From NCBI GenBank assembly GCA_964535215.1, contig CAZHST010000014.1, forward strand, positions 13,297 to 72,401: DNA of 59,105 bases. The letters are read 5' to 3'. The notes under the pieces are model-generated. The model had not been told where the DNA came from and made no database searches. It was given only the letters and a program-made list of their open reading frames with translations. Source of the stretch: an uncultured bacterium. GTDB taxonomy: Bacteria > Methylomirabilota > Methylomirabilia > Methylomirabilales > JACQHM01. Positions 1-59,105 of this stretch are shown in pieces (the first letter of the stretch is position 1; the number at the start of each line of letters is the position of its first letter). Both the position numbers and the translations under genes were made by a program.

Positions 1-50
1 GGAGGTTTGTCGAGGCTGTTCGGTGAAACAGGGTCCAGGGGAGGTTCAAG

Positions 51-2180
51 ATGTCCCGTACCCTAAGGCGAATCGCCCCCAGGGGGAAGCGAAGGGGCGG
101 TGAGCTGAAGCGGGCCCTTGTCCTCGGCTCTGGGACAGCCTTCCTGGTCCTTGCCCAGGTCTTTGGCCTCTTTGAGACCCTGGAGCTGAAAAGCCTTGAC
201 GTCCGTTTTATATTTAGGGGGCCCAGGCAGCCTCGTTCTCCGATCCTCCTTGTCACCATTGACGAGGACTCCTTCGATGAGCTGGGCCAGGCCTGGCCCT
301 GGCCCCGGGATCTCCATGCCCGTCTCCTGGATCGGATCAGCGAGGGAAGACCGAAGGTCATCGGCCTGGACCTCCTCTTCGACGAGACCAAGGGGGAGGC
401 TGAGGATCGGGCCTTGACCCGGGCTGTCAAGCGGGCCGGAAACGTCGTCCTGGCCGGGATCTTCACGCAGGTTCAAGGCCCGTATGCGGTGAAGGAAGCC
501 TTCAAGGGCCCGTTCCCGGAGCTCCGGGAGGCGGCGGCAGGCATCGGCTTCGTGAACATTGACCTGGATCGGGATGCCCTGGTCCGGCGGGTTTCTCTGG
601 CCAGGACCTACCAGGATCGGCTCTACGGAAGCTTTGCTTGGCAGCTTGCTACTTTGATCGGGGATCGGCCCCCCGGACCTCCCCCCCATCGGCCGGTCCT
701 CATCAACTTCCGGGGCCCGGCCGGGACCTTCGAGACCATCCCCTACTACATCGTCTTGCGCGGGGAGGTGGATTCTTCCCGCTTCAAGGACAGGATCGTC
801 CTGATCGGGGCGGCCGCCCCTATCCTCCAGGACCTGCACCCGACCCCTTTCTCCCTCCAGCACCGGATGCCGGGGGTCGAGGTCCAGGCCAACCTCCTGG
901 ATACCCTCCTTCAAGGGGACCCCATCGTCGAGACACCCCTGGGGCTTCAGCTCCTGATCCTGGTGGTGTTGGTCATGATGGCCTCGTTCACCACCATCCG
1001 CTTCCGCCCCCTCCTTGCCTTCTTCTCCTCCCTTGTCCTGGTCCTTATCTATTCTGGAGCGACCTTCTACGCCTTTACCAGATATGATCTCTGGCTCCCC
1101 CTGGTCCCCCCCCTGGGGGGGATCGGCCTTGCCTTCGCGGGCCTCACCGTCGTCCGGTACATTGAGGAGGAGCGGGAGAAGCGGAGGCTCTCGCGCTACT
1201 TCTCCCCCCAGGTGGTGGAGGCGATCCTCCGGGAGGGGAAGGACGAGGCCTTGGCCAGCCGCCGGCGAGAGGTCACGGTCCTCTTCGCCGATATCCGTGA
1301 TTTCACCACCATCTCCGAGAAGCTGGCCCCCGAGGAGGTGGTGACCCTCCTCCGGGAGTACCTGACCGCCATGACGGAGATCGTCTTGAGGTATGATGGA
1401 ACCCTGGACAAGTATGTGGGGGACGCCATCATGGCCCTGTTCGGCGCCCCCTTCAGCCACGGCGATGATGCGGTCCGGGCGGTCCGGGCGGCCCTGGAGA
1501 TGCAGGAGCGGGCCCTGGCCCTCTCCCCCTCCTGGGAGGCCCGCTGCGACCGCCCTCTACGGATCGGGGTCGGGATCAACACAGGCGAGGCGGTGGTGGG
1601 GACCATCGGCTCCAAGCAGCGGTTAGAGTACACGGCCGTCGGGGACCCGGTGAACCTGGCCTCGCGGCTGGAAGGGATCACGAAGGAGTTTCAGGCCTCC
1701 ATCGTGATCAGCCAGACGACTTACGAGGCGGTCCAGGGACTCTTCCCCACCCGGTTGCTGGGGGAGATCAGGGTGAAGGGACGGGAGGCCCCCGTCAAGG
1801 TCTACACCGTGGAAAAGCCGGAGAAGCGGAAGGCCCCGAGGGTTGCCGTTGAGCTCCCGATCCTGTTTGAAGGGGGGGAGATCTCCTGGTATGGCTCCGT
1901 GAAAACCCTCAGCAAGGGTGGGGTTTGTGTGCGGAGCCCCAAGCCCTTGACCCTCCAGCAGGAGATCACCCTCCGCTTCAACCTGCCCCGCATCCCTCGG
2001 ACCTTCTCCGTCCGCGGGAGGGTGGTCTGGAGCCGGGAGGAGGAGGCAGGGATCGAATTCCTCGACCTGATGGCCGAGGAGGTGGAGGCCCTTGCGGAGT
2101 TCGTGAAGGGGCAGGGGGCGGGAAAGGCCAACCCTAAGATGCCCCTCACCCCGGGGCCCTTGAACCCGGAGCGCCCATGA
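51..2180 (+). CDS. CHASE2 sensor domain – transmembrane – class III adenylate/guanylate cyclase – C-terminal PilZ domain protein
   Basis: 709 aa ORF. The N-terminal region (LVTIDEDSFDELGQAWPWPRD) is typical of periplasmic CHASE2. Hydrophobic helices follow, then VTVLFADIRDFTTISE...YVGDAIMALFGAP, which is the class III cyclase catalytic core. The C-terminus has RKAPR (RxxxR) and TLSKGG (D/NxSxxG), the PilZ c-di-GMP binding signature. Confidence 0.8.
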   Translation: MSRTLRRIAPRGKRRGGELKRALVLGSGTAFLVLAQVFGLFETLELKSLDVRFIFRGPRQPRSPILLVTIDEDSFDELGQAWPWPRDLHARLLDRISEGRPKVIGLDLLFDETKGEAEDRALTRAVKRAGNVVLAGIFTQVQGPYAVKEAFKGPFPELREAAAGIGFVNIDLDRDALVRRVSLARTYQDRLYGSFAWQLATLIGDRPPGPPPHRPVLINFRGPAGTFETIPYYIVLRGEVDSSRFKDRIVLIGAAAPILQDLHPTPFSLQHRMPGVEVQANLLDTLLQGDPIVETPLGLQLLILVVLVMMASFTTIRFRPLLAFFSSLVLVLIYSGATFYAFTRYDLWLPLVPPLGGIGLAFAGLTVVRYIEEEREKRRLSRYFSPQVVEAILREGKDEALASRRREVTVLFADIRDFTTISEKLAPEEVVTLLREYLTAMTEIVLRYDGTLDKYVGDAIMALFGAPFSHGDDAVRAVRAALEMQERALALSPSWEARCDRPLRIGVGINTGEAVVGTIGSKQRLEYTAVGDPVNLASRLEGITKEFQASIVISQTTYEAVQGLFPTRLLGEIRVKGREAPVKVYTVEKPEKRKAPRVAVELPILFEGGEISWYGSVKTLSKGGVCVRSPKPLTLQQEITLRFNLPRIPRTFSVRGRVVWSREEEAGIEFLDLMAEEVEALAEFVKGQGAGKANPKMPLTPGPLNPERP

Positions 2181-3790
2181 TGACCAGGATGCTGTTCCCC
2201 CTCTTGGGAGGGATCGCCCTCTTCCTGTACGGGCTTCGGTTGGCCGGCGAGGGGTTCCAACGGACCGCCGCCGGGAGGCTCCGCCACCTCCTGTCCGCGA
2301 TCACCCGGAACCGGTTGATGGCGGCGGGGATGGGGGTGCTGATCACCCTGGTCCTCCAGTCCTCAGGGGCGATGGTGGGGATGCTGGTCCGATTTGCCGG
2401 ATCAGGGCTCCTCCAGCTCCCCCAGGCGATGGGGGTCATCCTGGGGGCGGATATCGGCACCACCTTGACCGTCCAGCTCATCGCCTTCCGGTTCTTCGAC
2501 CTTTCCTTTCTCTTCATCGGCTTCGGCTTCTTTACCATCTACCTGGCCAAGCGGCGGCGGTTCGCCGACCTCGGCCAGGGCCTCCTGGGCTTCGGGTTGC
2601 TCTTCTTGGGGATGAAGGTCATGGTGGAAGCCCTGGAACCTTTCAAGGGGGGCGGGCTTTTCCAGGAGGTGCTCCTTTCCCTGGGGGAGCAGCCTTTTCT
2701 GGTCATCCTCCTTTCGGCCATCTTCACAGGCCTTGTCGCCAGCTCGGCCGCGACCATTGGCTTCGCCCTGACCCTGGCCCATCAGGGGCTCCTCCCGCTT
2801 TCCGTCGCCATCCCCTGGATCTTTGGGGCAAACATCGGCACCTGCACCAGCTCGTTGGCCGCCAGCATGGGGGGAGGCACCGAGGCCAAGCGGGTGGCCG
2901 TTGCCCATATCCTCTTCAAGGTCCTGGGTGTCCTCCTTTTCCTCCCTTTGACCCACCCCTTTGCCCGGTTCGTCGGGATGACCGCCACCGACCCGGCCCG
3001 GCAGGTCGCCAATGCCCACACCCTGTTTAATGTCCTGATTGCTGTCCTGTTCCTGCCCTTTATCGGCTTGGGGGCAAAGGTGATCGCCAGGCTCGTCCCG
3101 GAGGAGCGGAGGGCCGAGGATCCGTTCAAACCCCGGTACCTGGACGAGCATCTCCTTGAGGCCCCGGCCCTGGCCCTGGCCCAGGCCACCCGGGAGGCCC
3201 TCCGGATCGCCGATATCGTCTCCGAGATGCTCCACCGAACCGGCGAGGCCCTCTTCCAGGACGACCAGGAGCTGATCGAGGCCATCGAGCGGAAGGATGA
3301 TCAGGTGGATGCCCTGGAGCGGGAGGTGAAGCGGTACCTCACCAAGCTCTCCCAGCAGTTGTTGACCGACGAGCAGTCCAGGAGGGAGGTGGCCATCCTC
3401 GCCTTTGTCAATGACCTGGAGAACATCGGGGATATCGTGGAGCGGAACCTGATGGAGCTGGCGAAGAAGCGGCTGTCCCAGGGGGCCACGTTCTCCGAGG
3501 AGGGGGTGAAGGAGCTCCGGGCGCTCCATGCCAAGGTTTGCCAGAACCTGGAGACGGCCATCTCGGCCTTCGCCAGCCACGACCCCTTCCTGGCCCAGAA
3601 GGTGCTGGACCGGCGCTCGGAGATTGGCCAGATGGAGCGAAGCTTCCGCCAATCCCACATCCAGCGCCTCCACGAGGGGCTGCCGGAGTCTATCGAGACC
3701 AGCGAGATCCACCTGGACATCCTGACGAACCTGAAGCGGATCAACTCCCACGTGAGCGCCATCGCCCACTCGATCCTGGAGGCCCTCTGA
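2177..3790 (+). CDS. Na+/phosphate cotransporter family protein (NptA-like) with C-terminal PhoU-like domain
   Basis: 537 aa polytopic membrane protein with the duplicated Na/Pi cotransporter repeat (GADIGTTLT.. / GANIGTCTSS) followed by a soluble helical PhoU-like tail. ATGA overlap with the upstream gene. Confidence 0.8.
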   Translation: MMTRMLFPLLGGIALFLYGLRLAGEGFQRTAAGRLRHLLSAITRNRLMAAGMGVLITLVLQSSGAMVGMLVRFAGSGLLQLPQAMGVILGADIGTTLTVQLIAFRFFDLSFLFIGFGFFTIYLAKRRRFADLGQGLLGFGLLFLGMKVMVEALEPFKGGGLFQEVLLSLGEQPFLVILLSAIFTGLVASSAATIGFALTLAHQGLLPLSVAIPWIFGANIGTCTSSLAASMGGGTEAKRVAVAHILFKVLGVLLFLPLTHPFARFVGMTATDPARQVANAHTLFNVLIAVLFLPFIGLGAKVIARLVPEERRAEDPFKPRYLDEHLLEAPALALAQATREALRIADIVSEMLHRTGEALFQDDQELIEAIERKDDQVDALEREVKRYLTKLSQQLLTDEQSRREVAILAFVNDLENIGDIVERNLMELAKKRLSQGATFSEEGVKELRALHAKVCQNLETAISAFASHDPFLAQKVLDRRSEIGQMERSFRQSHIQRLHEGLPESIETSEIHLDILTNLKRINSHVSAIAHSILEAL

Positions 3791-4647
3791 TGGGGCAGAA
3801 CCAGCACATCTTTGTCGTCTCCGATGCCACAGGGCAGACGGCCGAGATGGTCCTTCAGGCGGCCCTCGTCCAGTTCCAGGGAGCGAAGGTGGAGATCCAC
3901 CGCCTGGGCCAGATCAGGACCCGGGAGCAGATCGCGGAGGTGGTAAGGGAGGCGGCCAGGGTGAAAGGGTTCATCGTGCACACCTTCGTGTCGGAGGAGC
4001 TTCGCCAGGTGATCCTCTCCGAGGGGATGCGCTGGGATGTGGCCACCATTGACCTCTTGGGCCCCCTCCTCTTCCGGTTGGAGGATCTCCTGAAGGTGCC
4101 TCCGTTGGCCAAGCCAGGCCTCTTCCGCCAACTGCAAGAGGACTACCACCGGAGGATCGAGGTCTTAGAGTTCGCCGTGAAGCACGATGACGGGCAGAAC
4201 GTCAAGGACCTGGTCCAGGCGGACATTGTCCTGATCGGCGTCTCCCGCACCTCCAAGACCCCGTTGAGCATCTACCTGGCCGGCAGGGGGTGGAAGGTGG
4301 CCAACATCCCCGTGATCTTGCGAATGCCCCTCCCCGAGGAGGTGTTGAGGATCGAGCAGCAGAAGATCGTGGGCTTGACCATCAAGGCGGAGCGGCTCCT
4401 GGAGCTTCGGAGGGCCAGGCTGGCCCGGATGGAGGCGGGCCTGGACTTGGCCTACGCTGACCCGGAACAGATCAGGGAGGAGCTGGATTACAGCCGATCC
4501 CTCTTCCGGCGGTTCGGCTGGCCGGTCATTGACGTGACGAATAAGGCCATCGAGGAGACGGCCTCCGAGATCCTCGCCATGAGGCAGCGGGAGGGTGAAG
4601 GCCGGAGGCCGATTGGGAGGACGAGACGTCCCATCAGCTCCGAGTAG
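3790..4647 (+). CDS. PEP synthetase / pyruvate phosphate dikinase regulatory protein (PSRP, DUF299 kinase/pyrophosphorylase)
   Basis: MGQNQHIFVVSDATGQTAE N-terminus and P-loop IGVSRTSKTPLSIYLA are characteristic of the PSRP family. The ATG overlaps the stop of the upstream gene (TGATGG). Confidence 0.75.
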   Translation: MGQNQHIFVVSDATGQTAEMVLQAALVQFQGAKVEIHRLGQIRTREQIAEVVREAARVKGFIVHTFVSEELRQVILSEGMRWDVATIDLLGPLLFRLEDLLKVPPLAKPGLFRQLQEDYHRRIEVLEFAVKHDDGQNVKDLVQADIVLIGVSRTSKTPLSIYLAGRGWKVANIPVILRMPLPEEVLRIEQQKIVGLTIKAERLLELRRARLARMEAGLDLAYADPEQIREELDYSRSLFRRFGWPVIDVTNKAIEETASEILAMRQREGEGRRPIGRTRRPISSE

Positions 4648-4661
4648 AGGAGGACGCGTCT

Positions 4662-5537
4662 ATGCGGGAACGATTCGCGGAGATCAGCATCCAGAACCGG
4701 TTCGGGGGGATCTCGCGGGCGGCGAAGACCGGCCTGCTCCTGGCGGCCCTGGTCGGGCTCCTTCTCAGCCTGAGCCCGGTGGCGCTCATCCCGGCCGGGC
4801 ATCGGGGGGTGGTCTTCAACCGGATCACCGGGGTTCAGCCTTCCATCCTGCCCGAAGGGCTGAACTTCCGGATCCCCCTGGTCCAGCAGGTCATCCCCGT
4901 GGACGTCCGGGCCCAGAAGCACGAGGGGACGTACGATGCGGCGTCCAAGGACCTCCAGGCGGTCCGGGTCCACGCGATCCTGAACTACCGCCTGGTGGCG
5001 GACCGGGTGAACGAGGTGTACCAGAAGATCGGGCTGGACTATGCCAGGAAGATCCTGGACCCGGCCACCCAGGAGGTCATCAAGGCCAACACCGCCCTGC
5101 ACAACGCCGGGGAGATCCTGGCGAAGCGGCCGCTGATCAAAGACGAGATCAAGCAGGATCTGACCCGCTGGCTCAAGGCGTACAACATCGAGCTCCTGGA
5201 GGTCTCGCTGGCCGACATCCGCTTCAGCCAGGAGTATGAGCGCGCCATCGAGCAGAAGCAGGTGGCCGAGCAGCGGGCGGAGCAGAAGCGCTACGAGCTG
5301 CTCCAGGCCCAGCGGCAGGCGGAGATTGAGGTGGCCCAGGCGGAAGGGCACGCCAGGGCCTTGAGGGTCAAGGCTGATGCGGAGGCCTACTATAACGAGA
5401 AGGTGACCCGCTCCCTGACCCCCTTGCTGGTCCAGCAGCGGTTCCTGGAGAAGTGGGAGGGGAAGCTGCCCCAGATCATGGGGGGAAACAGTGTGGTGCC
5501 GTTCATCAACCTCCCCCTCCCCGGGCAGGGGCGCTGA
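4662..5537 (+). CDS. SPFH/band-7 (prohibitin/HflC-like) membrane protein
   Basis: N-terminal TM anchor, SPFH core (GHRGVVFNRITG...), and a long C-terminal coiled coil rich in AEQ/EQR. Confidence 0.8.
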   Translation: MRERFAEISIQNRFGGISRAAKTGLLLAALVGLLLSLSPVALIPAGHRGVVFNRITGVQPSILPEGLNFRIPLVQQVIPVDVRAQKHEGTYDAASKDLQAVRVHAILNYRLVADRVNEVYQKIGLDYARKILDPATQEVIKANTALHNAGEILAKRPLIKDEIKQDLTRWLKAYNIELLEVSLADIRFSQEYERAIEQKQVAEQRAEQKRYELLQAQRQAEIEVAQAEGHARALRVKADAEAYYNEKVTRSLTPLLVQQRFLEKWEGKLPQIMGGNSVVPFINLPLPGQGR

Positions 5538-5608
5538 GGCTGGGGGGCAGGAGAGGCTTGACGAAAGGGGGCAGAGTGTATTAGAAGGGTACCGCTGAGG
5601 AGGATGGG

Positions 5609-6430
5609 GTGAAAGGGAGCCGTCGGTCCCGAGAACCTGTCCCCCCAAGGGATGACCTCATCGTAGTTCAAGAAGGGACAGGCTACGCCACGATCCTCTT
5701 CAACCGCCCGGAGGTGATGAACGCGATCACCGCCAGGATGTGGGAAGAGCTTTCCCGGGTGGTGAAGGATCTGGGAGCGGAGCCTTCAGTCCACGTCCTT
5801 ATCTTCTGCGGGGTTGGAGGGAAGGCCTTTGCCGCCGGTGCCGATATCTCCGAGCTTTTGACCTTCGCCACTTCTGGGAAGGCCCCGGTCTATTATCACC
5901 TCCTGGAGGAGGCCTTGGAGGCGATTGCCTCCTGTCCCCTCCCGACCATCGCCATGATTGATGGGTACGCCTTGGGGGGAGGGTTCGAGGTGGCCCTCGC
6001 CTGTGATCTGAGGGTGGCCTCCACCCGGTCAAGGCTCGGGATCCCGGCCGCCAAACTCGGGGCGGCGGTGGATCCGGGGAGCCTCCTTCGGCTGATGAGC
6101 CTGGTCGGGCCCGGCCACGCCAAGGAGCTTCTCTTCACGGGGAGGCCCATTGAGGCCACCAGGGCCTTCGAGATCGGCCTGGTCAACCACGTCGTGCCGC
6201 CCGAGGCCCTGGAAAGGACCGTCTTGGAGATCACCGAGGCGATCGCCCGAAATGCCCCTCGGACGGTGAAGACCTTGAAGGGACTCCTCTCGAAGCTCGC
6301 GGGTCCGTTCACTTCGGGACTTCGGCGGGAAGCCAAGGCCTTTTTCATCACCTGTTTCGAGTCGCTTGACTTCCGGGAAGGCGTGGAGGCCTTCCTGGAG
6401 AAGCGCCCCCCCCGGTTCACAGGGCGCTGA
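5609..6430 (+). CDS. enoyl-CoA hydratase/isomerase family protein
   Basis: Crotonase fold motifs: ILFNRPEVMNAIT, FCGVGGKAFAAGADI, GYALGGGFEVALACDLRVA. Confidence 0.8.
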   Translation: MKGSRRSREPVPPRDDLIVVQEGTGYATILFNRPEVMNAITARMWEELSRVVKDLGAEPSVHVLIFCGVGGKAFAAGADISELLTFATSGKAPVYYHLLEEALEAIASCPLPTIAMIDGYALGGGFEVALACDLRVASTRSRLGIPAAKLGAAVDPGSLLRLMSLVGPGHAKELLFTGRPIEATRAFEIGLVNHVVPPEALERTVLEITEAIARNAPRTVKTLKGLLSKLAGPFTSGLRREAKAFFITCFESLDFREGVEAFLEKRPPRFTGR

Positions 6431-6447
6431 GGCACCATTCGTAGGAG

Positions 6448-7527
6448 GTGGTAAGGGTAGCTCCCCAGGTTGGGTTCTGGAAAGGAGGGGGAAGAGTGGA
6501 CCGGATCAGATACCTTGTCTTGCGTGAACTGTCTACGGGCCCGAAGAGCTACTGGCAGCTCCTGGCCCAGGGTGGAGTTCATCCTCCCTCCCTGATCCGG
6601 CTCATCCAGGAGCTTCAAGAGGAAGGGGTTGTCTCCGGCGATGCTTTGGCCTTTACCTTGACGGACAAAGGGGAGGAGCTTGTCAAGGGCTTTGGCCCCT
6701 ATGGGCGGCTCTCCGGTCTTTGCCCCCGATGCCGGGGGAGGACCTTGGTGGTCCCCCCCGCCTTTGAGGGGGTGCTGGAACAATTGACCAGGATTGCCAA
6801 GGAGAGGCCCCCGGCCTCCCCGGAGTTCGATCAGGGATCCATCCCCCCGGAGAATTCTGTCCTGCGGGTGGTGGCCTTGTACGAGCGGGGGGATCTGGAG
6901 GGGAAGGATCTCCTCGTCTTGGGGGATGATGATCTCACCTCGGTGGCTGCGGCCTTAACGGGTCTTCCCCGCCGGATCCAGGTCCTGGAGGCCGACCCCC
7001 GCCTCGTCGAGTTTTTGAACACCCTCGCCCAACGGTACTGGTGGAAAGACTTTCGGGTGGCCCGCTACGACGTCCGGTGGCCTCTCCCCCTGGAGTACCG
7101 CCGCTCCTTTGATACCTTCTTCACCGACCCTACCGAGACCCTCCCAGGCTTCAGCCTCTTCCTCTCCCGAACGGCGGCGTGTCTTCGGGGGAAAGGGTCT
7201 GCGGGCTACTTCGGGTTGAGTTATCTGGAGGCCTCTTTGGAGAAGTGGCAGGAGATTCAGCGGAGGCTGCTCTCCATGAACTTTGTCATCACCGATGCCC
7301 TTCGGGGGTTCCACGAGTACGCCCTTGATCCCCAGACGATCATGGCCGGAAACTACCGCGTGGTGACGGAATGTCCCTTCCCGGTGGGAAGGCCGGACTT
7401 GAACTGGTACACCTCGACCCTCTTCAGGCTGGAGCTGCTCGGAGACCCCAGACCCTCCGTTGAGGAAGCCGTTTCCCTCGGGCGGGACCTCTACTACGAC
7501 GAGGAGGCCTACGTCACCTTGGCATGA
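6448..7527 (+). CDS. BpsA-like (DUF43) putative aminopropyltransferase / branched-chain polyamine synthase family protein
   Basis: N-terminal wHTH-like region plus a C-terminal Rossmann-like domain with LLVLGDDDLTSVAAAL, resembling the DUF43/BpsA family. Assignment is from memory of family motifs, not a search. Confidence 0.45.
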   Translation: MVRVAPQVGFWKGGGRVDRIRYLVLRELSTGPKSYWQLLAQGGVHPPSLIRLIQELQEEGVVSGDALAFTLTDKGEELVKGFGPYGRLSGLCPRCRGRTLVVPPAFEGVLEQLTRIAKERPPASPEFDQGSIPPENSVLRVVALYERGDLEGKDLLVLGDDDLTSVAAALTGLPRRIQVLEADPRLVEFLNTLAQRYWWKDFRVARYDVRWPLPLEYRRSFDTFFTDPTETLPGFSLFLSRTAACLRGKGSAGYFGLSYLEASLEKWQEIQRRLLSMNFVITDALRGFHEYALDPQTIMAGNYRVVTECPFPVGRPDLNWYTSTLFRLELLGDPRPSVEEAVSLGRDLYYDEEAYVTLA

Positions 7528-8285
7528 AAAGGTTCCCCCCCATCCTGAACGCTGGGTTCTGCATAATCCTCGCCCTGGCCCCGGATGCCTGGGGAGAAAA
7601 GGGCCTCTACCACATTGTCGAACCGGGTCAGAACCTCTTTCGGATCAGCCAGGCCTACCAGGTGCCCTTGAAGGTCCTGATGGAGAGAAACCGGCTGACC
7701 TCTTCTCACCTTTCCATCGGGCAGCGGCTGTTCATCCCAGGAGCCCAGGCCCGTATGAAAGTCGAACCCTTTAAGCCCCTTTCCTCAAGGGAGCGGGCTG
7801 CCCTCGAGGGTTCTCTCCGGGAGGAGAGATCTTCCCTGGCTCCTCTCCCAGGGAAGTCTGGGGATCGTCAACCTCCCCCTGACCTGATCTGGCCGCTCAT
7901 CGGGCCCATCAATTCCCCCTTCGGTCCAAGGGGGGGAAGGCTCCATGCCGGGCTGGATATCGGTTCCCCCTTCTACCAGGAGGTCCTCTCGGCGGCCGAT
8001 GGGGAGGTCATCTTTGCGGGGAACACGAACAACGGATTGGGAAGGGCGGTCCTGATCCGACACGGTGGGGAGGTGATCACCGTCTACGGCCATCTGTCCA
8101 TTATCATCGCCCGGGAAGGGGAGGCGGTGAAGCAGGGGCAGGCCATCGGAGGGGTAGGGAGCACAGGGAATGCCACCGGTCCCCACCTCCACTTCGAGGT
8201 CCGCCGTCATGGCCGGCCTGTCGACCCCATGCCCTTCCTGCCTCCCACCCTGGACGATCTGGTGGAAAAGCTCATCCGTCCCTAG
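7524..8285 (+). CDS. LysM domain-containing M23 family peptidase (secreted)
   Basis: Signal peptide, LysM (YHIVEPGQNLFRISQAY), M23 motifs (HAGLDIG...; TGNATGPHLHFEVR). Confidence 0.8.
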   Translation: MKRFPPILNAGFCIILALAPDAWGEKGLYHIVEPGQNLFRISQAYQVPLKVLMERNRLTSSHLSIGQRLFIPGAQARMKVEPFKPLSSRERAALEGSLREERSSLAPLPGKSGDRQPPPDLIWPLIGPINSPFGPRGGRLHAGLDIGSPFYQEVLSAADGEVIFAGNTNNGLGRAVLIRHGGEVITVYGHLSIIIAREGEAVKQGQAIGGVGSTGNATGPHLHFEVRRHGRPVDPMPFLPPTLDDLVEKLIRP

Positions 8286-8319
8286 AGGGGGCTGGTCGCC
8301 GGTGGCTGATCGTCCTGGT

Positions 8320-9414
8320 TCATCGGCCGGTTTCACCCCACGAGGGTTTGGTCAGGGCTTCGGCGACCAGGTCCCCCATCCTCTTGGTGCCTACCGGCGT
8401 CGTGCCTGGCTGGACCAGGTCTCCCGTCCGATAGCCCTGGTGGAGGACGTCTTCCACGGCCCTTTCCACGGCCAGGGCGGCCTCCTCGTGATTGAGCGAG
8501 TACCTGAGCAGCATGGCCGCCGAGAGGATGGCCGCCAGCGGGTTTGCCAGATCCCTGCCGGCGATGTCCGGGGCACTCCCGTGGACCGGTTCGTAGAGTC
8601 CCGGTCCGGTCCCCAGGCTTGCCGAGGGGAGGAGACCGATGGAGCCCACAATCATGGCCGCCTCGTCGCTTAACAGGTCCCCGAAGAGGTTGTCCGCCAG
8701 GATGACATCGAAGGGCTTAGGATCCCTGACAAGTTGCATGGCACAGTTGTCCGCGTACATGTGTTCGAGGGTCACCCCAGGGTAGCCCTCACCGACCTCC
8801 CGGACGACCCCCCGCCACAGCTCCGAGGTGGCCATCACGTTGGCCTTGTCCACGGAGGTGACCTTGCGCCTTCGTCTCAAGGCTGCCTGGAAGGCGACCT
8901 CAGCGATCCGTTTCACCTCGTGGGTCGTGTAGATGCAGGTATCCACCGCCCGCTCCCCTTCCCGGGTCTTCTCGATGCCTTTAGGCTCTCCGTAGTAGAT
9001 CCCCCCGGTCAGCTCCCTGACCACCAGGAGATCTGCCCCTTCCACCACTTCTCGTTTTAAGGGGGAAGCGTCAATCAGGGCGGGAAAGACCTTGGCCGGG
9101 CGGAGGTTGGCGTAGAGGCCCAGTTCTCGACGGAGGTTTAAGAGGCCTCGCTCAGGCCGGATGGGCGTTGAAAGGCCGTCCCATTTCGGTCCCCCAACAG
9201 CCCCAAAGAGGATGGCGTCTGATCCCTTGCAGAGGGTCAAGGTCTCCTCGGGAAGGGGGGAGCCTGTTGCGTCAATGGCCGATCCTCCCAAGAGACCCTC
9301 TTGGAACGTTAAAGACAGGTCAAAACGTTCGGCGGCGACCTTCAGCACCTTTACGGCCTCCTGGATGACCTCGGGGCCGATGCCGTCGCCGGGCAAGACC
9401 GCGATCTTGGGCAT
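8320..9414 (-). CDS. leuB: 3-isopropylmalate dehydrogenase
   Basis: [17 protein letters not shown]-terminus and full-length isocitrate/isopropylmalate dehydrogenase motifs. Confidence 0.9.
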
Positions 9415-9429
9415 CCTTATTCTCCTGGT

Positions 9430-9721
9430 TCAAAAAAGCTAACTGTTGTTCACAGCAGCCGGCCTCCCCCTGACCAGGCGTTCGCCCCCTTTCCGGATAC
9501 TTGATTTGCCCCCGAGGGCAGGGCGACAGGGAGACCTTGGCCCGGGAGTCCCACCCGGACGGAAGTGCTGCGCCGGAAGGGCACACCCGGCACGGACCGC
9601 CAAGCCGCGGGGAAGCTTTAAGCTTCCGCCGAGCTGTGTGGGCCTTCCAGCGGGGAATTGCTCCCGCCTCCCGCGTCCTGTGAGGACGCCTACCGGTTTG
9701 TCCGACACCGGCGAAACGGGG
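9430..9721 (-). ncRNA. candidate TnpB-associated omega/right-end RNA region downstream of tnpB
   Basis: About 290 nt non-coding, GC-rich and structured (e.g. palindrome GGAAGCTTTAAGCTTCC at 9611-9627). It lies immediately 3' of tnpB on the same strand, where IS200/IS605/IS607 elements encode their guide RNA scaffold. This is positional inference only. Confidence 0.25.
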
Positions 9722-11409
9722 TCACCGCAGAGCCAGGGCCAACACCTTCAGGTCATGCCAGACAGAGGAATACGCCTCCTGCTGCCACACGGCAAGGCCG
9801 TTGTGCCCAGGAAGCTTCCCCTCCAGCCGCTTCAGGCAAGCCCTGACCCCACGGGTCATCCCTCCTCCTTCCCTCGGGGTATCAGCATTGACCTTCTGGG
9901 TCAGGCTTTGCTTGATTTGGGCTACGAATTGTTGAAGCTCTTTCGTGACCCGTTCCTTAAAGCCCATCGCCCGGCGGCCTATGACCAGGGCCGCCGCGCC
10001 GTGCACCGGAACCCCATACCGCGCCCTGTACTTCCAGTACCCGATGGTGGAGGTGTGCCGGGCGGGCACAAGTCTCAAGGGCACCCTTTCCTTCACCGCC
10101 CTCCGGCACACCGCTTCTACCATCCTGGCAAAGGGAAAGTTGGAAGCCAGGCGGTTAAACGTTTTGTTGGTCTCCAGCCGGTCCTTGCCAAAGGCCAGCT
10201 CCTCCAGGACAAGGGGTTTGCCCAGGAAGGAGGCTGTGTCTCCCACGACTTTGGCTAAAACGCCGATCAGGTAGTCCCGCCGGAACCCCGACGCATAGGC
10301 CAGGTCGGGGAGTCTGATGGAGAGAAAGCCGTTGGGGGACGTGATGACCTGAAACTCCCCCTCATACTTCCCCAAGTTGCCGGGGTAAGGGACCCTGAAC
10401 CCTTCCGGCCACGGCTCCGGCTGGCCTGAAGCGCTGACCTGGCACAGGGCCACGCCGTCGGGGTTCGTGTCCAAAGCCAAACAGCCCTCCGTAAGGTCAG
10501 CCTCCGGCCCCTCCCCCAGAGCAAACGTCAGATGGACCAAATATCGCCCTTCCGGGGTGCGGATCAACTCCCCCGTGTAGGGCCGCTTCATGGCCAACCC
10601 TAGCCGCACCAGGTCCCGGTGCTTCTCCGGCAGCCACAACTTGCCCTCTACCCTGGGAGCGCGGCGCATCTTCGGCCGATGGCGTTGATCTTCGCCCACC
10701 TGCTCCGAAAGGTGTGAGACGGTCACCGCCAGACGAAACTCCCCATCCCGGAAGGACACCTTCAGGTTCGGGTTGCCGCCTTTGGTTTCGTCTCCCCGGG
10801 CATAAAGCCGGTTTTGGCGGGCGGCCCGCCACTCCTCCCGCGCGGCCCGGCCTTTGCAGACCCTCCTCCAGAGCTTCCGGCCGCCGAAGATCACCTTCGG
10901 GATGGTGCCGTTGTCCCGGTAAGCTCTCAGTTCGGCCAGCTTCTCCTCCAGGGACCCCGCACGCCTCTGGCGCCCCCTGACTGTAAGGCGCAGCTTCTCC
11001 AGTTCAGCAGGAGCAACCCCCTTCTTTTCGGCCTTGGCCAGCTTCTTCATGGCCAGGCCGAGCTTCTTCCTGGCCCGGCCAGCTTCTTTTCCGTCTCCTC
11101 TATCTCCAGCTCCAGCAGCTCTTTCTGAGAGTCCAGCAGGGCCTGCGCTTTCAACCGCGCGTCGTCCGCATACCGGGAGTTCAGCCCGAAGAGCTCCTGC
11201 CCCCGCTTCTTGACCTCATCGCGGGAGACGCCTTCCAGGAGCCGGTTGAAGGCCCACCGCTGGCAGGCACAGAAAAGCCGCATCTCCGTAACAAGAGGGT
11301 CTTCCTCACCCCGGCTCCACTCTGGCGACCGGAAGGCCGGGTAACTCTCCGGGAAGAACTCCCCACAGACGGTCAAGCTAACTTTGTCCTTCACCGGCTT
11401 CTTCGGCAT
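9722..11409 (-). pseudogene. tnpB: tnpB (OrfB_IS605/TnpB-like RNA-guided nuclease homolog), frameshifted and with degenerate RuvC-III/Zn-finger region
   Basis: The N-part ORF (11047-11409, LFCACQRWAFNRLL...) and the C-part ORF (9722-11050) are in frames offset by 1 nt, within a repetitive AAGAAGCTGGCC coiled-coil region. RuvC-I LALDTNPDG and RuvC-II LVLEELAFG are present. Where YTSQTC...C..C...DxNAAxNI is expected, the sequence reads RHTSTIGYWKYRARYGVPVHGAAALVIGRRA. There are no cysteines and no Asp. Confidence 0.6.
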
Positions 11410-12008
11410 TCCTTATCAGCTCCCGAAAGCCCTGCCGGATTTTCTTCCCACCCCTCGCCCCATACAGCCGGGCCGAAAACGAGGTGACGACGGCCAGCAG
11501 GTCCCTCACCAGTTCGGCATGCGCGTCTTCCGGCTCTTGCTCGGCGGTGGCGACGATCGCTACACCACAGTACCGCAGGTGCCCCTCAAGGTATTCGTCC
11601 CCGAACCTCGCCAGCCTGTCGGGATCTTCGAGAAGCAGCTTTTTGAACTCACCCCGTTCGGCGCTTTTTAGCACCCGTTCCAGGCCCCGGCGGTTCTGGG
11701 TTAACCCCGAAGCCACATCCGAATACTCTGCCACGACACGGTAGCCCTTCCCCCGTGCGTAGGCCCGCAGCCGCTCCCGTTGCCGTTCCAAATTTCCGGC
11801 CTCGGCCTGCTTCTTCGTAGACACCCGGGCATAGAGGACAACCGCGTCCGGCTCTGCCTTTATCCCTAAATATACGGTTGATTTCCCCCACCGGGTATCT
11901 CCGCTGGCCGCTGGGCAACCGTACTGGCCTAATCAGGCCCTGTTTTTCCCATGCCCGAAGCCTGTTCGGGTGTACACCTAGTCTCTTTGCTGCTTCTCCA
12001 ATGGACAT
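11378..12008 (-). pseudogene. tnpA: tnpA, IS607-type serine recombinase (MerR-like HTH + resolvase catalytic domain), disrupted by a frameshift
   Basis: The HTH MSIGEAAKRLGVHPNRLRAWEKQGLIRP..GEINRIF is in one frame. The catalytic domain GIKAEPDAVVLYARVSTKKQ... (active-site Ser) is in another frame. The junction is near 11850-11870. Confidence 0.6.
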
Positions 12009-12161
12009 ATGTATCAGAATAGTTAACCACAGTCAATTACAGTCAAATCCAGCGAAGCTGCTGCAATCCTCCTTCCGGTGAAAGGCCTGTCCTCAACTAG
12101 CACAGGTCCTCTTTCCCAGTCAAGAGAAAAGGGGCCTTGCTCCCCCTTGGGGTGTTCGAGT

Positions 12162-12770
12162 ATGTTGTTCTGGATGAGGATCACGTCGGCGGAGTTTGTG
12201 AGAAGCGTCGGTTCCCCAGGAGACCTCCCCCGGGGGGACCTCCCCGAGATCGCCTTCGCCGGGCGGTCCAACGTGGGGAAGTCCTCCGTCATCAACCGGC
12301 TTTTGAACCGGAAGGGCCTGGCCAAGGTGGGTAAAACCCCAGGCCTGACCCGGACGATCAACTTCTTCAAGGTCAATGGGGCCTTCTACTTCGTTGATCT
12401 TCCGGGCTACGGCTATGCCGCCCTTCCCCGGGAGGTTCGGAGAGGATGGGGCCCCCTGATCGAAGGGTACCTGGTCTCCCCCCGCCCGCTGAAGGCGGCT
12501 GTCCTGATCCTGGACGCCCGGCACGGCCCGCAGCCTGCCGACCGGGATCTGAAGGCCTTTCTGGATCATCACCGCATCCCGGCCATCATCACCCTGACCA
12601 AGGTGGACAAGCTCCCTCGGGGACGGTGGAGGGATCAGTCCCGGCGGACCGGTGAGCTGTTGCAGGTTCCCCTTGAAGAGGTGATCCTGTTCTCGGCCGT
12701 GACCGGAGAGGGGGTGAAGGAGCTTCTGGCCGCCATCGCTTCCCACCTCTCTTCACCCCGGCGTTTCTAA
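12162..12770 (+). CDS. engB: ribosome biogenesis GTP-binding protein YsxC/EngB
   Basis: PEIAFAGRSNVGKSSVINRL G1 motif and FVDLPGYGYA. Start chosen at the ATG (MLFWMRITSAEF); the upstream portion of the listed ORF overlaps the IS end. Confidence 0.8.
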   Translation: MLFWMRITSAEFVRSVGSPGDLPRGDLPEIAFAGRSNVGKSSVINRLLNRKGLAKVGKTPGLTRTINFFKVNGAFYFVDLPGYGYAALPREVRRGWGPLIEGYLVSPRPLKAAVLILDARHGPQPADRDLKAFLDHHRIPAIITLTKVDKLPRGRWRDQSRRTGELLQVPLEEVILFSAVTGEGVKELLAAIASHLSSPRRF

Positions 12771-12839
12771 ATCACCGTTGACTCCTCCCCGGAACCCTGC
12801 TAAGCTTGCGCTAAACGGGTCAAAAAGGAGTGGAATTCG

Positions 12840-14603
12840 ATGCAGAGATCCCGCAGGCACGTGCACATCGTGGTGGCCATCCTCACCTTCGTGGCCTTTG
12901 GCTGCGCCCAAACAGCCCGGTCGCTGGAAAAGACCCCTTCTATCTTGAGCGCCAGGGACCCCGGAGGGGTCCCACCCGTTGGGGACGTCAGGGGGATTGA
13001 CCAGCGTTCGTATTATGCCTATACCTTGAGCGTCCTCGCCGAGCTGAAAGGGGATGTCCAGGAGGCTATCCGCTGGCAGCGGGAGGCCTTGAAGTATGAT
13101 CCCCAATCGCTCTACATGCAGGTGAACCTTGCCTCCCTCTACTTGAAGGCTGGGGACTTTAAGGCCGCCATTGACATCGGGGAGGAGATCGTGGCGAGGG
13201 AGCCCGATTACCTCCCCGCGCACCTTCTCCTGGCCACGGCCTACCGGAACCTTCGGAATTTTCGGAAGGCTGAGCACTACTATCGGCAGGTGATCCGGTT
13301 GGATCCCACCCACGGGGAGGCGTATCAGGCCCTTGGGAACCTGTACATCGAGGCCAGGAGCTTCCCGGAGGCCATCGAGATCTACAAGAAGCTGGTAGAG
13401 ATCGAACCTGGCTCTCATCTGATCCGCTACAACCTGGGCCGCCTGTACCTCGAGATGAAGGACCAGGAGGAGGCGCGGCGGTACTTCCGGGAGGCCCTCT
13501 CCCTAGAGCCGGATTTTGAGCCAGCCGTCATCGCCCTGGCCTCGAGCTTCGAGGGCGAGGGCCGGTATGATGAAGCGTTGCAGGTGTATGAGGAGGCGCT
13601 GAAAGCGGACCCGGATCGCCGTGAGCTCAGGGAGCGGCTCGCCCAGCTCCTTTTCCGCCAGGGGAATCTCGATGCCGCGAGGAGGGAATACGAGACGCTC
13701 CTGGAGCAGGAGCCTGGCAATACGAACCTGAGGCTCCGGGTTGGGTTCCTCTACTACGAGCAGCAGGCTTACCCCGAGGCCCTGGCGACCTTCCGGGAGA
13801 TCCTGAACCAGGAGCCCGCCAACAAGGAGGCCCTCTACTATCTTGCGGTCACGTTGGAGGAGATGAAACAGTTTGACCAGGCCCTTGAAGCCTTCCAGAA
13901 GTTTGTCCCTCAGGATGCCCATTACGCCGATGCCCTGCTGCACCGAGGATACATCTACGGTCAGAAGGGGATGTACCAGGAGGCCCTGGACACCCTTTCA
14001 ACGGCTGAGAAGCTGAAGCCGGGAGAGGCCAGTATCCCTTACCTTATCGGTGTGGTCTACATGCAGCGGAAGGAGTATGGGGCGGCCATCAAGAGCTTGG
14101 AGAAGGCCGTTTCCCTGGACAAGGACAACGCCAACTACTATTACCAGCTCGGGGCGGCCTTCGAGCGGGATCACAAGATCGAGCAGGCGGAGGAGGCCTT
14201 TAGGCGGGTCTTGGAGCTCAACCCGAAACATGCCGATGCCTATAATTACCTCGGGTATATGTTTGCCGAGGCGGGGATCAAGCTGGACGAGTCCATCGCC
14301 TTGATCAAGAAGGCCTTGGAGCTGGATCCAGACAACGGGGCCTTTGTGGATTCTCTCGGCTGGGCCTACTTTAAAAAGGGGATGGTGGAAGAGGCCCTGG
14401 CCGAGCTTCAACGGGCCGTTCGCCTTCTGAAGCAGCCAGACCCTGTCGTCCTGGAGCACCTAGGCGATGTCTACTTCCAGAAGGGGATGATCAGGGAGGC
14501 GATCCAGGAGTGGGAAAAGGCGGTGAAGCTCGATCCGAGCAATGAAGGCCTCCTCAAGAAGCTAAAGCAGGCCAAGGAGCTCATTTCCAGGGAGGGGAGA
14601 TGA
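12840..14603 (+). CDS. tetratricopeptide-repeat lipoprotein
   Basis: Signal peptide with lipobox (FVAFGCAQ) followed by about 14 TPR units. Confidence 0.75.
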   Translation: MQRSRRHVHIVVAILTFVAFGCAQTARSLEKTPSILSARDPGGVPPVGDVRGIDQRSYYAYTLSVLAELKGDVQEAIRWQREALKYDPQSLYMQVNLASLYLKAGDFKAAIDIGEEIVAREPDYLPAHLLLATAYRNLRNFRKAEHYYRQVIRLDPTHGEAYQALGNLYIEARSFPEAIEIYKKLVEIEPGSHLIRYNLGRLYLEMKDQEEARRYFREALSLEPDFEPAVIALASSFEGEGRYDEALQVYEEALKADPDRRELRERLAQLLFRQGNLDAARREYETLLEQEPGNTNLRLRVGFLYYEQQAYPEALATFREILNQEPANKEALYYLAVTLEEMKQFDQALEAFQKFVPQDAHYADALLHRGYIYGQKGMYQEALDTLSTAEKLKPGEASIPYLIGVVYMQRKEYGAAIKSLEKAVSLDKDNANYYYQLGAAFERDHKIEQAEEAFRRVLELNPKHADAYNYLGYMFAEAGIKLDESIALIKKALELDPDNGAFVDSLGWAYFKKGMVEEALAELQRAVRLLKQPDPVVLEHLGDVYFQKGMIREAIQEWEKAVKLDPSNEGLLKKLKQAKELISREGR

Positions 14604-15385
14604 CGGTCAGGGCTCGGCTTCTCCCCTGGGGGGTCTTGGTGCTCATCGCCGGATGTGCCACCGTCCCCAGGATGCAGGAACTTCAGGGGACGATCCTTCC
14701 TGAAGGCCCGGTTCTGGAAAAGCTCCGGGCCTACGAGGAGCGGATCACCTCCCTGAAAGCCTTCGCCGACATCAAGATCACGAGAGGGGGGGAGAGCCTC
14801 AGGCTTCAGGAGGTCGCCCTGCTCTCCCCCCCCTCCCATCTCCGGCTGGAGGCGTTAGGGTTTGGGGGGCTTCCCACCTTTATCCTGGCCACCGATGGAG
14901 AGTGGCTGTACGCCCATTTCCTTCTCTCCCAGGAGTTCGTCAGGGCACGGGTGACCCCGAATAACCTTTTTGCGCTTACCGGTGTACGAGCCGCCCCCGA
15001 GCATGTCATCAGGATCCTCTCAGGGCTCCCCCCCCTCCCGCCCCAAAAGGGGGTTCTCAGATCCCTTGACGGCGGAAGGCGGACCTGGCTCGAGACCGAT
15101 GCGGGATCCTTCCAGCAGAGGATCTGGCTGGAGGGGGAGGCCTCCATCCAAGGCGGCGAGCTTTATCAGGATAAGGTCCTTACGTTAACCTTTACCTTCA
15201 AGGAGAAGATGAACCAGCAAGGGATCCCCTTCCCCTCCCAGATCACGTTCGAAAAACCCCGAGAGGGGCTCATGGTCGAGGTCACGTATCACCGGGTGGA
15301 CCTGGGCGCCCCCATCCCTCCTGCCGCCTTCACCCTGCCCCTGCCCAATGACGGCTCTACCCGCATCCTTGAGCTTGGATCGTAG
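14600..15385 (+). CDS. outer-membrane lipoprotein LolB-like protein
   Basis: Lipoprotein signal (LIAGCATVP). Position immediately upstream of ispE–prs matches the conserved lolB–ispE–prs arrangement. ATGA overlap with the upstream TPR gene. Confidence 0.55.
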   Translation: MTVRARLLPWGVLVLIAGCATVPRMQELQGTILPEGPVLEKLRAYEERITSLKAFADIKITRGGESLRLQEVALLSPPSHLRLEALGFGGLPTFILATDGEWLYAHFLLSQEFVRARVTPNNLFALTGVRAAPEHVIRILSGLPPLPPQKGVLRSLDGGRRTWLETDAGSFQQRIWLEGEASIQGGELYQDKVLTLTFTFKEKMNQQGIPFPSQITFEKPREGLMVEVTYHRVDLGAPIPPAAFTLPLPNDGSTRILELGS

Positions 15386-15387
15386 GT

Positions 15388-16263
15388 ATGGAGACCCTCG
15401 CCTTGCCCTCCCCTGCCAAGATCAACCTCTTCTTGGAGGTTTTGGCCAAACGGGATGATGGCTACCACGAGATCCGTTCTGCCCTCCAGTTGATCGATCT
15501 TTCTGACCAGGTGACCTTGACCAGGACAGAGGGGGGGATCGTTGTGAAGGTCAAGGGGGAGGCCGCCCCATCCGGGCAGGAGAACTTGGCCTATCGGGCT
15601 GCGGAGCTGTTGCTCAAGGAAGCGGGGATCAGAGGAGGAGCAGAGGTGACCATTGAGAAACGGATCCCTGTCGGAGGAGGGTTAGGGGGGGGATCGAGTA
15701 ATGCGGCGACGACCCTTTGGGGGTTGAACCTCCTCTTCGGTTTGAGGCTTTCCCTGGAAACCTTGATGGACCTGGGGGCTCGGCTCGGGGCCGATGTGCC
15801 GTTTTTCTTCTCGGGAGGTCTTGCCTTCGCCACCGGTCGGGGGGAAAGGCTTCAGCCCCTCCCCCCTCTCCCCCCCTGGTGGGTAGTGGTGGCCAATCCC
15901 GGTCTCTCCATTTCAACGGGCTGGGTCTATCAGACCTTGACGCTGCCGTTGACAGACGAGGCGTTAGCCCTTACCATAAAAGATCTCTTGCTGCGTGGTG
16001 AGGGAGGGAGAGCCCTCTCCCTCTCGTTCAACCGTCTGGAGGAGGTGGTCCTTCCCCGCTATCCGGAGGTCGCCCAGTTGAAAGGGCTCCTCACCTCGTG
16101 GGGGGCCAAGCCTGTCCTGATGGCGGGGAGTGGGTCATCCGTCTTTGGCATGGTGCCGGAGCGCCGGCAGGGGGAGGCGATGGTGGAAAGGTTACGGGAG
16201 GCCGGCATTAGGGCCTTCCTTAGCCGGACCTTGGACCATAATCCCCTGTTCAAGGTTCCGTAG
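15388..16263 (+). CDS. ispE: 4-diphosphocytidyl-2-C-methyl-D-erythritol kinase
   Basis: GHMP kinase motifs: [24 protein letters not shown]. Confidence 0.85.
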
Positions 16264-16292
16264 CGTTCGGCCAATCGGCAATCCGCTAACGG

Positions 16293-16366
16293 TGGGGCGT
16301 GGCCAAGCGGTAAGGCGCGGGACTTTGGATCCCGTATCCGGAGGTTCGAATCCTCCCGCCCCAGCC
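16293..16366 (+). tRNA. tRNA-Gln (anticodon TTG)
   Basis: Cloverleaf TGGGGCG..GCCAAGCGGTAAGGC..CGGGA-CTTTGGA-TCCCG..GGAGGTTCGAATCCTCC-CGCCCCA. The anticodon loop CTTTGGA gives TTG. Confidence 0.85.
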
Positions 16367-16489
16367 CCAGCTTACCCTTCATCCCGATCCGCAAAACGGA
16401 TTGGAGGGGTGGACAAGTTCATGAGGAGCGATTACAATGGTAGGTTGGTGAGCTGGACAAGGAGAACCAATCGCCACAAGAGGGGGGAG

Positions 16490-17425
16490 ATGGCCCAGCT
16501 GATCGTTTTTTCCGGCAATGCAAATCTTCCGCTTGCTCACGAGATCGCTGATTACCTGGGGATCCCGCTGGGGAAGGCCGAGGTCTCCCAGTTCGCCGAT
16601 GGAGAGGTCTTCGTCCAGATCTTCGAGAATGTTCGGGGGGCTGACGTCTTCGTCATCCAGCCGACCTGTCCGCCTGTGGATCATCATCTCATGGAACTGT
16701 TGATCATGGTTGATGCCCTGAAACGGGCCTCGGCTTCCCGGATCACGGCCGTCCTCCCCTACTACGGTTACGCCAGACAGGACCGGAAGGTCCAGCCCAG
16801 GGTTCCTATCACCGCCAAGCTGGTGGCAGACCTCATCACGGCGGCAGGGGCCCATCGGATCTTGACCCTGGATCTCCACGCCGGCCAGATCCAAGGCTTC
16901 TTCAACATCCCGGTGGATCATCTCTACGCCACCCCGGTCCAGCTCGAGTACTTTAAGGAACGGACATGGCAGGAGGAAACGGTGGTGGTCTCTCCCGATG
17001 CCGGCGGCGTGGAACGGGCCCGGGCCTTCGCGAAACGCCTGGGGGCGTCCTTGGCCATCATTGATAAAAGACGGGTCGGCCCCAACGAGGCCCAGATCAT
17101 GAACGTTATCGGCGAGGTCGAGGGGAAGGATGTGATCATCATTGATGACATTGTGGATACGGCCGGCACCCTGACCAAGGCCTCCGAGGCCCTGAAGGGT
17201 AAAGGGGCACGGCGGATTTACGCAAGCTGCACCCATGCGGTCCTCTCGGGGCAGGCCATTGATCGGATCGAGGCCTCGCCGATTGACGAGGTGGTGGTGA
17301 CGAATACCATCCCCCTCGGGGAGAAGTCCTCAAAGAAGCTGACCGTGCTCTCGGTGGCGTCCCTGCTGGGGGAGGCCATTAGGCGGATCCATCGCGAGGA
17401 GTCGGTCAGTTCGCTCTTCGTCTGA
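16490..17425 (+). CDS. prs: ribose-phosphate pyrophosphokinase
   Basis: [21 protein letters not shown]-terminus and PRPP-binding motif DDIVDTAGT. Start set at the ATG that matches the family N-terminus, not the longer upstream ORF. Confidence 0.9.
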
Positions 17426-17481
17426 GAAAAGACACGGGCCTTCAGCCATCCGCCATCAGCCAGGATTTAATGGAGGTTATG

Positions 17482-18108
17482 ATGCAGTTCGTGGACCTGA
17501 AGGGAGAGGTTCGACAGGGGAAAGGGAAAGGGGCTTGCCGGAAGCTCCGTCAGAGGAATCTCCTCCCGGCCGTCGTCTACGGGGGGGGAGGGGGAGGGCT
17601 TCCCATTGTGGTCAACCCCCGGGAGCTCCTGAAGGTTCTGGGGCATGGGGAGAATGTCCTCATCAGGCTCTCCCTGGAAGGGGGTGGGGGCACCAGAACG
17701 GTGATCCTCAAGGAGCTCCAACGGCACCCGGTCCGGGGCAGTCTGCTCCACGCGGATTTTCAGGAGATCTCCATGGAGCGGAAGATTACCGTTGCCGTCC
17801 CCCTGGTCTTGGTGGGCGAGGCGATAGGGAAGCTCAAAGGAGGGATCGTGGATCAGAGCCTCCGGGAGGTTGAGGTGGAGTGCCTGCCCTTGACCATCCC
17901 TGAGCGGATTGAGGTGGACGTGAGTGGTCTTGATCTGGGCGACACCCTCCATGTGCGGGATCTGAAGGTGCCGGAAGGGATCCGGGTCCTGGAGGACCCG
18001 GAGCTGACGGTAGCCTCTGTGGTGGCCCCGGAGGTGGAGGCGGTGGAGGAGACGGCGCCGGTGGCCACCCCCGAGGCTGTGAAGGCGCCGACCAAGCCTG
18101 TTGAGTGA
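17482..18108 (+). CDS. rplY: 50S ribosomal protein L25 / general stress protein Ctc
   Basis: GKGACRKLRQRNLLPAVVYG N-terminal L25 motif. GGAGG lies 5 nt upstream of this ATG. Confidence 0.8.
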   Translation: MQFVDLKGEVRQGKGKGACRKLRQRNLLPAVVYGGGGGGLPIVVNPRELLKVLGHGENVLIRLSLEGGGGTRTVILKELQRHPVRGSLLHADFQEISMERKITVAVPLVLVGEAIGKLKGGIVDQSLREVEVECLPLTIPERIEVDVSGLDLGDTLHVRDLKVPEGIRVLEDPELTVASVVAPEVEAVEETAPVATPEAVKAPTKPVE

Positions 18109-18719
18109 GGGATGCGTTGTGGCTGATCGTGGGATTGGGGAATCCAGGTCCGGATTACGAAAACACCCGGCACAACCTGGGGTTCATGGTGGTGGATGAG
18201 TTGGCCCAGCGCCTCCAGCCTGGGAAGTGGGGGAGGCGGTACGATGCCCGCTATCTGGCCGCGCGGCTCCGGGGGAAGGAGGTGGTTCTGGTCGAACCTT
18301 TGACCTTCATGAACAATAGCGGGGGACCTGTTCGGGCCTGGCTCCAGGCCTTAGGCCTTCCCACCTCCGGCTTGATCGTGGTCCACGATGACCTGGATCT
18401 CCCGTGGGGGAGGTTGAAGGTCGTTGCCGGCGGGGGTCATGGGGGTCACCGAGGGGTGCGCTCCATCCAGGAAGAGCTTCAAGCCTCTGACTTCATCCGG
18501 GTGAAGCTTGGGATCGGCCATCCTGGCCGAGGGGTTGATCCAACCGGTTACGTCCTGGCCCCCTTCGGGGAGGATGAAAAGGAGACGGTAATGGAGGTCG
18601 TCAAGCGGGGGGCCGATGCTGTCGAGGTCATTGTGGCCGACGGAATCGAGGTGGCCCAGAACCGCTTCAATCGCCGCCCCTCCGGACAGGGACTCGGGGC
18701 GAGCGATCAGAGGTGCTGA
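18105..18719 (+). CDS. pth: peptidyl-tRNA hydrolase
   Basis: LIVGLGNPGPDYENTRHNLGF. GTG start overlapping the rplY stop. Confidence 0.85.
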   Translation: MRDALWLIVGLGNPGPDYENTRHNLGFMVVDELAQRLQPGKWGRRYDARYLAARLRGKEVVLVEPLTFMNNSGGPVRAWLQALGLPTSGLIVVHDDLDLPWGRLKVVAGGGHGGHRGVRSIQEELQASDFIRVKLGIGHPGRGVDPTGYVLAPFGEDEKETVMEVVKRGADAVEVIVADGIEVAQNRFNRRPSGQGLGASDQRC

Positions 18720-18762
18720 AAGCCGACGGCTGAAAACTGAATGCTTACAAGGAGGTGAGGCA

Positions 18763-19116
18763 TTGAGATCATACGAGTTTGTCTTCATCCTGGACCCGGC
18801 CCTTCCGGAAGAGGCGGTAGAGGCTGAGGTCAGGGTGGCCCAGGATCTCATCCTCCGCGAGGGGGGGGAGATCCTGGAAGTCCAGCGGTGGGGCAAGAAA
18901 CGTCTGGCCTACGAGATTCGAAAACGGAAAGAGGGGTCTTATGCCCTGATCCGCTTCAGAGGTGGCCCCAGGTTGATCGAGGAGCTGGAGAGGCATGCCA
19001 AGCTGAACGAGGCGATCTTGAGGCACCTCATGGTGAGGGTCACGGAGCCGAAGAAGGCCCCCTCGGAGATAAGCCCGGTGGAGGAGGTGGCGGCCCCGGC
19101 AGAGGAGGCGTCGTAA
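18763..19116 (+). CDS. rpsF: 30S ribosomal protein S6
   Basis: (L/M)RSYEFVFILDP N-terminus. TTG start preceded by AAGGAGGTG. The longer listed ORF overlaps pth and is unlikely. Confidence 0.8.
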   Translation: MRSYEFVFILDPALPEEAVEAEVRVAQDLILREGGEILEVQRWGKKRLAYEIRKRKEGSYALIRFRGGPRLIEELERHAKLNEAILRHLMVRVTEPKKAPSEISPVEEVAAPAEEAS

Positions 19117-19117
19117 G

Positions 19118-19522
19118 ATGGCCAGCTTCAACAAGGTGATCTTGCTTGGCAACCTGACGAGGGATCCTGAACTCCGTTACACCCCGAACGGCTCTCCCGT
19201 CTGTAGCTTCGACCTCGCGGTGGATCGCACCTACACGACCCAGGCCGGTGAGCGGCGCGATGAGGTGTGTTACATCACGATCGTTGTCTGGGGAAAGCAG
19301 GCGGAGCTGTGTGCCGAATACCTGGCCAAAGGTCGGACGACCTTGGTGGAGGGGCGCCTCCAGCAACGCTCCTGGGAAACCCCTGAAGGTCAGCGGCGGA
19401 CCAAGCACGAGGTGGTGGCGGAGCGGATCCAGTTTATTGGGGGCCGAAAGGGCCCTGCTCCGGAACCTTCTGAACCGGACGAGGAGCATCGGAGCCTGGA
19501 GGAAGACGAACCCCCCTTTTAA
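19118..19522 (+). CDS. ssb: single-stranded DNA-binding protein
   Basis: [27 protein letters not shown]-fold and acidic C-terminal tail ending DEPPF. Confidence 0.85.
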
Positions 19523-19605
19523 GACCTTGCGGTTTGCGGTCAGCGGGCTCGGGCTCCCGGGGCAGGGTGCTGGGCATGACCCGCTTGGGTCAACCGCGGA
19601 GCGCC

Positions 19606-19860
19606 TGGTGGATGGAGGAGGAGATGCTGAGGAGACGGAGGAACCTGCGCCGTCAAAAGATCTGTAAGTTCTGTTTAGACAAGGTTGAGTCCATTGATTA
19701 CAAAGATGTGAAGCGCCTGAGGAACTTCATCACCGACCGGGGAAAGATCGTTCCCCGTCGTATCTCCGGTAACTGTGCCTACCATCAACGGCAACTGACC
19801 ACCGCCATCAAGCGGGCGAGGAACCTCGCCCTCCTTCCCTTTGCAGCCGAGATGGCCTAG
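19606..19860 (+). CDS. rpsR: 30S ribosomal protein S18
   Basis: [18 protein letters not shown]...[13 protein letters not shown]. The exact start is uncertain among the upstream Met codons. Confidence 0.75.
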
Positions 19861-19879
19861 TGGAACATCGGAGGGCAAC

Positions 19880-20323
19880 ATGAAGGTGATCCTCTTAGAG
19901 GAGGTGGCCAAGCTGGGGAAGGCCGGGATGACCGTGGACGTGGCCGATGGCTATGCCCGTAACTTCCTCATCCCAAGGAAGATGGCCGTTGTGGCATCCC
20001 GGGCAAACTTGAAAGCCCTTGAGGAGCTGATCGCCCAGGGGAAACTCAGGCAGGAACGGGTGAGGAAAGAAGCGGAGGCCCTGTCCCAGAGGATTGCTGC
20101 CTTAACCGTCGTCCTGCACCGGCAGGCCGGGGGGCAGGGGAAGCTTTTTGGCTCCGTCACCAAGGTGGACATTGCTCAAGCCCTCGAAAAGCAGGGGATC
20201 GTGGTGGATCGGAAGAACATCCTCCTGGAGGAGCCTATCAAGGCCGTTGGCGAGTACCGGATCCCCATCAAGGTTCACCCCGAGATCAAGGCCTCCCTGA
20301 CCCTTGTCGTCGAGGCGGCCTGA
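19880..20323 (+). CDS. rplI: 50S ribosomal protein L9
   Basis: MKVILLEEVAKLGKAG...GYARNFLIP. Confidence 0.85.
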   Translation: MKVILLEEVAKLGKAGMTVDVADGYARNFLIPRKMAVVASRANLKALEELIAQGKLRQERVRKEAEALSQRIAALTVVLHRQAGGQGKLFGSVTKVDIAQALEKQGIVVDRKNILLEEPIKAVGEYRIPIKVHPEIKASLTLVVEAA

Positions 20324-21728
20324 GGAGGCTCAGATGGCTGGGCAGCTTCGAGATCGCCGGACAGGGACCTTTGATCCGGTTCAAGAGCGGGTCCCCCCGC
20401 AGGCCCTCGAAGCCGAGGTGGCGGTCCTGGGGGCCATCCTGCAGGAGCGGGAGGCGCTGCTCAAGAGCCTGGAGGTCCTCAAGCCGGAACACTTCTACCG
20501 GGAGGCCCACCGGAAGATCTACGCCGCCGCCATCAGCCTCTTTGAGCGAAACGAGCCGGTGGACCTCATCACCTTGACCCACGAGCTCAGCCGTCGGGGG
20601 GAGCTGGAGGCGGTGGGGGGCGCCGCCTTCCTGACCCAGCTCCTGGAGGCGGTCCCCACGGCCGCCAACGTGGTCTACCATGCCAGGATCGTTCGGGACA
20701 AGGCCGTTCTCCGGGAGCTGATCCGGGTGGCCACTGACCTGGTGGCGGAGGGGTATGCGGAGCGGGAGGATGTGGATGGGCTCCTCGACCTAGCAGAACG
20801 AAAGGTGTTCGAGATCTCCCAGGATCGGGTCTCCCGTACCTTCACCCCCCTGAAGCATGTCCTGAAGGAGACCTTCGAGTTAATCGAGAGGCTTCACGGT
20901 CGGAAAAGCCTGGTCACCGGTGTCCCGACAGGGTTCCGGGAGTTTGACGAGAAAACGGCCGGGCTCCAGCCTTCAGATCTCATCGTCATTGCCGGACGGC
21001 CCTCGATGGGGAAGACAAGTTTCGCCTTGGGGATCGCCCAGCACGCGGCCATCGTGGAACGGTACCCGGTGGCGATCTTCAGCCTGGAGATGTCCATGGA
21101 GCAGGTGGCCCTCAGGATGCTCTGCTCCGAGGCCCGTGTGGATTCGAACAAGGTAAGGACAGGCTATTTGAGCGGCGAGAAGGACTGGCGGCCCCTGATT
21201 GATGCCGCCAGTCGTCTCTCAGAGGCTCCCATCTTTATCGACGACACCCCGGGGAACACGGTCCTCGAGATGCGGGCCAAGGCGAGAAGGCTGAAGGCCG
21301 AGCAGAATCTTCAACTGGTGATCATCGATTATCTTCAGCTCATCCAAGGGAGGGGGAGGGCCGAGAACCGCCAGCAGGAGATCGCCGAGATCTGCCGGGG
21401 GCTGAAGGCCATGGCCAAGGAGCTGAACGTCCCGGTGGTGGCCCTTTCCCAGCTCTCCCGACGGGTCGAGGAGCGGGAGGAGGGGAGGCCTCAGCTAGCG
21501 GATCTCCGGGAGTCAGGAGCCATCGAGCAGGACGCGGATCTGGTCGCCTTCCTCTACCGACCAGGCCTCTACAAGAAGCCGAAGGACCCATCGGCCGCCG
21601 ACGACCGGACGACGGAGGTCATTATCGCCAAGCAGCGAAATGGCCCCACCGGGACGGTGAAGCTGGCCTTCCTGCGAGAGTATGCCAGGTTTGAACCGCT
21701 GGAGGAGGTCTACGGGGAACCCGCTTGA
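20304..21728 (+). CDS. dnaB: replicative DNA helicase
   Basis: N-terminal PPQALEAEVAVLGAIL, Walker A GRPSMGKTSFALG, conserved DnaB C-terminal motifs. Confidence 0.9.
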   Translation: MSSRRPEEAQMAGQLRDRRTGTFDPVQERVPPQALEAEVAVLGAILQEREALLKSLEVLKPEHFYREAHRKIYAAAISLFERNEPVDLITLTHELSRRGELEAVGGAAFLTQLLEAVPTAANVVYHARIVRDKAVLRELIRVATDLVAEGYAEREDVDGLLDLAERKVFEISQDRVSRTFTPLKHVLKETFELIERLHGRKSLVTGVPTGFREFDEKTAGLQPSDLIVIAGRPSMGKTSFALGIAQHAAIVERYPVAIFSLEMSMEQVALRMLCSEARVDSNKVRTGYLSGEKDWRPLIDAASRLSEAPIFIDDTPGNTVLEMRAKARRLKAEQNLQLVIIDYLQLIQGRGRAENRQQEIAEICRGLKAMAKELNVPVVALSQLSRRVEEREEGRPQLADLRESGAIEQDADLVAFLYRPGLYKKPKDPSAADDRTTEVIIAKQRNGPTGTVKLAFLREYARFEPLEEVYGEPA

Positions 21729-21731
21729 AGA

Positions 21732-22697
21732 TCAGGGATCCGGGAGGAGCAGGCTTTTCAGCCACACGTGGAGGGCGATCAGGAACCTTCGGGATCGGGG
21801 CAGGGTGATCCGCTGTTGGAACACGTTGTACGAGGCCTCCTCGATCTCCTGGAGGAGCTTGAAGTAGATCCCTCGCATGATCTCCGCGGCCGGCATCGAG
21901 CGGCGATCCTTCTCGGCCAAGGCAGCTTCGGCCTTTCGGAAGTATTCTCTGGCCCTGCTCCCCTGAAACCTCATCAGCTCCACAAAAGAAGCGTTGTAGC
22001 GACCCTTGAGGAGATCCTCCTCAGAATAGCCAAATCGCCGGAGTTCTCCCTGGGGGAGGTAGATCCTTCCCCGCGTGGCATCAACGGCAAGATCCCGCAT
22101 GATGTTCGTCAGCTGGAAGGCGATGCCTAGGTTCTCAGCGTACACCTTGGCGGTAGGGCTTGTGTAGCCGAAGATCTCGATGCAGATGAGCCCGACGGCT
22201 GAGGCGACCCGGTAGCAGTATTCGTAAAGCTCCTCGAAGGTCTCATACCGGGCCTTCCTGAGATCCATCTCCACCCCATCCACCACCAGCTCGAAATACG
22301 CCTTCGGAATCGCGAACCATCTCAGGACCTCCGAAAGCTTCATCGTGATGGGGTGGGCCGCCTCCCCACGGAAGCACCGGTCCAGCTCCTCCCGCCACCG
22401 CTTGAGTTGCTCCTCTGCCTCCTCGGGCCGTGGATTTTCATCAACGATGTCATCCAGGTGGCGGCAGAAGGCATAGACGGCATAGATGGCGTCCCGCTTT
22501 TTCTTCGGCAGGAAGAGGAAGGCGTAGTAGAAGTTGGAGCGGCTCCCCTTTGTCAATTTCCTGCTGTAGCTTCCAACGTCCAAGGGGATTTCCTCCCTCT
22601 TCAGACCCTTTTCCAAGCCCGTTTCAAGCCGGGAATTGTCACAAATTGTAGTATGGGTGGGGGGGAAGTCAAGGGAAAATCGGCCTGCTATGGGCAT
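21732..22697 (-). CDS. squalene/phytoene synthase family protein (HpnD/HpnC/SQS-like)
   Basis: YSRKLTKGSRSNFYYAFLFLP, YAFCRHLDDIVDE, NIMRDLAVD Asp-rich motifs. The start is uncertain; the listed ORF extends further upstream. Confidence 0.75.
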   Translation of the reverse strand: MPIAGRFSLDFPPTHTTICDNSRLETGLEKGLKREEIPLDVGSYSRKLTKGSRSNFYYAFLFLPKKKRDAIYAVYAFCRHLDDIVDENPRPEEAEEQLKRWREELDRCFRGEAAHPITMKLSEVLRWFAIPKAYFELVVDGVEMDLRKARYETFEELYEYCYRVASAVGLICIEIFGYTSPTAKVYAENLGIAFQLTNIMRDLAVDATRGRIYLPQGELRRFGYSEEDLLKGRYNASFVELMRFQGSRAREYFRKAEAALAEKDRRSMPAAEIMRGIYFKLLQEIEEASYNVFQQRITLPRSRRFLIALHVWLKSLLLPDP

Positions 22698-22828
22698 CCT
22701 CCTTGACCGGGGAAAGGGGAACTTGCTATCGTAGGTGCGTTTGCCAACCCTTTTCCAGGTTCCCCGGGTTGATCCGGTTTGTTGGGTTCCTGGGGACCGG
22801 GTCAGCCCTGGGAGGACGGAGGTGTCTG

Positions 22829-23749
22829 ATGGCCGGAAGCAGCGCTCCCCAACCTCGGGTGTTTCCCCCTCCACCCCCCACGGAGAGCCCCTTGGAGGGG
22901 GTCATTGACTTTCATGTGCATACCGGTCCCGATGTGTTCGGCCGGAGTTTGAATGATCTGGAGGTGGCCCGGAAGGCGGCCGAAGCCAGGATGGGGGCTC
23001 TCGTTTTGAAGAACCACGTGACCGAGACCTCCGGGCGGGCCTACCTCGCCAGGCTCCAGGTTTCGGGGGTCAAGATCTTTGGCGGCATCGTTTTGAACAG
23101 AGCCGTGGGTGGGATCAACCCCGATGCGGTCCGGTGGATGATCCGGATGGAAGGGGGGTTGGGGAAGGTGGTGTGGCTTCCCACTTTCGACGCGGACCAT
23201 CACGTCAAGTACTTTCAGGAGGCCTCTGACGGCATCCGGGTCGTCGAGGGGGGGAAGGTCCTCACCCAGGTCGAAGAGGTCATGCGGATCTGTGCCGATC
23301 ACGATCTCGTCCTCCACACCGGTCACGCCTCGGCCCAGGAGGCCCTGATCCTGATCGAGCGGGCCAGGGAGCTAAATGTTCGTAACATCGTCGTCACCCA
23401 TGCCCAACTGGCCGTCGTGGGCATGTCTGTCCCGGAGATGAAACAGGCCGCTCAGATGGGGGCCTACCTGGAGATCGCCTACATCGGTGACCTGATGGGG
23501 GAAACTGCTCACCTGGAGTGGATGCGTCAGTGGAAGCGGGTCAGCATCGTCGAATACGCCAAGGCCATTAAGGCGGTAGGGGCCAGGCACTTCATCTTAA
23601 GCACCGACCTCGGTCAAACGGGCAATCCTTCCCATGTGGACGGGTACAAGGTCCTGATCGCCGGTCTCCTGAAAGAGGGGATTTCGGCGAAAGAGATTGA
23701 CCTGATGGCCAGGAAGAACCCTGCCCGGCTTCTGGGGCTCAAGCTCTAA
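22829..23749 (+). CDS. amidohydrolase-superfamily TIM-barrel metal-dependent hydrolase
   Basis: DFHVHTGPD ... HVKYF ... LHTGHA ... STDLGQ metal-ligand pattern. Preceded by GGAGGacGGAGG. Divergent from the squalene synthase gene. Confidence 0.5.
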   Translation: MAGSSAPQPRVFPPPPPTESPLEGVIDFHVHTGPDVFGRSLNDLEVARKAAEARMGALVLKNHVTETSGRAYLARLQVSGVKIFGGIVLNRAVGGINPDAVRWMIRMEGGLGKVVWLPTFDADHHVKYFQEASDGIRVVEGGKVLTQVEEVMRICADHDLVLHTGHASAQEALILIERARELNVRNIVVTHAQLAVVGMSVPEMKQAAQMGAYLEIAYIGDLMGETAHLEWMRQWKRVSIVEYAKAIKAVGARHFILSTDLGQTGNPSHVDGYKVLIAGLLKEGISAKEIDLMARKNPARLLGLKL

Positions 23750-23774
23750 CCTTTCCCCTGGGGCGCGCTGGAGA

Positions 23775-24575
23775 TCACCCTCCAACACCAGGGTAGAAGG
23801 TCCTGGGAGAGGAAGCGTCCGCCTCGAGAGGCAGCCAGGAGAGGAAGTGGAGGAGAAAGGGCGCAAGGGCCCGAAGGGCAGCTCCGCTCGTCTCTTTAAG
23901 GCGCCAGAGGGAAGGGCCAACCTTTGGGCAGGCCAGAAGGGTCAGAAGGACCTTAAGGGGAGACACTTCCCCTTTCCTCCCCGTGAGCCGGTTAAAGTCC
24001 ATCCCCAATCGTTGATCGGAGGTGTCAGAGACGACACGGATAGCCAGGAAGGGGAGACGGGCTTGAAAGGCGATCTGGGCCACGGCGGCACTCTCCAGAT
24101 CAGCGGCAAGGGCTCCCGATCGGCCGGCCCCTCGTTTCTCCTCAGGTTCTATGAGGATCCGAGCCGACGTAAGCAGGGTCCCCTGACGGTAAGGGATCTC
24201 AAGGGCCTCGGCCGTTTCCCTGGCAAGCCTGAGCAAAAGGGGGGATGAGGGGAGCGGGCAGGGATCGGAGGAGGTCTGGTCGAGGATCTGTTCACCCAGG
24301 ATGATCTCACCGGGCCGGAGGTCCGGCTGAAGGGCCCCGGCGAGGCCAGTGGAAAGGAGGGTTGAAGGGCTAAAGCCTTCTACCAAAGTGGTGGCGGCGT
24401 GTCGGGTCCGCCCTCTGCCCATGCCGCTTGCCACGAGGACGATCCTCTGGCCTCCCAAGCTTCCGGTGAGAAACGAAAACCCTTGACGGTCCTCCCTCTT
24501 CCTCCCCTCAAGCTTCTTCCCCAGACCTCTCGTCTCCCGCTTGAGGGCCATCACGATGCCGATCGGCCGGTCCAT
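23775..24575 (-). CDS. hpnG: hopanoid-associated phosphorylase/nucleosidase (PNP_UDP_1 family, HpnG-like)
   Basis: Purine nucleoside phosphorylase family fold (VLVASGMGRGRTRHAA...AADLESAAVAQ). Located immediately downstream of shc. Confidence 0.65.
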   Translation of the reverse strand: MDRPIGIVMALKRETRGLGKKLEGRKREDRQGFSFLTGSLGGQRIVLVASGMGRGRTRHAATTLVEGFSPSTLLSTGLAGALQPDLRPGEIILGEQILDQTSSDPCPLPSSPLLLRLARETAEALEIPYRQGTLLTSARILIEPEEKRGAGRSGALAADLESAAVAQIAFQARLPFLAIRVVSDTSDQRLGMDFNRLTGRKGEVSPLKVLLTLLACPKVGPSLWRLKETSGAALRALAPFLLHFLSWLPLEADASSPRTFYPGVGG

Positions 24576-26443
24576 AGGGATGCACGCCCCAGGGCCAGTA
24601 AGGGGAAGTAGACCCGGTAGAGGTGATAGCGAAGGTAGAAGAACCTCGGGAAGCCGGTCCCGGTGAAGGCCTCCTCCGCCCAGTCCCCCTCTTCTCGCTG
24701 GGACTCAACCAGGTAATGGATCCCTCTCTTGACGGCTTCGGAGGCGCCCTCACCGGCGGCGAGGAGGGCGAGGAGGGCCCAGGCCGTTTGGGAAGGGGTG
24801 CTCTCACCGATCCCGGCGAAGGCCTTCCCCTCGTAGCTCTTGCACGATTCTCCCCACCCCCCATCGGGGTTTTGTTGGGCTTTAAGCCAGTGGACGGCCT
24901 TCCTGATCCAGGGCTGGTCCATGTCTTCGCCGATAGCCTTCAAGGCGCTTAGGACAGACCAGGTGCCGTAGATGTAGTTCACCCCCCACCTTCCGAACCA
25001 GCACCCCTCCGGTTCTTGCTCATTTTTAAGGAAGTTGAGGGCCTTGGAAGCCGGGGGGAATGTAGGGTCATAGCCCAATGTCCCCATTAGCTCTAGGACC
25101 CGGGCCGTCACGTCAGCTGTCGGTGGGTCGAGCAGGGCTTTGTGATCGGCGAACGGGATCTCGTTCAGAAACAGCTTGGTGTTGTCAGCGTCGTAGGCCC
25201 CCCATCCACCGTTCTTACTCTGCATCCCCAGGAGCCAGCGGAGGCCCCTTTCGATGCTTGCCTGCTGGATCTCGTGTTCCCCAGGCGGGAGCTTCACCCG
25301 GTGGAGGGCCATGAGGACCATGGCCGTATCGTCACAATCCGGGTAGAAGCCATTTTCATACTGGAAGCACCATCCGCCAGGTCTCAAGCCCGGTCGTTTC
25401 ACGGCCCAATCCCCCACGGTATCAATCTGCTGGGAAAGGAGCCAGCGGGCTCCCCTTTGGAGGGCAGGGTGGGAGGGATCGAGGCCGCTGTCTACCAAGG
25501 CGATGATAGTGTTGGCCGTATCCCAGACGGGGGAGAAGCAGGGCTGGAGGTGAAGGGTGTCCTCGTCCTCAACCTTTAGCTCATCAATCTCCCGAAGCGC
25601 CTTGGTGACGAGGGGATGGTCCATCGGATACCCAAGGGCCATAAGAGCCCAAACGGAATTGGCCATCGCCGGGTAGATGGCCCCCAGGCCTCCTGATCCT
25701 TTCATCCGTTCGAGCATCCAGGCCTCAGCCCTTTTGAGGGCCTTCCCCCTTACCCATTCCAACGGGTGGGCATCGTAGGCCCTGAGGAGACGGTCAAGGG
25801 TCAGGAAGAAGGTCCGCCAGCTCAGCCCTGTTCCATCTTCCTCGAACCACCGGGTGACCTCCTCCGGGGGGGTGACGTAAAGCTCGCGGATCCCCTGCTC
25901 CGGCGGGATCCTTTTCAGGGGACGTTTGGCGAAGATGATGAGGAGGGGCATCAGGACAGTCCTGGACCAGTAGGAGATCTCGTAAAGAAAAGCCCGGGGC
26001 AGCAGGGCGAGTTCTACGGGCATCGCCGGGATTCCCTTCCAGGGGTACTGGCCGAAGAGGGCCAAGGCGATCCTGGTGAAGATGTTCACCTTTGCCGCTC
26101 CCCCCTTGCCCAAGATGTTTGCCCTCGCCCTTCTCATGTGGGGGGCTTCGGGGGACTCCCCCGCCAGTTTCAGGGCGAAGTAGGCCTTGACGGTGCAGGA
26201 AAGCTCACCCGGTCCCCCATGGTAGATGGGCCAGCCCCCATCGGGAAGCTGCTTCCTCAGGAGATACCGGACTACCTTTTGATCCCGTGTCGGATCCAGC
26301 CGCCCGAGGAAGTGGTTTAACATCAGGTACTCGGAGGTCAGGGTGGAGTCCGCTTCCAGTTCAGCCACCCAGAACCCTTGAGGGGCCTGTCGCTTCAACA
26401 GATATTCTTGGGTCGTGAGGATCGCTGCTTTCAAGTGTTCCAT
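24551..26443 (-). CDS. shc: squalene-hopene cyclase
   Basis: 630 aa with repeated QW motifs, the DCDDTAMVLMAL catalytic DxDD motif, and GGWG repeats. Confidence 0.9.
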   Translation of the reverse strand: MEHLKAAILTTQEYLLKRQAPQGFWVAELEADSTLTSEYLMLNHFLGRLDPTRDQKVVRYLLRKQLPDGGWPIYHGGPGELSCTVKAYFALKLAGESPEAPHMRRARANILGKGGAAKVNIFTRIALALFGQYPWKGIPAMPVELALLPRAFLYEISYWSRTVLMPLLIIFAKRPLKRIPPEQGIRELYVTPPEEVTRWFEEDGTGLSWRTFFLTLDRLLRAYDAHPLEWVRGKALKRAEAWMLERMKGSGGLGAIYPAMANSVWALMALGYPMDHPLVTKALREIDELKVEDEDTLHLQPCFSPVWDTANTIIALVDSGLDPSHPALQRGARWLLSQQIDTVGDWAVKRPGLRPGGWCFQYENGFYPDCDDTAMVLMALHRVKLPPGEHEIQQASIERGLRWLLGMQSKNGGWGAYDADNTKLFLNEIPFADHKALLDPPTADVTARVLELMGTLGYDPTFPPASKALNFLKNEQEPEGCWFGRWGVNYIYGTWSVLSALKAIGEDMDQPWIRKAVHWLKAQQNPDGGWGESCKSYEGKAFAGIGESTPSQTAWALLALLAAGEGASEAVKRGIHYLVESQREEGDWAEEAFTGTGFPRFFYLRYHLYRVYFPLLALGRASLWTGRSAS

Positions 26444-26456
26444 CTCGCGTGAACCG

Positions 26457-27263
26457 TTACAACTTTTGACCGTGAAGCCCGACCCTCAGATCGCTGATGG
26501 CGACCGTCTGGGAGCCGGGGTCTGGACCCTTCTGTCCGTTCTTCACCCGGACGATGGAGAACCCGAGCAGGGGGAGGGAGAGGGCGAGGCCGATGCCCCC
26601 CAGGATCGGCTCGCCGATCCAGAAGGTCATGCCAACCCCGGAGAGAAGGATGAAGAAGTAGAGGAAAGGACCTCCAAGCCCGGGGGGCTTCGCCCCTGCC
26701 GGTACCCCGCTCAGGGACCGATCCATTACCTCGAAGAGCAGGAAGATCACCGCCCCCACGACCCCCCACCCCAGGAAGTTCGAGAGGGGAACCCCGAAAT
26801 AGATCCCTCCTCCTGGATAGTCATAGATCTTCCCTAAGAACCATCGGTCCCCCCGGAGGGCCAGGGGATCAATGATGAGATCCAAGAGGACGAACAGGAG
26901 GGTGGCTAGGGAGAGGATCCTCCAGCGCCGGAGCCCTTTCCAAGCGGGTTGGAGGAGGCGGAGGGCAAGGGTGTAGCTGGCATAGGCGAGGAAGGTAAAG
27001 GAGAGGGAGTCCATAAAAGGGATATTCAGAATCCAGAGTTCCCTCCCCTTCGTCCCGGGGATGTACACGTAGAGGCCGAAAGGGAAACCGATCCTGGTGG
27101 AGGAGAATTCGGCGGCGAAGGCGACTCCCCAGCCCAGGAAGGTGAGGAGGAGGGTCCGCTTCCAGCCCCAGGATCGGATCCCTGAGACGAAGAAGATCGC
27201 AAAAAAGATGAAGACATACGGCCTGAGCATCAGGGTAGAGAGCAAAAGCTTCAGGGACTCCAT
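26457..27263 (-). CDS. polytopic membrane protein of unknown function (possibly DUF422/carotenoid-biosynthesis-associated family)
   Basis: About 270 aa, 7–8 predicted TM helices. Embedded in the hopanoid operon between the FPP synthase gene and shc. Confidence 0.45.
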   Translation of the reverse strand: MESLKLLLSTLMLRPYVFIFFAIFFVSGIRSWGWKRTLLLTFLGWGVAFAAEFSSTRIGFPFGLYVYIPGTKGRELWILNIPFMDSLSFTFLAYASYTLALRLLQPAWKGLRRWRILSLATLLFVLLDLIIDPLALRGDRWFLGKIYDYPGGGIYFGVPLSNFLGWGVVGAVIFLLFEVMDRSLSGVPAGAKPPGLGGPFLYFFILLSGVGMTFWIGEPILGGIGLALSLPLLGFSIVRVKNGQKGPDPGSQTVAISDLRVGLHGQKL

Positions 27264-27282
27264 CGTCCTCCCGCATCCCTTC

Positions 27283-28230
27283 TCAGTGGCGCCGGGTGGC
27301 GAGATATTCCGCAATGGCGTGGAGGGCCCATGCCCGCCCGCCGAAAGGTTGGAGGGCCTCTTTGGCCTCCGCCGTCAGACGCTCAACCTCTATCTCCGAC
27401 CGCTCTTTCCCTAAGAGGGCGGGATAGGTCGCCTTTCCATGCCTCAGGTCGCTCTTCGCCGGCTTCCCCAGCTCCTCCGTCGTCCCGGTGACATCGAGGA
27501 GGTCATCCACGATCTGGAAGGCAAGGCCGATCCGCTCCCCGTACCGGCTTAAGGCCCCGATCTGTTCTTCGGAGGCCCCCGCGACCAACCCTCCGGCGAT
27601 GACCGACGCCCGGATGAGGGCCCCTGTCTTGTGGGTGTGGAGGTAGAGGAGCGTCTCCTGGTCAATCACTTTCCCCTGCGAGAGGATATCAACCGACTGC
27701 CCCCCGACCATCCCGCGGCTTCCCGCGGCCCGGGCGATCTCCTGGATCAGGGTGGAATGCCTCTCGGCGTTCATCCTTTGGGCAACAGCACCCTGGGAGA
27801 GGAGCTCAAAGGCCAGGGTGAGGAGGGCATCCCCGGCCAGGATGGCCAGGGCCTCGCCGTAGACCTTGTGGCAGGTTGGCTTTCCCCGTCGGAAGTCGTC
27901 ATCGTCCATGCTGGGCAGATCATCGTGGATGAGAGAGTAGGTGTGGATGCATTCTAGAGCAGCGGCAATGGGGAGGACACCTTCGACCTCCCCTCCCACC
28001 GCCTCGGCCGCGGCGATGGCGAGGATCGGCCGGAGGCGTTTCCCTCCGGCGAAGACGCTGTAGCGGATCGCTTCGTGGAGGAGGCGGGGGTAGGTCTCGG
28101 CCGGAGGGAGGAGCCGATCCAGGGCCTGATCAATTAGCCTTCGCCGTTCTGCCAGATAGGCCTCTAGCTGCGTCATCACGCGCCTCGCTCTTAGGTCATG
28201 CCGCCAGGGCCTGGGGCTCGACCGCTTCAC
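27283..28230 (-). CDS. polyprenyl diphosphate synthase (farnesyl/geranylgeranyl diphosphate synthase)
   Basis: First and second Asp-rich motifs LIHDDLPSMDDDDFRRG and FQIVDDLLD. Confidence 0.8.
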   Translation of the reverse strand: MKRSSPRPWRHDLRARRVMTQLEAYLAERRRLIDQALDRLLPPAETYPRLLHEAIRYSVFAGGKRLRPILAIAAAEAVGGEVEGVLPIAAALECIHTYSLIHDDLPSMDDDDFRRGKPTCHKVYGEALAILAGDALLTLAFELLSQGAVAQRMNAERHSTLIQEIARAAGSRGMVGGQSVDILSQGKVIDQETLLYLHTHKTGALIRASVIAGGLVAGASEEQIGALSRYGERIGLAFQIVDDLLDVTGTTEELGKPAKSDLRHGKATYPALLGKERSEIEVERLTAEAKEALQPFGGRAWALHAIAEYLATRRH

Positions 28231-29077
28231 CGACCCGGGGAGCCCGGTACCAGCTCCAGTAAAAGATCAGCTCGCTCCACTGGTGGATGACGGAGATGTG
28301 GAGGAACAGCTCCGCCACAGGGAAAAAGGCCTGGGGCCCGTTCAGCAGGGCCCTCATGGACCCATAGAGCCAGTAGAGGGAGAAGGCCAACGTCGAGCCC
28401 CACCGGATCATCCTGGCCCTCCCCGAGTCCAGGGGGTTGTTCCCCCGGGCCCGGGCCTTGACCGTGATGGTGGTGTTCCAGGTGAGGGCATGGGCGAACC
28501 CGTTAAAGCCCAAGGAGGCAACGATCCATCGGTTCGGGGTCGTCTTCCACTGACCGGGGACACCCTGCCCCGAGGCCTCCCAGAGGGCCTTGAGGATGGC
28601 ATCAACGATCCCGGTGACGAGGAGAAAGAGGGCCGGGTACGTGAGGAGCCAGCGCTCCAGGCCGTCCATCCCCCGCTCCTCCCCAAGCTCTTTCTTCAGG
28701 ACCAGTTGGGGCATGAGACCGTTATGGACGACCCCGTTAAAGAGCGAGTAGGCGATCAGGAAGCTTCCGTAGTGGTGGTGGAGCGGGGTGCCCTCCTTGG
28801 GCCAGAAGAAGATGGCAAGGGGGAGGATGATGAGAAGCCACTGCCAGAAGGTCAAGCGGTTCCTATGCCGTTCGGCATCCCGGTTCAGACCATACCAGAA
28901 AAACTGGGCCTCCCGCACCTGGTGGTGGAAGCCGTAGACCATGAACAGGGCGGCAAACGGATACGGAAGGGTGAGGGCCACGACGAGGGCGGGGAGGAGG
29001 AGGTAGCACCTCCGCCGGAGGAGGGCCGTCGTGGTGAAAGAACCATATCCCCAGAGGAGCTTCACACCTTCCTTCAT
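28196..29077 (-). CDS. integral membrane protein with histidine-box-like motifs (fatty-acid hydroxylase/desaturase-like), function unknown
   Basis: Multiple conserved His clusters (FHHQ, ERHRN, LHHHYG, VVHNG) in a polytopic protein. Located between hpnA and the FPP synthase gene. Confidence 0.4.
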   Translation of the reverse strand: MKEGVKLLWGYGSFTTTALLRRRCYLLLPALVVALTLPYPFAALFMVYGFHHQVREAQFFWYGLNRDAERHRNRLTFWQWLLIILPLAIFFWPKEGTPLHHHYGSFLIAYSLFNGVVHNGLMPQLVLKKELGEERGMDGLERWLLTYPALFLLVTGIVDAILKALWEASGQGVPGQWKTTPNRWIVASLGFNGFAHALTWNTTITVKARARGNNPLDSGRARMIRWGSTLAFSLYWLYGSMRALLNGPQAFFPVAELFLHISVIHQWSELIFYWSWYRAPRVGEAVEPQALAA

Positions 29078-29089
29078 GGCAAAGACCTC

Positions 29090-30103
29090 TTACGGGCGTG
29101 AGAGGGCAGGGACCCTTCGCTTCACGTAGCCGTTCTCCACGAACCACCGGACGGCCTTCTCCAGGGCCTCCTCGACAGGGGTCTGGGGCAGGCCCAGTTC
29201 CTTCACCGCCTTGGAGGCGTCGAAGAACATATACCTCTTGGCCATCTTGACCCCCTCCAGGGGGATCAGGGGTGGGCGCTTTGTGATCCAGTCGGCGATC
29301 CCCTTGTTCATGTAGGCGAGGGGGAGGACGGCCCAGTATGGGAGCTTCAGGGTAGGGGCTTTCAGTCCCGTGATCCGGGAGAGGATGGCGAAGATCTCGT
29401 GGAGGGTCAGGTTCTTGTGGCCGAGGATGTATCGCTCTCCCACCTTTCCCCTCTCGGCGGCGAGGAGGTGACCTTCCGCCACGTCATCCACGGCAATCAG
29501 GTTCAGGCCGGTGTCGAGGTAGCCGAACATCCTGCCGTTTAGGAAATCCACGATCAGCTTTCCGGTTGGGGTAGGCTTGACATCCCTTGGCCCGACGGGG
29601 GTGCTGGGATTGACGATGACAACGGGGAGATCTTCGTTGGCGAAGCGGCGGGCGACCTCCTCGGCGAGGAATTTCGATCGTTTGTAGTGCCCGATCATGT
29701 CTTGAAGAGAGACCGGGGTCTCTTCCGTTCCAGGGCCTCCTTCCCTGGGGAGCCCAAGGACCCCGACGGTGCTGGTATAGACGACCCGGGCGACCCGGGC
29801 CTTCCGCGCCGCCTCCAGGATGTTCTTCGTCCCCTCAACGTTCGTTTCGTAGAGCTCCCGAGGGTCGGGGGCCCAAAGCTTATAGCACGCCGCCACATGG
29901 TACAGTCGGTGACAGCCGTCCAGGGCCCTGTCCAGGGACCTGGGGTCCCGCAGGTCGCCTTGAACGCTCTCTACCCGGAGCCCTTGGAGGTTTCGAAGAT
30001 CGGAGCCCGGTCGAACGAGGACCCGGACGGCTTCCCCCCGTTTAAGGAGGTGGAGGACGACGGCCGATCCGACAAAGCCGGTGGCCCCTGTTACCAGGTT
30101 CAT
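29090..30103 (-). CDS. hpnA: hopanoid-associated NAD-dependent sugar epimerase/dehydratase (HpnA-like)
   Basis: MNLVTGATGFVGSAVV Rossmann motif, YxxxK SDR-extended signature, full-length HpnA-like. Confidence 0.75.
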   Translation of the reverse strand: MNLVTGATGFVGSAVVLHLLKRGEAVRVLVRPGSDLRNLQGLRVESVQGDLRDPRSLDRALDGCHRLYHVAACYKLWAPDPRELYETNVEGTKNILEAARKARVARVVYTSTVGVLGLPREGGPGTEETPVSLQDMIGHYKRSKFLAEEVARRFANEDLPVVIVNPSTPVGPRDVKPTPTGKLIVDFLNGRMFGYLDTGLNLIAVDDVAEGHLLAAERGKVGERYILGHKNLTLHEIFAILSRITGLKAPTLKLPYWAVLPLAYMNKGIADWITKRPPLIPLEGVKMAKRYMFFDASKAVKELGLPQTPVEEALEKAVRWFVENGYVKRRVPALSRP

Positions 30104-30117
30104 GGTCCCTGCGGCTC

Positions 30118-31149
30118 CTAGAAACGATAGTCCAGGTTTGTGAAGATGGTGACGTCGGCATCAGCCCCTGGGCTGTTGAAGACATCCTCGGCGGCCCCCA
30201 CCTGCCAGGAAAGGTCTCTGGCGAGCCTGACGTTCAGGCCGAGGACCACTTCCAGGAGCTCCCGATCGAAGATCTTGTTCCCCACGTTCCTGAAGGGCCT
30301 CGTCGCCGCGTCCAGTTGGAGGACGGCCGAGAGCCGGGGGGAGAAGCGGTACTCGACGGCGATGGCCCCGGAGAAGAAGGGACCAAAGTCCAGACCGGAG
30401 AACCTTTCAGGTTTGAAAGGGACCACAAGGCTCCCGTTGACGTAGAGGATGAAGGGCCCCACCCCTTTTTCCACGATCACGCCAAAACCTAGGTCAGGCT
30501 CGCCGCTACTGAAGGCCAGGTCGGGATCCCCTGTCGGGATCTTGATCCCCACCCGGGCTGTCACCGCCGGGAGGTACCTCTGCTCCTGGAGGATCTCCCC
30601 TTTCACCCGGAGGACGAGGTCACCGGGGCTTAGAACATGGTCGTTCTTGTCGAAGAGGGAGACGCCATCTTTCCGGATATCAAATGTCACGGTGAAGTCG
30701 GGGAACTCTTCTCTGCGGCGCCTGAGCTTGGCCTCCGCGCCGAAGGCCCGCTCGACACCCCTGATGATCTGATCCAGGAAGCCCCCGGAGATGTAGTAAA
30801 AGGGAACCTCCAAACCGACTTCGAACCTGTGGCCAAGGCCGTAGGCCACGTTCAGATCGATCCTCGTCATCTCCAGGTCGAGGGTGGCATCGATCCCCCC
30901 TCCCTTCTTTTGAAGGAGGACATTGGTCTGGGAGAGGGCCAGCCGGACATCCCCTTTCCCCTTTGGGAGGACCGTTGCCTGTTCCGCGTCGAAGCCAAGG
31001 AACAGGAGCTGAAGGGGCTGTTGGTTCCTAATCGCCAGGGGACCGGCACGGACCCCGGACTCCTGAACGTCGTCGGTAAAGCCAGCGGTCGATGTGGCAA
31101 GCAGGAAAGTAAGGACCCAGGGGAACGCTGTCCAAAAACGTTTGGGCAT
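30118..31149 (-). CDS. putative outer-membrane beta-barrel protein (secreted)
   Basis: Signal peptide MPKRFWTAFPWVLTFLLATSTAG, alternating amphipathic strands, C-terminal ...NLDYRF aromatic terminus. Start placed at the Met preceding the signal peptide. Confidence 0.5.
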   Translation of the reverse strand: MPKRFWTAFPWVLTFLLATSTAGFTDDVQESGVRAGPLAIRNQQPLQLLFLGFDAEQATVLPKGKGDVRLALSQTNVLLQKKGGGIDATLDLEMTRIDLNVAYGLGHRFEVGLEVPFYYISGGFLDQIIRGVERAFGAEAKLRRRREEFPDFTVTFDIRKDGVSLFDKNDHVLSPGDLVLRVKGEILQEQRYLPAVTARVGIKIPTGDPDLAFSSGEPDLGFGVIVEKGVGPFILYVNGSLVVPFKPERFSGLDFGPFFSGAIAVEYRFSPRLSAVLQLDAATRPFRNVGNKIFDRELLEVVLGLNVRLARDLSWQVGAAEDVFNSPGADADVTIFTNLDYRF

Positions 31150-31157
31150 CTTGCACC

Positions 31158-32156
31158 TTAGGACATGTTCCAGCGGATCATGGTCCACAGATCCTTCCAA
31201 CTCTTCCCCAGGGCTCGGACGGCCGAGGCCTCGAAGCCGGAATGCATCATGCAGTTCTGGCAGCGCCGATCCCTTCGGGACTCCCAATAATCCCAATCAA
31301 CTCCCCGCCAGAACTCCTCCCAGGTTTTAAAGTATTTCTCCCCGATCAGGTAGCAGGGTCCCTTCCAGCCCAGAGGGGTATAGGTGACGGTGCTCCACGG
31401 GGAACAGGGATAGTCGCGCAGGCCGGCGGCGAACTCGAGGAACATCGGGGTGGAGGTCAACCGGTATCGCTTGGACAAGTCCAGCACCTGCCTGAACTTT
31501 CGATGGATGTCCTGGCGGGTCAGGAAGATGTTCCGATCTACGGACTCGTAATGGTAACCCGGGGAGATCAGCATCCCGTCCACCCTCAGGTCGTGGAGCA
31601 GCTCGCAGAGCTTCTCTACCTCGTTGATATCGGTCTCCTTAAAGACCGTGGTGTTGGTCATCACGTGATAGCCGAGACGCTTCCCTTCCCTGATCATGGC
31701 GATGGCTTTCTCAAAAACCCCATCCCGATCGCAGACGTAGTCGTGGGTGTGTTTCAGCCCATCCAGATGGACGTTGATGGTCAGTCTCTTGTGAGGGGGG
31801 ATGACGCCATAGACCTTCTTGTCAAGCAGGAGACCGTTGGTGCACAGGTAGATGTGCCGCTTCCTGGCGATGATTCCTGCGATTAACTCCCTTAGCTCCG
31901 GGTAGATGGTCGGCTCACCGCCGCAAATGGAAACGGCGGGTGCTCCGCACTCGTCTACCGCCTTGAGGCATTGCTCAACCGTTAACCGGTCTTCCAGCTT
32001 CCCCGTATGCCGCTCCAGCGCACAGCCCAGGCAGGCCAGGTTGCAGGTGTAGAGCGGTTCAAGCATTAAGACGAAGGGATAGCGTCGGTTACCTTTCAAC
32101 AGGTTTCGGATCTGGTGCTTCACCATACCCGTGGTGATATGCAGTGGAAACCGCAT
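31158..32156 (-). CDS. hpnH: hopanoid biosynthesis radical SAM protein HpnH (adenosylhopane synthase)
   Basis: RYPFVLMLEPLYTCNLACLGCA CxxxCxxC cluster followed by HTGKLE, collinear with HpnH. The start may be 48 nt further upstream (32204). Confidence 0.8.
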   Translation of the reverse strand: MRFPLHITTGMVKHQIRNLLKGNRRYPFVLMLEPLYTCNLACLGCALERHTGKLEDRLTVEQCLKAVDECGAPAVSICGGEPTIYPELRELIAGIIARKRHIYLCTNGLLLDKKVYGVIPPHKRLTINVHLDGLKHTHDYVCDRDGVFEKAIAMIREGKRLGYHVMTNTTVFKETDINEVEKLCELLHDLRVDGMLISPGYHYESVDRNIFLTRQDIHRKFRQVLDLSKRYRLTSTPMFLEFAAGLRDYPCSPWSTVTYTPLGWKGPCYLIGEKYFKTWEEFWRGVDWDYWESRRDRRCQNCMMHSGFEASAVRALGKSWKDLWTMIRWNMS

Positions 32157-32212
32157 CCCCAAGCTCCCATCCACCGCTGACGTCCGCAGGTCATCGGCAG
32201 TCAACGTCTGGT

Positions 32213-33256
32213 TTACCGGTCTTCAAGGCCTTTCGGCTCGGACCCGCCTAAGGGCCTGTTATCCCTCGTGGGGCAACCCCAGCCCCTCACCTCATAGTGG
32301 GTGAGCGCCAACAGGCCAAAGCCCACCCATAAAAGCTCCCGTCCCCTCCGGACCAGGCTGAAGGTCATCGCGGCCTCGGAGGGGAGGGAGAACGCGAGAA
32401 AGATGAGGACGTTCCCTCCTTCCTGGAGGCCAAGGCTCCCCGGGATGAAGAAGGCGGCAGCCTTGGTGAGCGTTGAAAGGGCTTCAATGGCGACGGCCGT
32501 GGAAAGCCTAACGGGTATCCCGAGGAAGGCGAGGAGGAAGTAGACTTCTAAGCTGCCGATCATCCATCCTGAGAAGAAGAAGGTAAACGAGGTCGTGAAG
32601 GACCACCGGTTCTTCAGGTAGAAATCGGCGATCATCCGATCGAGGGAGCCAAGCTCCGCCTCCCGCTTTTCCAAAGGTGGGAGCGAAAGCTTGACAGCCT
32701 TGGTGAGTTTTAAGAGGCCGGAGAAGAGGCCCCGTCGTTGGGCGAGGAGAAAGAGGGCGATGGCCGGGATCCCCGTCGCCGTTAGGGCCATCGAGGCCAC
32801 GATGAAGGGACCCCCGGCCCCCCCTGGGCGGATGGCCATGAGCAATCCTAGGACGATGAAGACCAGATGGGCCATGGCCATAATGGTCTTGGTCACCACC
32901 AGCGAGGCAAGGCCCTGGTCCTGGGGAATCCCCTGCCGGTTCAGGAGATAGGCCTTTAACGGTTCCCCCCCGAGGGAGGCCAGGGGGGTTAGGTAGTTCA
33001 GAGCCTCCCCAGCCATCCTGATGGAAAAGATCGTGGAGGCGGGGATGGAGCGGGCCTTTGTCCCCAGCACACACCTCCACCCGAGAGTGTCAAAGATATA
33101 CACCATGAGGTACGGTGTGAGGAGGATCGGCAACCTCCAGCCCAACCGTTTCAGACGGGAGAAGAGGATGCCTGGGCCTGTCTGGAAGATCAGGAAGGCA
33201 AAGAGGGCAATCCCGATGACCAGGAAGAGTAAGGTGACTTTCTTAGGGGGCCTCAT
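32213..33256 (-). CDS. HpnL-like flippase-like membrane protein (UPF0104 / lysyl-PG synthase TM-region family), copy 1
   Basis: 347 aa, about 8 TM helices. The N-terminus LLFLVIGIALFAFLIFQTGPGILFSRLKRLGWRLPILL is typical of UPF0104. First gene of the long leftward hopanoid operon. Confidence 0.6.
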   Translation of the reverse strand: MRPPKKVTLLFLVIGIALFAFLIFQTGPGILFSRLKRLGWRLPILLTPYLMVYIFDTLGWRCVLGTKARSIPASTIFSIRMAGEALNYLTPLASLGGEPLKAYLLNRQGIPQDQGLASLVVTKTIMAMAHLVFIVLGLLMAIRPGGAGGPFIVASMALTATGIPAIALFLLAQRRGLFSGLLKLTKAVKLSLPPLEKREAELGSLDRMIADFYLKNRWSFTTSFTFFFSGWMIGSLEVYFLLAFLGIPVRLSTAVAIEALSTLTKAAAFFIPGSLGLQEGGNVLIFLAFSLPSEAAMTFSLVRRGRELLWVGFGLLALTHYEVRGWGCPTRDNRPLGGSEPKGLEDR

Positions 33257-33506
33257 CCAAGAATTCCCCCCGAGGAGAGGGCCGTCGTCCCCGAAGGATC
33301 GGGGTGACAGCTCCCGTGATCTCAGAGAAGCTCCAGGGGTGCATCACCGAACACCGATTGTGGTCAATTCTTCGAGAAGTGTCAAGCGAAAAGGGCATCC
33401 GGTGGCGTTGGTCACCCCTTATATAGCATATTGATCAGCGAAGGACAAGCCGTTAAGCACCTCACCCGTAAAGGCGACGGGGAGGGACGTCGGCTGGCAT
33501 TTCCGT

Positions 33507-33535
33507 TTGACAGCTCCGCCGGGCAACGGTATCAT
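33507..33535 (+). promoter_or_regulatory. predicted sigma70-type promoter for the decarboxylase genes
   Basis: TTGACA – 17 nt – TATCAT in a roughly 300 nt intergenic region, about 30–45 nt upstream of the candidate start codons. Confidence 0.35.
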
Positions 33536-33562
33536 AGCGTTCATGGACGGGGCTTGTCGGCC

Positions 33563-34072
33563 ATGACAGGGGAAGACATGCAGGGTGGGGCAAAACGGTT
33601 CGTGGCCCTCCTGGAGGCGGCGGGCTTCAACTTCTTCACAGGGGTCCCCTGTTCCCTCCTTGAAGGCATCCTGGCCGTTCTGGAGAGACACCCCCGCCTC
33701 CCCTACATCCCTGCCGTCCGGGAGGATGCGGCGGTCGGGATGGCGAGTGGAGCGTTCCTGGCCGGGAAACGGCCGGTTGTCCTTATGCAGAATTCCGGTC
33801 TCGGCACATCCTTAAATGCCCTGGTCTCCTTGAACCTCCTCTACAAGATCCCGCTCCTCCTGGTGGTAAGCTGGCGGGGGTATCGGGGGAAGGATGCCCC
33901 TGAACACCTCATCATGGGGGATGTGTCGCCTCGACTTCTGGAGGATCTCAGCCTGCCCTACCTTGCTCTGGACGAGGAGAAGTTGGAGGACGCCCTCTCC
34001 TGGGCGAAAGGGGTGCTGGAGGGGCAGGGGCTCCCGGCAACCTTCCTCGTCCGTCCCGGGGTCTTACGATGA
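33563..34072 (+). CDS. TPP-dependent phosphonopyruvate/sulfopyruvate decarboxylase, alpha subunit (ComD/Ppd N-terminal half)
   Basis: FVALLEAAGFNFFTGVPCSLLEGIL...MQNSGLGTSLNAL is the TPP-enzyme N-terminal (pyrimidine-binding) domain. Start chosen at the internal ATG; an ATG at 33578 is also possible. Confidence 0.65.
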   Translation: MTGEDMQGGAKRFVALLEAAGFNFFTGVPCSLLEGILAVLERHPRLPYIPAVREDAAVGMASGAFLAGKRPVVLMQNSGLGTSLNALVSLNLLYKIPLLLVVSWRGYRGKDAPEHLIMGDVSPRLLEDLSLPYLALDEEKLEDALSWAKGVLEGQGLPATFLVRPGVLR

Positions 34073-34644
34073 CGAGAGCCGAGGCCATCCGACTGATCGT
34101 TTCCCACCTCACCCATGAGCTGGTTGTCCACGCCAACGGGATGATCTGTCGGGAATCCTTCACCGTCCGGGATCGGCCTGAGAATTTCTACATGATCGGG
34201 TCCATGGGGTTGGCCTCCTCCATCGCCTTGGGAGTTGCCCTCTGCCGTCCCGATCGGAGGGTGGTCATCTTCGACGGGGACGGAAACGTCCTGATGAACC
34301 TGGGAGGCGTGGCGATGGTCGGTGCCCTCCAGCCGAAGAACCTGGTCCATGTCGTCTTCGACAATGAGGCTTATGGTTCCACGGGGGGGCAGGCCAGCCT
34401 TTCCAAGCACCTCCCCCTCCAGGAGATCGCAAGGGCTTCCGGCTACCGGTGGGCCGGGCGGGTTGAGGATCAGGAGGCCCTCGTCACGACCGTTCGAAAG
34501 CTTCTCAATTCGGAAGGTCCTTCCTTCCTCCTGGTCAAGGTCTCCCTTCATGAGGAGGAGGGGATCCCGCGGGTCTCCCATCCCCCTGAGGTGATCCGTG
34601 ACCGCTTCATCGCCGCCCTTCAGGGGACCGGCGTTGGGGGTTAG
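34069..34644 (+). CDS. TPP-dependent phosphonopyruvate/sulfopyruvate decarboxylase, beta subunit (ComE/Ppd C-terminal half)
   Basis: GSMGLASSIALGVAL...VIFDGDGNVLMNLG is the TPP diphosphate-binding GDG motif. It overlaps the alpha subunit by 4 nt. Confidence 0.65.
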   Translation: MTRAEAIRLIVSHLTHELVVHANGMICRESFTVRDRPENFYMIGSMGLASSIALGVALCRPDRRVVIFDGDGNVLMNLGGVAMVGALQPKNLVHVVFDNEAYGSTGGQASLSKHLPLQEIARASGYRWAGRVEDQEALVTTVRKLLNSEGPSFLLVKVSLHEEEGIPRVSHPPEVIRDRFIAALQGTGVGG

Positions 34645-34667
34645 GTGTGTTCCCTTACGCGATCCCC

Positions 34668-35660
34668 CTATCCCACCTCTGACCTTATCCGTTTGAGGCC
34701 ATAACGGGCCAGCGTGGCGAGACCTAGGCTGACCCAGAAAAGCTCCCTGCCCCGTCTCACCAAGCTGAACGTCATCCCTGCCTCCATGGGAAGGGAGAAG
34801 CCAAGGAAGATCAGCATATTCCCCCCCTCTTGGGCTCCTAGAGCTCCTGGGATGACGAAGGCTACGGCTTTGGTGAGGACCGAGAGACCTTGGATAGCAA
34901 AGGCCGTCGGAAGGTCCACGGGCAGCTTTAGAAAGGAGAGCAGCAGGTAGACCTCCAGGCTCTGAACCATCCAACCACCCAGGTGGAACCCCCAGGAGAG
35001 GAGAAAGCTTCGGGCATCTTTGGTGTAAAAGGCGGCGATCTGACGGTCCAGGCTCCGGATCCGTTCCTCCCACCGCTGGAGCCGGGTCTTCAGGAAGGTT
35101 ACGGCTCTGGCAGGCAAGAGAAGCCAGGTGAACAGGCCCTGTCGCTGGAGCACAATCAAGAACGCCATGGCGGGGATCCAAGCGAGGATCAGCACGACTG
35201 AAAAGGTGAGGAAGGGGCTCTTTGCCCCTATCTGGTGTATGGCCAGGATGATCCCGATGACGGTGAAGGTCATCTGGGCCAGGGTCATGGCGGTCTTGGT
35301 GACGACGACAGAGGTCAGGCCCTTCTCAAGGGGGATCTCGTGGGATTTTAGCAAATACGCCTTGACCGGCTCGCCTCCAAGGGAGGCTGAGAAGGTCAGG
35401 TAGTTTACGGCCTCACCGGCCGCTCGGATAAGAAAGAGCCTTGAAAACGGGATTGATGCGCCATCCGCCAACGTCACTCTCCACCCCAGGGTAAAGAAGA
35501 AATAACCGAACGCATACGGCAGGAGGAGGAGGGTCAGCTTCCAGCCCAGGGCCCGAAGGTGGAGGGCGATGGTCAAGGGACCGACCCGGTACACGAGGAA
35601 GGCAAACAAGAGAAGGCCGAGGCTTAGCACCAAAACGTTTAGGGTCTTCGTCTTGATCAC
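34668..35660 (-). CDS. HpnL-like flippase-like membrane protein (UPF0104 family), copy 2
   Basis: Paralog of 32213-33256 with the same N-terminal pattern VLSLGLLLFAFLVYRVGPLTIALHLRALGWKL. It overlaps the upstream fusion gene by 4 nt. Confidence 0.6.
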   Translation of the reverse strand: MIKTKTLNVLVLSLGLLLFAFLVYRVGPLTIALHLRALGWKLTLLLLPYAFGYFFFTLGWRVTLADGASIPFSRLFLIRAAGEAVNYLTFSASLGGEPVKAYLLKSHEIPLEKGLTSVVVTKTAMTLAQMTFTVIGIILAIHQIGAKSPFLTFSVVLILAWIPAMAFLIVLQRQGLFTWLLLPARAVTFLKTRLQRWEERIRSLDRQIAAFYTKDARSFLLSWGFHLGGWMVQSLEVYLLLSFLKLPVDLPTAFAIQGLSVLTKAVAFVIPGALGAQEGGNMLIFLGFSLPMEAGMTFSLVRRGRELFWVSLGLATLARYGLKRIRSEVG

Positions 35661-36994
35661 GGCCTTGGTCCTTGGGCTTTCTCGGAGCGCCGACGGGCCT
35701 TAACCCTTCTCCGGAAGGCAGCGTAGAGGACGAGGGGCCAGAAGAGATTTGTCCCGATGGCCCCAACCCAGAAGAACCAGTGGATCTTGTTCACAACCGC
35801 GAGGAGGAGGAAGAGGAGGGAGAAATCCCGGTGTCTGATCGCCTCGACGATCCCCTCAAGCCTTCGATCGAGGTTTTCTGTCTCCCCGGGCCCTCCACTC
35901 CTGGTCTTGGGGCCCATCATGTGGAGGGTAAAGGCCAGACCGGAAAGGAGAGTCCCTCCTATCAACAGGATCCCGAAGGTAAGGACCTGCCAGCTGGGGG
36001 AGCGGAGGTAGACGACCCGGGTGAGACCCGCGAAGATCCCCAGATGGACGGCGTTATCCAGGATGAAGTCCAACCACCCTCCCCCTCGGCTTTCCAGGAA
36101 CTTGATCCGGGCCAGCATCCCGTCCGCTAAGTCCATCACGAAGGAAAGGACGAGGAGAAGGGCCCCTGTCAGGACGCTGGCATACCCAGCCTGCCACAGG
36201 AAGGCGGCGGCCGCTATCCCTGAGAGGAAGCTGAGGAAGGTAAGCTGGTTGGGGGTGGCTTGAGTCTCGACGAGGGCCTTCACCACCAGGGCCGCCACCT
36301 TCCGGGTCTCTCGGATCACGATGGTGTCGGTTGGCTTTCCCAAGGAGCGGTATAACGCCCTCTCGGCTTCGTCAGTCGGGAGGGAAGAGGTGTCAAAGAC
36401 GTAGGCGTATTCGTCTGGGAGGGTCAGAAGGTACTTTCGGTGGTCCTTGAAGGTCAGGAGGAGCTCTTCCCATCCCTTTGGTCCTTCCCGGTCCAGGGCT
36501 TCGGCGATGAGGCGTATGATCCGTGAGGAGACCAGGGCGATCCCGTGATGGCCTTCCGAGGCCCCCCGGGCAGGAATCAGAATGTCCAGATCCTCTTCAA
36601 AGGCGGCGTGCATCCGTTCCAGCACGACGGGGGCAAAGATCGTCCCCCCATCGAGCAGGAACACTGGGGGTCGTTCCTCTTCCAACCACTCCTCTAGGGT
36701 TCCCCCTTGGGGGTGGAGCGGAGGACAGAACCATGAGACCTGGGCCTTGATCCCGGACCTCTCCGCCAGGAGGGTCTGGAGCTTGGGGGTCTCAGGTCCC
36801 GAGAGGACAAGGAACCGGTGAACCCCCGCTCGTTGTGCCGCAAGGATGATCCTGATGAAGACAGGCACCCCGGCTAACGGGTGGAGGGCAGGGGTCCAGT
36901 CCCCTCCTGGGGGGGGAACGATCAGGGCTGAGAGGGTGATCGCTTTCATAGCGCTCTTCCCCGTTCCCGATCCACGGGGTGGGCGTTTGTTCAC
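35657..36994 (-). CDS. bifunctional nucleotidyltransferase-like / CDP-alcohol phosphatidyltransferase fusion protein
   Basis: The N-terminal roughly 230 aa is an NTP-transferase-like fold (LHPLAGVPVFIRII) with a degenerate Gly-rich loop (IVPPPGGDW). The C-terminal membrane domain carries the CDP-OH-P transferase signature DLADGMLAR...GGWLDFILDNAVH (D-G-x2-A-R...G-x3-D-x3-D). Confidence 0.65.
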   Translation of the reverse strand: MNKRPPRGSGTGKSAMKAITLSALIVPPPGGDWTPALHPLAGVPVFIRIILAAQRAGVHRFLVLSGPETPKLQTLLAERSGIKAQVSWFCPPLHPQGGTLEEWLEEERPPVFLLDGGTIFAPVVLERMHAAFEEDLDILIPARGASEGHHGIALVSSRIIRLIAEALDREGPKGWEELLLTFKDHRKYLLTLPDEYAYVFDTSSLPTDEAERALYRSLGKPTDTIVIRETRKVAALVVKALVETQATPNQLTFLSFLSGIAAAAFLWQAGYASVLTGALLLVLSFVMDLADGMLARIKFLESRGGGWLDFILDNAVHLGIFAGLTRVVYLRSPSWQVLTFGILLIGGTLLSGLAFTLHMMGPKTRSGGPGETENLDRRLEGIVEAIRHRDFSLLFLLLAVVNKIHWFFWVGAIGTNLFWPLVLYAAFRRRVKARRRSEKAQGPRP

Positions 36995-37141
36995 CAGGAA
37001 GCAAAGCTGTCATCCTTTGTATCACTGCCGGCCTGAAAAGTAAAGGAGATACCCAGGACAGGGGCTTCAGGGGTCCGGTCTGAGCTGGGGCCTTCATGGC
37101 CACCGCCTGACGCCCCTGGTCGGGGGCCACATCTAAGCCTG

Positions 37142-37170
37142 TTGCGAGAATGGGGGCGGGTTGCTACAAT
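37142..37170 (+). promoter_or_regulatory. predicted sigma70-type promoter for hpnN
   Basis: TTGCGA – 17 nt – TACAAT. AGGGGGGGAA follows, then a GTG at 37204. Confidence 0.35.
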
Positions 37171-37203
37171 CTTTTACCTGAAACGCCGTCAGGGGGGGAA
37201 ATC

Positions 37204-39987
37204 GTGCTGGTCCGGTTCCTAAAGTTCATCTATCGGCATCCGCGAAGTGTCATCGTTGTCTCTCTGGCAGTAGCCGTCGTCTCTGTCCTCTATGCCGCGA
37301 CCCACTTGAGCTTTAAGACCAGCCGCCTTGACCTCGTTTCCTCCAAGGACAGGTATAGCCTGCTCCACCGGGAGCATAGCAGGGAGTTTGAGTCCCTGGA
37401 TCGGATTGTCATTGTGGTTCAAAGCCATCATCCAGAGCGGGCCAAGGCCTTCGCCAGCCTGTTGGGAAGACGGTTGGAGGCGGACAGGGAGGATTTCGAA
37501 AAGGTCTTTTATCGAATCGACATCGAACCCTTGAAAAACAGAGGCCTCCTTTACCTATCCGCTGACGACCTCCTCGCCCTCAGGCGGAAGCTCCAAAGGC
37601 ATGCGGAGCTGATCAGAGACCTGGCCGCCTCCCCCACCCTCCCCGGCCTCTTCTCCCTGATCAATCGGGAGATGACCTCGGCGATGATCAGCCATACCTT
37701 CACCGGTTTCTTGCTGGAGGAGGAGCAGGGGGGGGAAAAGGAACCTGTTGATCTCGGCCTGCTGATCTCCATCCTGAGAGCGATGGACGAGTGGGTTGAG
37801 GGTCAACACGCCTACGTCTCCCCCTGGGAGGCCTTTTTCACCAAGGAGAAGTGGAAGACATCGGAGGATGGGTTCCTCTGGTCAGAGGATAAGACGTTTC
37901 TCTTCCTCCTGGTCACCCCCCGGCAGGTCTCCGGGACCTTCGACCGGTTCAGGAAGGCCGTTGAGCGTGTCCGGCAGGAGGTCCGGGAGCTTCGCAAAGC
38001 TTTTCCAGACCTCGAGGTCGGGGTCACGGGGCAATCGGTCCTGGATTCGGATGAGATGGGGGCGGCCCAGCGGGATACCGCCATGGCGGCTTTGATCTCC
38101 CTCGTAGGGGTCGGGCTTCTCTATTTCGTCATGTTCAGAGGGGTCATGAGACCCCTCTTCGCCCTCGTGACGCTGGTCATTGGTCTGGGCTGGTCCATCG
38201 GCTTCACCGCCCTGACGGTGGGGCATCTGAACATCATCACCATGACCTTTGCGCCGCTTTTGATCGGCCTGGGGATTGATTACGGCAGCTACTTTATCGG
38301 TCGGTACATGGAAGAGAGGATGCCAGGGGTTGGGGTGCCTTTCGTCATGGAGCGGACCACCGCTGCCGTTGGGCCGGGGATAGCGGCGACCGCCCTCATC
38401 ACCGCGTTCTCCTTCTTCACCCTCGTCTTCACCGACTTCAAAGGTCTGGTCGAGCTGGGCTTCATCAGCGGGACCGGCATCCTCCTCATCCTGCTCGCCA
38501 CCTTCACGGTTCTTCCGGCGTTCCTCATCCTCTATGATGGCCGGAGAGGGGCAACCTTCGATCTCCGCGGAATGAGGGGCGGTGAGGCCCGCTCCGGCTA
38601 CCTGGAAGGGCTGTACCGCTATCCGCTGGTCACCCTCTCGGCGAGTGCCCTCCTTGTCCTCCTTTCCCTCGCGTTTCTCGGGAGGGTTGGGGCTGACTTT
38701 AACCTCCTCCACATGCAGGCCGAAGGGACCGAGTCCGTTGTCTGGGAGCTTAAGATCCTGGAGAACGCCAAGCGGTCGGCCTGGTTTGCGGTGAGCGTCG
38801 CCGACTCTCTGGAGGAGGTGAGGCGAAGGGAGAAGGCCTTTAAGGCCCTTCCTTTGGTGGCAGGGGTCCAGAGCCTTGCCTCCCTGATCCCTCAGGACCA
38901 GGAGCGGAAGCTCCGCCTTCTCAAAAGCCTCCGTCCCTTCCTGGCCGATATCCCCATCCCTCAGGTCAAGCCCGGGCCCCTGGACCTGGAGGTCCTCCTG
39001 TCCACCTTGGAGAGGATCAAGTTCAAGATGGTAGAGGATGGTGGCGAAACCTGGGACCCCAGGAAGAGGCCACCCGTGGAGGCGATGCGTGAGGTGCGCC
39101 GCCTCATTGACCAGTTCTTAACATGGGCCAAGCAAACGGAGCCTGAGGAAGTCCATCGGGCCCTTCAAGGGTTCGAGAGGGAGATTTTCGGGGACTTGAA
39201 GGACAAGCTGGATTTCCTGAAACGGGGCCTCGACGCCGGACCGGTAACGCTCCAGACCATTCCCCCTGAGCTTAAGGAGCGCTTCGTGGGCAGGACGGGA
39301 AGGTACCGGGTATTGATCTTTCCCGCCGAGAACATCTGGGAGCCTGAGCACCTGGCGAAGTTCGTCCGGGCGATCAGGGCTGTGGACCCTGATGCCATCG
39401 GTGATCCGGTCCTGGGCTTTGAGCACATGCAGGCGATGAAGACGGCCTACAAGAAAGCCGGGTTGTATTCGGTCGTCGGTCTCCTCCTCCTGGTCTTTCT
39501 CACGTTTAAGGAGGTGAAGGCTTCCCTCTTGGCCCTGATCCCTTTGGTCCTTGGTTCCCTGTGGACCTTAGGCTTCATGGGGGCCTTTCAGGTGAAGTTC
39601 AACCTGGCCAACCTTATCGTCCTCCCCTTGATAGGGGCTCCTGGGATCGAAGGTGGCATCATGGTCCTCACCCGTTACCGCGAGGAGAGGACCACCAGGA
39701 AGCTCCCCCTTCCCCTCCCCAAGAGCACCGGGAGGGCCATGGCGTTCTCGGCCTTGTCCACGATGGTCGGATTCGGGAGCTTGATGATCTCCCGCCATCG
39801 GGGGATTTACAGCATCGGCCTCCTCCTCATGGTTGGGGTGGGGTGTATCCTCCTGGCTTCCGTCACCGCCCTTCCTGCCGTCCTGCGACTCCGCTTATCA
39901 AAGCAGGCGAAGGTTTCGGGGGAGGATCAAGAGATGCCTCAAACCGTTGGGGCCAAGGAAGGAGGCTGGAAAGGCAGGGGGGGGTAA
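37204..39987 (+). CDS. hpnN: hopanoid-associated RND-superfamily (MMPL-like) transporter HpnN
   Basis: About 927 aa with two 6-TM bundles (the sterol-sensing-like GxxxD..., second bundle near 39480-39900) and two large periplasmic loops. GTG start after the RBS; the upstream ATG at 37150 lies inside the predicted promoter. Confidence 0.7.
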   Translation: MLVRFLKFIYRHPRSVIVVSLAVAVVSVLYAATHLSFKTSRLDLVSSKDRYSLLHREHSREFESLDRIVIVVQSHHPERAKAFASLLGRRLEADREDFEKVFYRIDIEPLKNRGLLYLSADDLLALRRKLQRHAELIRDLAASPTLPGLFSLINREMTSAMISHTFTGFLLEEEQGGEKEPVDLGLLISILRAMDEWVEGQHAYVSPWEAFFTKEKWKTSEDGFLWSEDKTFLFLLVTPRQVSGTFDRFRKAVERVRQEVRELRKAFPDLEVGVTGQSVLDSDEMGAAQRDTAMAALISLVGVGLLYFVMFRGVMRPLFALVTLVIGLGWSIGFTALTVGHLNIITMTFAPLLIGLGIDYGSYFIGRYMEERMPGVGVPFVMERTTAAVGPGIAATALITAFSFFTLVFTDFKGLVELGFISGTGILLILLATFTVLPAFLILYDGRRGATFDLRGMRGGEARSGYLEGLYRYPLVTLSASALLVLLSLAFLGRVGADFNLLHMQAEGTESVVWELKILENAKRSAWFAVSVADSLEEVRRREKAFKALPLVAGVQSLASLIPQDQERKLRLLKSLRPFLADIPIPQVKPGPLDLEVLLSTLERIKFKMVEDGGETWDPRKRPPVEAMREVRRLIDQFLTWAKQTEPEEVHRALQGFEREIFGDLKDKLDFLKRGLDAGPVTLQTIPPELKERFVGRTGRYRVLIFPAENIWEPEHLAKFVRAIRAVDPDAIGDPVLGFEHMQAMKTAYKKAGLYSVVGLLLLVFLTFKEVKASLLALIPLVLGSLWTLGFMGAFQVKFNLANLIVLPLIGAPGIEGGIMVLTRYREERTTRKLPLPLPKSTGRAMAFSALSTMVGFGSLMISRHRGIYSIGLLLMVGVGCILLASVTALPAVLRLRLSKQAKVSGEDQEMPQTVGAKEGGWKGRGG

Positions 39988-40035
39988 ACAGGCGTCCCGG
40001 GGAAAGGCGTTTCTCCAGGCCTTCTGGCCGGATCG

Positions 40036-40776
40036 TCAGGACCCCTCGTCCAGCTTTCTCCCCAGGGCCCTTGCCTGCTCCAGTTCTTCCGGCGTGTCAA
40101 TGTCCATCCAGGGAAGCCCCCCGGTGAGGGAATAGCCGACCGGGACCCCCCGGGCGATCAAGGCTTCAATGGCTGCCGTGAAATAGAGATCCGTTCTCGC
40201 CTGCTGGATGAATCCTCTCATCTCCTCAAAGAAGAGGCGGCTGCCTCGTCCTGAGAATCTGGCGATGCCGATGAAGGTTCCCGTGGCTTCACCGGGGAGG
40301 ATGGATTTGCTGACGGCGGTGATCCGGTCCCCTTGGGAGGTCACCTTCATCGTCTCCCCGAGGATCTCGCGATCAATGACCAGGCAGATATCTCCTGGAA
40401 ATGCCAGGCATCCAGGGAGGATCGCCTTGTGAAAGAGGACATCGGCATGGAGGATGAAACAGGGCAGGCCTTCCACTTGCTCCCGCGCGATCCATGCTGA
40501 ATAGAGATTGTTGGTCTCGGCGTAGAGAGGGTTGTGGAGGAGGGTAAGGCGAAAGGGGTAGCGGCGAGCAGCCCTAGCGGCAAAGCGGTGGATGGCATCA
40601 GCCCGATGGCCGGTGACGATCAGGACCTCGGCGACTCCCGATCCCGCCAGGGCGTCAAGTTGGTATTCCAACAGGGACCTTCCCCCAACATCCAAAAGGC
40701 ACTTCGGCGTGTCGGCCGTCAGCGGGTGAAGCCTGGTGGCCCTCCCCGCTGCGAGGATCAGGGCCTTCATGACCAC
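40036..40776 (-). CDS. sugar-/phosphobase nucleotidyltransferase (LicC/PntC-like cytidylyltransferase family)
   Basis: MKALILAAGRATRLHPLTADTPKCLL is the canonical GxGxRL nucleotide-binding loop. Confidence 0.7.
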   Translation of the reverse strand: MVMKALILAAGRATRLHPLTADTPKCLLDVGGRSLLEYQLDALAGSGVAEVLIVTGHRADAIHRFAARAARRYPFRLTLLHNPLYAETNNLYSAWIAREQVEGLPCFILHADVLFHKAILPGCLAFPGDICLVIDREILGETMKVTSQGDRITAVSKSILPGEATGTFIGIARFSGRGSRLFFEEMRGFIQQARTDLYFTAAIEALIARGVPVGYSLTGGLPWMDIDTPEELEQARALGRKLDEGS

Positions 40777-41094
40777 CTCCCAAAGCTTAGAGACCTGTCA
40801 GGGGGGTCCCATCTTATGTACCACGGTTTTGCCGAAAAGCAAGGAAAAAATCCCGGGTCGAGGATCGGAGGCGTTTGACAAACCCCCGGGCCTACGCTAT
40901 CATGCTCCCCGATCTCCAGTCCCATGGCATTTTTTGAACCATGGGGCCCCAGCCGACGTATCTGGAGGGAGGGAACAATCTGGGAAGAGGTGGTGTTCTG
41001 TAAGGGAGGGGTGGGTCAGCCTGGGAGGCCCATGGAGGGGGAGCGAGCCGGTGGGATTTATCATCGGGGTCCCTGGTTCCGAAAGGAGGGTTCG

Positions 41095-42501
41095 ATGAAC
41101 TGGAGGCGAGGACCGAGGGTGGTGCTAGGACTCCTGGGAGCTTTTGGGCTCTTTGCCTTTCCCCCTCCCCTGAAGGCGCAAGAGGTGCCGAGAACAGGGA
41201 CGGTCATCCTTGACCTCAAGCAGGCCATTGAAATGGCGGTCATGACAAGCCCTGACATCAAGCGGGTGCAGGCGGGTGTGGACGCTGCCCAGGCCAAGAA
41301 GGATCAGGCCGATGCCGGACGACTCCCCCAGTTCGAGTTCACGAGCGTCTTGGGCCCCTCGCCCGAGGCCCGGGTCTTCACCACGGAATTGGGCGATGTC
41401 CGATCAACCGATCGAACGGACCGGCCAACCATCAACGGGATCTTCGGGCGGAGTGACTTTACGTTGATCCAGCCCTTGTACACCTTTGGTAGGATCTCGG
41501 GGCTCCGGGAGGCCGCCGGCCATGGGGTTCGGGTCGAGCAGGCGCGGGTGGAAGAAAAGACCTCGGAGGTCATCTTGAAGGTCAAGGAGGCCTATTACAG
41601 CCTCCTCCTCGGGATGGAGCTCCAGAACCTCCTCCTCGATATCCAGGAGCAGTTGGAGCGGGCCCTGGAGAAGGTGGAACGGATCCTGGAGGCTGGGGCG
41701 CCCGGGGCGGATGAGGTGGATCGGTACAAGCTCAGGACCTTCCGGGGGGAGCTTCAGCGGAACCTGAATGAGGTGGCGAAGGTGATTGATGTGGCCACCG
41801 CCGGGCTCAAGACCTTGACCGGCTTGGCGCCCGATCAGGTGGTCGAGCCAGCGGTGAAAACGCTGGAACCGGATCCCAGGCCCGTCCCTCCTCTCGAGCA
41901 GGCCCTTAAGGAGGCCCAGGAGCGGCGGCCGGAGTTCGTTCAGATCCGCGAAGGCCTGTTGGCCACCCAGGCCTTGGTGGCGGCCGCGAGGGCAGAACGC
42001 TATCCCCAGCTGTTCATGGCCGTCACAGGTTCCGTGTCCCGGGCCACCAACCGTACCCCCCTCACCAACCCGTTCGTCTTCGACGAGCTGAATCATACGG
42101 TGGTAGTCCCGCTGATCGGCTTCAAGTGGCACTTCGACTTCGGCATCCTTGCCGGCAAGGTTCGAGAAGCCCAGGCCGAGCATCAGAAGGTGGTTCACGC
42201 CAAGGAACTGGCGGAGCAGGGGGTCCCCTTTCAGGTGAGAAAAGCCTACCGGGAGCTGGAGGAGGCCCGGCAGAGCATCAAGGCGACGGAGGAGGCGTAT
42301 GCCAACGCGAGGAGGTGGCTGGTGGCCGCGGTGGCCAACTTCGATTTGGGCGTGGGCGAGGCCAAGGAGGTAGCCGATGCCCTTGTCGCCTTCGTCAAGA
42401 TGCGGGCGGAGAATTTCAAGGCGATCTTTAACTACAACATGGCCCTTGCCGCCCTGGACCAGGCGACCGGCAAGGCCGTCCAAGAAGTGGGAAGACCCTG
42501 A
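41095..42501 (+). CDS. TolC-like outer membrane efflux protein
   Basis: Signal peptide MNWRRGPRVVLGLLGAFGLFAFPPP, two OEP repeats with coiled-coil segments. RBS GAAAGGAGGG upstream of this ATG; the longer ORF from 40924 is unlikely. Confidence 0.7.
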   Translation: MNWRRGPRVVLGLLGAFGLFAFPPPLKAQEVPRTGTVILDLKQAIEMAVMTSPDIKRVQAGVDAAQAKKDQADAGRLPQFEFTSVLGPSPEARVFTTELGDVRSTDRTDRPTINGIFGRSDFTLIQPLYTFGRISGLREAAGHGVRVEQARVEEKTSEVILKVKEAYYSLLLGMELQNLLLDIQEQLERALEKVERILEAGAPGADEVDRYKLRTFRGELQRNLNEVAKVIDVATAGLKTLTGLAPDQVVEPAVKTLEPDPRPVPPLEQALKEAQERRPEFVQIREGLLATQALVAAARAERYPQLFMAVTGSVSRATNRTPLTNPFVFDELNHTVVVPLIGFKWHFDFGILAGKVREAQAEHQKVVHAKELAEQGVPFQVRKAYRELEEARQSIKATEEAYANARRWLVAAVANFDLGVGEAKEVADALVAFVKMRAENFKAIFNYNMALAALDQATGKAVQEVGRP

Positions 42502-42561
42502 GGGGAAGGCAACGGGGGAGGCGTGGCTCCGGGAACACGGGGAGAGAGGAGGTTTTTGAGG

Positions 42562-43197
42562 ATGGGACGACGATGGGGGCACACCAAGAGGATGGCTTGG
42601 GCAGGGTCCTGGTTGGGGATCCTCTTCCTGGCTCAAGGGTTCCTTTCCACCGCCGTGGCCGGGGAACCCTTGGAACAGGTCAAGGCAACCCTGGAGGCTG
42701 CTTCGGCGATCCTGGGGGACCCGAAGCTTGCTGGGCCGGAAAAGGAGGAGGAGCGGAGGGAGGCGGTCAAGAAGATCATCTTCGATCGCTTTGATCTTCG
42801 GGAGATGGCGGCCCGCTCCCTGGGGGATCAGTGGGCCAAGCTGACCCCATCCCAACAGGAGGAGTTTGTCCAGGTCTTTGGCGACCTCTTCCAAAGGTCC
42901 TACACCCGCCTGGTGCTCAGGTTTCTCCCGGAAAGGCGGACCCTTTATGGGCAGGAGAGGCTGGATGGGTCAACGGCCCTGGTGAAAACGACCCTGGTCA
43001 GTCAGCGGAACGAGCGGTTGCCGGTTGATTACCGACTCATCAAGAAGGGGCCCCGGTGGGCCTTTTTCGACGTGATCATTGATGGGGTCAGCATCGTTGG
43101 GAACTATCGAACCCAGTTCAGCAAAATTATCCGAAACTCCTCCTATGAGAGCCTCGTCCGCCGCATGAAACTCAAACAGGAACAGGAGTCCTTTTAG
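42562..43197 (+). CDS. MlaC/Ttg2D-family lipid-binding periplasmic protein (HpnM-like)
   Basis: Signal peptide, then IIFDRFDLREMAARSLGDQWAKLTPSQQEEFVQVF...FFDVIIDGVSIVGNYRTQF, the toluene-tolerance Ttg2D/MlaC fold. Next to the hpnN/TolC genes. Confidence 0.65.
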   Translation: MGRRWGHTKRMAWAGSWLGILFLAQGFLSTAVAGEPLEQVKATLEAASAILGDPKLAGPEKEEERREAVKKIIFDRFDLREMAARSLGDQWAKLTPSQQEEFVQVFGDLFQRSYTRLVLRFLPERRTLYGQERLDGSTALVKTTLVSQRNERLPVDYRLIKKGPRWAFFDVIIDGVSIVGNYRTQFSKIIRNSSYESLVRRMKLKQEQESF

Positions 43198-43240
43198 ATC
43201 GGCTCTGGGGATGGGCTTTTCGCTCTTCCCGCGCCGCGGG

Positions 43241-44470
43241 TTACCGCTCCCGGTAGAAGATCAGCAACACGCCGAAGGCGATCACCAGGAACCGCCAGAG
43301 GAGCTTGGGGATGGAGGAACCAGGGTCCCGGTCCCAGAGGAGCTTTGTTCCCCCGATGAGGATGGCCAGGAGGCCCATCGCGGCGTGTTGGAGATAGATC
43401 TTGAAGCCGGAAAGGCCCCAGGTGAGCTGCTGGGTGATGAAGGCGAAAAGGTGTCCAGACTTACCGTGGCCCCCATGAGAGACCAGGAGGGCCCCTGAGA
43501 CAATGGCCAGACCAGGGAAGAGGTAACCCCAGGCCGGGTGGAGGAGCCATCCCTCCTTCCTGAAAAGCTCGATCAACCCGATGGCCAACATGGCGAGGCC
43601 GAGGACCTTATGCTGCCAGACCGAGGGGATGGCCAACCCTTCCAGGAGGGGGATCGGGCCTAGCGGCCAGACCTGCGGGTCACTCCGGACGAGGACCCAG
43701 AGGCTTAAGCCGATGGCTCCAAGGGGCCAGAGGGATTTCAGCCAGCGACGGCCCGGGAGGAAGACCTCAATCACGGCCAGGATCCCGACCAGCAGGAGGA
43801 GGAACCCCGAGGAGCGGTGGTTAAACTCGGAGAACGCAATCTGCCCCGGGGTCCGTTGCCAGCCCCCGTGCTCGTGGCCTCCTCCCGGGAGGCCCTCGCT
43901 CCCCCCATAGGAGGCGAGGAACGGGTTGGTCTCCGCGAAAAGGCCGCTCGGGTTGGGGAACCAGGCCCAGACGTGGAGACTCCAGAGACTGGGATGCCAG
44001 ACTTCGAAGGGAGCTCCCGTTTTGGGATGGGTCTTTGGGCAGAGATCGGCGGCGGAGGCTTCCTCCTCGCTCCCGTCAGCGTAATGACAACTGGCTTTAT
44101 GCCGGAACCAGGGAGCCCTGGGAAAGAAGGTGCGGGGAGGGGTTGGGCCTCCGGCCACGTACTCCACGCCGGCCAACTGCCATTGACCCCTCTCCTCCAC
44201 GTAGAGGAGCATCTGGGGCCGGGTGAGGTCGAAGTCGGTGATGGAAGGGTTGAAGTAGTGATAGCCATGGAGGCGGATCATGCCGGTCATCTGGCGGTAC
44301 CCATGCTTCCTGGCCTGATCGATGTCGAGGAACTGGATGGTCGCCGTGCGGATCTGGGCGACGATCTGGCTCAGATCCCCTTCAGCAGCCTGGCCGGGGA
44401 GCACCCCCCAGACCAAGCCCCCGACGATCAAGCCCCCAAGCCAGCGCTTCATTTCGTTCCTCCTTTCCAT
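43241..44470 (-). CDS. membrane protein of unknown function (N-terminal periplasmic domain + C-terminal polytopic domain)
   Basis: 409 aa. Signal or anchor helix, about 200 aa soluble region, then about 6 TM helices with His/Gly-rich loops (HGGHGKSGH). Confidence 0.4.
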   Translation of the reverse strand: MERRNEMKRWLGGLIVGGLVWGVLPGQAAEGDLSQIVAQIRTATIQFLDIDQARKHGYRQMTGMIRLHGYHYFNPSITDFDLTRPQMLLYVEERGQWQLAGVEYVAGGPTPPRTFFPRAPWFRHKASCHYADGSEEEASAADLCPKTHPKTGAPFEVWHPSLWSLHVWAWFPNPSGLFAETNPFLASYGGSEGLPGGGHEHGGWQRTPGQIAFSEFNHRSSGFLLLLVGILAVIEVFLPGRRWLKSLWPLGAIGLSLWVLVRSDPQVWPLGPIPLLEGLAIPSVWQHKVLGLAMLAIGLIELFRKEGWLLHPAWGYLFPGLAIVSGALLVSHGGHGKSGHLFAFITQQLTWGLSGFKIYLQHAAMGLLAILIGGTKLLWDRDPGSSIPKLLWRFLVIAFGVLLIFYRER

Positions 44471-44623
44471 GGCTGAACGGAGAGGCCTTGCTCGAGAACG
44501 ATAGGGGAATCATAGCATTCCTCCTCCAAAACCGCAAAGGCTGGCGGGGGCTCGGGGAGTCTGCGATTTCCTTGACCTCCCCCGGTGTTTGTGCTACCAT
44601 TTGCTCCAGTTTTGGAGGTGCCG

Positions 44624-44962
44624 ATGAGACGATCCCCGCCGGCTAGACTGGAGACGATGGGGGCCATCCTGACCGCGGTGGTCTTGGTGCTTGGGTCCCT
44701 CCTGATTGAAAGGGTTGGCTCTTTCCAGGAGGCCCAGGCCTGCGAAAGCTCCCCCTTCGAAGAGGTGCTCCAGTTGGTCCGGTCTGATGGATCCTCTGCC
44801 CGAAGTTTCCCCCCTGCCCATCTCCAACCTCTTTCCCCCCTTCTGCCATGGGTTGCCCTTGGTCCCGGCACGACCCCTCGTCCCTCGGAATTCTATGCCG
44901 TTACCTTACCTCTCCAGGCATCCTCCCGCGAATTCTCTTCCCACCTCCCCCTTCGCCTGTGA
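44624..44962 (+). CDS. small hypothetical membrane-anchored protein
   Basis: 112 aa ORF with an N-terminal TM helix and a Pro-rich tail. Preceded by TTGACC-17-TACCAT (44572-44600) and GGAGG. No recognisable family. Confidence 0.25.
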   Translation: MRRSPPARLETMGAILTAVVLVLGSLLIERVGSFQEAQACESSPFEEVLQLVRSDGSSARSFPPAHLQPLSPLLPWVALGPGTTPRPSEFYAVTLPLQASSREFSSHLPLRL

Positions 44963-45050
44963 TCCGGACCTTCCTCCTCCCGGCTTCGGACCTCATCACG
45001 CTCCTTAAGGGGCAGACAGGTTTCCCTTACCTTGGAGAGGACATGGCAGA

Positions 45051-46373
45051 ATGGAGCTGGACTCCCATCGGAACCGGCGATCCCTGGAGGAACGGCCCAG
45101 GTTGGCTGTGGGGGTGCTCGTTGACCTAAAGTGGCGTCCTGAGGCCGGTGGACAGGTCAAGTGCTGGGAGCGCTTGGCCAGGGCCGCCGCCGCGTTCAAA
45201 GATCAGGTGGACCTGACCATCCATTTCCTGGGGGATCAGGAGGAGAGGGACAGCATCTCCGAGAACGTGCGCTACATTACCCACCCGCCCCTCCTCAGTA
45301 CGGGACGGCTTCGCTTCCTGGGCCAGATCCCGGAACATACCGACCTCGCCCCTTTGCACCCGAGGCTTCTTCCCTACCTGGGCTGCTACCAGGTGATCCA
45401 CACCACCGACGCCTTCTTCGCCTTCGCCAAAACGGCCCTTGCCTTCACGAGGCGATCCCGGGTGCCGTTGGTCACTTCGATCCACACCGATACCCCCCGG
45501 TATACCCGGCTCTACACCCAAGCGGTCATCCGCCGGCTCTTCAAAGAGGGGCGATTGGCTCGCTTCCTCCTCGACCGGTTCCGTTTCGACGAACGCTGTT
45601 ACGTCTCCACGTTGCGGAAGCTCGACCGGTATCTCGAGCGGTGCGACTGGATCCTGGTCTCGAACCGGGAGGATTGGGAACGGGTTTCAAGGGTGTTGCC
45701 GGAAAAGCGGATTTCTTTCCTCCGGCGGGGGATTGACAAGGAGGCCTTCCACCCCCGGTGGCGGCATCGGGCGAAGCTGGAGGCGGCCTTCGGCATCCCC
45801 CCGGATCGGTTCCTGTTGCTCTTTGTGGGGCGGGTGGACCAGGGGAAGAACGTGATGACCCTGGCCCAGGCGGCCAAGCGGTTACTGGATCAGGGGGAGC
45901 CTATCCATGTCATGATCGTTGGGGAGGGGAGCCAGAAAGAGGCGGTCCGCACCCTCCTTGGTCCTCATGTCACCCTTCCAGGGGTGGTCTCGCCCTCGAC
46001 CCTCGCCTGGCTGTATGCCAGTGCCGATCTCTTCGTGTTCCCTTCGGAAATCGAGGTCTGCCCCAACGTGGTGATCGAAGCAAAGGCGTCAGGGCTTCCC
46101 GTCCTGGTCTCGGCAAAGGGGGGGGCGGCCCAGTGTCTCAAACAGCCCGGCGTGGACGGAGTCATCGTCGAGGCGAACAACCCTGCCCTCTGGGCCCGGG
46201 CTGTTGCCTTCTTGAGGAGGGATTTAACGCTCCGGGTCCGGATGGGGCAAGAGGCGAGGCGGCATATCGAAACGGAGTGGCCTTCGTGGGAGGAGGTCCT
46301 GGCTCAGGATCTCCTCCCGGTCTGGCAGACGGTGGCCAAGAAAGGCCAGGTCTTCTCGGATCCACACGCCTGA
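45051..46373 (+). CDS. glycosyltransferase family 4 (GT-B, group 1) protein
   Basis: The C-terminal domain has the EX7E-type motif region (FVFPSEIEVCPNVVIEAKASGLPVLVS). Exact start uncertain. Confidence 0.75.
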   Translation: MELDSHRNRRSLEERPRLAVGVLVDLKWRPEAGGQVKCWERLARAAAAFKDQVDLTIHFLGDQEERDSISENVRYITHPPLLSTGRLRFLGQIPEHTDLAPLHPRLLPYLGCYQVIHTTDAFFAFAKTALAFTRRSRVPLVTSIHTDTPRYTRLYTQAVIRRLFKEGRLARFLLDRFRFDERCYVSTLRKLDRYLERCDWILVSNREDWERVSRVLPEKRISFLRRGIDKEAFHPRWRHRAKLEAAFGIPPDRFLLLFVGRVDQGKNVMTLAQAAKRLLDQGEPIHVMIVGEGSQKEAVRTLLGPHVTLPGVVSPSTLAWLYASADLFVFPSEIEVCPNVVIEAKASGLPVLVSAKGGAAQCLKQPGVDGVIVEANNPALWARAVAFLRRDLTLRVRMGQEARRHIETEWPSWEEVLAQDLLPVWQTVAKKGQVFSDPHA

Positions 46374-46390
46374 GCCACCCGGAGGGGGAA

Positions 46391-47506
46391 ATGGGGAAGC
46401 CGGTCTCGGTCCTGAAACAGGTCAGGGCAGGATGGCAGCTCCTGGCGGGCGGTGGGCCGGGGATCTGCAACATCGCCATCACCAATGCCTGTAACGCCAG
46501 GTGTGACTTCTGTAACTACGCGTACGATAAACCGTTTGTCACCAAGAAGGTCATGGTGGGCTTTCAGGAGCTATGCGAGGCCATTGATATCCTTTACGAG
46601 AGAGGGATCCGGTACCTCACTTTTTCAGGGGGCGAGCCCCTCCTCCATCCGAGGCTCAAGGATATGGTGGCGTACGCGGTGGAGAAGAGGATGAGGCCCT
46701 CCATCTGCACTAACGGCTTCCTCCTTACGCCCCGGATGATTCGCGACCTCAAGGCCAGCGGCCTTCAGACGCTCTTCATCTCCATTGATGCCACCTCATC
46801 CCAGGAGCACGAGCAGAACCGAGGGCTCCCTGGCGTCTGCGGGCGGATCAAGGAGGCAAACCATGAACTCAAAGGCCTCGGGATCAAGACCGTGGCCTCG
46901 GTGACCATCAACAAATTGGTTAAGGACTTTGCCCGACTCCTCCGCTTTCTTCAAGAGCTTGGGTTCGAGACCGTGACCTTCTCCTACCCGAAGCGGGTCC
47001 TGGGCTCGTCCTCCCTGGTCTTTTCCGAGACCTCGCCCCTTGTCGATTACACCCCTGAGGAGCTGATCGTGGCCTTTGAGGAGATCAGGCGGCTCAAGGG
47101 TCAGTTCCGCATCCTGAACCCAGGGGAATCCCTGGCGGAGATGGTCCGGTTCCTCAAGAGAGAGCCGCAGCGCTTCCCCTGCTTCGGGGGGTACAAGTAC
47201 TTCTTCCTGGATTGGAACCTGGACGTCTACCGGTGCGACTTCTGGCCGACGCGGATGGGCTCCATCTATGAGTTCCGGGAGACGCCGTTCATTCGGGACA
47301 ACTGCACCCTCTGCATGAGCGATTGCTACCGGGACTCTAGCGTCTTGCTGCATGTGGCCGTCTCCCTGGGGGATGCCATCGGCCACCTGAGGCAGGGCCA
47401 CCTGTTAAGGGCCATGCGTGCCCTCGTGACCCGGAGCAACGCCTGGTCTCTCAAGGCCCTGGTCCAGGAGTGGGGAACGCTTAGGAGCCTGGCGAAGCGG
47501 AGGTGA
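46391..47506 (+). CDS. radical SAM protein with C-terminal Cys-rich (SPASM/twitch-like) region
   Basis: ITNACNARCDFCNY CxxxCxxC cluster near the N-terminus. Additional cysteines CTLCMSDC near the C-terminus. Confidence 0.75.
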   Translation: MGKPVSVLKQVRAGWQLLAGGGPGICNIAITNACNARCDFCNYAYDKPFVTKKVMVGFQELCEAIDILYERGIRYLTFSGGEPLLHPRLKDMVAYAVEKRMRPSICTNGFLLTPRMIRDLKASGLQTLFISIDATSSQEHEQNRGLPGVCGRIKEANHELKGLGIKTVASVTINKLVKDFARLLRFLQELGFETVTFSYPKRVLGSSSLVFSETSPLVDYTPEELIVAFEEIRRLKGQFRILNPGESLAEMVRFLKREPQRFPCFGGYKYFFLDWNLDVYRCDFWPTRMGSIYEFRETPFIRDNCTLCMSDCYRDSSVLLHVAVSLGDAIGHLRQGHLLRAMRALVTRSNAWSLKALVQEWGTLRSLAKRR

Positions 47507-48294
47507 ACCCCTCGGTGTTCGGGAAGCGAATCCTCCTGCTCATCCCCCACCCGGACGACGAGGTGGTGGGGTGCTCGGCAGCGGTAGGGCGGGCGCGAGT
47601 CCAGGGGGCGGAGATTTTTGGGTTTTACCTGACCACGGGGGTCCCGCCTCGGGAGGCGCTCTGGTGGTGGCAGCGGAGAGGCTACCCACGTCTCGTCGAG
47701 CGACGCCGAAAGGAGGCCGAGCAGGTGGCGGCGCTCCTCGGGATCGAGGCCGTCGAGTTCCAGGAGATCCCCTCCCGGACGTTAAAAAGCTTTCTCGGTC
47801 CAACCCGGGAGAAGCTCATCAGGGCAATTCGGGGGCATCAGATCGACACCCTCTGGGCTCCGACCTACGAGGGGGGGCACCAGGATCACGATGCCGCCAG
47901 CTTCCTCTCGAGTACGCTTAAAGGCTCCGTCCAGGTCTGGGAGTTCAGCGAGTACCACTACTTCGGGGGAAGGGTGCGGTGTCACGAATTTTTCGCCCCC
48001 AACGGGACAGAATGGGTTCTTCTCCTGGACGACGGGGAGCGGGAGGTGAAGCGGAAGGCCCTCGCCCTTTACCGGTCGGAACGGAAGAACCTTCGGCACA
48101 TCGAGATTGCCCGCGAGGCCTTCCGCCCGTTGGCCAGCTACGACTACCGTCAGCCCCCGTATCGGGGAAAGCTGTTCTACCAGCGCTTTCAATGGGTTCC
48201 GGCCCATCCCCGGATCGATCCCTGTCGGCCTGAAGCCGTGTGTCAGGCCTTTGACCGCTTCATGTTAGAGGGGGGAGACCGGGGAGAGGGATAG
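47503..48294 (+). CDS. PIG-L/LmbE family N-acetylglucosaminyl deacetylase
   Basis: LLIPHPDDEVVGCSAAV zinc-binding motif. 4-nt overlap with the radical SAM gene. Confidence 0.75.
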   Translation: MNPSVFGKRILLLIPHPDDEVVGCSAAVGRARVQGAEIFGFYLTTGVPPREALWWWQRRGYPRLVERRRKEAEQVAALLGIEAVEFQEIPSRTLKSFLGPTREKLIRAIRGHQIDTLWAPTYEGGHQDHDAASFLSSTLKGSVQVWEFSEYHYFGGRVRCHEFFAPNGTEWVLLLDDGEREVKRKALALYRSERKNLRHIEIAREAFRPLASYDYRQPPYRGKLFYQRFQWVPAHPRIDPCRPEAVCQAFDRFMLEGGDRGEG

Positions 48295-48322
48295 GCCGGT
48301 CAACCTCTTCACCAGAGGCGCT

Positions 48323-50059
48323 CTATTCCTTGATCTCGGCCCAAGCCCGCTGGTAGTCCTCGAAGGTGTTGATCTCCATCCAGCCTTTGTAGATCTCGAC
48401 ACAGGAGACCTTGACCCCTTCGTCGATCATCGCCTGAAGGAGGTCGGTCAACGAGGCCTTCTCGATGGATTCAGCCTCATAGAACCTCTGATGCCGGTAT
48501 CGGTCCAGGGCCCGTCGGTAGGCTTCTTTGAGGCTTTGAGCCCCTTTCTCCGAGAACATCGCCATGCCGATGAACTCCCCGTGGGCCTCGTCAGGGTCGA
48601 TGTCATGACCGATCCTGACCACGGTGTTTTCCCCTTCAGGGGGAAGGAAGCGGTAACCATGAACCGGGGGGGTTTTCATCACGACCAGGGCCGGCTTTGC
48701 CTTGTACGTCGGAGGGTCGATGCCGTCCCGACGATTATGGTACCAGGCCCGATCCACGGCCAGCACGATGTCCCCTTTGCTCTTCAAGAGCTTCTCCAAG
48801 ACCCCCCGGTCAAAGATGATGTCCCCGTAAAGGAAGATAAAACGACCCTCGATCTCAGGTTCAGCGCAGAAGAGAGAATACAGGATGTGGGTTTCCTGGA
48901 ACCGGTCATTCTCATAGTAGCGGATATTTGGGTAATCGATGCTTTCCTTCTTATACCCCCGGACAACGGCGATCTCCTTGATGGAACACTCGTTGAGCCT
49001 GGCGATCTGGCGCTCCAGGATGGTTTTCCCTTTGATGTCCAGCATCGTCTTGGGCCGGTCCTTGATCAGCGGGAGGAGTTCCTTCTCGAATCCGGCCGCG
49101 AGGATGATGGCCTTAACCTTCTCCGCGCCCACGGGGAGGAACCGTTCTTCCCGATCTTTTAGCTCACTCACCCCTACCAGGTCGTAGACCTTTTCCAAAG
49201 GGACGATCCGGGCGGAGACGGCCTCCGCCGAGCCTTTCTCCTTCAAGAGGTGGAGGGTCTCCTCCATGGCCTTGATGGCCGCCCGGATGGCCTGATTGGC
49301 GAAGATGACGACCTTGAACCCCGACTCCTGAAGCTCCTCCAGGGTCACCGAGGGGAACAGGGTCGGAACGACAACCAGGGGTGCGGTTCCACTCCAGACC
49401 CTGGCGAACTCGCGAAGCTCGTGGAAAGAGCTGGCCTTGGAGTGGACGAGGATGGCGTCAGCGCCGGCCTCAGCGTACGCCTTGGCCCTCTTCAAGGCCT
49501 CTTCCATCCCCCAGCCGGCGATCAACGCCTCGGTCCTGGCAATGATCACAAAATCCCCCGTTCTCTGGACCTCCTTGGCCGCCCTGATCTTTCCGACATG
49601 TTCCTCGATGGAGACAAGCTCCCGGCGGACTCCCGGGTAAAAGCTACACCGCTTTGGAAAGACGTTGTCCTCGATGCAGATCCCTGCAATTCCCGCCGCT
49701 TCGAACTCGATGGTGGTCCGCATGACGTTGATGGCGTTGCCATACCCATCATCGCAATCGGCGATGACAGGAATCGAGACGGCCTGATTGATCTTCTTGA
49801 CGATCTCCAGGTTCTCGGTCATGGTTAAAAGCCCCGCGTCGGGGAGACCCATCTGGGCTGTGGAGATCCCGAAGCTCGAGGTCCAGACCGCATCAAAGCC
49901 GGCCCGCTCGATGAGTTTGGCACTGATGGCATCATGGGCCCCGGCCACCAAGATCATCCCAGGCCGTCGCAGGAGCTCTCGGAGCCTGATGGTTTTCTGC
50001 ACGGGTGAAGACCTCCTTCTGGCCAACGAAGCGGACGAACCCTCCGAGGTGACCCACAA
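48323..50059 (-). CDS. bifunctional phosphoenolpyruvate phosphomutase (PepM) / nucleotidyltransferase fusion
   Basis: The N-terminal roughly 300 aa (ILVAGAHDAISAKLIERAGFDAVWTSSFGIS...IADCDDGYG...GICIEDNVFPKRCSF) matches the PEP mutase branch of the ICL/PEPM family (EDKxFPKxNS-type, no KKCGH). The C-terminal roughly 250 aa is an NTP-transferase (KAIILAAGFEKELLPLIKDRPKTMLDIKGKTILE). Confidence 0.8.
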   Translation of the reverse strand: MWVTSEGSSASLARRRSSPVQKTIRLRELLRRPGMILVAGAHDAISAKLIERAGFDAVWTSSFGISTAQMGLPDAGLLTMTENLEIVKKINQAVSIPVIADCDDGYGNAINVMRTTIEFEAAGIAGICIEDNVFPKRCSFYPGVRRELVSIEEHVGKIRAAKEVQRTGDFVIIARTEALIAGWGMEEALKRAKAYAEAGADAILVHSKASSFHELREFARVWSGTAPLVVVPTLFPSVTLEELQESGFKVVIFANQAIRAAIKAMEETLHLLKEKGSAEAVSARIVPLEKVYDLVGVSELKDREERFLPVGAEKVKAIILAAGFEKELLPLIKDRPKTMLDIKGKTILERQIARLNECSIKEIAVVRGYKKESIDYPNIRYYENDRFQETHILYSLFCAEPEIEGRFIFLYGDIIFDRGVLEKLLKSKGDIVLAVDRAWYHNRRDGIDPPTYKAKPALVVMKTPPVHGYRFLPPEGENTVVRIGHDIDPDEAHGEFIGMAMFSEKGAQSLKEAYRRALDRYRHQRFYEAESIEKASLTDLLQAMIDEGVKVSCVEIYKGWMEINTFEDYQRAWAEIKE

Positions 50060-50271
50060 AAGATACCCTATGATACTTCAGGGGTCCTGGTCGGACAAGC
50101 CTTTTTCGAGTCCCCGTTCTGCCGAGGCAACACCCCGGGCTCCCCGAGACCTCGGGAAACGGGAGAACCCCGGCGATCCCCTGGGTTTTTCCGGAGAATT
50201 TGCTTGACCTTTTTTCGGGATTTCATCTATAAAAAAACTAATGCAAGGGTTTGGTCGTTGGTGTTCAAGCG

Positions 50272-51654
50272 ATGGAGGAGGACCGCCTGACGGTGAGGGA
50301 AAAGATCAGGTTCGTCTGTCAACAGTGCGGCTACTGGAGCCCGAGATGGATGGGCCGCTGCCCGGAGTGTGGAACATGGGGTGGCCTGCTCGAAGAGCGG
50401 GAGGTCAGGATGCATCCCCCCCCCTTGGGGCCCCATGGTCCCGGAGAAGGGCCAAAGCCGATTACGGGGATTGATGCGACCGCCTTTCCCCGGCTTCCCA
50501 CCGATGTTCAAGAGTTCGACCGGGTCCTGGGAGGAGGGATCGTGCCCGGGTCCCTCATCTTGATCGGTGGAGAACCGGGGGTGGGCAAATCGACCCTCTT
50601 GCTCCAAGCGTGTGCCGGGGTGGCGTCAAGGGGGGAGAAGGTCCTCTATGTTTCAGGCGAGGAATCCTTGGAACAGGTCAGGGGGCGTGGGGAGCGCCTG
50701 AAGGCTCTGCATAGGGAGCTGCTGCTTATGGCCGAGACTAACCTTGGTCGGATCCTGGAGGCGGCGGAGGCTGTCAGCCCGCGTTTCCTCGTCATGGACT
50801 CCGTCCAAACGACCTATACGGAGGAGATGGAGTCCCCACCGGGGAGCCTGAGCCAGATCCGGGAGGTGGCCGCTCGTCTCATGCGGTTTGCCAAAGAGAC
50901 CAAGGTGAGTGTCTTGCTGATTGGGCATGTCACCAAAGACGGCTCCCTGGCTGGGCCGAAGGCCTTGGAACATATCGTTGATGCCGTCCTCTCCTTTGAG
51001 GGGGAGCGCCAGTTGCCTTACCGCATCCTCCGAGCCACCAAAAACCGCTTTGGGTCCACCGAGGAGATCGGGGTTTTCGAGATGACCGAGGAGGGTCTTC
51101 TGGAGGTCACGAACCCTTCTGAACTCTTTCTCGCCGAACGCTCCCTCCAGGCCCCCGGGTCCGTAGTGGTCCCGACGATGGAGGGGACGAGGCCGATCCT
51201 GGTGGAGCTCCAAGCCTTGGTCACCTCGACGGGGGCAGCGATCCCTCGTCGGGTCTTCGGGGGGTTGGACTTTCAGCGGGCCTCGTTGATCCTGGCCATC
51301 GTCGAGAAGCGTCTCGGGCTTCCCCTGGCCGCTTGCGATGTCTATTTGAACGTGGCCGGCGGGGTGAGGGTCTCTGAACCAGCGGCCGACCTCGCCATCG
51401 CCGCGGCCGTCGTGTCCAGCTTCAAAAACGCACCAGTTGATCCCTCCGCTGTGATTTTCGGAGAAGTGGGGCTGGGAGGCGAGGTGCGGGCGGTCCGTTC
51501 GGCAGAACGGCGCCTCATGGAGGGTGTCCGCTTGGGCTTCGCCAGGGGCCTGTTACCCCAGGCCAATCTGGAGCGGCAGCGGATGGCCGTCTCCATGCAG
51601 CTCACGGGACTCCGGAGCGTCTTGGATTTGGTCAGGGAACTCTTTAACGGATAG
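50272..51654 (+). CDS. radA: DNA repair protein RadA/Sms
   Basis: N-terminal C4 zinc ribbon (CQQCGYWSPRWMGRCPECGTWG), Walker A GEPGVGKSTLLLQ, KNRFG motif, Lon-like C-terminal domain. Confidence 0.9.
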   Translation: MEEDRLTVREKIRFVCQQCGYWSPRWMGRCPECGTWGGLLEEREVRMHPPPLGPHGPGEGPKPITGIDATAFPRLPTDVQEFDRVLGGGIVPGSLILIGGEPGVGKSTLLLQACAGVASRGEKVLYVSGEESLEQVRGRGERLKALHRELLLMAETNLGRILEAAEAVSPRFLVMDSVQTTYTEEMESPPGSLSQIREVAARLMRFAKETKVSVLLIGHVTKDGSLAGPKALEHIVDAVLSFEGERQLPYRILRATKNRFGSTEEIGVFEMTEEGLLEVTNPSELFLAERSLQAPGSVVVPTMEGTRPILVELQALVTSTGAAIPRRVFGGLDFQRASLILAIVEKRLGLPLAACDVYLNVAGGVRVSEPAADLAIAAAVVSSFKNAPVDPSAVIFGEVGLGGEVRAVRSAERRLMEGVRLGFARGLLPQANLERQRMAVSMQLTGLRSVLDLVRELFNG

Positions 51655-51672
51655 CATCAAATAAATAAAGCT

Positions 51673-51702
51673 TTGACTCTGATCGGTTTCTTCAGGTATG
51701 AT
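51673..51702 (+). promoter_or_regulatory. predicted sigma70-type promoter for carD
   Basis: TTGACT – 18 nt – TATGAT, about 18 nt upstream of the carD ATG. Confidence 0.4.
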
Positions 51703-51719
51703 GGTGACGAGGTACGACC

Positions 51720-52202
51720 ATGTTTGAGATCGGGACGAAGGTCATTTATCCGACTCATGGGGTGGGCGTCATCGAGGCCATCGAGAGGCGGGAGGTCGCA
51801 GGAAGGCGGCAGAACTTCTACATCCTACGGATTCTGGGGAATGGGATGACCATCATGATCCCCACCCAGAATGCCAAGAAGGTGGGCCTCCGGAAAGTGA
51901 TCCATCCCTCCGAGCTCTCCAAGGTTATGGAGATCCTGAGGCGAGACGACCTGGAGATCTGTCCGAACTGGAACCGAAGGTTTAAGGACAACCTGGAGCG
52001 GATCAAGACCGGATCCCTCTACGAGATCGCCCTCGTCCTGCGTCGGCTTCTCCTCTTGCAGAAAGGGCGTAACCTTTCCTTCGGGGAAAAACGGATGTTG
52101 GAAACCGTTCGGAACCTGATGGTGACGGAGATCGCCCACGCCATAGGTGTCTGCGAAGACGAGGCCAGGGCGATGATCGACAGGACCATCGCCCAGGCCT
52201 GA
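51720..52202 (+). CDS. carD: CarD/CdnL family RNA-polymerase-binding transcriptional regulator
   Basis: MFEIGTKVIYPTHGVGVIEAIE... is the CarD_CdnL_TRCF N-domain. Confidence 0.85.
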   Translation: MFEIGTKVIYPTHGVGVIEAIERREVAGRRQNFYILRILGNGMTIMIPTQNAKKVGLRKVIHPSELSKVMEILRRDDLEICPNWNRRFKDNLERIKTGSLYEIALVLRRLLLLQKGRNLSFGEKRMLETVRNLMVTEIAHAIGVCEDEARAMIDRTIAQA

Positions 52203-52245
52203 TCTCAAAGCGTTCGACCCTCGAAGGGAAAGGAGATGAGGTTCG

Positions 52246-53256
<1,011 letters not shown>

Positions 53257-53259
53257 CCC

Positions 53260-53952
53260 ATGTTCGTGACCGCCATTGTTCCGGCCGCCGGCGGGGGGGC
53301 CAGATTTGGAGGCAACCTCCCCAAGCAGTTCGTTCCTTTGGGGGGTGTTCCTGTCCTCATCCGGACCCTTACCGCCCTGACCCACAACGATCTTATCCAG
53401 CATCTTATCGTTGTCGTGCCTCCCGGGGAGGAGGCATGGGTAGAGGATCTTGTCCGTCGTTTCGAGATCCACCGGCCTGTTGAGTTTGTGGGAGGTGGAA
53501 GGGAACGCCAGGAGTCTGTGTATTTGGGGCTGATGCGGGCGAAGGCCACCACGGATCTCGTGGTGATCCATGATGGTGTTCGCCCCTTTCTTTCCCCAAC
53601 CCTCTTAGAGGCGTGTGTTCGGGAGGCGGAGAGGTGGGGAGCCGCCGTGGTTGCTGTCCCGGTTAAGGAAACCATCAAGGAGGTTGAGGGAGACTTCGTC
53701 CTTGGGACGCCGGGGCGGGACAAGCTGTGGGTAGCCCAGACCCCTCAAGCCTTCCACTACCCGTTGATCCTTGAGGCTCATCGTCTCGCTCGAGCGCAAG
53801 GGTTCCTGGGAACCGACGACACCTCGCTGGTGGAGCGGCTCGGGGCCAAGGTCAGGGTCGTGCCAGGTTCCTACGAGAACATTAAGATCACGACCCCTGA
53901 GGATTTGCTCTTAGCCGAGCGGTTCATCGAGAGGGAGGTCATGGGAGGGTGA
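53260..53952 (+). CDS. ispD: 2-C-methyl-D-erythritol 4-phosphate cytidylyltransferase
   Basis: AIVPAAGGGARFG...PKQF N-terminal motif, full-length IspD. Confidence 0.85.
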   Translation: MFVTAIVPAAGGGARFGGNLPKQFVPLGGVPVLIRTLTALTHNDLIQHLIVVVPPGEEAWVEDLVRRFEIHRPVEFVGGGRERQESVYLGLMRAKATTDLVVIHDGVRPFLSPTLLEACVREAERWGAAVVAVPVKETIKEVEGDFVLGTPGRDKLWVAQTPQAFHYPLILEAHRLARAQGFLGTDDTSLVERLGAKVRVVPGSYENIKITTPEDLLLAERFIEREVMGG

Positions 53953-54434
53953 GGGTCGGGCTTGGGTTTGATGCCCATCCCCTGGTGGAAGGGAAGCGGC
54001 TGATCCTGGGAGGGATCGAGATCCCTTACGGCAGAGGACTCCACGGCCATTCGGATGCCGATGTCCTCCTCCATGCGATCATTGACGCCTTGCTAGGAGC
54101 GGCCGGATTGGGGGATATCGGGGCCCACTTTGGGACCGCTGATCCCCGGTACGAAGGGGTGTCAAGCCTCCTCTTCCTGAAAGCGATTTGGGAGCAGATC
54201 TCGGCGAAGGGGTTCGTCATAGGGAACATTGACGCAACCATTATTGCCGAGGCCCCAGTGCTCGCCCCTTTTAGAGAGCCGATGCGCCAGACCATCGCCC
54301 GCTCCCTGGAGGTCCCCCCGGAGCGGATCAATATCAAGGCCTCAAGTACAAACGGGCAGGGCTTCATCGGACGGGGGGAGGGGATCGCAGCCTTTGCCGT
54401 CGCCTCCTTGAATCTGAAGGTTGAGGAGAGGTGA
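53949..54434 (+). CDS. ispF: 2-C-methyl-D-erythritol 2,4-cyclodiphosphate synthase
   Basis: RVGLGFDAHPL...GHSDADVLLHAI. GTG start overlapping the ispD stop. Confidence 0.9.
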   Translation: MRVGLGFDAHPLVEGKRLILGGIEIPYGRGLHGHSDADVLLHAIIDALLGAAGLGDIGAHFGTADPRYEGVSSLLFLKAIWEQISAKGFVIGNIDATIIAEAPVLAPFREPMRQTIARSLEVPPERINIKASSTNGQGFIGRGEGIAAFAVASLNLKVEER

Positions 54435-55915
54435 TGAGCCCCGTGCGGGTCCGCTTTGCCCCTTCCCCCACAGGGCCCCTCCATCTGGGAGGGGCCAGGA
54501 CCGCTCTCGTCAACTGGCTCTTCGCCAGAAAGCACGGTGGTGCCTTTCTCCTTCGGATCGAGGACACAGATCCTGATCGTTCGAGTCCTGAGTGGGAGAA
54601 GCTCATCCTGCAGGATCTGAGCTGGCTTGGACTCGATCCGGATGAAGGGCCTGACCAGGGTGGACCCTATGGGCCGTATCGTCAGTCGGAGCGTCTTTCC
54701 CTCTACCGATCTTACGCTGAGCGGCTCCTGAAAGAGGGGAAAGCCTATCGGTGTTTCTGTACCCCTAAGGAGTTAGAGCAGGAGCGGGAGGCCCGGCGGA
54801 AAGCGGGGAGGGCGCCCCGCTATTCGGGCCGGTGCCGTACCTTGTCGTCGGAACAGGTGCGGGCCTGTCTCACAGAAGGTCTGTCTTACACCCTTCGCTT
54901 TCAGGTGGAGACGGGCGACCCCATCGTTTTCAGAGATTTGATCCACGGAGAGATGCGTTTCGAGCGGGAGGAGCTCAGCGACTTCATCATCCTAAAGGGG
55001 GATGGGTGGCCGACCTACTTGTTTGCCGGCGTCGTGGACGACCATCTCATGGAGATTAGCCACGTCATCCGGGGTGAGGATCATCTCCCCAACACGCCGC
55101 GCCAGCTCCTCCTGTACCAGGCCTTGGGCTTCGAGACCCCAACCTTTGCCCATCTTCCTTTGCTTCTCGGTTTGGATCGGACCCCTCTCTCCAAGCGTCA
55201 TGGTACGACGGCCGTCGCCGAGTTCAGAGAGGCGGGCTATCTCCCGGAGGCATTGATCAACTACCTGGCCCTCCTCGGCTGGTCACCCGGGGGCGGTGAG
55301 GAAGTCCTTTTGCGAGAAGACCTGATCGAACGGTTCGATCTGGCCAGGGTTGGCAGAGCAGCGGCCATCTTTGACAGGAAGAAGCTCGACTGGCTGAACG
55401 GTCAGCATATGAGAAGGGCGGATCTGAAGAGGCTTGTGGAGCTCGCCGTTCCTTACCTTCGGAAGGCGGGTCTCTTCAGCGAATTCCCCGAACCTGGTTA
55501 CCTCGCCCGCGTCATCGAGGCTGTCCGGGATAGTCTCTCCACCCTGTCAGAGCTTCCCGAAGGGGTTCAGATCTTCTTCCGCTTCGATCCTTCCGAGGCC
55601 CTGTCCCTCCTCTCCGGCCTCCCGTCCCCGGTCCCTCGTCTCCGGAGGATCCTGGAGGCCCTTCGGGAGGAACTTTCGAACCGGGAGGTTCTGACACCCG
55701 AGGACTACCCTGCGCTCGTCAAGGCCCTTGAGCAGAAGACCGGTCTCAAGGGGAAAGCCCTCTTCCGCCCTCTCCGCGCTGCCCTTACCGGGAAGATGTC
55801 CGGCCCTGAACTCAGCGTGTTAATCCCTACCCTTGGGAAAGAGGAGTGTCTGAGAAGGCTTGAGTTGGTGGTAAAGACTTGGGAGCAAGGCTCCTTCCCG
55901 GCGGCGATCTTTTGA
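54431..55915 (+). CDS. gltX: glutamyl-tRNA synthetase
   Basis: RFAPSPTGPLHLGGARTAL (HIGH) and KMSKR-like LSKR motif. Confidence 0.9.
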   Translation: MMSPVRVRFAPSPTGPLHLGGARTALVNWLFARKHGGAFLLRIEDTDPDRSSPEWEKLILQDLSWLGLDPDEGPDQGGPYGPYRQSERLSLYRSYAERLLKEGKAYRCFCTPKELEQEREARRKAGRAPRYSGRCRTLSSEQVRACLTEGLSYTLRFQVETGDPIVFRDLIHGEMRFEREELSDFIILKGDGWPTYLFAGVVDDHLMEISHVIRGEDHLPNTPRQLLLYQALGFETPTFAHLPLLLGLDRTPLSKRHGTTAVAEFREAGYLPEALINYLALLGWSPGGGEEVLLREDLIERFDLARVGRAAAIFDRKKLDWLNGQHMRRADLKRLVELAVPYLRKAGLFSEFPEPGYLARVIEAVRDSLSTLSELPEGVQIFFRFDPSEALSLLSGLPSPVPRLRRILEALREELSNREVLTPEDYPALVKALEQKTGLKGKALFRPLRAALTGKMSGPELSVLIPTLGKEECLRRLELVVKTWEQGSFPAAIF

Positions 55916-55939
55916 TCGAGTGTCCCTGTCAGGCCCAAG

Positions 55940-57550
55940 ATGGCCCTCAGGATCTACAACACGCTGACAAGGAAAAAGGAACTCTTTGAGCCCCTGGTGC
56001 CGGGCAAGGTCGGGATGTACGCCTGCGGGGTGACGGTGTACGACATCTGTCACATCGGCCACGCCCGACAGGCCTTGATCTTCGATGTGATCCGTCGCTA
56101 CCTGGAGTACAAGGGGTACCAGGTGACCTATGTCCGGAACTTCACCGATATTGATGACAAGATCCTCGTCCGGGCGAGGGAGCTGGGGATTTCCTGGGAT
56201 CAGGTAGCGAAGAGAAATATTGAGGCTTACTATCAGGATATGGATCGTCTGGAGATCCGGAGGGCGACGATCGAACCGAGGGCGACGGAGCATATCCCGG
56301 AGATGATCTGGATCATTGAGGGCCTCCTTCAGAAAGGCTACGCGTATCAGGTAAACGGCGACATCTACTTTGAGGTGAAACGGTTCCCCGACTACGGCAA
56401 GCTCTCCCATCGGGACCCTGATGAGATGTTAGCCGGGGCCCGGGTCGAGGTGGACCCTCGGAAGCGGGATCCCCTGGATTTTGCCCTCTGGAAGGCTTCG
56501 AAGAAGGGTGAACCCGCCTGGGAAAGCCCCTGGGGTCCTGGCCGGCCCGGCTGGCACATCGAGTGCTCGGCGATGTCCATGAAGTACCTTGGTGAGAGTT
56601 TCGACATCCATGGTGGTGGAGAAGACCTCATCTTCCCTCACCATGAGAACGAGATTGCCCAATCGGAGGCCTTGACCGGGAAACCTTTCGCCCGTTACTG
56701 GATCCATAATGGCTTTGTCAAGATCCGCCAGGAGAAGATGTCCAAGTCCCTCGGCAACGTCTTCACGATCCGAGAGCTTCTGGACCGCTACAGCCCCGGG
56801 GCCCTCAAGCTCTTCCTCCTCTCGACCCACTACCGGAGCCCCGTGGATTTTACCGAAGAGAAACTGGAGGAGGCGGAGAAGGCCGCCGAGAGGATCCAGA
56901 CGCTCCTCAGGAGGATTGCTGATCTGGAAGCCGTTGCCAAGGTTTGGCCTTCCCCATCGCCGATGGGAGAAGTGGAGGGGTTTCGTCGCTTGTTCGAGGC
57001 CAAGCAAACGGCTTTCGAAGAGGCGATGGATGACGATTTTAATACAGCTCAGGCTCTTGGGGTTCTCTTCGAGGTCGTCGAAGTTCTGAACCGGCTCTGT
57101 GATAGGCTGATCTCCCGGGGTATCGGGGTTGCCTCTGAAGACCTTTCCTTGCTCCGCCAGGGTAAAGCCCTGGTGCATAGAGTCGGAGACGTTTTTGGCT
57201 TATCGTTTAAAGCCAGCCCCAACGAATCGTTCTACAGTTCCATTTCCGGCATCGCCGAGGTTGATCAGGCCCTAGAATCGTCCAAGCGGGCGATTTTGAC
57301 CAAGCGATTTGAGGAGGCCGTGGAGATCATCGGGGGTCTCCTCAAGCGAAGGGAACAGGTGCGGGCCGCCGGGTTGTATGAGGAGGCTGATCGGATCCGG
57401 AGGGAACTTGAAGCTATGGGTATCAAGGTTGATGACACAAGGTTCTTCACGGCGGTCACCACCCCTTTTCCCAGTGGTCCTCAAGGTTCCCTGTACGTGA
57501 CCTTGATCAAAGATGAGAACTTTTCGCCCTCGTCGGCAAAGGATGGATGA
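55940..57550 (+). CDS. cysS: cysteinyl-tRNA synthetase
   Basis: [15 protein letters not shown] (HIGH), KMSKSLGN, zinc-binding cysteines. Confidence 0.9.
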
Positions 57551-58283
57551 GGTTTTGATCGGCTTCAATGCCGTTTTGGAGGCTCTCAAGGCTGGCCGGA
57601 GGGATGTGGATCACCTTTATCTCAGCGAGGATCGCCATGATGGACGGATCCGTGAACTGCTCTCCCTCGCCAGGGCAAAGGGGGTTCCGTTCACGCGGGA
57701 GCCTAAAGCTCGTTTGACGATACGGGCTGGAACCCCCAACCATCAGGGGGTGGTTGCCCTCGTTGCTGGAGCGAAATATCTCGAGGTTGAAGAACTCCTC
57801 GATCTGGCGAAAAGGAAAGGTGAATCCCCCTTTTTCCTGGTCCTCGATGGTGTGGAGGATCCCAGGAATTTCGGCTCCATTCTGAGGACGGCCGAGGCGG
57901 CTGGGGTTGAGGGGGTTATTGTCCCGAAGCATCGGGCTGTTGGGCTGAATCAGACGGTGGCGAAGGTAGCCTGTGGGGCCTTAGAATATATAGGGGTGGC
58001 CCGTGTGGCTAACATCCCCTCTTGCCTCGAACGCTTGAAAGCGGAGGGATTTTGGATCATTGGGGCGGATCCAAGGTCTCCTCGGGTTCTCTACGAAGCT
58101 GACTTCCGGGGGCCGCTCGCTTTGGTAGTTGGAGGAGAAGACGTAGGCTTAAGGCCGATGGTCAAGGCCCGGTGCGATCTCCTTGTCTCCATTCCCATGA
58201 AGGGGCAGATCTCCTCCCTGAACACGGCTGTTGCTACCGCGATCCTGGTATTTGAGGCAATTCGGCAAAGGGGCTACTGGTAG
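57543..58283 (+). CDS. rlmB: 23S rRNA 2'-O-methyltransferase (SpoU/TrmH family, RlmB-like)
   Basis: SPOUT motifs: LVLDGVEDPRNFGSILRTAEA, SLNTAVATAI. The ATG overlaps the cysS stop. Confidence 0.8.
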   Translation: MDEVLIGFNAVLEALKAGRRDVDHLYLSEDRHDGRIRELLSLARAKGVPFTREPKARLTIRAGTPNHQGVVALVAGAKYLEVEELLDLAKRKGESPFFLVLDGVEDPRNFGSILRTAEAAGVEGVIVPKHRAVGLNQTVAKVACGALEYIGVARVANIPSCLERLKAEGFWIIGADPRSPRVLYEADFRGPLALVVGGEDVGLRPMVKARCDLLVSIPMKGQISSLNTAVATAILVFEAIRQRGYW

Positions 58284-58369
58284 CTTTAAAAATTCACGAT
58301 TTTTTTAAAAATTTTTGAAAAAATTGTAAATTTTGGAAAATTTTTTGAAAATTCACCAATTTTTGGTAT

Positions 58370-58398
58370 TTGCTAAAAGGAATATGATAAGGTAATGT
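58370..58398 (+). promoter_or_regulatory. predicted tRNA-operon promoter with upstream AT-rich UP-like element
   Basis: TTGCTA – 17 nt – TAATGT, ending about 12 nt before tRNA-Thr. Preceded by a roughly 90-nt AT-rich tract (58290-58365), unusual in this GC-rich sequence. Confidence 0.4.
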
Positions 58399-58410
58399 AT
58401 AAGTTTACGT

Positions 58411-58482
58411 GCTGGCGTAGCTCAGCGGTAGAGCGGCTGATTTGTAATCAGCGGGTCGGGGGTTCAAATCCCTCCGCCAGCT
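58411..58482 (+). tRNA. tRNA-Thr (anticodon TGT)
   Basis: GCTGGCG acceptor pairs with CGCCAGC. Anticodon arm GCTGA-TTTGTAA-TCAGC. T-arm GGGGG-TTCAAAT-CCCTC. Confidence 0.8.
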
Positions 58483-58547
58483 TACCGCTCATCCGGTGTA
58501 GGGTTCCCGCGGTTGGCTCGGGGCATAAGGGTGGGAACCCAAAGAGA

Positions 58548-58633
58548 GGGGAGATACCCAAGTGGCCAAAGGGGGCAGACTGTAAATCTGCTGGCGGATG
58601 CCTTCGGGGGTTCAAATCCTCCTCTCCCCACCA
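58548..58633 (+). tRNA. tRNA-Tyr (anticodon GTA)
   Basis: GGGGAGA acceptor, anticodon arm GCAGA-CTGTAAA-TCTGC, long variable arm, encoded CCA. Confidence 0.85.
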
Positions 58634-58747
58634 AATATTGGGAAACGGCATTCAGGTCGAGGACAGAAAAGCCTGGCAACCTCATCGATCTATCCCACGT
58701 TATCTCCTCTGGATGATACGTCTCTTGCACACCGGAGCACTCCTGGG

Positions 58748-58823
58748 GCGGGAATAGCTCAGTGGGTAGAGCGTCAGCCTTCCAAGCTGAGGGTCGCGGG
58801 TTCGAATCCCGTTTCCCGCTCCA
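58748..58823 (+). tRNA. tRNA-Gly (anticodon TCC)
   Basis: GCGGGAA acceptor, anticodon arm TCAGC-CTTCCAA-GCTGA, encoded CCA. Confidence 0.85.
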
Positions 58824-58928
58824 TCAGGAAAGCTGCCCCAGGCATTCGTTGGGTTTCCGAAAACCATTGTCCTGGGCTGAAGGCTGATGGTGGATAGCTA
58901 AGCGCTTAATGATAAAGAGCCCACGTGG

Positions 58929-59001
58929 CGCAGTCGGTAGCGCACCTCATTGGTAATGAGGAGGTCACCGGTTCAATCCCGGTCGTGGGCTCCCCTTCCG
59001 A
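58929..59001 (+). tRNA. tRNA-Thr (anticodon GGT)
   Basis: GCCCACG acceptor, anticodon arm CCTCA-TTGGTAA-TGAGG. Confidence 0.85.
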
Positions 59002-59051
59002 GGTGAAGCCTCAGAGGAGACCTACTCCCTACGACCTAGAGGAGGACATCC

Positions 59052-59105
59052 ATGGCGAAGCCGAAGTTTGAGCGGACGAAGGAGCACATGAACGTGGGGA
59101 CGATT
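59052..59105 (+). CDS. tuf: elongation factor Tu (5' fragment, runs off window)
   Basis: MAKPKFERTKEHMNVGTI after AGAGGAGGA. The conserved tRNA-Thr-Tyr-Gly-Thr–tuf arrangement supports the call. Confidence 0.8.
   Translation, partial: MAKPKFERTKEHMNVGTI

Follow-up and report, generated by a model that had tools for sequence, protein, structure and literature searches.

A PEP mutase-like fusion protein with a non-canonical gating loop as the probable entry enzyme of a phosphonate pathway for membrane lipids at a hopanoid locus

Architecture of the fusion gene

The window, by which we mean the whole stretch of 59,105 nucleotides that was analysed, carries on its minus strand a gene that joins a PEP mutase (PepM)-like domain to a PntC-fold domain. 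The features of this gene are as follows.

48323–50002, minus strand: fusion gene with PepM-like and PntC-fold domains, 559 aa from GTG 50002, stop codon TAG at 48323–48325
50012–50018, minus strand: Shine–Dalgarno sequence AAGGAGG, 9 nt upstream of the in-frame GTG at 50000–50002
49172–49984, minus strand: PEP mutase/isocitrate lyase superfamily domain; best family PepM (TIGR02320), best PDB match PepM 5UNC
49640–49675, minus strand: gating-loop signature IEDNVFPKRCSF, standing where PepM has EDKX5NS
48326–49120, minus strand: PntC/LicC-fold nucleotidyltransferase-like domain; AF2 pLDDT 82, best PDB fold match PntC 6PD1
49076–49102, minus strand: nucleotide loop LAAGFEKEL, aligned by sequence with its LicC counterpart LAAGLGTRL

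The mechanically predicted reading frame (48323–50059, minus strand) comprises 578 aa and starts at TTG 50059. Because of the spacing of the Shine–Dalgarno sequence, the length of the fusion homologues (554–559 aa) and an identical protein already called as a 559-aa gene (P0272), GTG 50002 is most likely the true start. A weak sigma70-like match lies ahead of the gene at 50098–50070 (minus strand), and an Rfam scan near the gene returned no riboswitch or other Rfam element.

Pfam placed PEP_mutase (PF13714) at residues 26–270 of the 578-aa frame (E 7e-64, 216 bits) and NTP_transf_3 (PF12804) at residues 317–436 (E 1e-10). A database search retrieved 2,325 homologues of the fusion at E ≤ 1e-20, and the best 120 all had the two-domain architecture (120/120). 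The gene is therefore a genuine two-domain fusion, far beyond chance. An earlier note on this DNA had described it as a PEP mutase fused to a cytidylyltransferase-type domain, and both Pfam and the homologue architecture bear this out as PepM-like and cytidylyltransferase-fold domains. The note had also stated that PepM–PntC fusions were already reported, which is documented (PMC6697681, PMC8942020). Since approximately 60% of motif-positive Ppm enzymes are such fusions (Rice 2019, PMC6697681), the architecture observed here is ordinary. Domain order and length are the same as in the Ppm–PntC proteins (PF13714 + PF12804) of phosphonolipid-type 'CDP-OH' clusters, with homologous C-terminal domains (PMC6697681; PMC8942020).

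The mutase domain and its gating loop

The top-scoring family model for the mutase domain was that of PepM (TIGR02320), with 281.7 bits, which is below the curated equivalog cutoff of 319.55. Six other fusions of the same variant type scored 280–306 bits, compared with 341–397 bits for four canonical fusions, and PepM was the best-matching family throughout. The two groups also differ at the gating loop, which is EDNxFPKRCSF in the variant clade and EDKX5NS in the Ppm of 'CDP-OH' clusters. The EDKX5NS criterion reportedly goes back to Yu et al. 2013.

In the window the loop reads EDNVFPKRCSF and does not match the EDKX5NS signature, with Cys119 (codon 49646–49648) at the position of Mytilus Asn122 and Asn113 at that of Lys116. 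The EDK motif that the earlier note proposed to look for is thus absent, in addition to the sub-cutoff score. The catalytic residues that it proposed to check are largely in place: W44, D58, D85, D87, E114, D115, K120, S123, R159 and H190 are invariant across 159 variant and 38 canonical fusions. EDN..CS occurs in all 120 closest homologues and in 159/159 clade members, and K116N, N122C, L48F and Tyr at 125 (Mytilus numbering) are fixed in the same 159. Motif states of related loci were read from the alignment.

Compared with characterised PepMs (Mytilus edulis 1M1B/1PYM; Streptomyces 5UNC), the window domain aligns without gaps through the active site (290 bits to 5UNC) and keeps the metal-binding and catalytic residues except two. 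It differs from them by the four substitutions above, by its place outside the 5UNC–1M1B clade and by its fusion to a second domain. Most authors ascribe the choice between mutase and hydrolase reactions to the residue at the Asn122 position, and in PPH a change of Asn to Thr accompanies the change of reaction (PMC7916636). PPH (Variovorax, 2DUA/2HJP) shares the fold and was the second-best family match, but it keeps EDK together with Thr and nests within the PepM crown, whereas the window protein has EDN and Cys and falls outside. Lyases such as methylisocitrate lyase and petal death protein (K[KR]CGH) share P-K-[KR]-C with the window protein, and its Cys aligns with their catalytic Cys (PKKCGH); the window protein, however, has 'SF' in place of 'GH', and the similarity is much lower (137–162 bits).

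We rejected three other identities for the domain. For methylisocitrate lyase, the loop has KRCSF rather than K[KR]CGH and the prpB score of 212 bits is below the cutoff of 354; for carboxyPEP mutase, TIGR02319 gave 169.8 bits against a cutoff of 420; and for PPH, position 122 is Cys rather than the Thr of the EDK..DTS loop, with a TIGR02321 score of 236.6 bits against 374.4. In neighbour-joining trees, lyase-type proteins split off from the mutase domain in 195/200 bootstraps. Clustering with methylisocitrate lyase or carboxyPEP mutase, which the earlier note had named as the result that would count against a PEP mutase, was therefore not what we found. The variant clade lay outside the crown of characterised PepM and PPH proteins, falling inside it in only 9/200 bootstraps, and PPH nested within the PepM crown in 136/200. 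The exact seven-member 'fused EDN-RCS' group of a single neighbour-joining tree recurred in only 16/200 bootstraps and was not robust. By sequence, the mutase domain represents a large sister lineage of characterised PEP mutases with a remodelled gating loop. As the clade is outside the PepM/PPH crown, its function cannot be bracketed phylogenetically.

Gene neighbourhood in the window and in relatives

Genes elsewhere in the window were annotated as follows.

32213–33256, minus strand: second LPG_synthase_TM/HpnL-like membrane protein
33431–34072, plus strand: TPP decarboxylase alpha subunit (TPP_enzyme_N); NCBIfam phosphonopyruvate decarboxylase 126 bits, sulfopyruvate decarboxylase alpha 123.7 bits
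34069–34644, plus strand: TPP decarboxylase beta subunit (TPP_enzyme_C); phosphonopyruvate decarboxylase 193.7 bits, sulfopyruvate decarboxylase beta 176.3 bits
34668–35660, minus strand: LPG_synthase_TM/flippase-like (HpnL-like) membrane protein, which recurs beside the fusion in relatives
35657–36994, minus strand: membrane protein (445 aa) of the CDP-alcohol phosphatidyltransferase family, whose N-terminal region resembles a degenerate nucleotidyltransferase; candidate head-group transferase
40036–40776, minus strand: stand-alone LicC/PntC-like nucleotidyltransferase, 246 aa, with the near-canonical loop AAGRATRL...PK; orthodox candidate for phosphonate cytidylylation
43241–44470, minus strand: conserved membrane protein without a Pfam family, sharing 61% identity with the gene that directly follows the fusion in the closest relative (L086)
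45051–48294: GT4/radical-SAM/PIG-L trio, the third gene assigned to the PIG-L family by Pfam scan only

The true start of the decarboxylase alpha subunit is probably later than 33431. The decarboxylase lies 13.7 kb from the fusion, with an MMPL/HpnN-like exporter, an OEP and an MlaC gene in between, in agreement with the distance of about 14 kb and the intervening hopanoid export genes given in the earlier note. The phosphonate module is dispersed over about 17 kb through the hopanoid locus, and an identical arrangement recurs on an independent contig. No aminotransferase was found anywhere in the 59,105-nt window. The earlier note had also seen in the fusion a tie between the glycosyl/radical-SAM trio and the lipid genes, but adjacency is all that links the trio to the fusion. 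An identity of the GT4/radical-SAM pair with HpnI and HpnJ is not supported by the best NCBIfam matches listed, which include neither model and comprise generic GT4 and radical-SAM families with scores far below their cutoffs.

We compared 41 variant-clade genome loci. The variant occurs in complete genomes such as those of Sorangium cellulosum So ce56 (NC_010162), Minicystis rosea (CP016211) and Nitrospira sp. (OZ224218). In most of the 41 loci a split TPP decarboxylase follows the fusion within 4–85 nt. The same operons encode an AEP aminotransferase scoring above the TIGR03301 (PhnW–AepZ) cutoff in Nitrospira, Auribacterota, a Chlamydiae MAG and a deltaproteobacterium, and CDP-OH transferases and flippase-like genes recur. 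No second mutase homologue was present in any variant locus, within about 10 kb. A separate nucleotidyltransferase with a GxGxR..PK loop accompanies the fusion in 35/41 variant loci and in 20/39 canonical ones. In one relative (L084), no pathway gene adjoins the fusion. These counts leave out three loci with wrong-frame reading-frame picks (L022, L028, L039) and one truncated locus (L065), and among clusters of neighbouring reading frames only those with Pfam or NCBIfam support were used, many others being antisense shadow frames of high-GC DNA.

Fusions with the canonical motif sit in the same kind of module, which is a described phosphonolipid-type cluster family (PMC8942020). Like the 'CDP-OH' clusters, the module combines Ppd, an AEP aminotransferase, a second nucleotidyltransferase, a CDP-alcohol transferase and a membrane protein. 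In two relatives (L001, L002) the phosphonate genes again lie within or beside squalene and hopanoid genes. The same holds for PEP mutase clusters linked to hopene cyclase in Roseomonas (PMC8776678) and Nitrosococcus (GCF 731, PMC8942020); those clusters have an accepted PepM, in contrast to the motif-negative mutase and the dispersed module of about 17 kb in the window.

Taken together, the recurrence of the fusion in operons with a decarboxylase, CDP-alcohol transferases and, in some cases, AEP aminotransferases, and with no other mutase, suggests that the variant most likely functions as a PEP mutase whose gating loop is non-canonical.

The fused C-terminal domain

When the AF2 model of the C-terminal domain was compared with the PDB, the top fold match was PntC 6PD1 (E 4e-12, TM 0.65–0.68). 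The best sequence match was LicC 1JYK, and the sequence alignment to 6PD1 spans residues 4–128. The domain shares the fold, the sequence affinity and the lysine of the PK motif with PntC (Tde1415, 6PD1/6PD2) and LicC, but it has GFEKE where these have GXG(T/S)R, and it is about 35 residues longer than LicC. Glu thus replaces both the second Gly and the catalytic Arg (Arg15), and the downstream PK (DRPK, Lys25 equivalent) is kept. The equivalent of Arg15 is Arg in none of the fusions (0/159 variant, 0/38 canonical); that of Lys25 is Lys in 157/159 members of the variant clade. For comparison, the PntC consensus is GXG(T/S)RX4-8PK, and R15A PntC has less than 10% activity (PMC6697681). The fused domains of the two clades resemble one another more than they do the separate nucleotidyltransferases, and form their own 'Ppm-fused' subfamily.

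These features bear on the first alternative to our reading, in which the protein is a canonical bifunctional PepM–PntC whose fused domain works as the cytidylyltransferase for the downstream phosphonate and contributes to the pull on flux. We consider this doubtful, although it is the strongest of the alternatives. It has in its favour the predicted PntC-like fold, the retention of Lys25 and of conserved Asp residues under strong purifying selection, the residual activity of R15A PntC and the precedent of Fom1, an active Ppm-fused cytidylyltransferase, albeit of a different Pfam family (PMC6697681). However, the GXG(T/S)R loop is absent from every member of both fused clades, Lys25 itself is lost in many canonical-clade fusions, the co-occurring orthodox nucleotidyltransferase would be redundant, and no Ppm-fused PF12804 domain has been assayed, according to PMC6697681. 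The idea put forward in the earlier note, that flux is pulled by a fused domain acting on the downstream phosphonate, is therefore unsupported, as the Arg is never present and a separate nucleotidyltransferase with an intact loop occurs in the window and in most relatives. The usual thermodynamic pull on PEP mutase comes from the decarboxylase. Rather than the main cytidylyltransferase, the C-terminal domain is more likely an accessory module that binds nucleotide or product or has a regulatory or structural role, or else a transferase of weak or atypical activity. With Lys25, its conserved Asp residues and many other positions strongly conserved, the domain may still be catalytic.

Alternative reactions for the mutase domain

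A second alternative is that the mutase-like domain catalyses another reaction, either Cys-based P–C or C–C cleavage as in lyases, or a rearrangement to a different 3-substituted pyruvate that the decarboxylase would use. The failure of the EDKX5NS signature and of the curated PepM cutoff fits such a reading, as does the replacement of Asn122 by a Cys aligned with the lyase catalytic Cys in PKKCGH. Four co-fixed substitutions in loop and pocket point to a selected change rather than drift, the branch lies outside the PepM/PPH crown, and the decarboxylase resembles sulfopyruvate decarboxylase almost as closely. Against this, R159, H190 and S123, which bind the phosphoryl group, do not vary, and the Cys is not followed by the 'GH' of the lyases. 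The operons contain an equivalog-grade AEP aminotransferase and a Ppd-like decarboxylase, no further enzyme that would supply phosphonopyruvate lies within about 10 kb, and the same type of module surrounds fusions with the canonical motif. A biosynthetic operon, moreover, would hardly begin with a hydrolase or lyase; PPH is catabolic and is not known from such operons. We therefore regard another reaction as unlikely.

A more far-reaching version, to which we give similarly little weight, concerns the clade as a whole. Its members would either form the C–P bond with the assistance of the Cys, in contrast to known PepMs, whose dissociative mechanism depends on Asn122, or make a different 3-substituted pyruvate. 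The product would feed a new class of membrane-lipid head groups, carried on hopanoid-associated lipids in the window and in Nitrospinota relatives, and the fused PntC-fold domain would act as a non-catalytic regulator sensing nucleotide or product.

Finally, although the window module is dispersed and without an aminotransferase and both domains deviate from their family signatures, a decaying or inactive pathway relic, left behind beside the hopanoid genes when the operon broke up, is very improbable, given the intact reading frame with its strong Shine–Dalgarno sequence, the identical arrangement on an independent contig, and deviating residues that do not vary among 159 sequences of several phyla, a sign of selection rather than decay.

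Proposed pathway

In our preferred reading, which we consider probable from the sequence and its context, the product of the gene catalyses the opening step of a pathway to membrane-lipid phosphonates. The mutase domain would convert PEP to phosphonopyruvate, and the split TPP decarboxylase would draw the reaction forward by converting phosphonopyruvate to phosphonoacetaldehyde. In relatives, an AepZ-type aminotransferase would then yield 2-aminoethylphosphonate; given its absence from the window, this step may be encoded elsewhere, or the aldehyde may take another route. Activation with CMP would probably fall to the stand-alone nucleotidyltransferase (40036–40776), the CDP-alcohol phosphatidyltransferase (35657–36994) could move the head group onto a lipid alcohol, and the flippase-like proteins may translocate the product.

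The points that speak against the main reading are the failed EDKX5NS signature and equivalog cutoff, the lyase-like Cys at the Asn122 position, the place of the clade outside the PepM/PPH crown, a decarboxylase that is only marginally of the phosphonopyruvate type, the gap of 13.7 kb and the lack of an aminotransferase in the window, and the relative (L084) with no adjoining pathway gene.

Implications for phosphonate producers

The censuses of phosphonate biosynthesis that we consulted all demand a perfect match to EDKX5NS (PMC6697681, PMC8942020, PMC12723261), so that the variant clade has been discarded from inventories as 'presumed non-Ppm'. A literature search on phosphonolipids or PepM in Nitrospira, Sorangium and myxobacteria found nothing relevant. 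Current genome surveys thus overlook a widespread clade whose members, Nitrospira, Sorangium and others among them, probably produce phosphonate lipids. We lean towards a motif-negative lineage that catalyses the ordinary PEP mutase reaction, with Nitrospira, Sorangium, Acidobacteriota and Planctomycetota as hidden phosphonolipid producers. Nitrospira is a globally important nitrite-oxidising and comammox genus, and Sorangium and other Polyangiaceae are producers of natural products.

The absence of the Arg from all examined Ppm-fused PF12804 domains, and the usual presence of a separate enzyme, question the commonly assumed mutase–cytidylyltransferase bifunctionality of about one-third of Ppm enzymes. 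If the clade makes phosphonopyruvate, the censuses miss a broad set of producers, among them Nitrospira, Sorangium/Polyangiaceae, soil Acidobacteriota and Planctomycetota. Asn122 and Lys116, which are treated as PepM hallmarks, would then be dispensable, with a bearing on the mechanism and on the divergence of mutases, hydrolases and lyases, and phosphonolipids would be commoner in membranes than has been thought.

A two-domain gene with a probable GTG start

The minus strand of the window carries an open reading frame at 48323..50059 in which Pfam recognizes PEP_mutase (E 7e-64) and then NTP_transf_3 (E 1e-10), confirming the fusion of a PEP mutase with a cytidylyltransferase-type domain claimed in the earlier note. 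The TTG at 50059 is merely the earliest possible start codon; a weak sigma70-like match stops 11 nt short of it. Because a strong Shine-Dalgarno sequence (AAGGAGG) lies 9 nt 5' of an in-frame GTG at 50002, homologues measure 554-559 aa and one gene call of the identical protein has 559 aa, the best placement of the gene is 48323..50002 (559 aa). Its nearest database relatives are Nitrospirota/Nitrospiria MAG proteins. The fusion architecture in itself is ordinary.

The mutase domain has an intact scaffold and a remodelled loop

TIGR02320 (PepM) was the top curated subfamily model for the mutase domain, with 281.7 bits against a curated cutoff of 319.55; phosphonopyruvate hydrolase (PPH) reached 236.6, methylisocitrate lyase 212 and carboxyPEP mutase 169.8 bits. 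Among solved structures, Streptomyces PepM 5UNC matched best (290 bits); PPH and Mytilus PepM came next. Gap-free alignments to these structures revealed that the signature loop reads IEDNVFPKRCSF instead of the EDKxFPKxNSx of PepMs, placing Asn at Mytilus Lys116 and Cys at Asn122, so the EDK motif that the earlier note proposed to check is not conserved. In the lyase motif PKKCGH, the position of this loop Cys is occupied by the catalytic Cys. Since EDN[VIL][FY]PKRCS[FL] was present in 120/120 closest homologues, this is not a sporadic mutation.

We aligned 159 members of this variant clade (EDN..CS loop) with 38 canonical-motif fusions. Neither group varies at W44, D58, D85, D87, E114, D115, K120, S123, R159 or H190, leaving the metal- and phosphoryl-binding scaffold intact. 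The gating loop is remodelled and fixed in the variant clade: L48F, K116N, N122C and Tyr at 125 occur in all 159 members and are essentially missing from the canonical group. TIGR02320 separates the two cleanly, giving 341-397 bits to canonical fusions but 280-306 to variant fusions drawn from six phyla.

We searched 1.84 billion representatives exhaustively and obtained 1,442 proteins at E<=1e-30; the 150 nearest representatives showed diverse loop types.

Loop types among the 150 nearest representatives
EDN..[RK]CS[FL]Y, fused and stand-alone proteins
EDN..RNS, intermediates
EDK..NS, canonical
EDK..DTS, PPH-type
EDQ..KRCGH, lyase-type

This set (P0121-P0270) includes stand-alone proteins of ~290-310 aa with an EDN..RCS[FL]Y loop, and its loop types form a graded series from lyase-type KRCGH to PepM-type K[TV]NS.

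We removed the loop columns before building an NJ tree, in which lyase-type proteins split from all others in 195/200 bootstrap replicates, and so the clustering of the N-terminal domain with methylisocitrate lyase, which the earlier note had named as evidence against its reading, was not observed. Only 9/200 replicates placed the window protein within the smallest clade joining the two characterised PepMs; for PPH the figure was 136/200. The variant clade is thus an outgroup to the characterised PepM/PPH crown, a position from which phylogenetic bracketing cannot give its activity. The exact seven-member clade of the single NJ tree was dropped, having appeared in only 16/200 replicates.

The fused nucleotidyltransferase-like domain has a degenerate nucleotide loop

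The C-terminal 265 residues matched LicC best in sequence, and PntC was also matched. Among PDB folds, an AlphaFold model of this domain (pLDDT 82, pTM 0.84, with low confidence at the nucleotide loop) matched PntC 6PD1/6PD2 best. PntC and LicC share the consensus GXG(T/S)RX4-8PK, and Ala substitution of PntC Arg15, Lys25 or Lys153 leaves <10% activity (PMC6697681). In the window protein the loop reads G-F-E-K-E, with Glu in place of Arg; Arg at the Arg15 equivalent was found in 0/159 variant and 0/38 canonical fusions, while Lys25 is retained in 157/159 of the former against only 20/38 of the latter. An orthodox paralogue lies nearby: the stand-alone nucleotidyltransferase at 40036..40776 has an AAGRATRL...PK loop and LicC as its best PDB match. 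Across relatives, a separate enzyme with the full GxGxR..PK consensus was present in 35/41 variant loci; of the other six, four come from contigs that are short or truncated, one lacks a separate ORF and the last has an ORF without this consensus. These observations leave unsupported the activating role that the earlier note gave the fused domain, which probably does not serve as main cytidylyltransferase of the pathway.

Fused C-domains of variant and canonical proteins align over their full length at a median of 132 bits, compared with 58 bits against the separate enzymes, and so make up a distinct 'Ppm-fused' subfamily. Being well conserved, the domain must have some function. The enzymes characterised in PMC6697681 are Ari1348 and the PntC-AEPT fusion Tde1415, neither with a Ppm-fused PF12804 domain.

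The putative phosphonate module is scattered through a hopanoid locus

A hopanoid locus has the fusion at its right edge and the remaining phosphonate genes scattered through it.

Hopanoid locus genes in the window
21732..22874, SQS_PSY
23775..24575, HpnG-like phosphorylase
24551..26443, squalene-hopene cyclase
27283..28230, polyprenyl synthase
29090..30103, minus strand, HpnA-like NAD-dependent epimerase/dehydratase
31158..32204, HpnH
37150..39987, MMPL/HpnN
40924..42501, OEP
42523..43197, MlaC

Phosphonate module genes in the window
32213..33256 and 34668..35660, HpnL-like flippase proteins
33431..34644, split decarboxylase
35657..36994, minus strand, CDP-OH transferase
40036..40776, stand-alone nucleotidyltransferase
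43241..44470, minus strand, conserved membrane protein
48323..50002, minus strand, fusion

The window's TPP decarboxylase scored best as phosphonopyruvate decarboxylase (126 + 193.7 bits), with sulfopyruvate decarboxylase narrowly behind. No aminotransferase was found anywhere in the window. The hopanoid association is repeated in relatives L001 and L002 (62% identity); a Nitrospira locus, L082, has a compact module, and hopanoid genes are absent. Hopene-cyclase-linked PEP mutase genes in Roseomonas and Nitrosococcus have been discussed as possible 'terpene-phosphonates' (PMC8776678, PMC8942020), precedents that make the association recurrent.

The HpnA-like gene is 53-62% identical to module-adjoining genes in L001, L002, L004 and L063, the last two having it beside a phosphonate module otherwise without hopanoid genes. 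Instead of serving hopanoid synthesis, it may be a phosphonate module gene, perhaps encoding a reductase that acts on phosphonoacetaldehyde.

The GT4, radical-SAM and PIG-L trio (45051..48294, plus strand) is tied to the fusion by adjacency only, an arrangement that recurs on an independent contig (L081). HpnI/HpnJ were absent from the best matches listed for the GT4 and radical-SAM genes; PIG-L was assigned by Pfam. The GT4 resembles GlcNAc-transferring enzymes (GlcN-PG synthase, MshA, BshA), and its pairing with a PIG-L deacetylase suggests a GlcN-lipid or GlcN-inositol type of product.

The 409-aa membrane protein at 43241..44470 belongs to no Pfam or NCBIfam family. It combines an N-terminal soluble part, with many conserved Cys, His and Trp residues, with a C-terminal multi-TM part weakly resembling LiaF-TM. 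Its 61% identity with the gene lying just 3' of the fusion in the closest relative (L086, 2791..4131) makes it a conserved module member in this lineage. The CDP-OH transferase has an unannotated N-terminal region of ~210 aa (…ALIVPPPGG…HPLAGVPVFIRIILAAQRAGVHRFLVLSG…) that looks like a second, degenerate nucleotidyltransferase-type domain in an IPCT/DIPPS-like architecture; the equivalent domain in L003/L004 has an intact AAGxGKRL loop.

A DUF6282 amidohydrolase-like gene (22703..23749, plus strand) and a Caroten_synth-family gene (26457..27314, minus strand) are interspersed with those for squalene synthase, HpnG and the cyclase. No family was found for the 293-aa ORF at 28196..29077.

Other features of the window

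A mechanically called ribose-phosphate pyrophosphokinase ORF (16130..17425, plus strand) contains a tRNA gene (16293..16364, plus strand); as its Pfam domains begin at residue 125, the true prs start lies after the tRNA. Four further tRNAs cluster at the right end (58411..58991, plus strand). Branched-chain polyamine synthases are typical of thermophiles, and the one at 6448..7527 (plus strand; BpsA_C, E 6e-76) gives a hint of how the source organism lives. The 709-aa protein at 51..2180 (plus strand) joins a CHASE2 sensor, an adenylate/guanylate cyclase domain and a C-terminal PilZ, an unusual combination since PilZ normally binds c-di-GMP.

The module is conserved across phyla

Scanning at one genome per species yielded 80 loci. 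The variant loop occurred in 41 (Nitrospinota, Auribacterota, a Chlamydiae MAG, Sorangium/Polyangiaceae including So ce56, Acidobacteriota and Planctomycetota) and the canonical loop in 39 (Scalindua, Omnitrophota, Verrucomicrobia, Alphaproteobacteria and Steroidobacteraceae). In most variant loci a split TPP decarboxylase follows the fusion by 4-85 nt, and in 12 a class-V aminotransferase comes next. The aminotransferases of Nitrospira sp. Kam-Ns4a, Auribacterota, the Chlamydiae MAG and a deltaproteobacterium score above the curated cutoff of PhnW-AepZ, the 2-aminoethylphosphonate (AEP) aminotransferase (363-373 vs 360.8 bits). The rest of the module consists of CDP-alcohol phosphatidyltransferases and LPG_synthase_TM flippase-like proteins. 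Synteny with Ppd-like, AepZ, CDP-OH transferase and flippase-like genes is thus conserved; L003 and L004 have co-directional operons of fusion, decarboxylase alpha and beta, AepZ, nucleotidyltransferase-CDP-OH transferase and flippase-like protein. The module is the same as that of the canonical Ppm-PntC 'CDP-OH' clusters of Li & Horsman, whose lipid product is still uncharacterised (PMC8942020). No second mutase homologue was found in any locus examined, and the simplest interpretation has the variant enzyme producing phosphonopyruvate.

In one Nitrospiria relative (L084, P0005, 63% identity; 2604..6712) no pathway gene adjoins the fusion, which has RadC on one side and an alanine-dehydrogenase/PNT-family gene and an acylphosphatase on the other. 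The module has therefore been broken up repeatedly within Nitrospirota.

Proposed pathway and implications

The mutase domain would convert PEP to phosphonopyruvate, and decarboxylation to phosphonoacetaldehyde would supply the thermodynamic pull. Amination to AEP, by a gene outside the window, or another fate might follow. The stand-alone nucleotidyltransferase would perform CMP activation and the CDP-alcohol transferase would transfer the product to a lipid alcohol, possibly diacylglycerol or a hopanoid polyol, for flipping and export. The earlier reading is thereby supported in part: this keeps the PepM-like two-domain fusion and gives up activation by the fused domain. Taken as a whole, a motif-divergent mutase making phosphonopyruvate in a lipid-phosphonate pathway is an explanation we consider moderately probable.

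Rice et al. discarded 26,231 PF13714 proteins without EDKXXXXXNS as 'presumed non-Ppm', only 22 of them fusions (PMC6697681), and the motif was also demanded by Li & Horsman 2022 (PMC8942020) and a December 2025 genome-mining study (PMC12723261). These filters leave out the variant clade. Because most authors, according to a review, ascribe the PepM/PPH difference to Asn122Thr (PMC7916636), Cys at position 122 is mechanistically meaningful. A clade-fixed non-canonical loop in the mutase of complete AEP-type operons is a genuine, testable deviation from a supposed defining feature of PepM, and the fused domain's non-canonical loop is likewise one.
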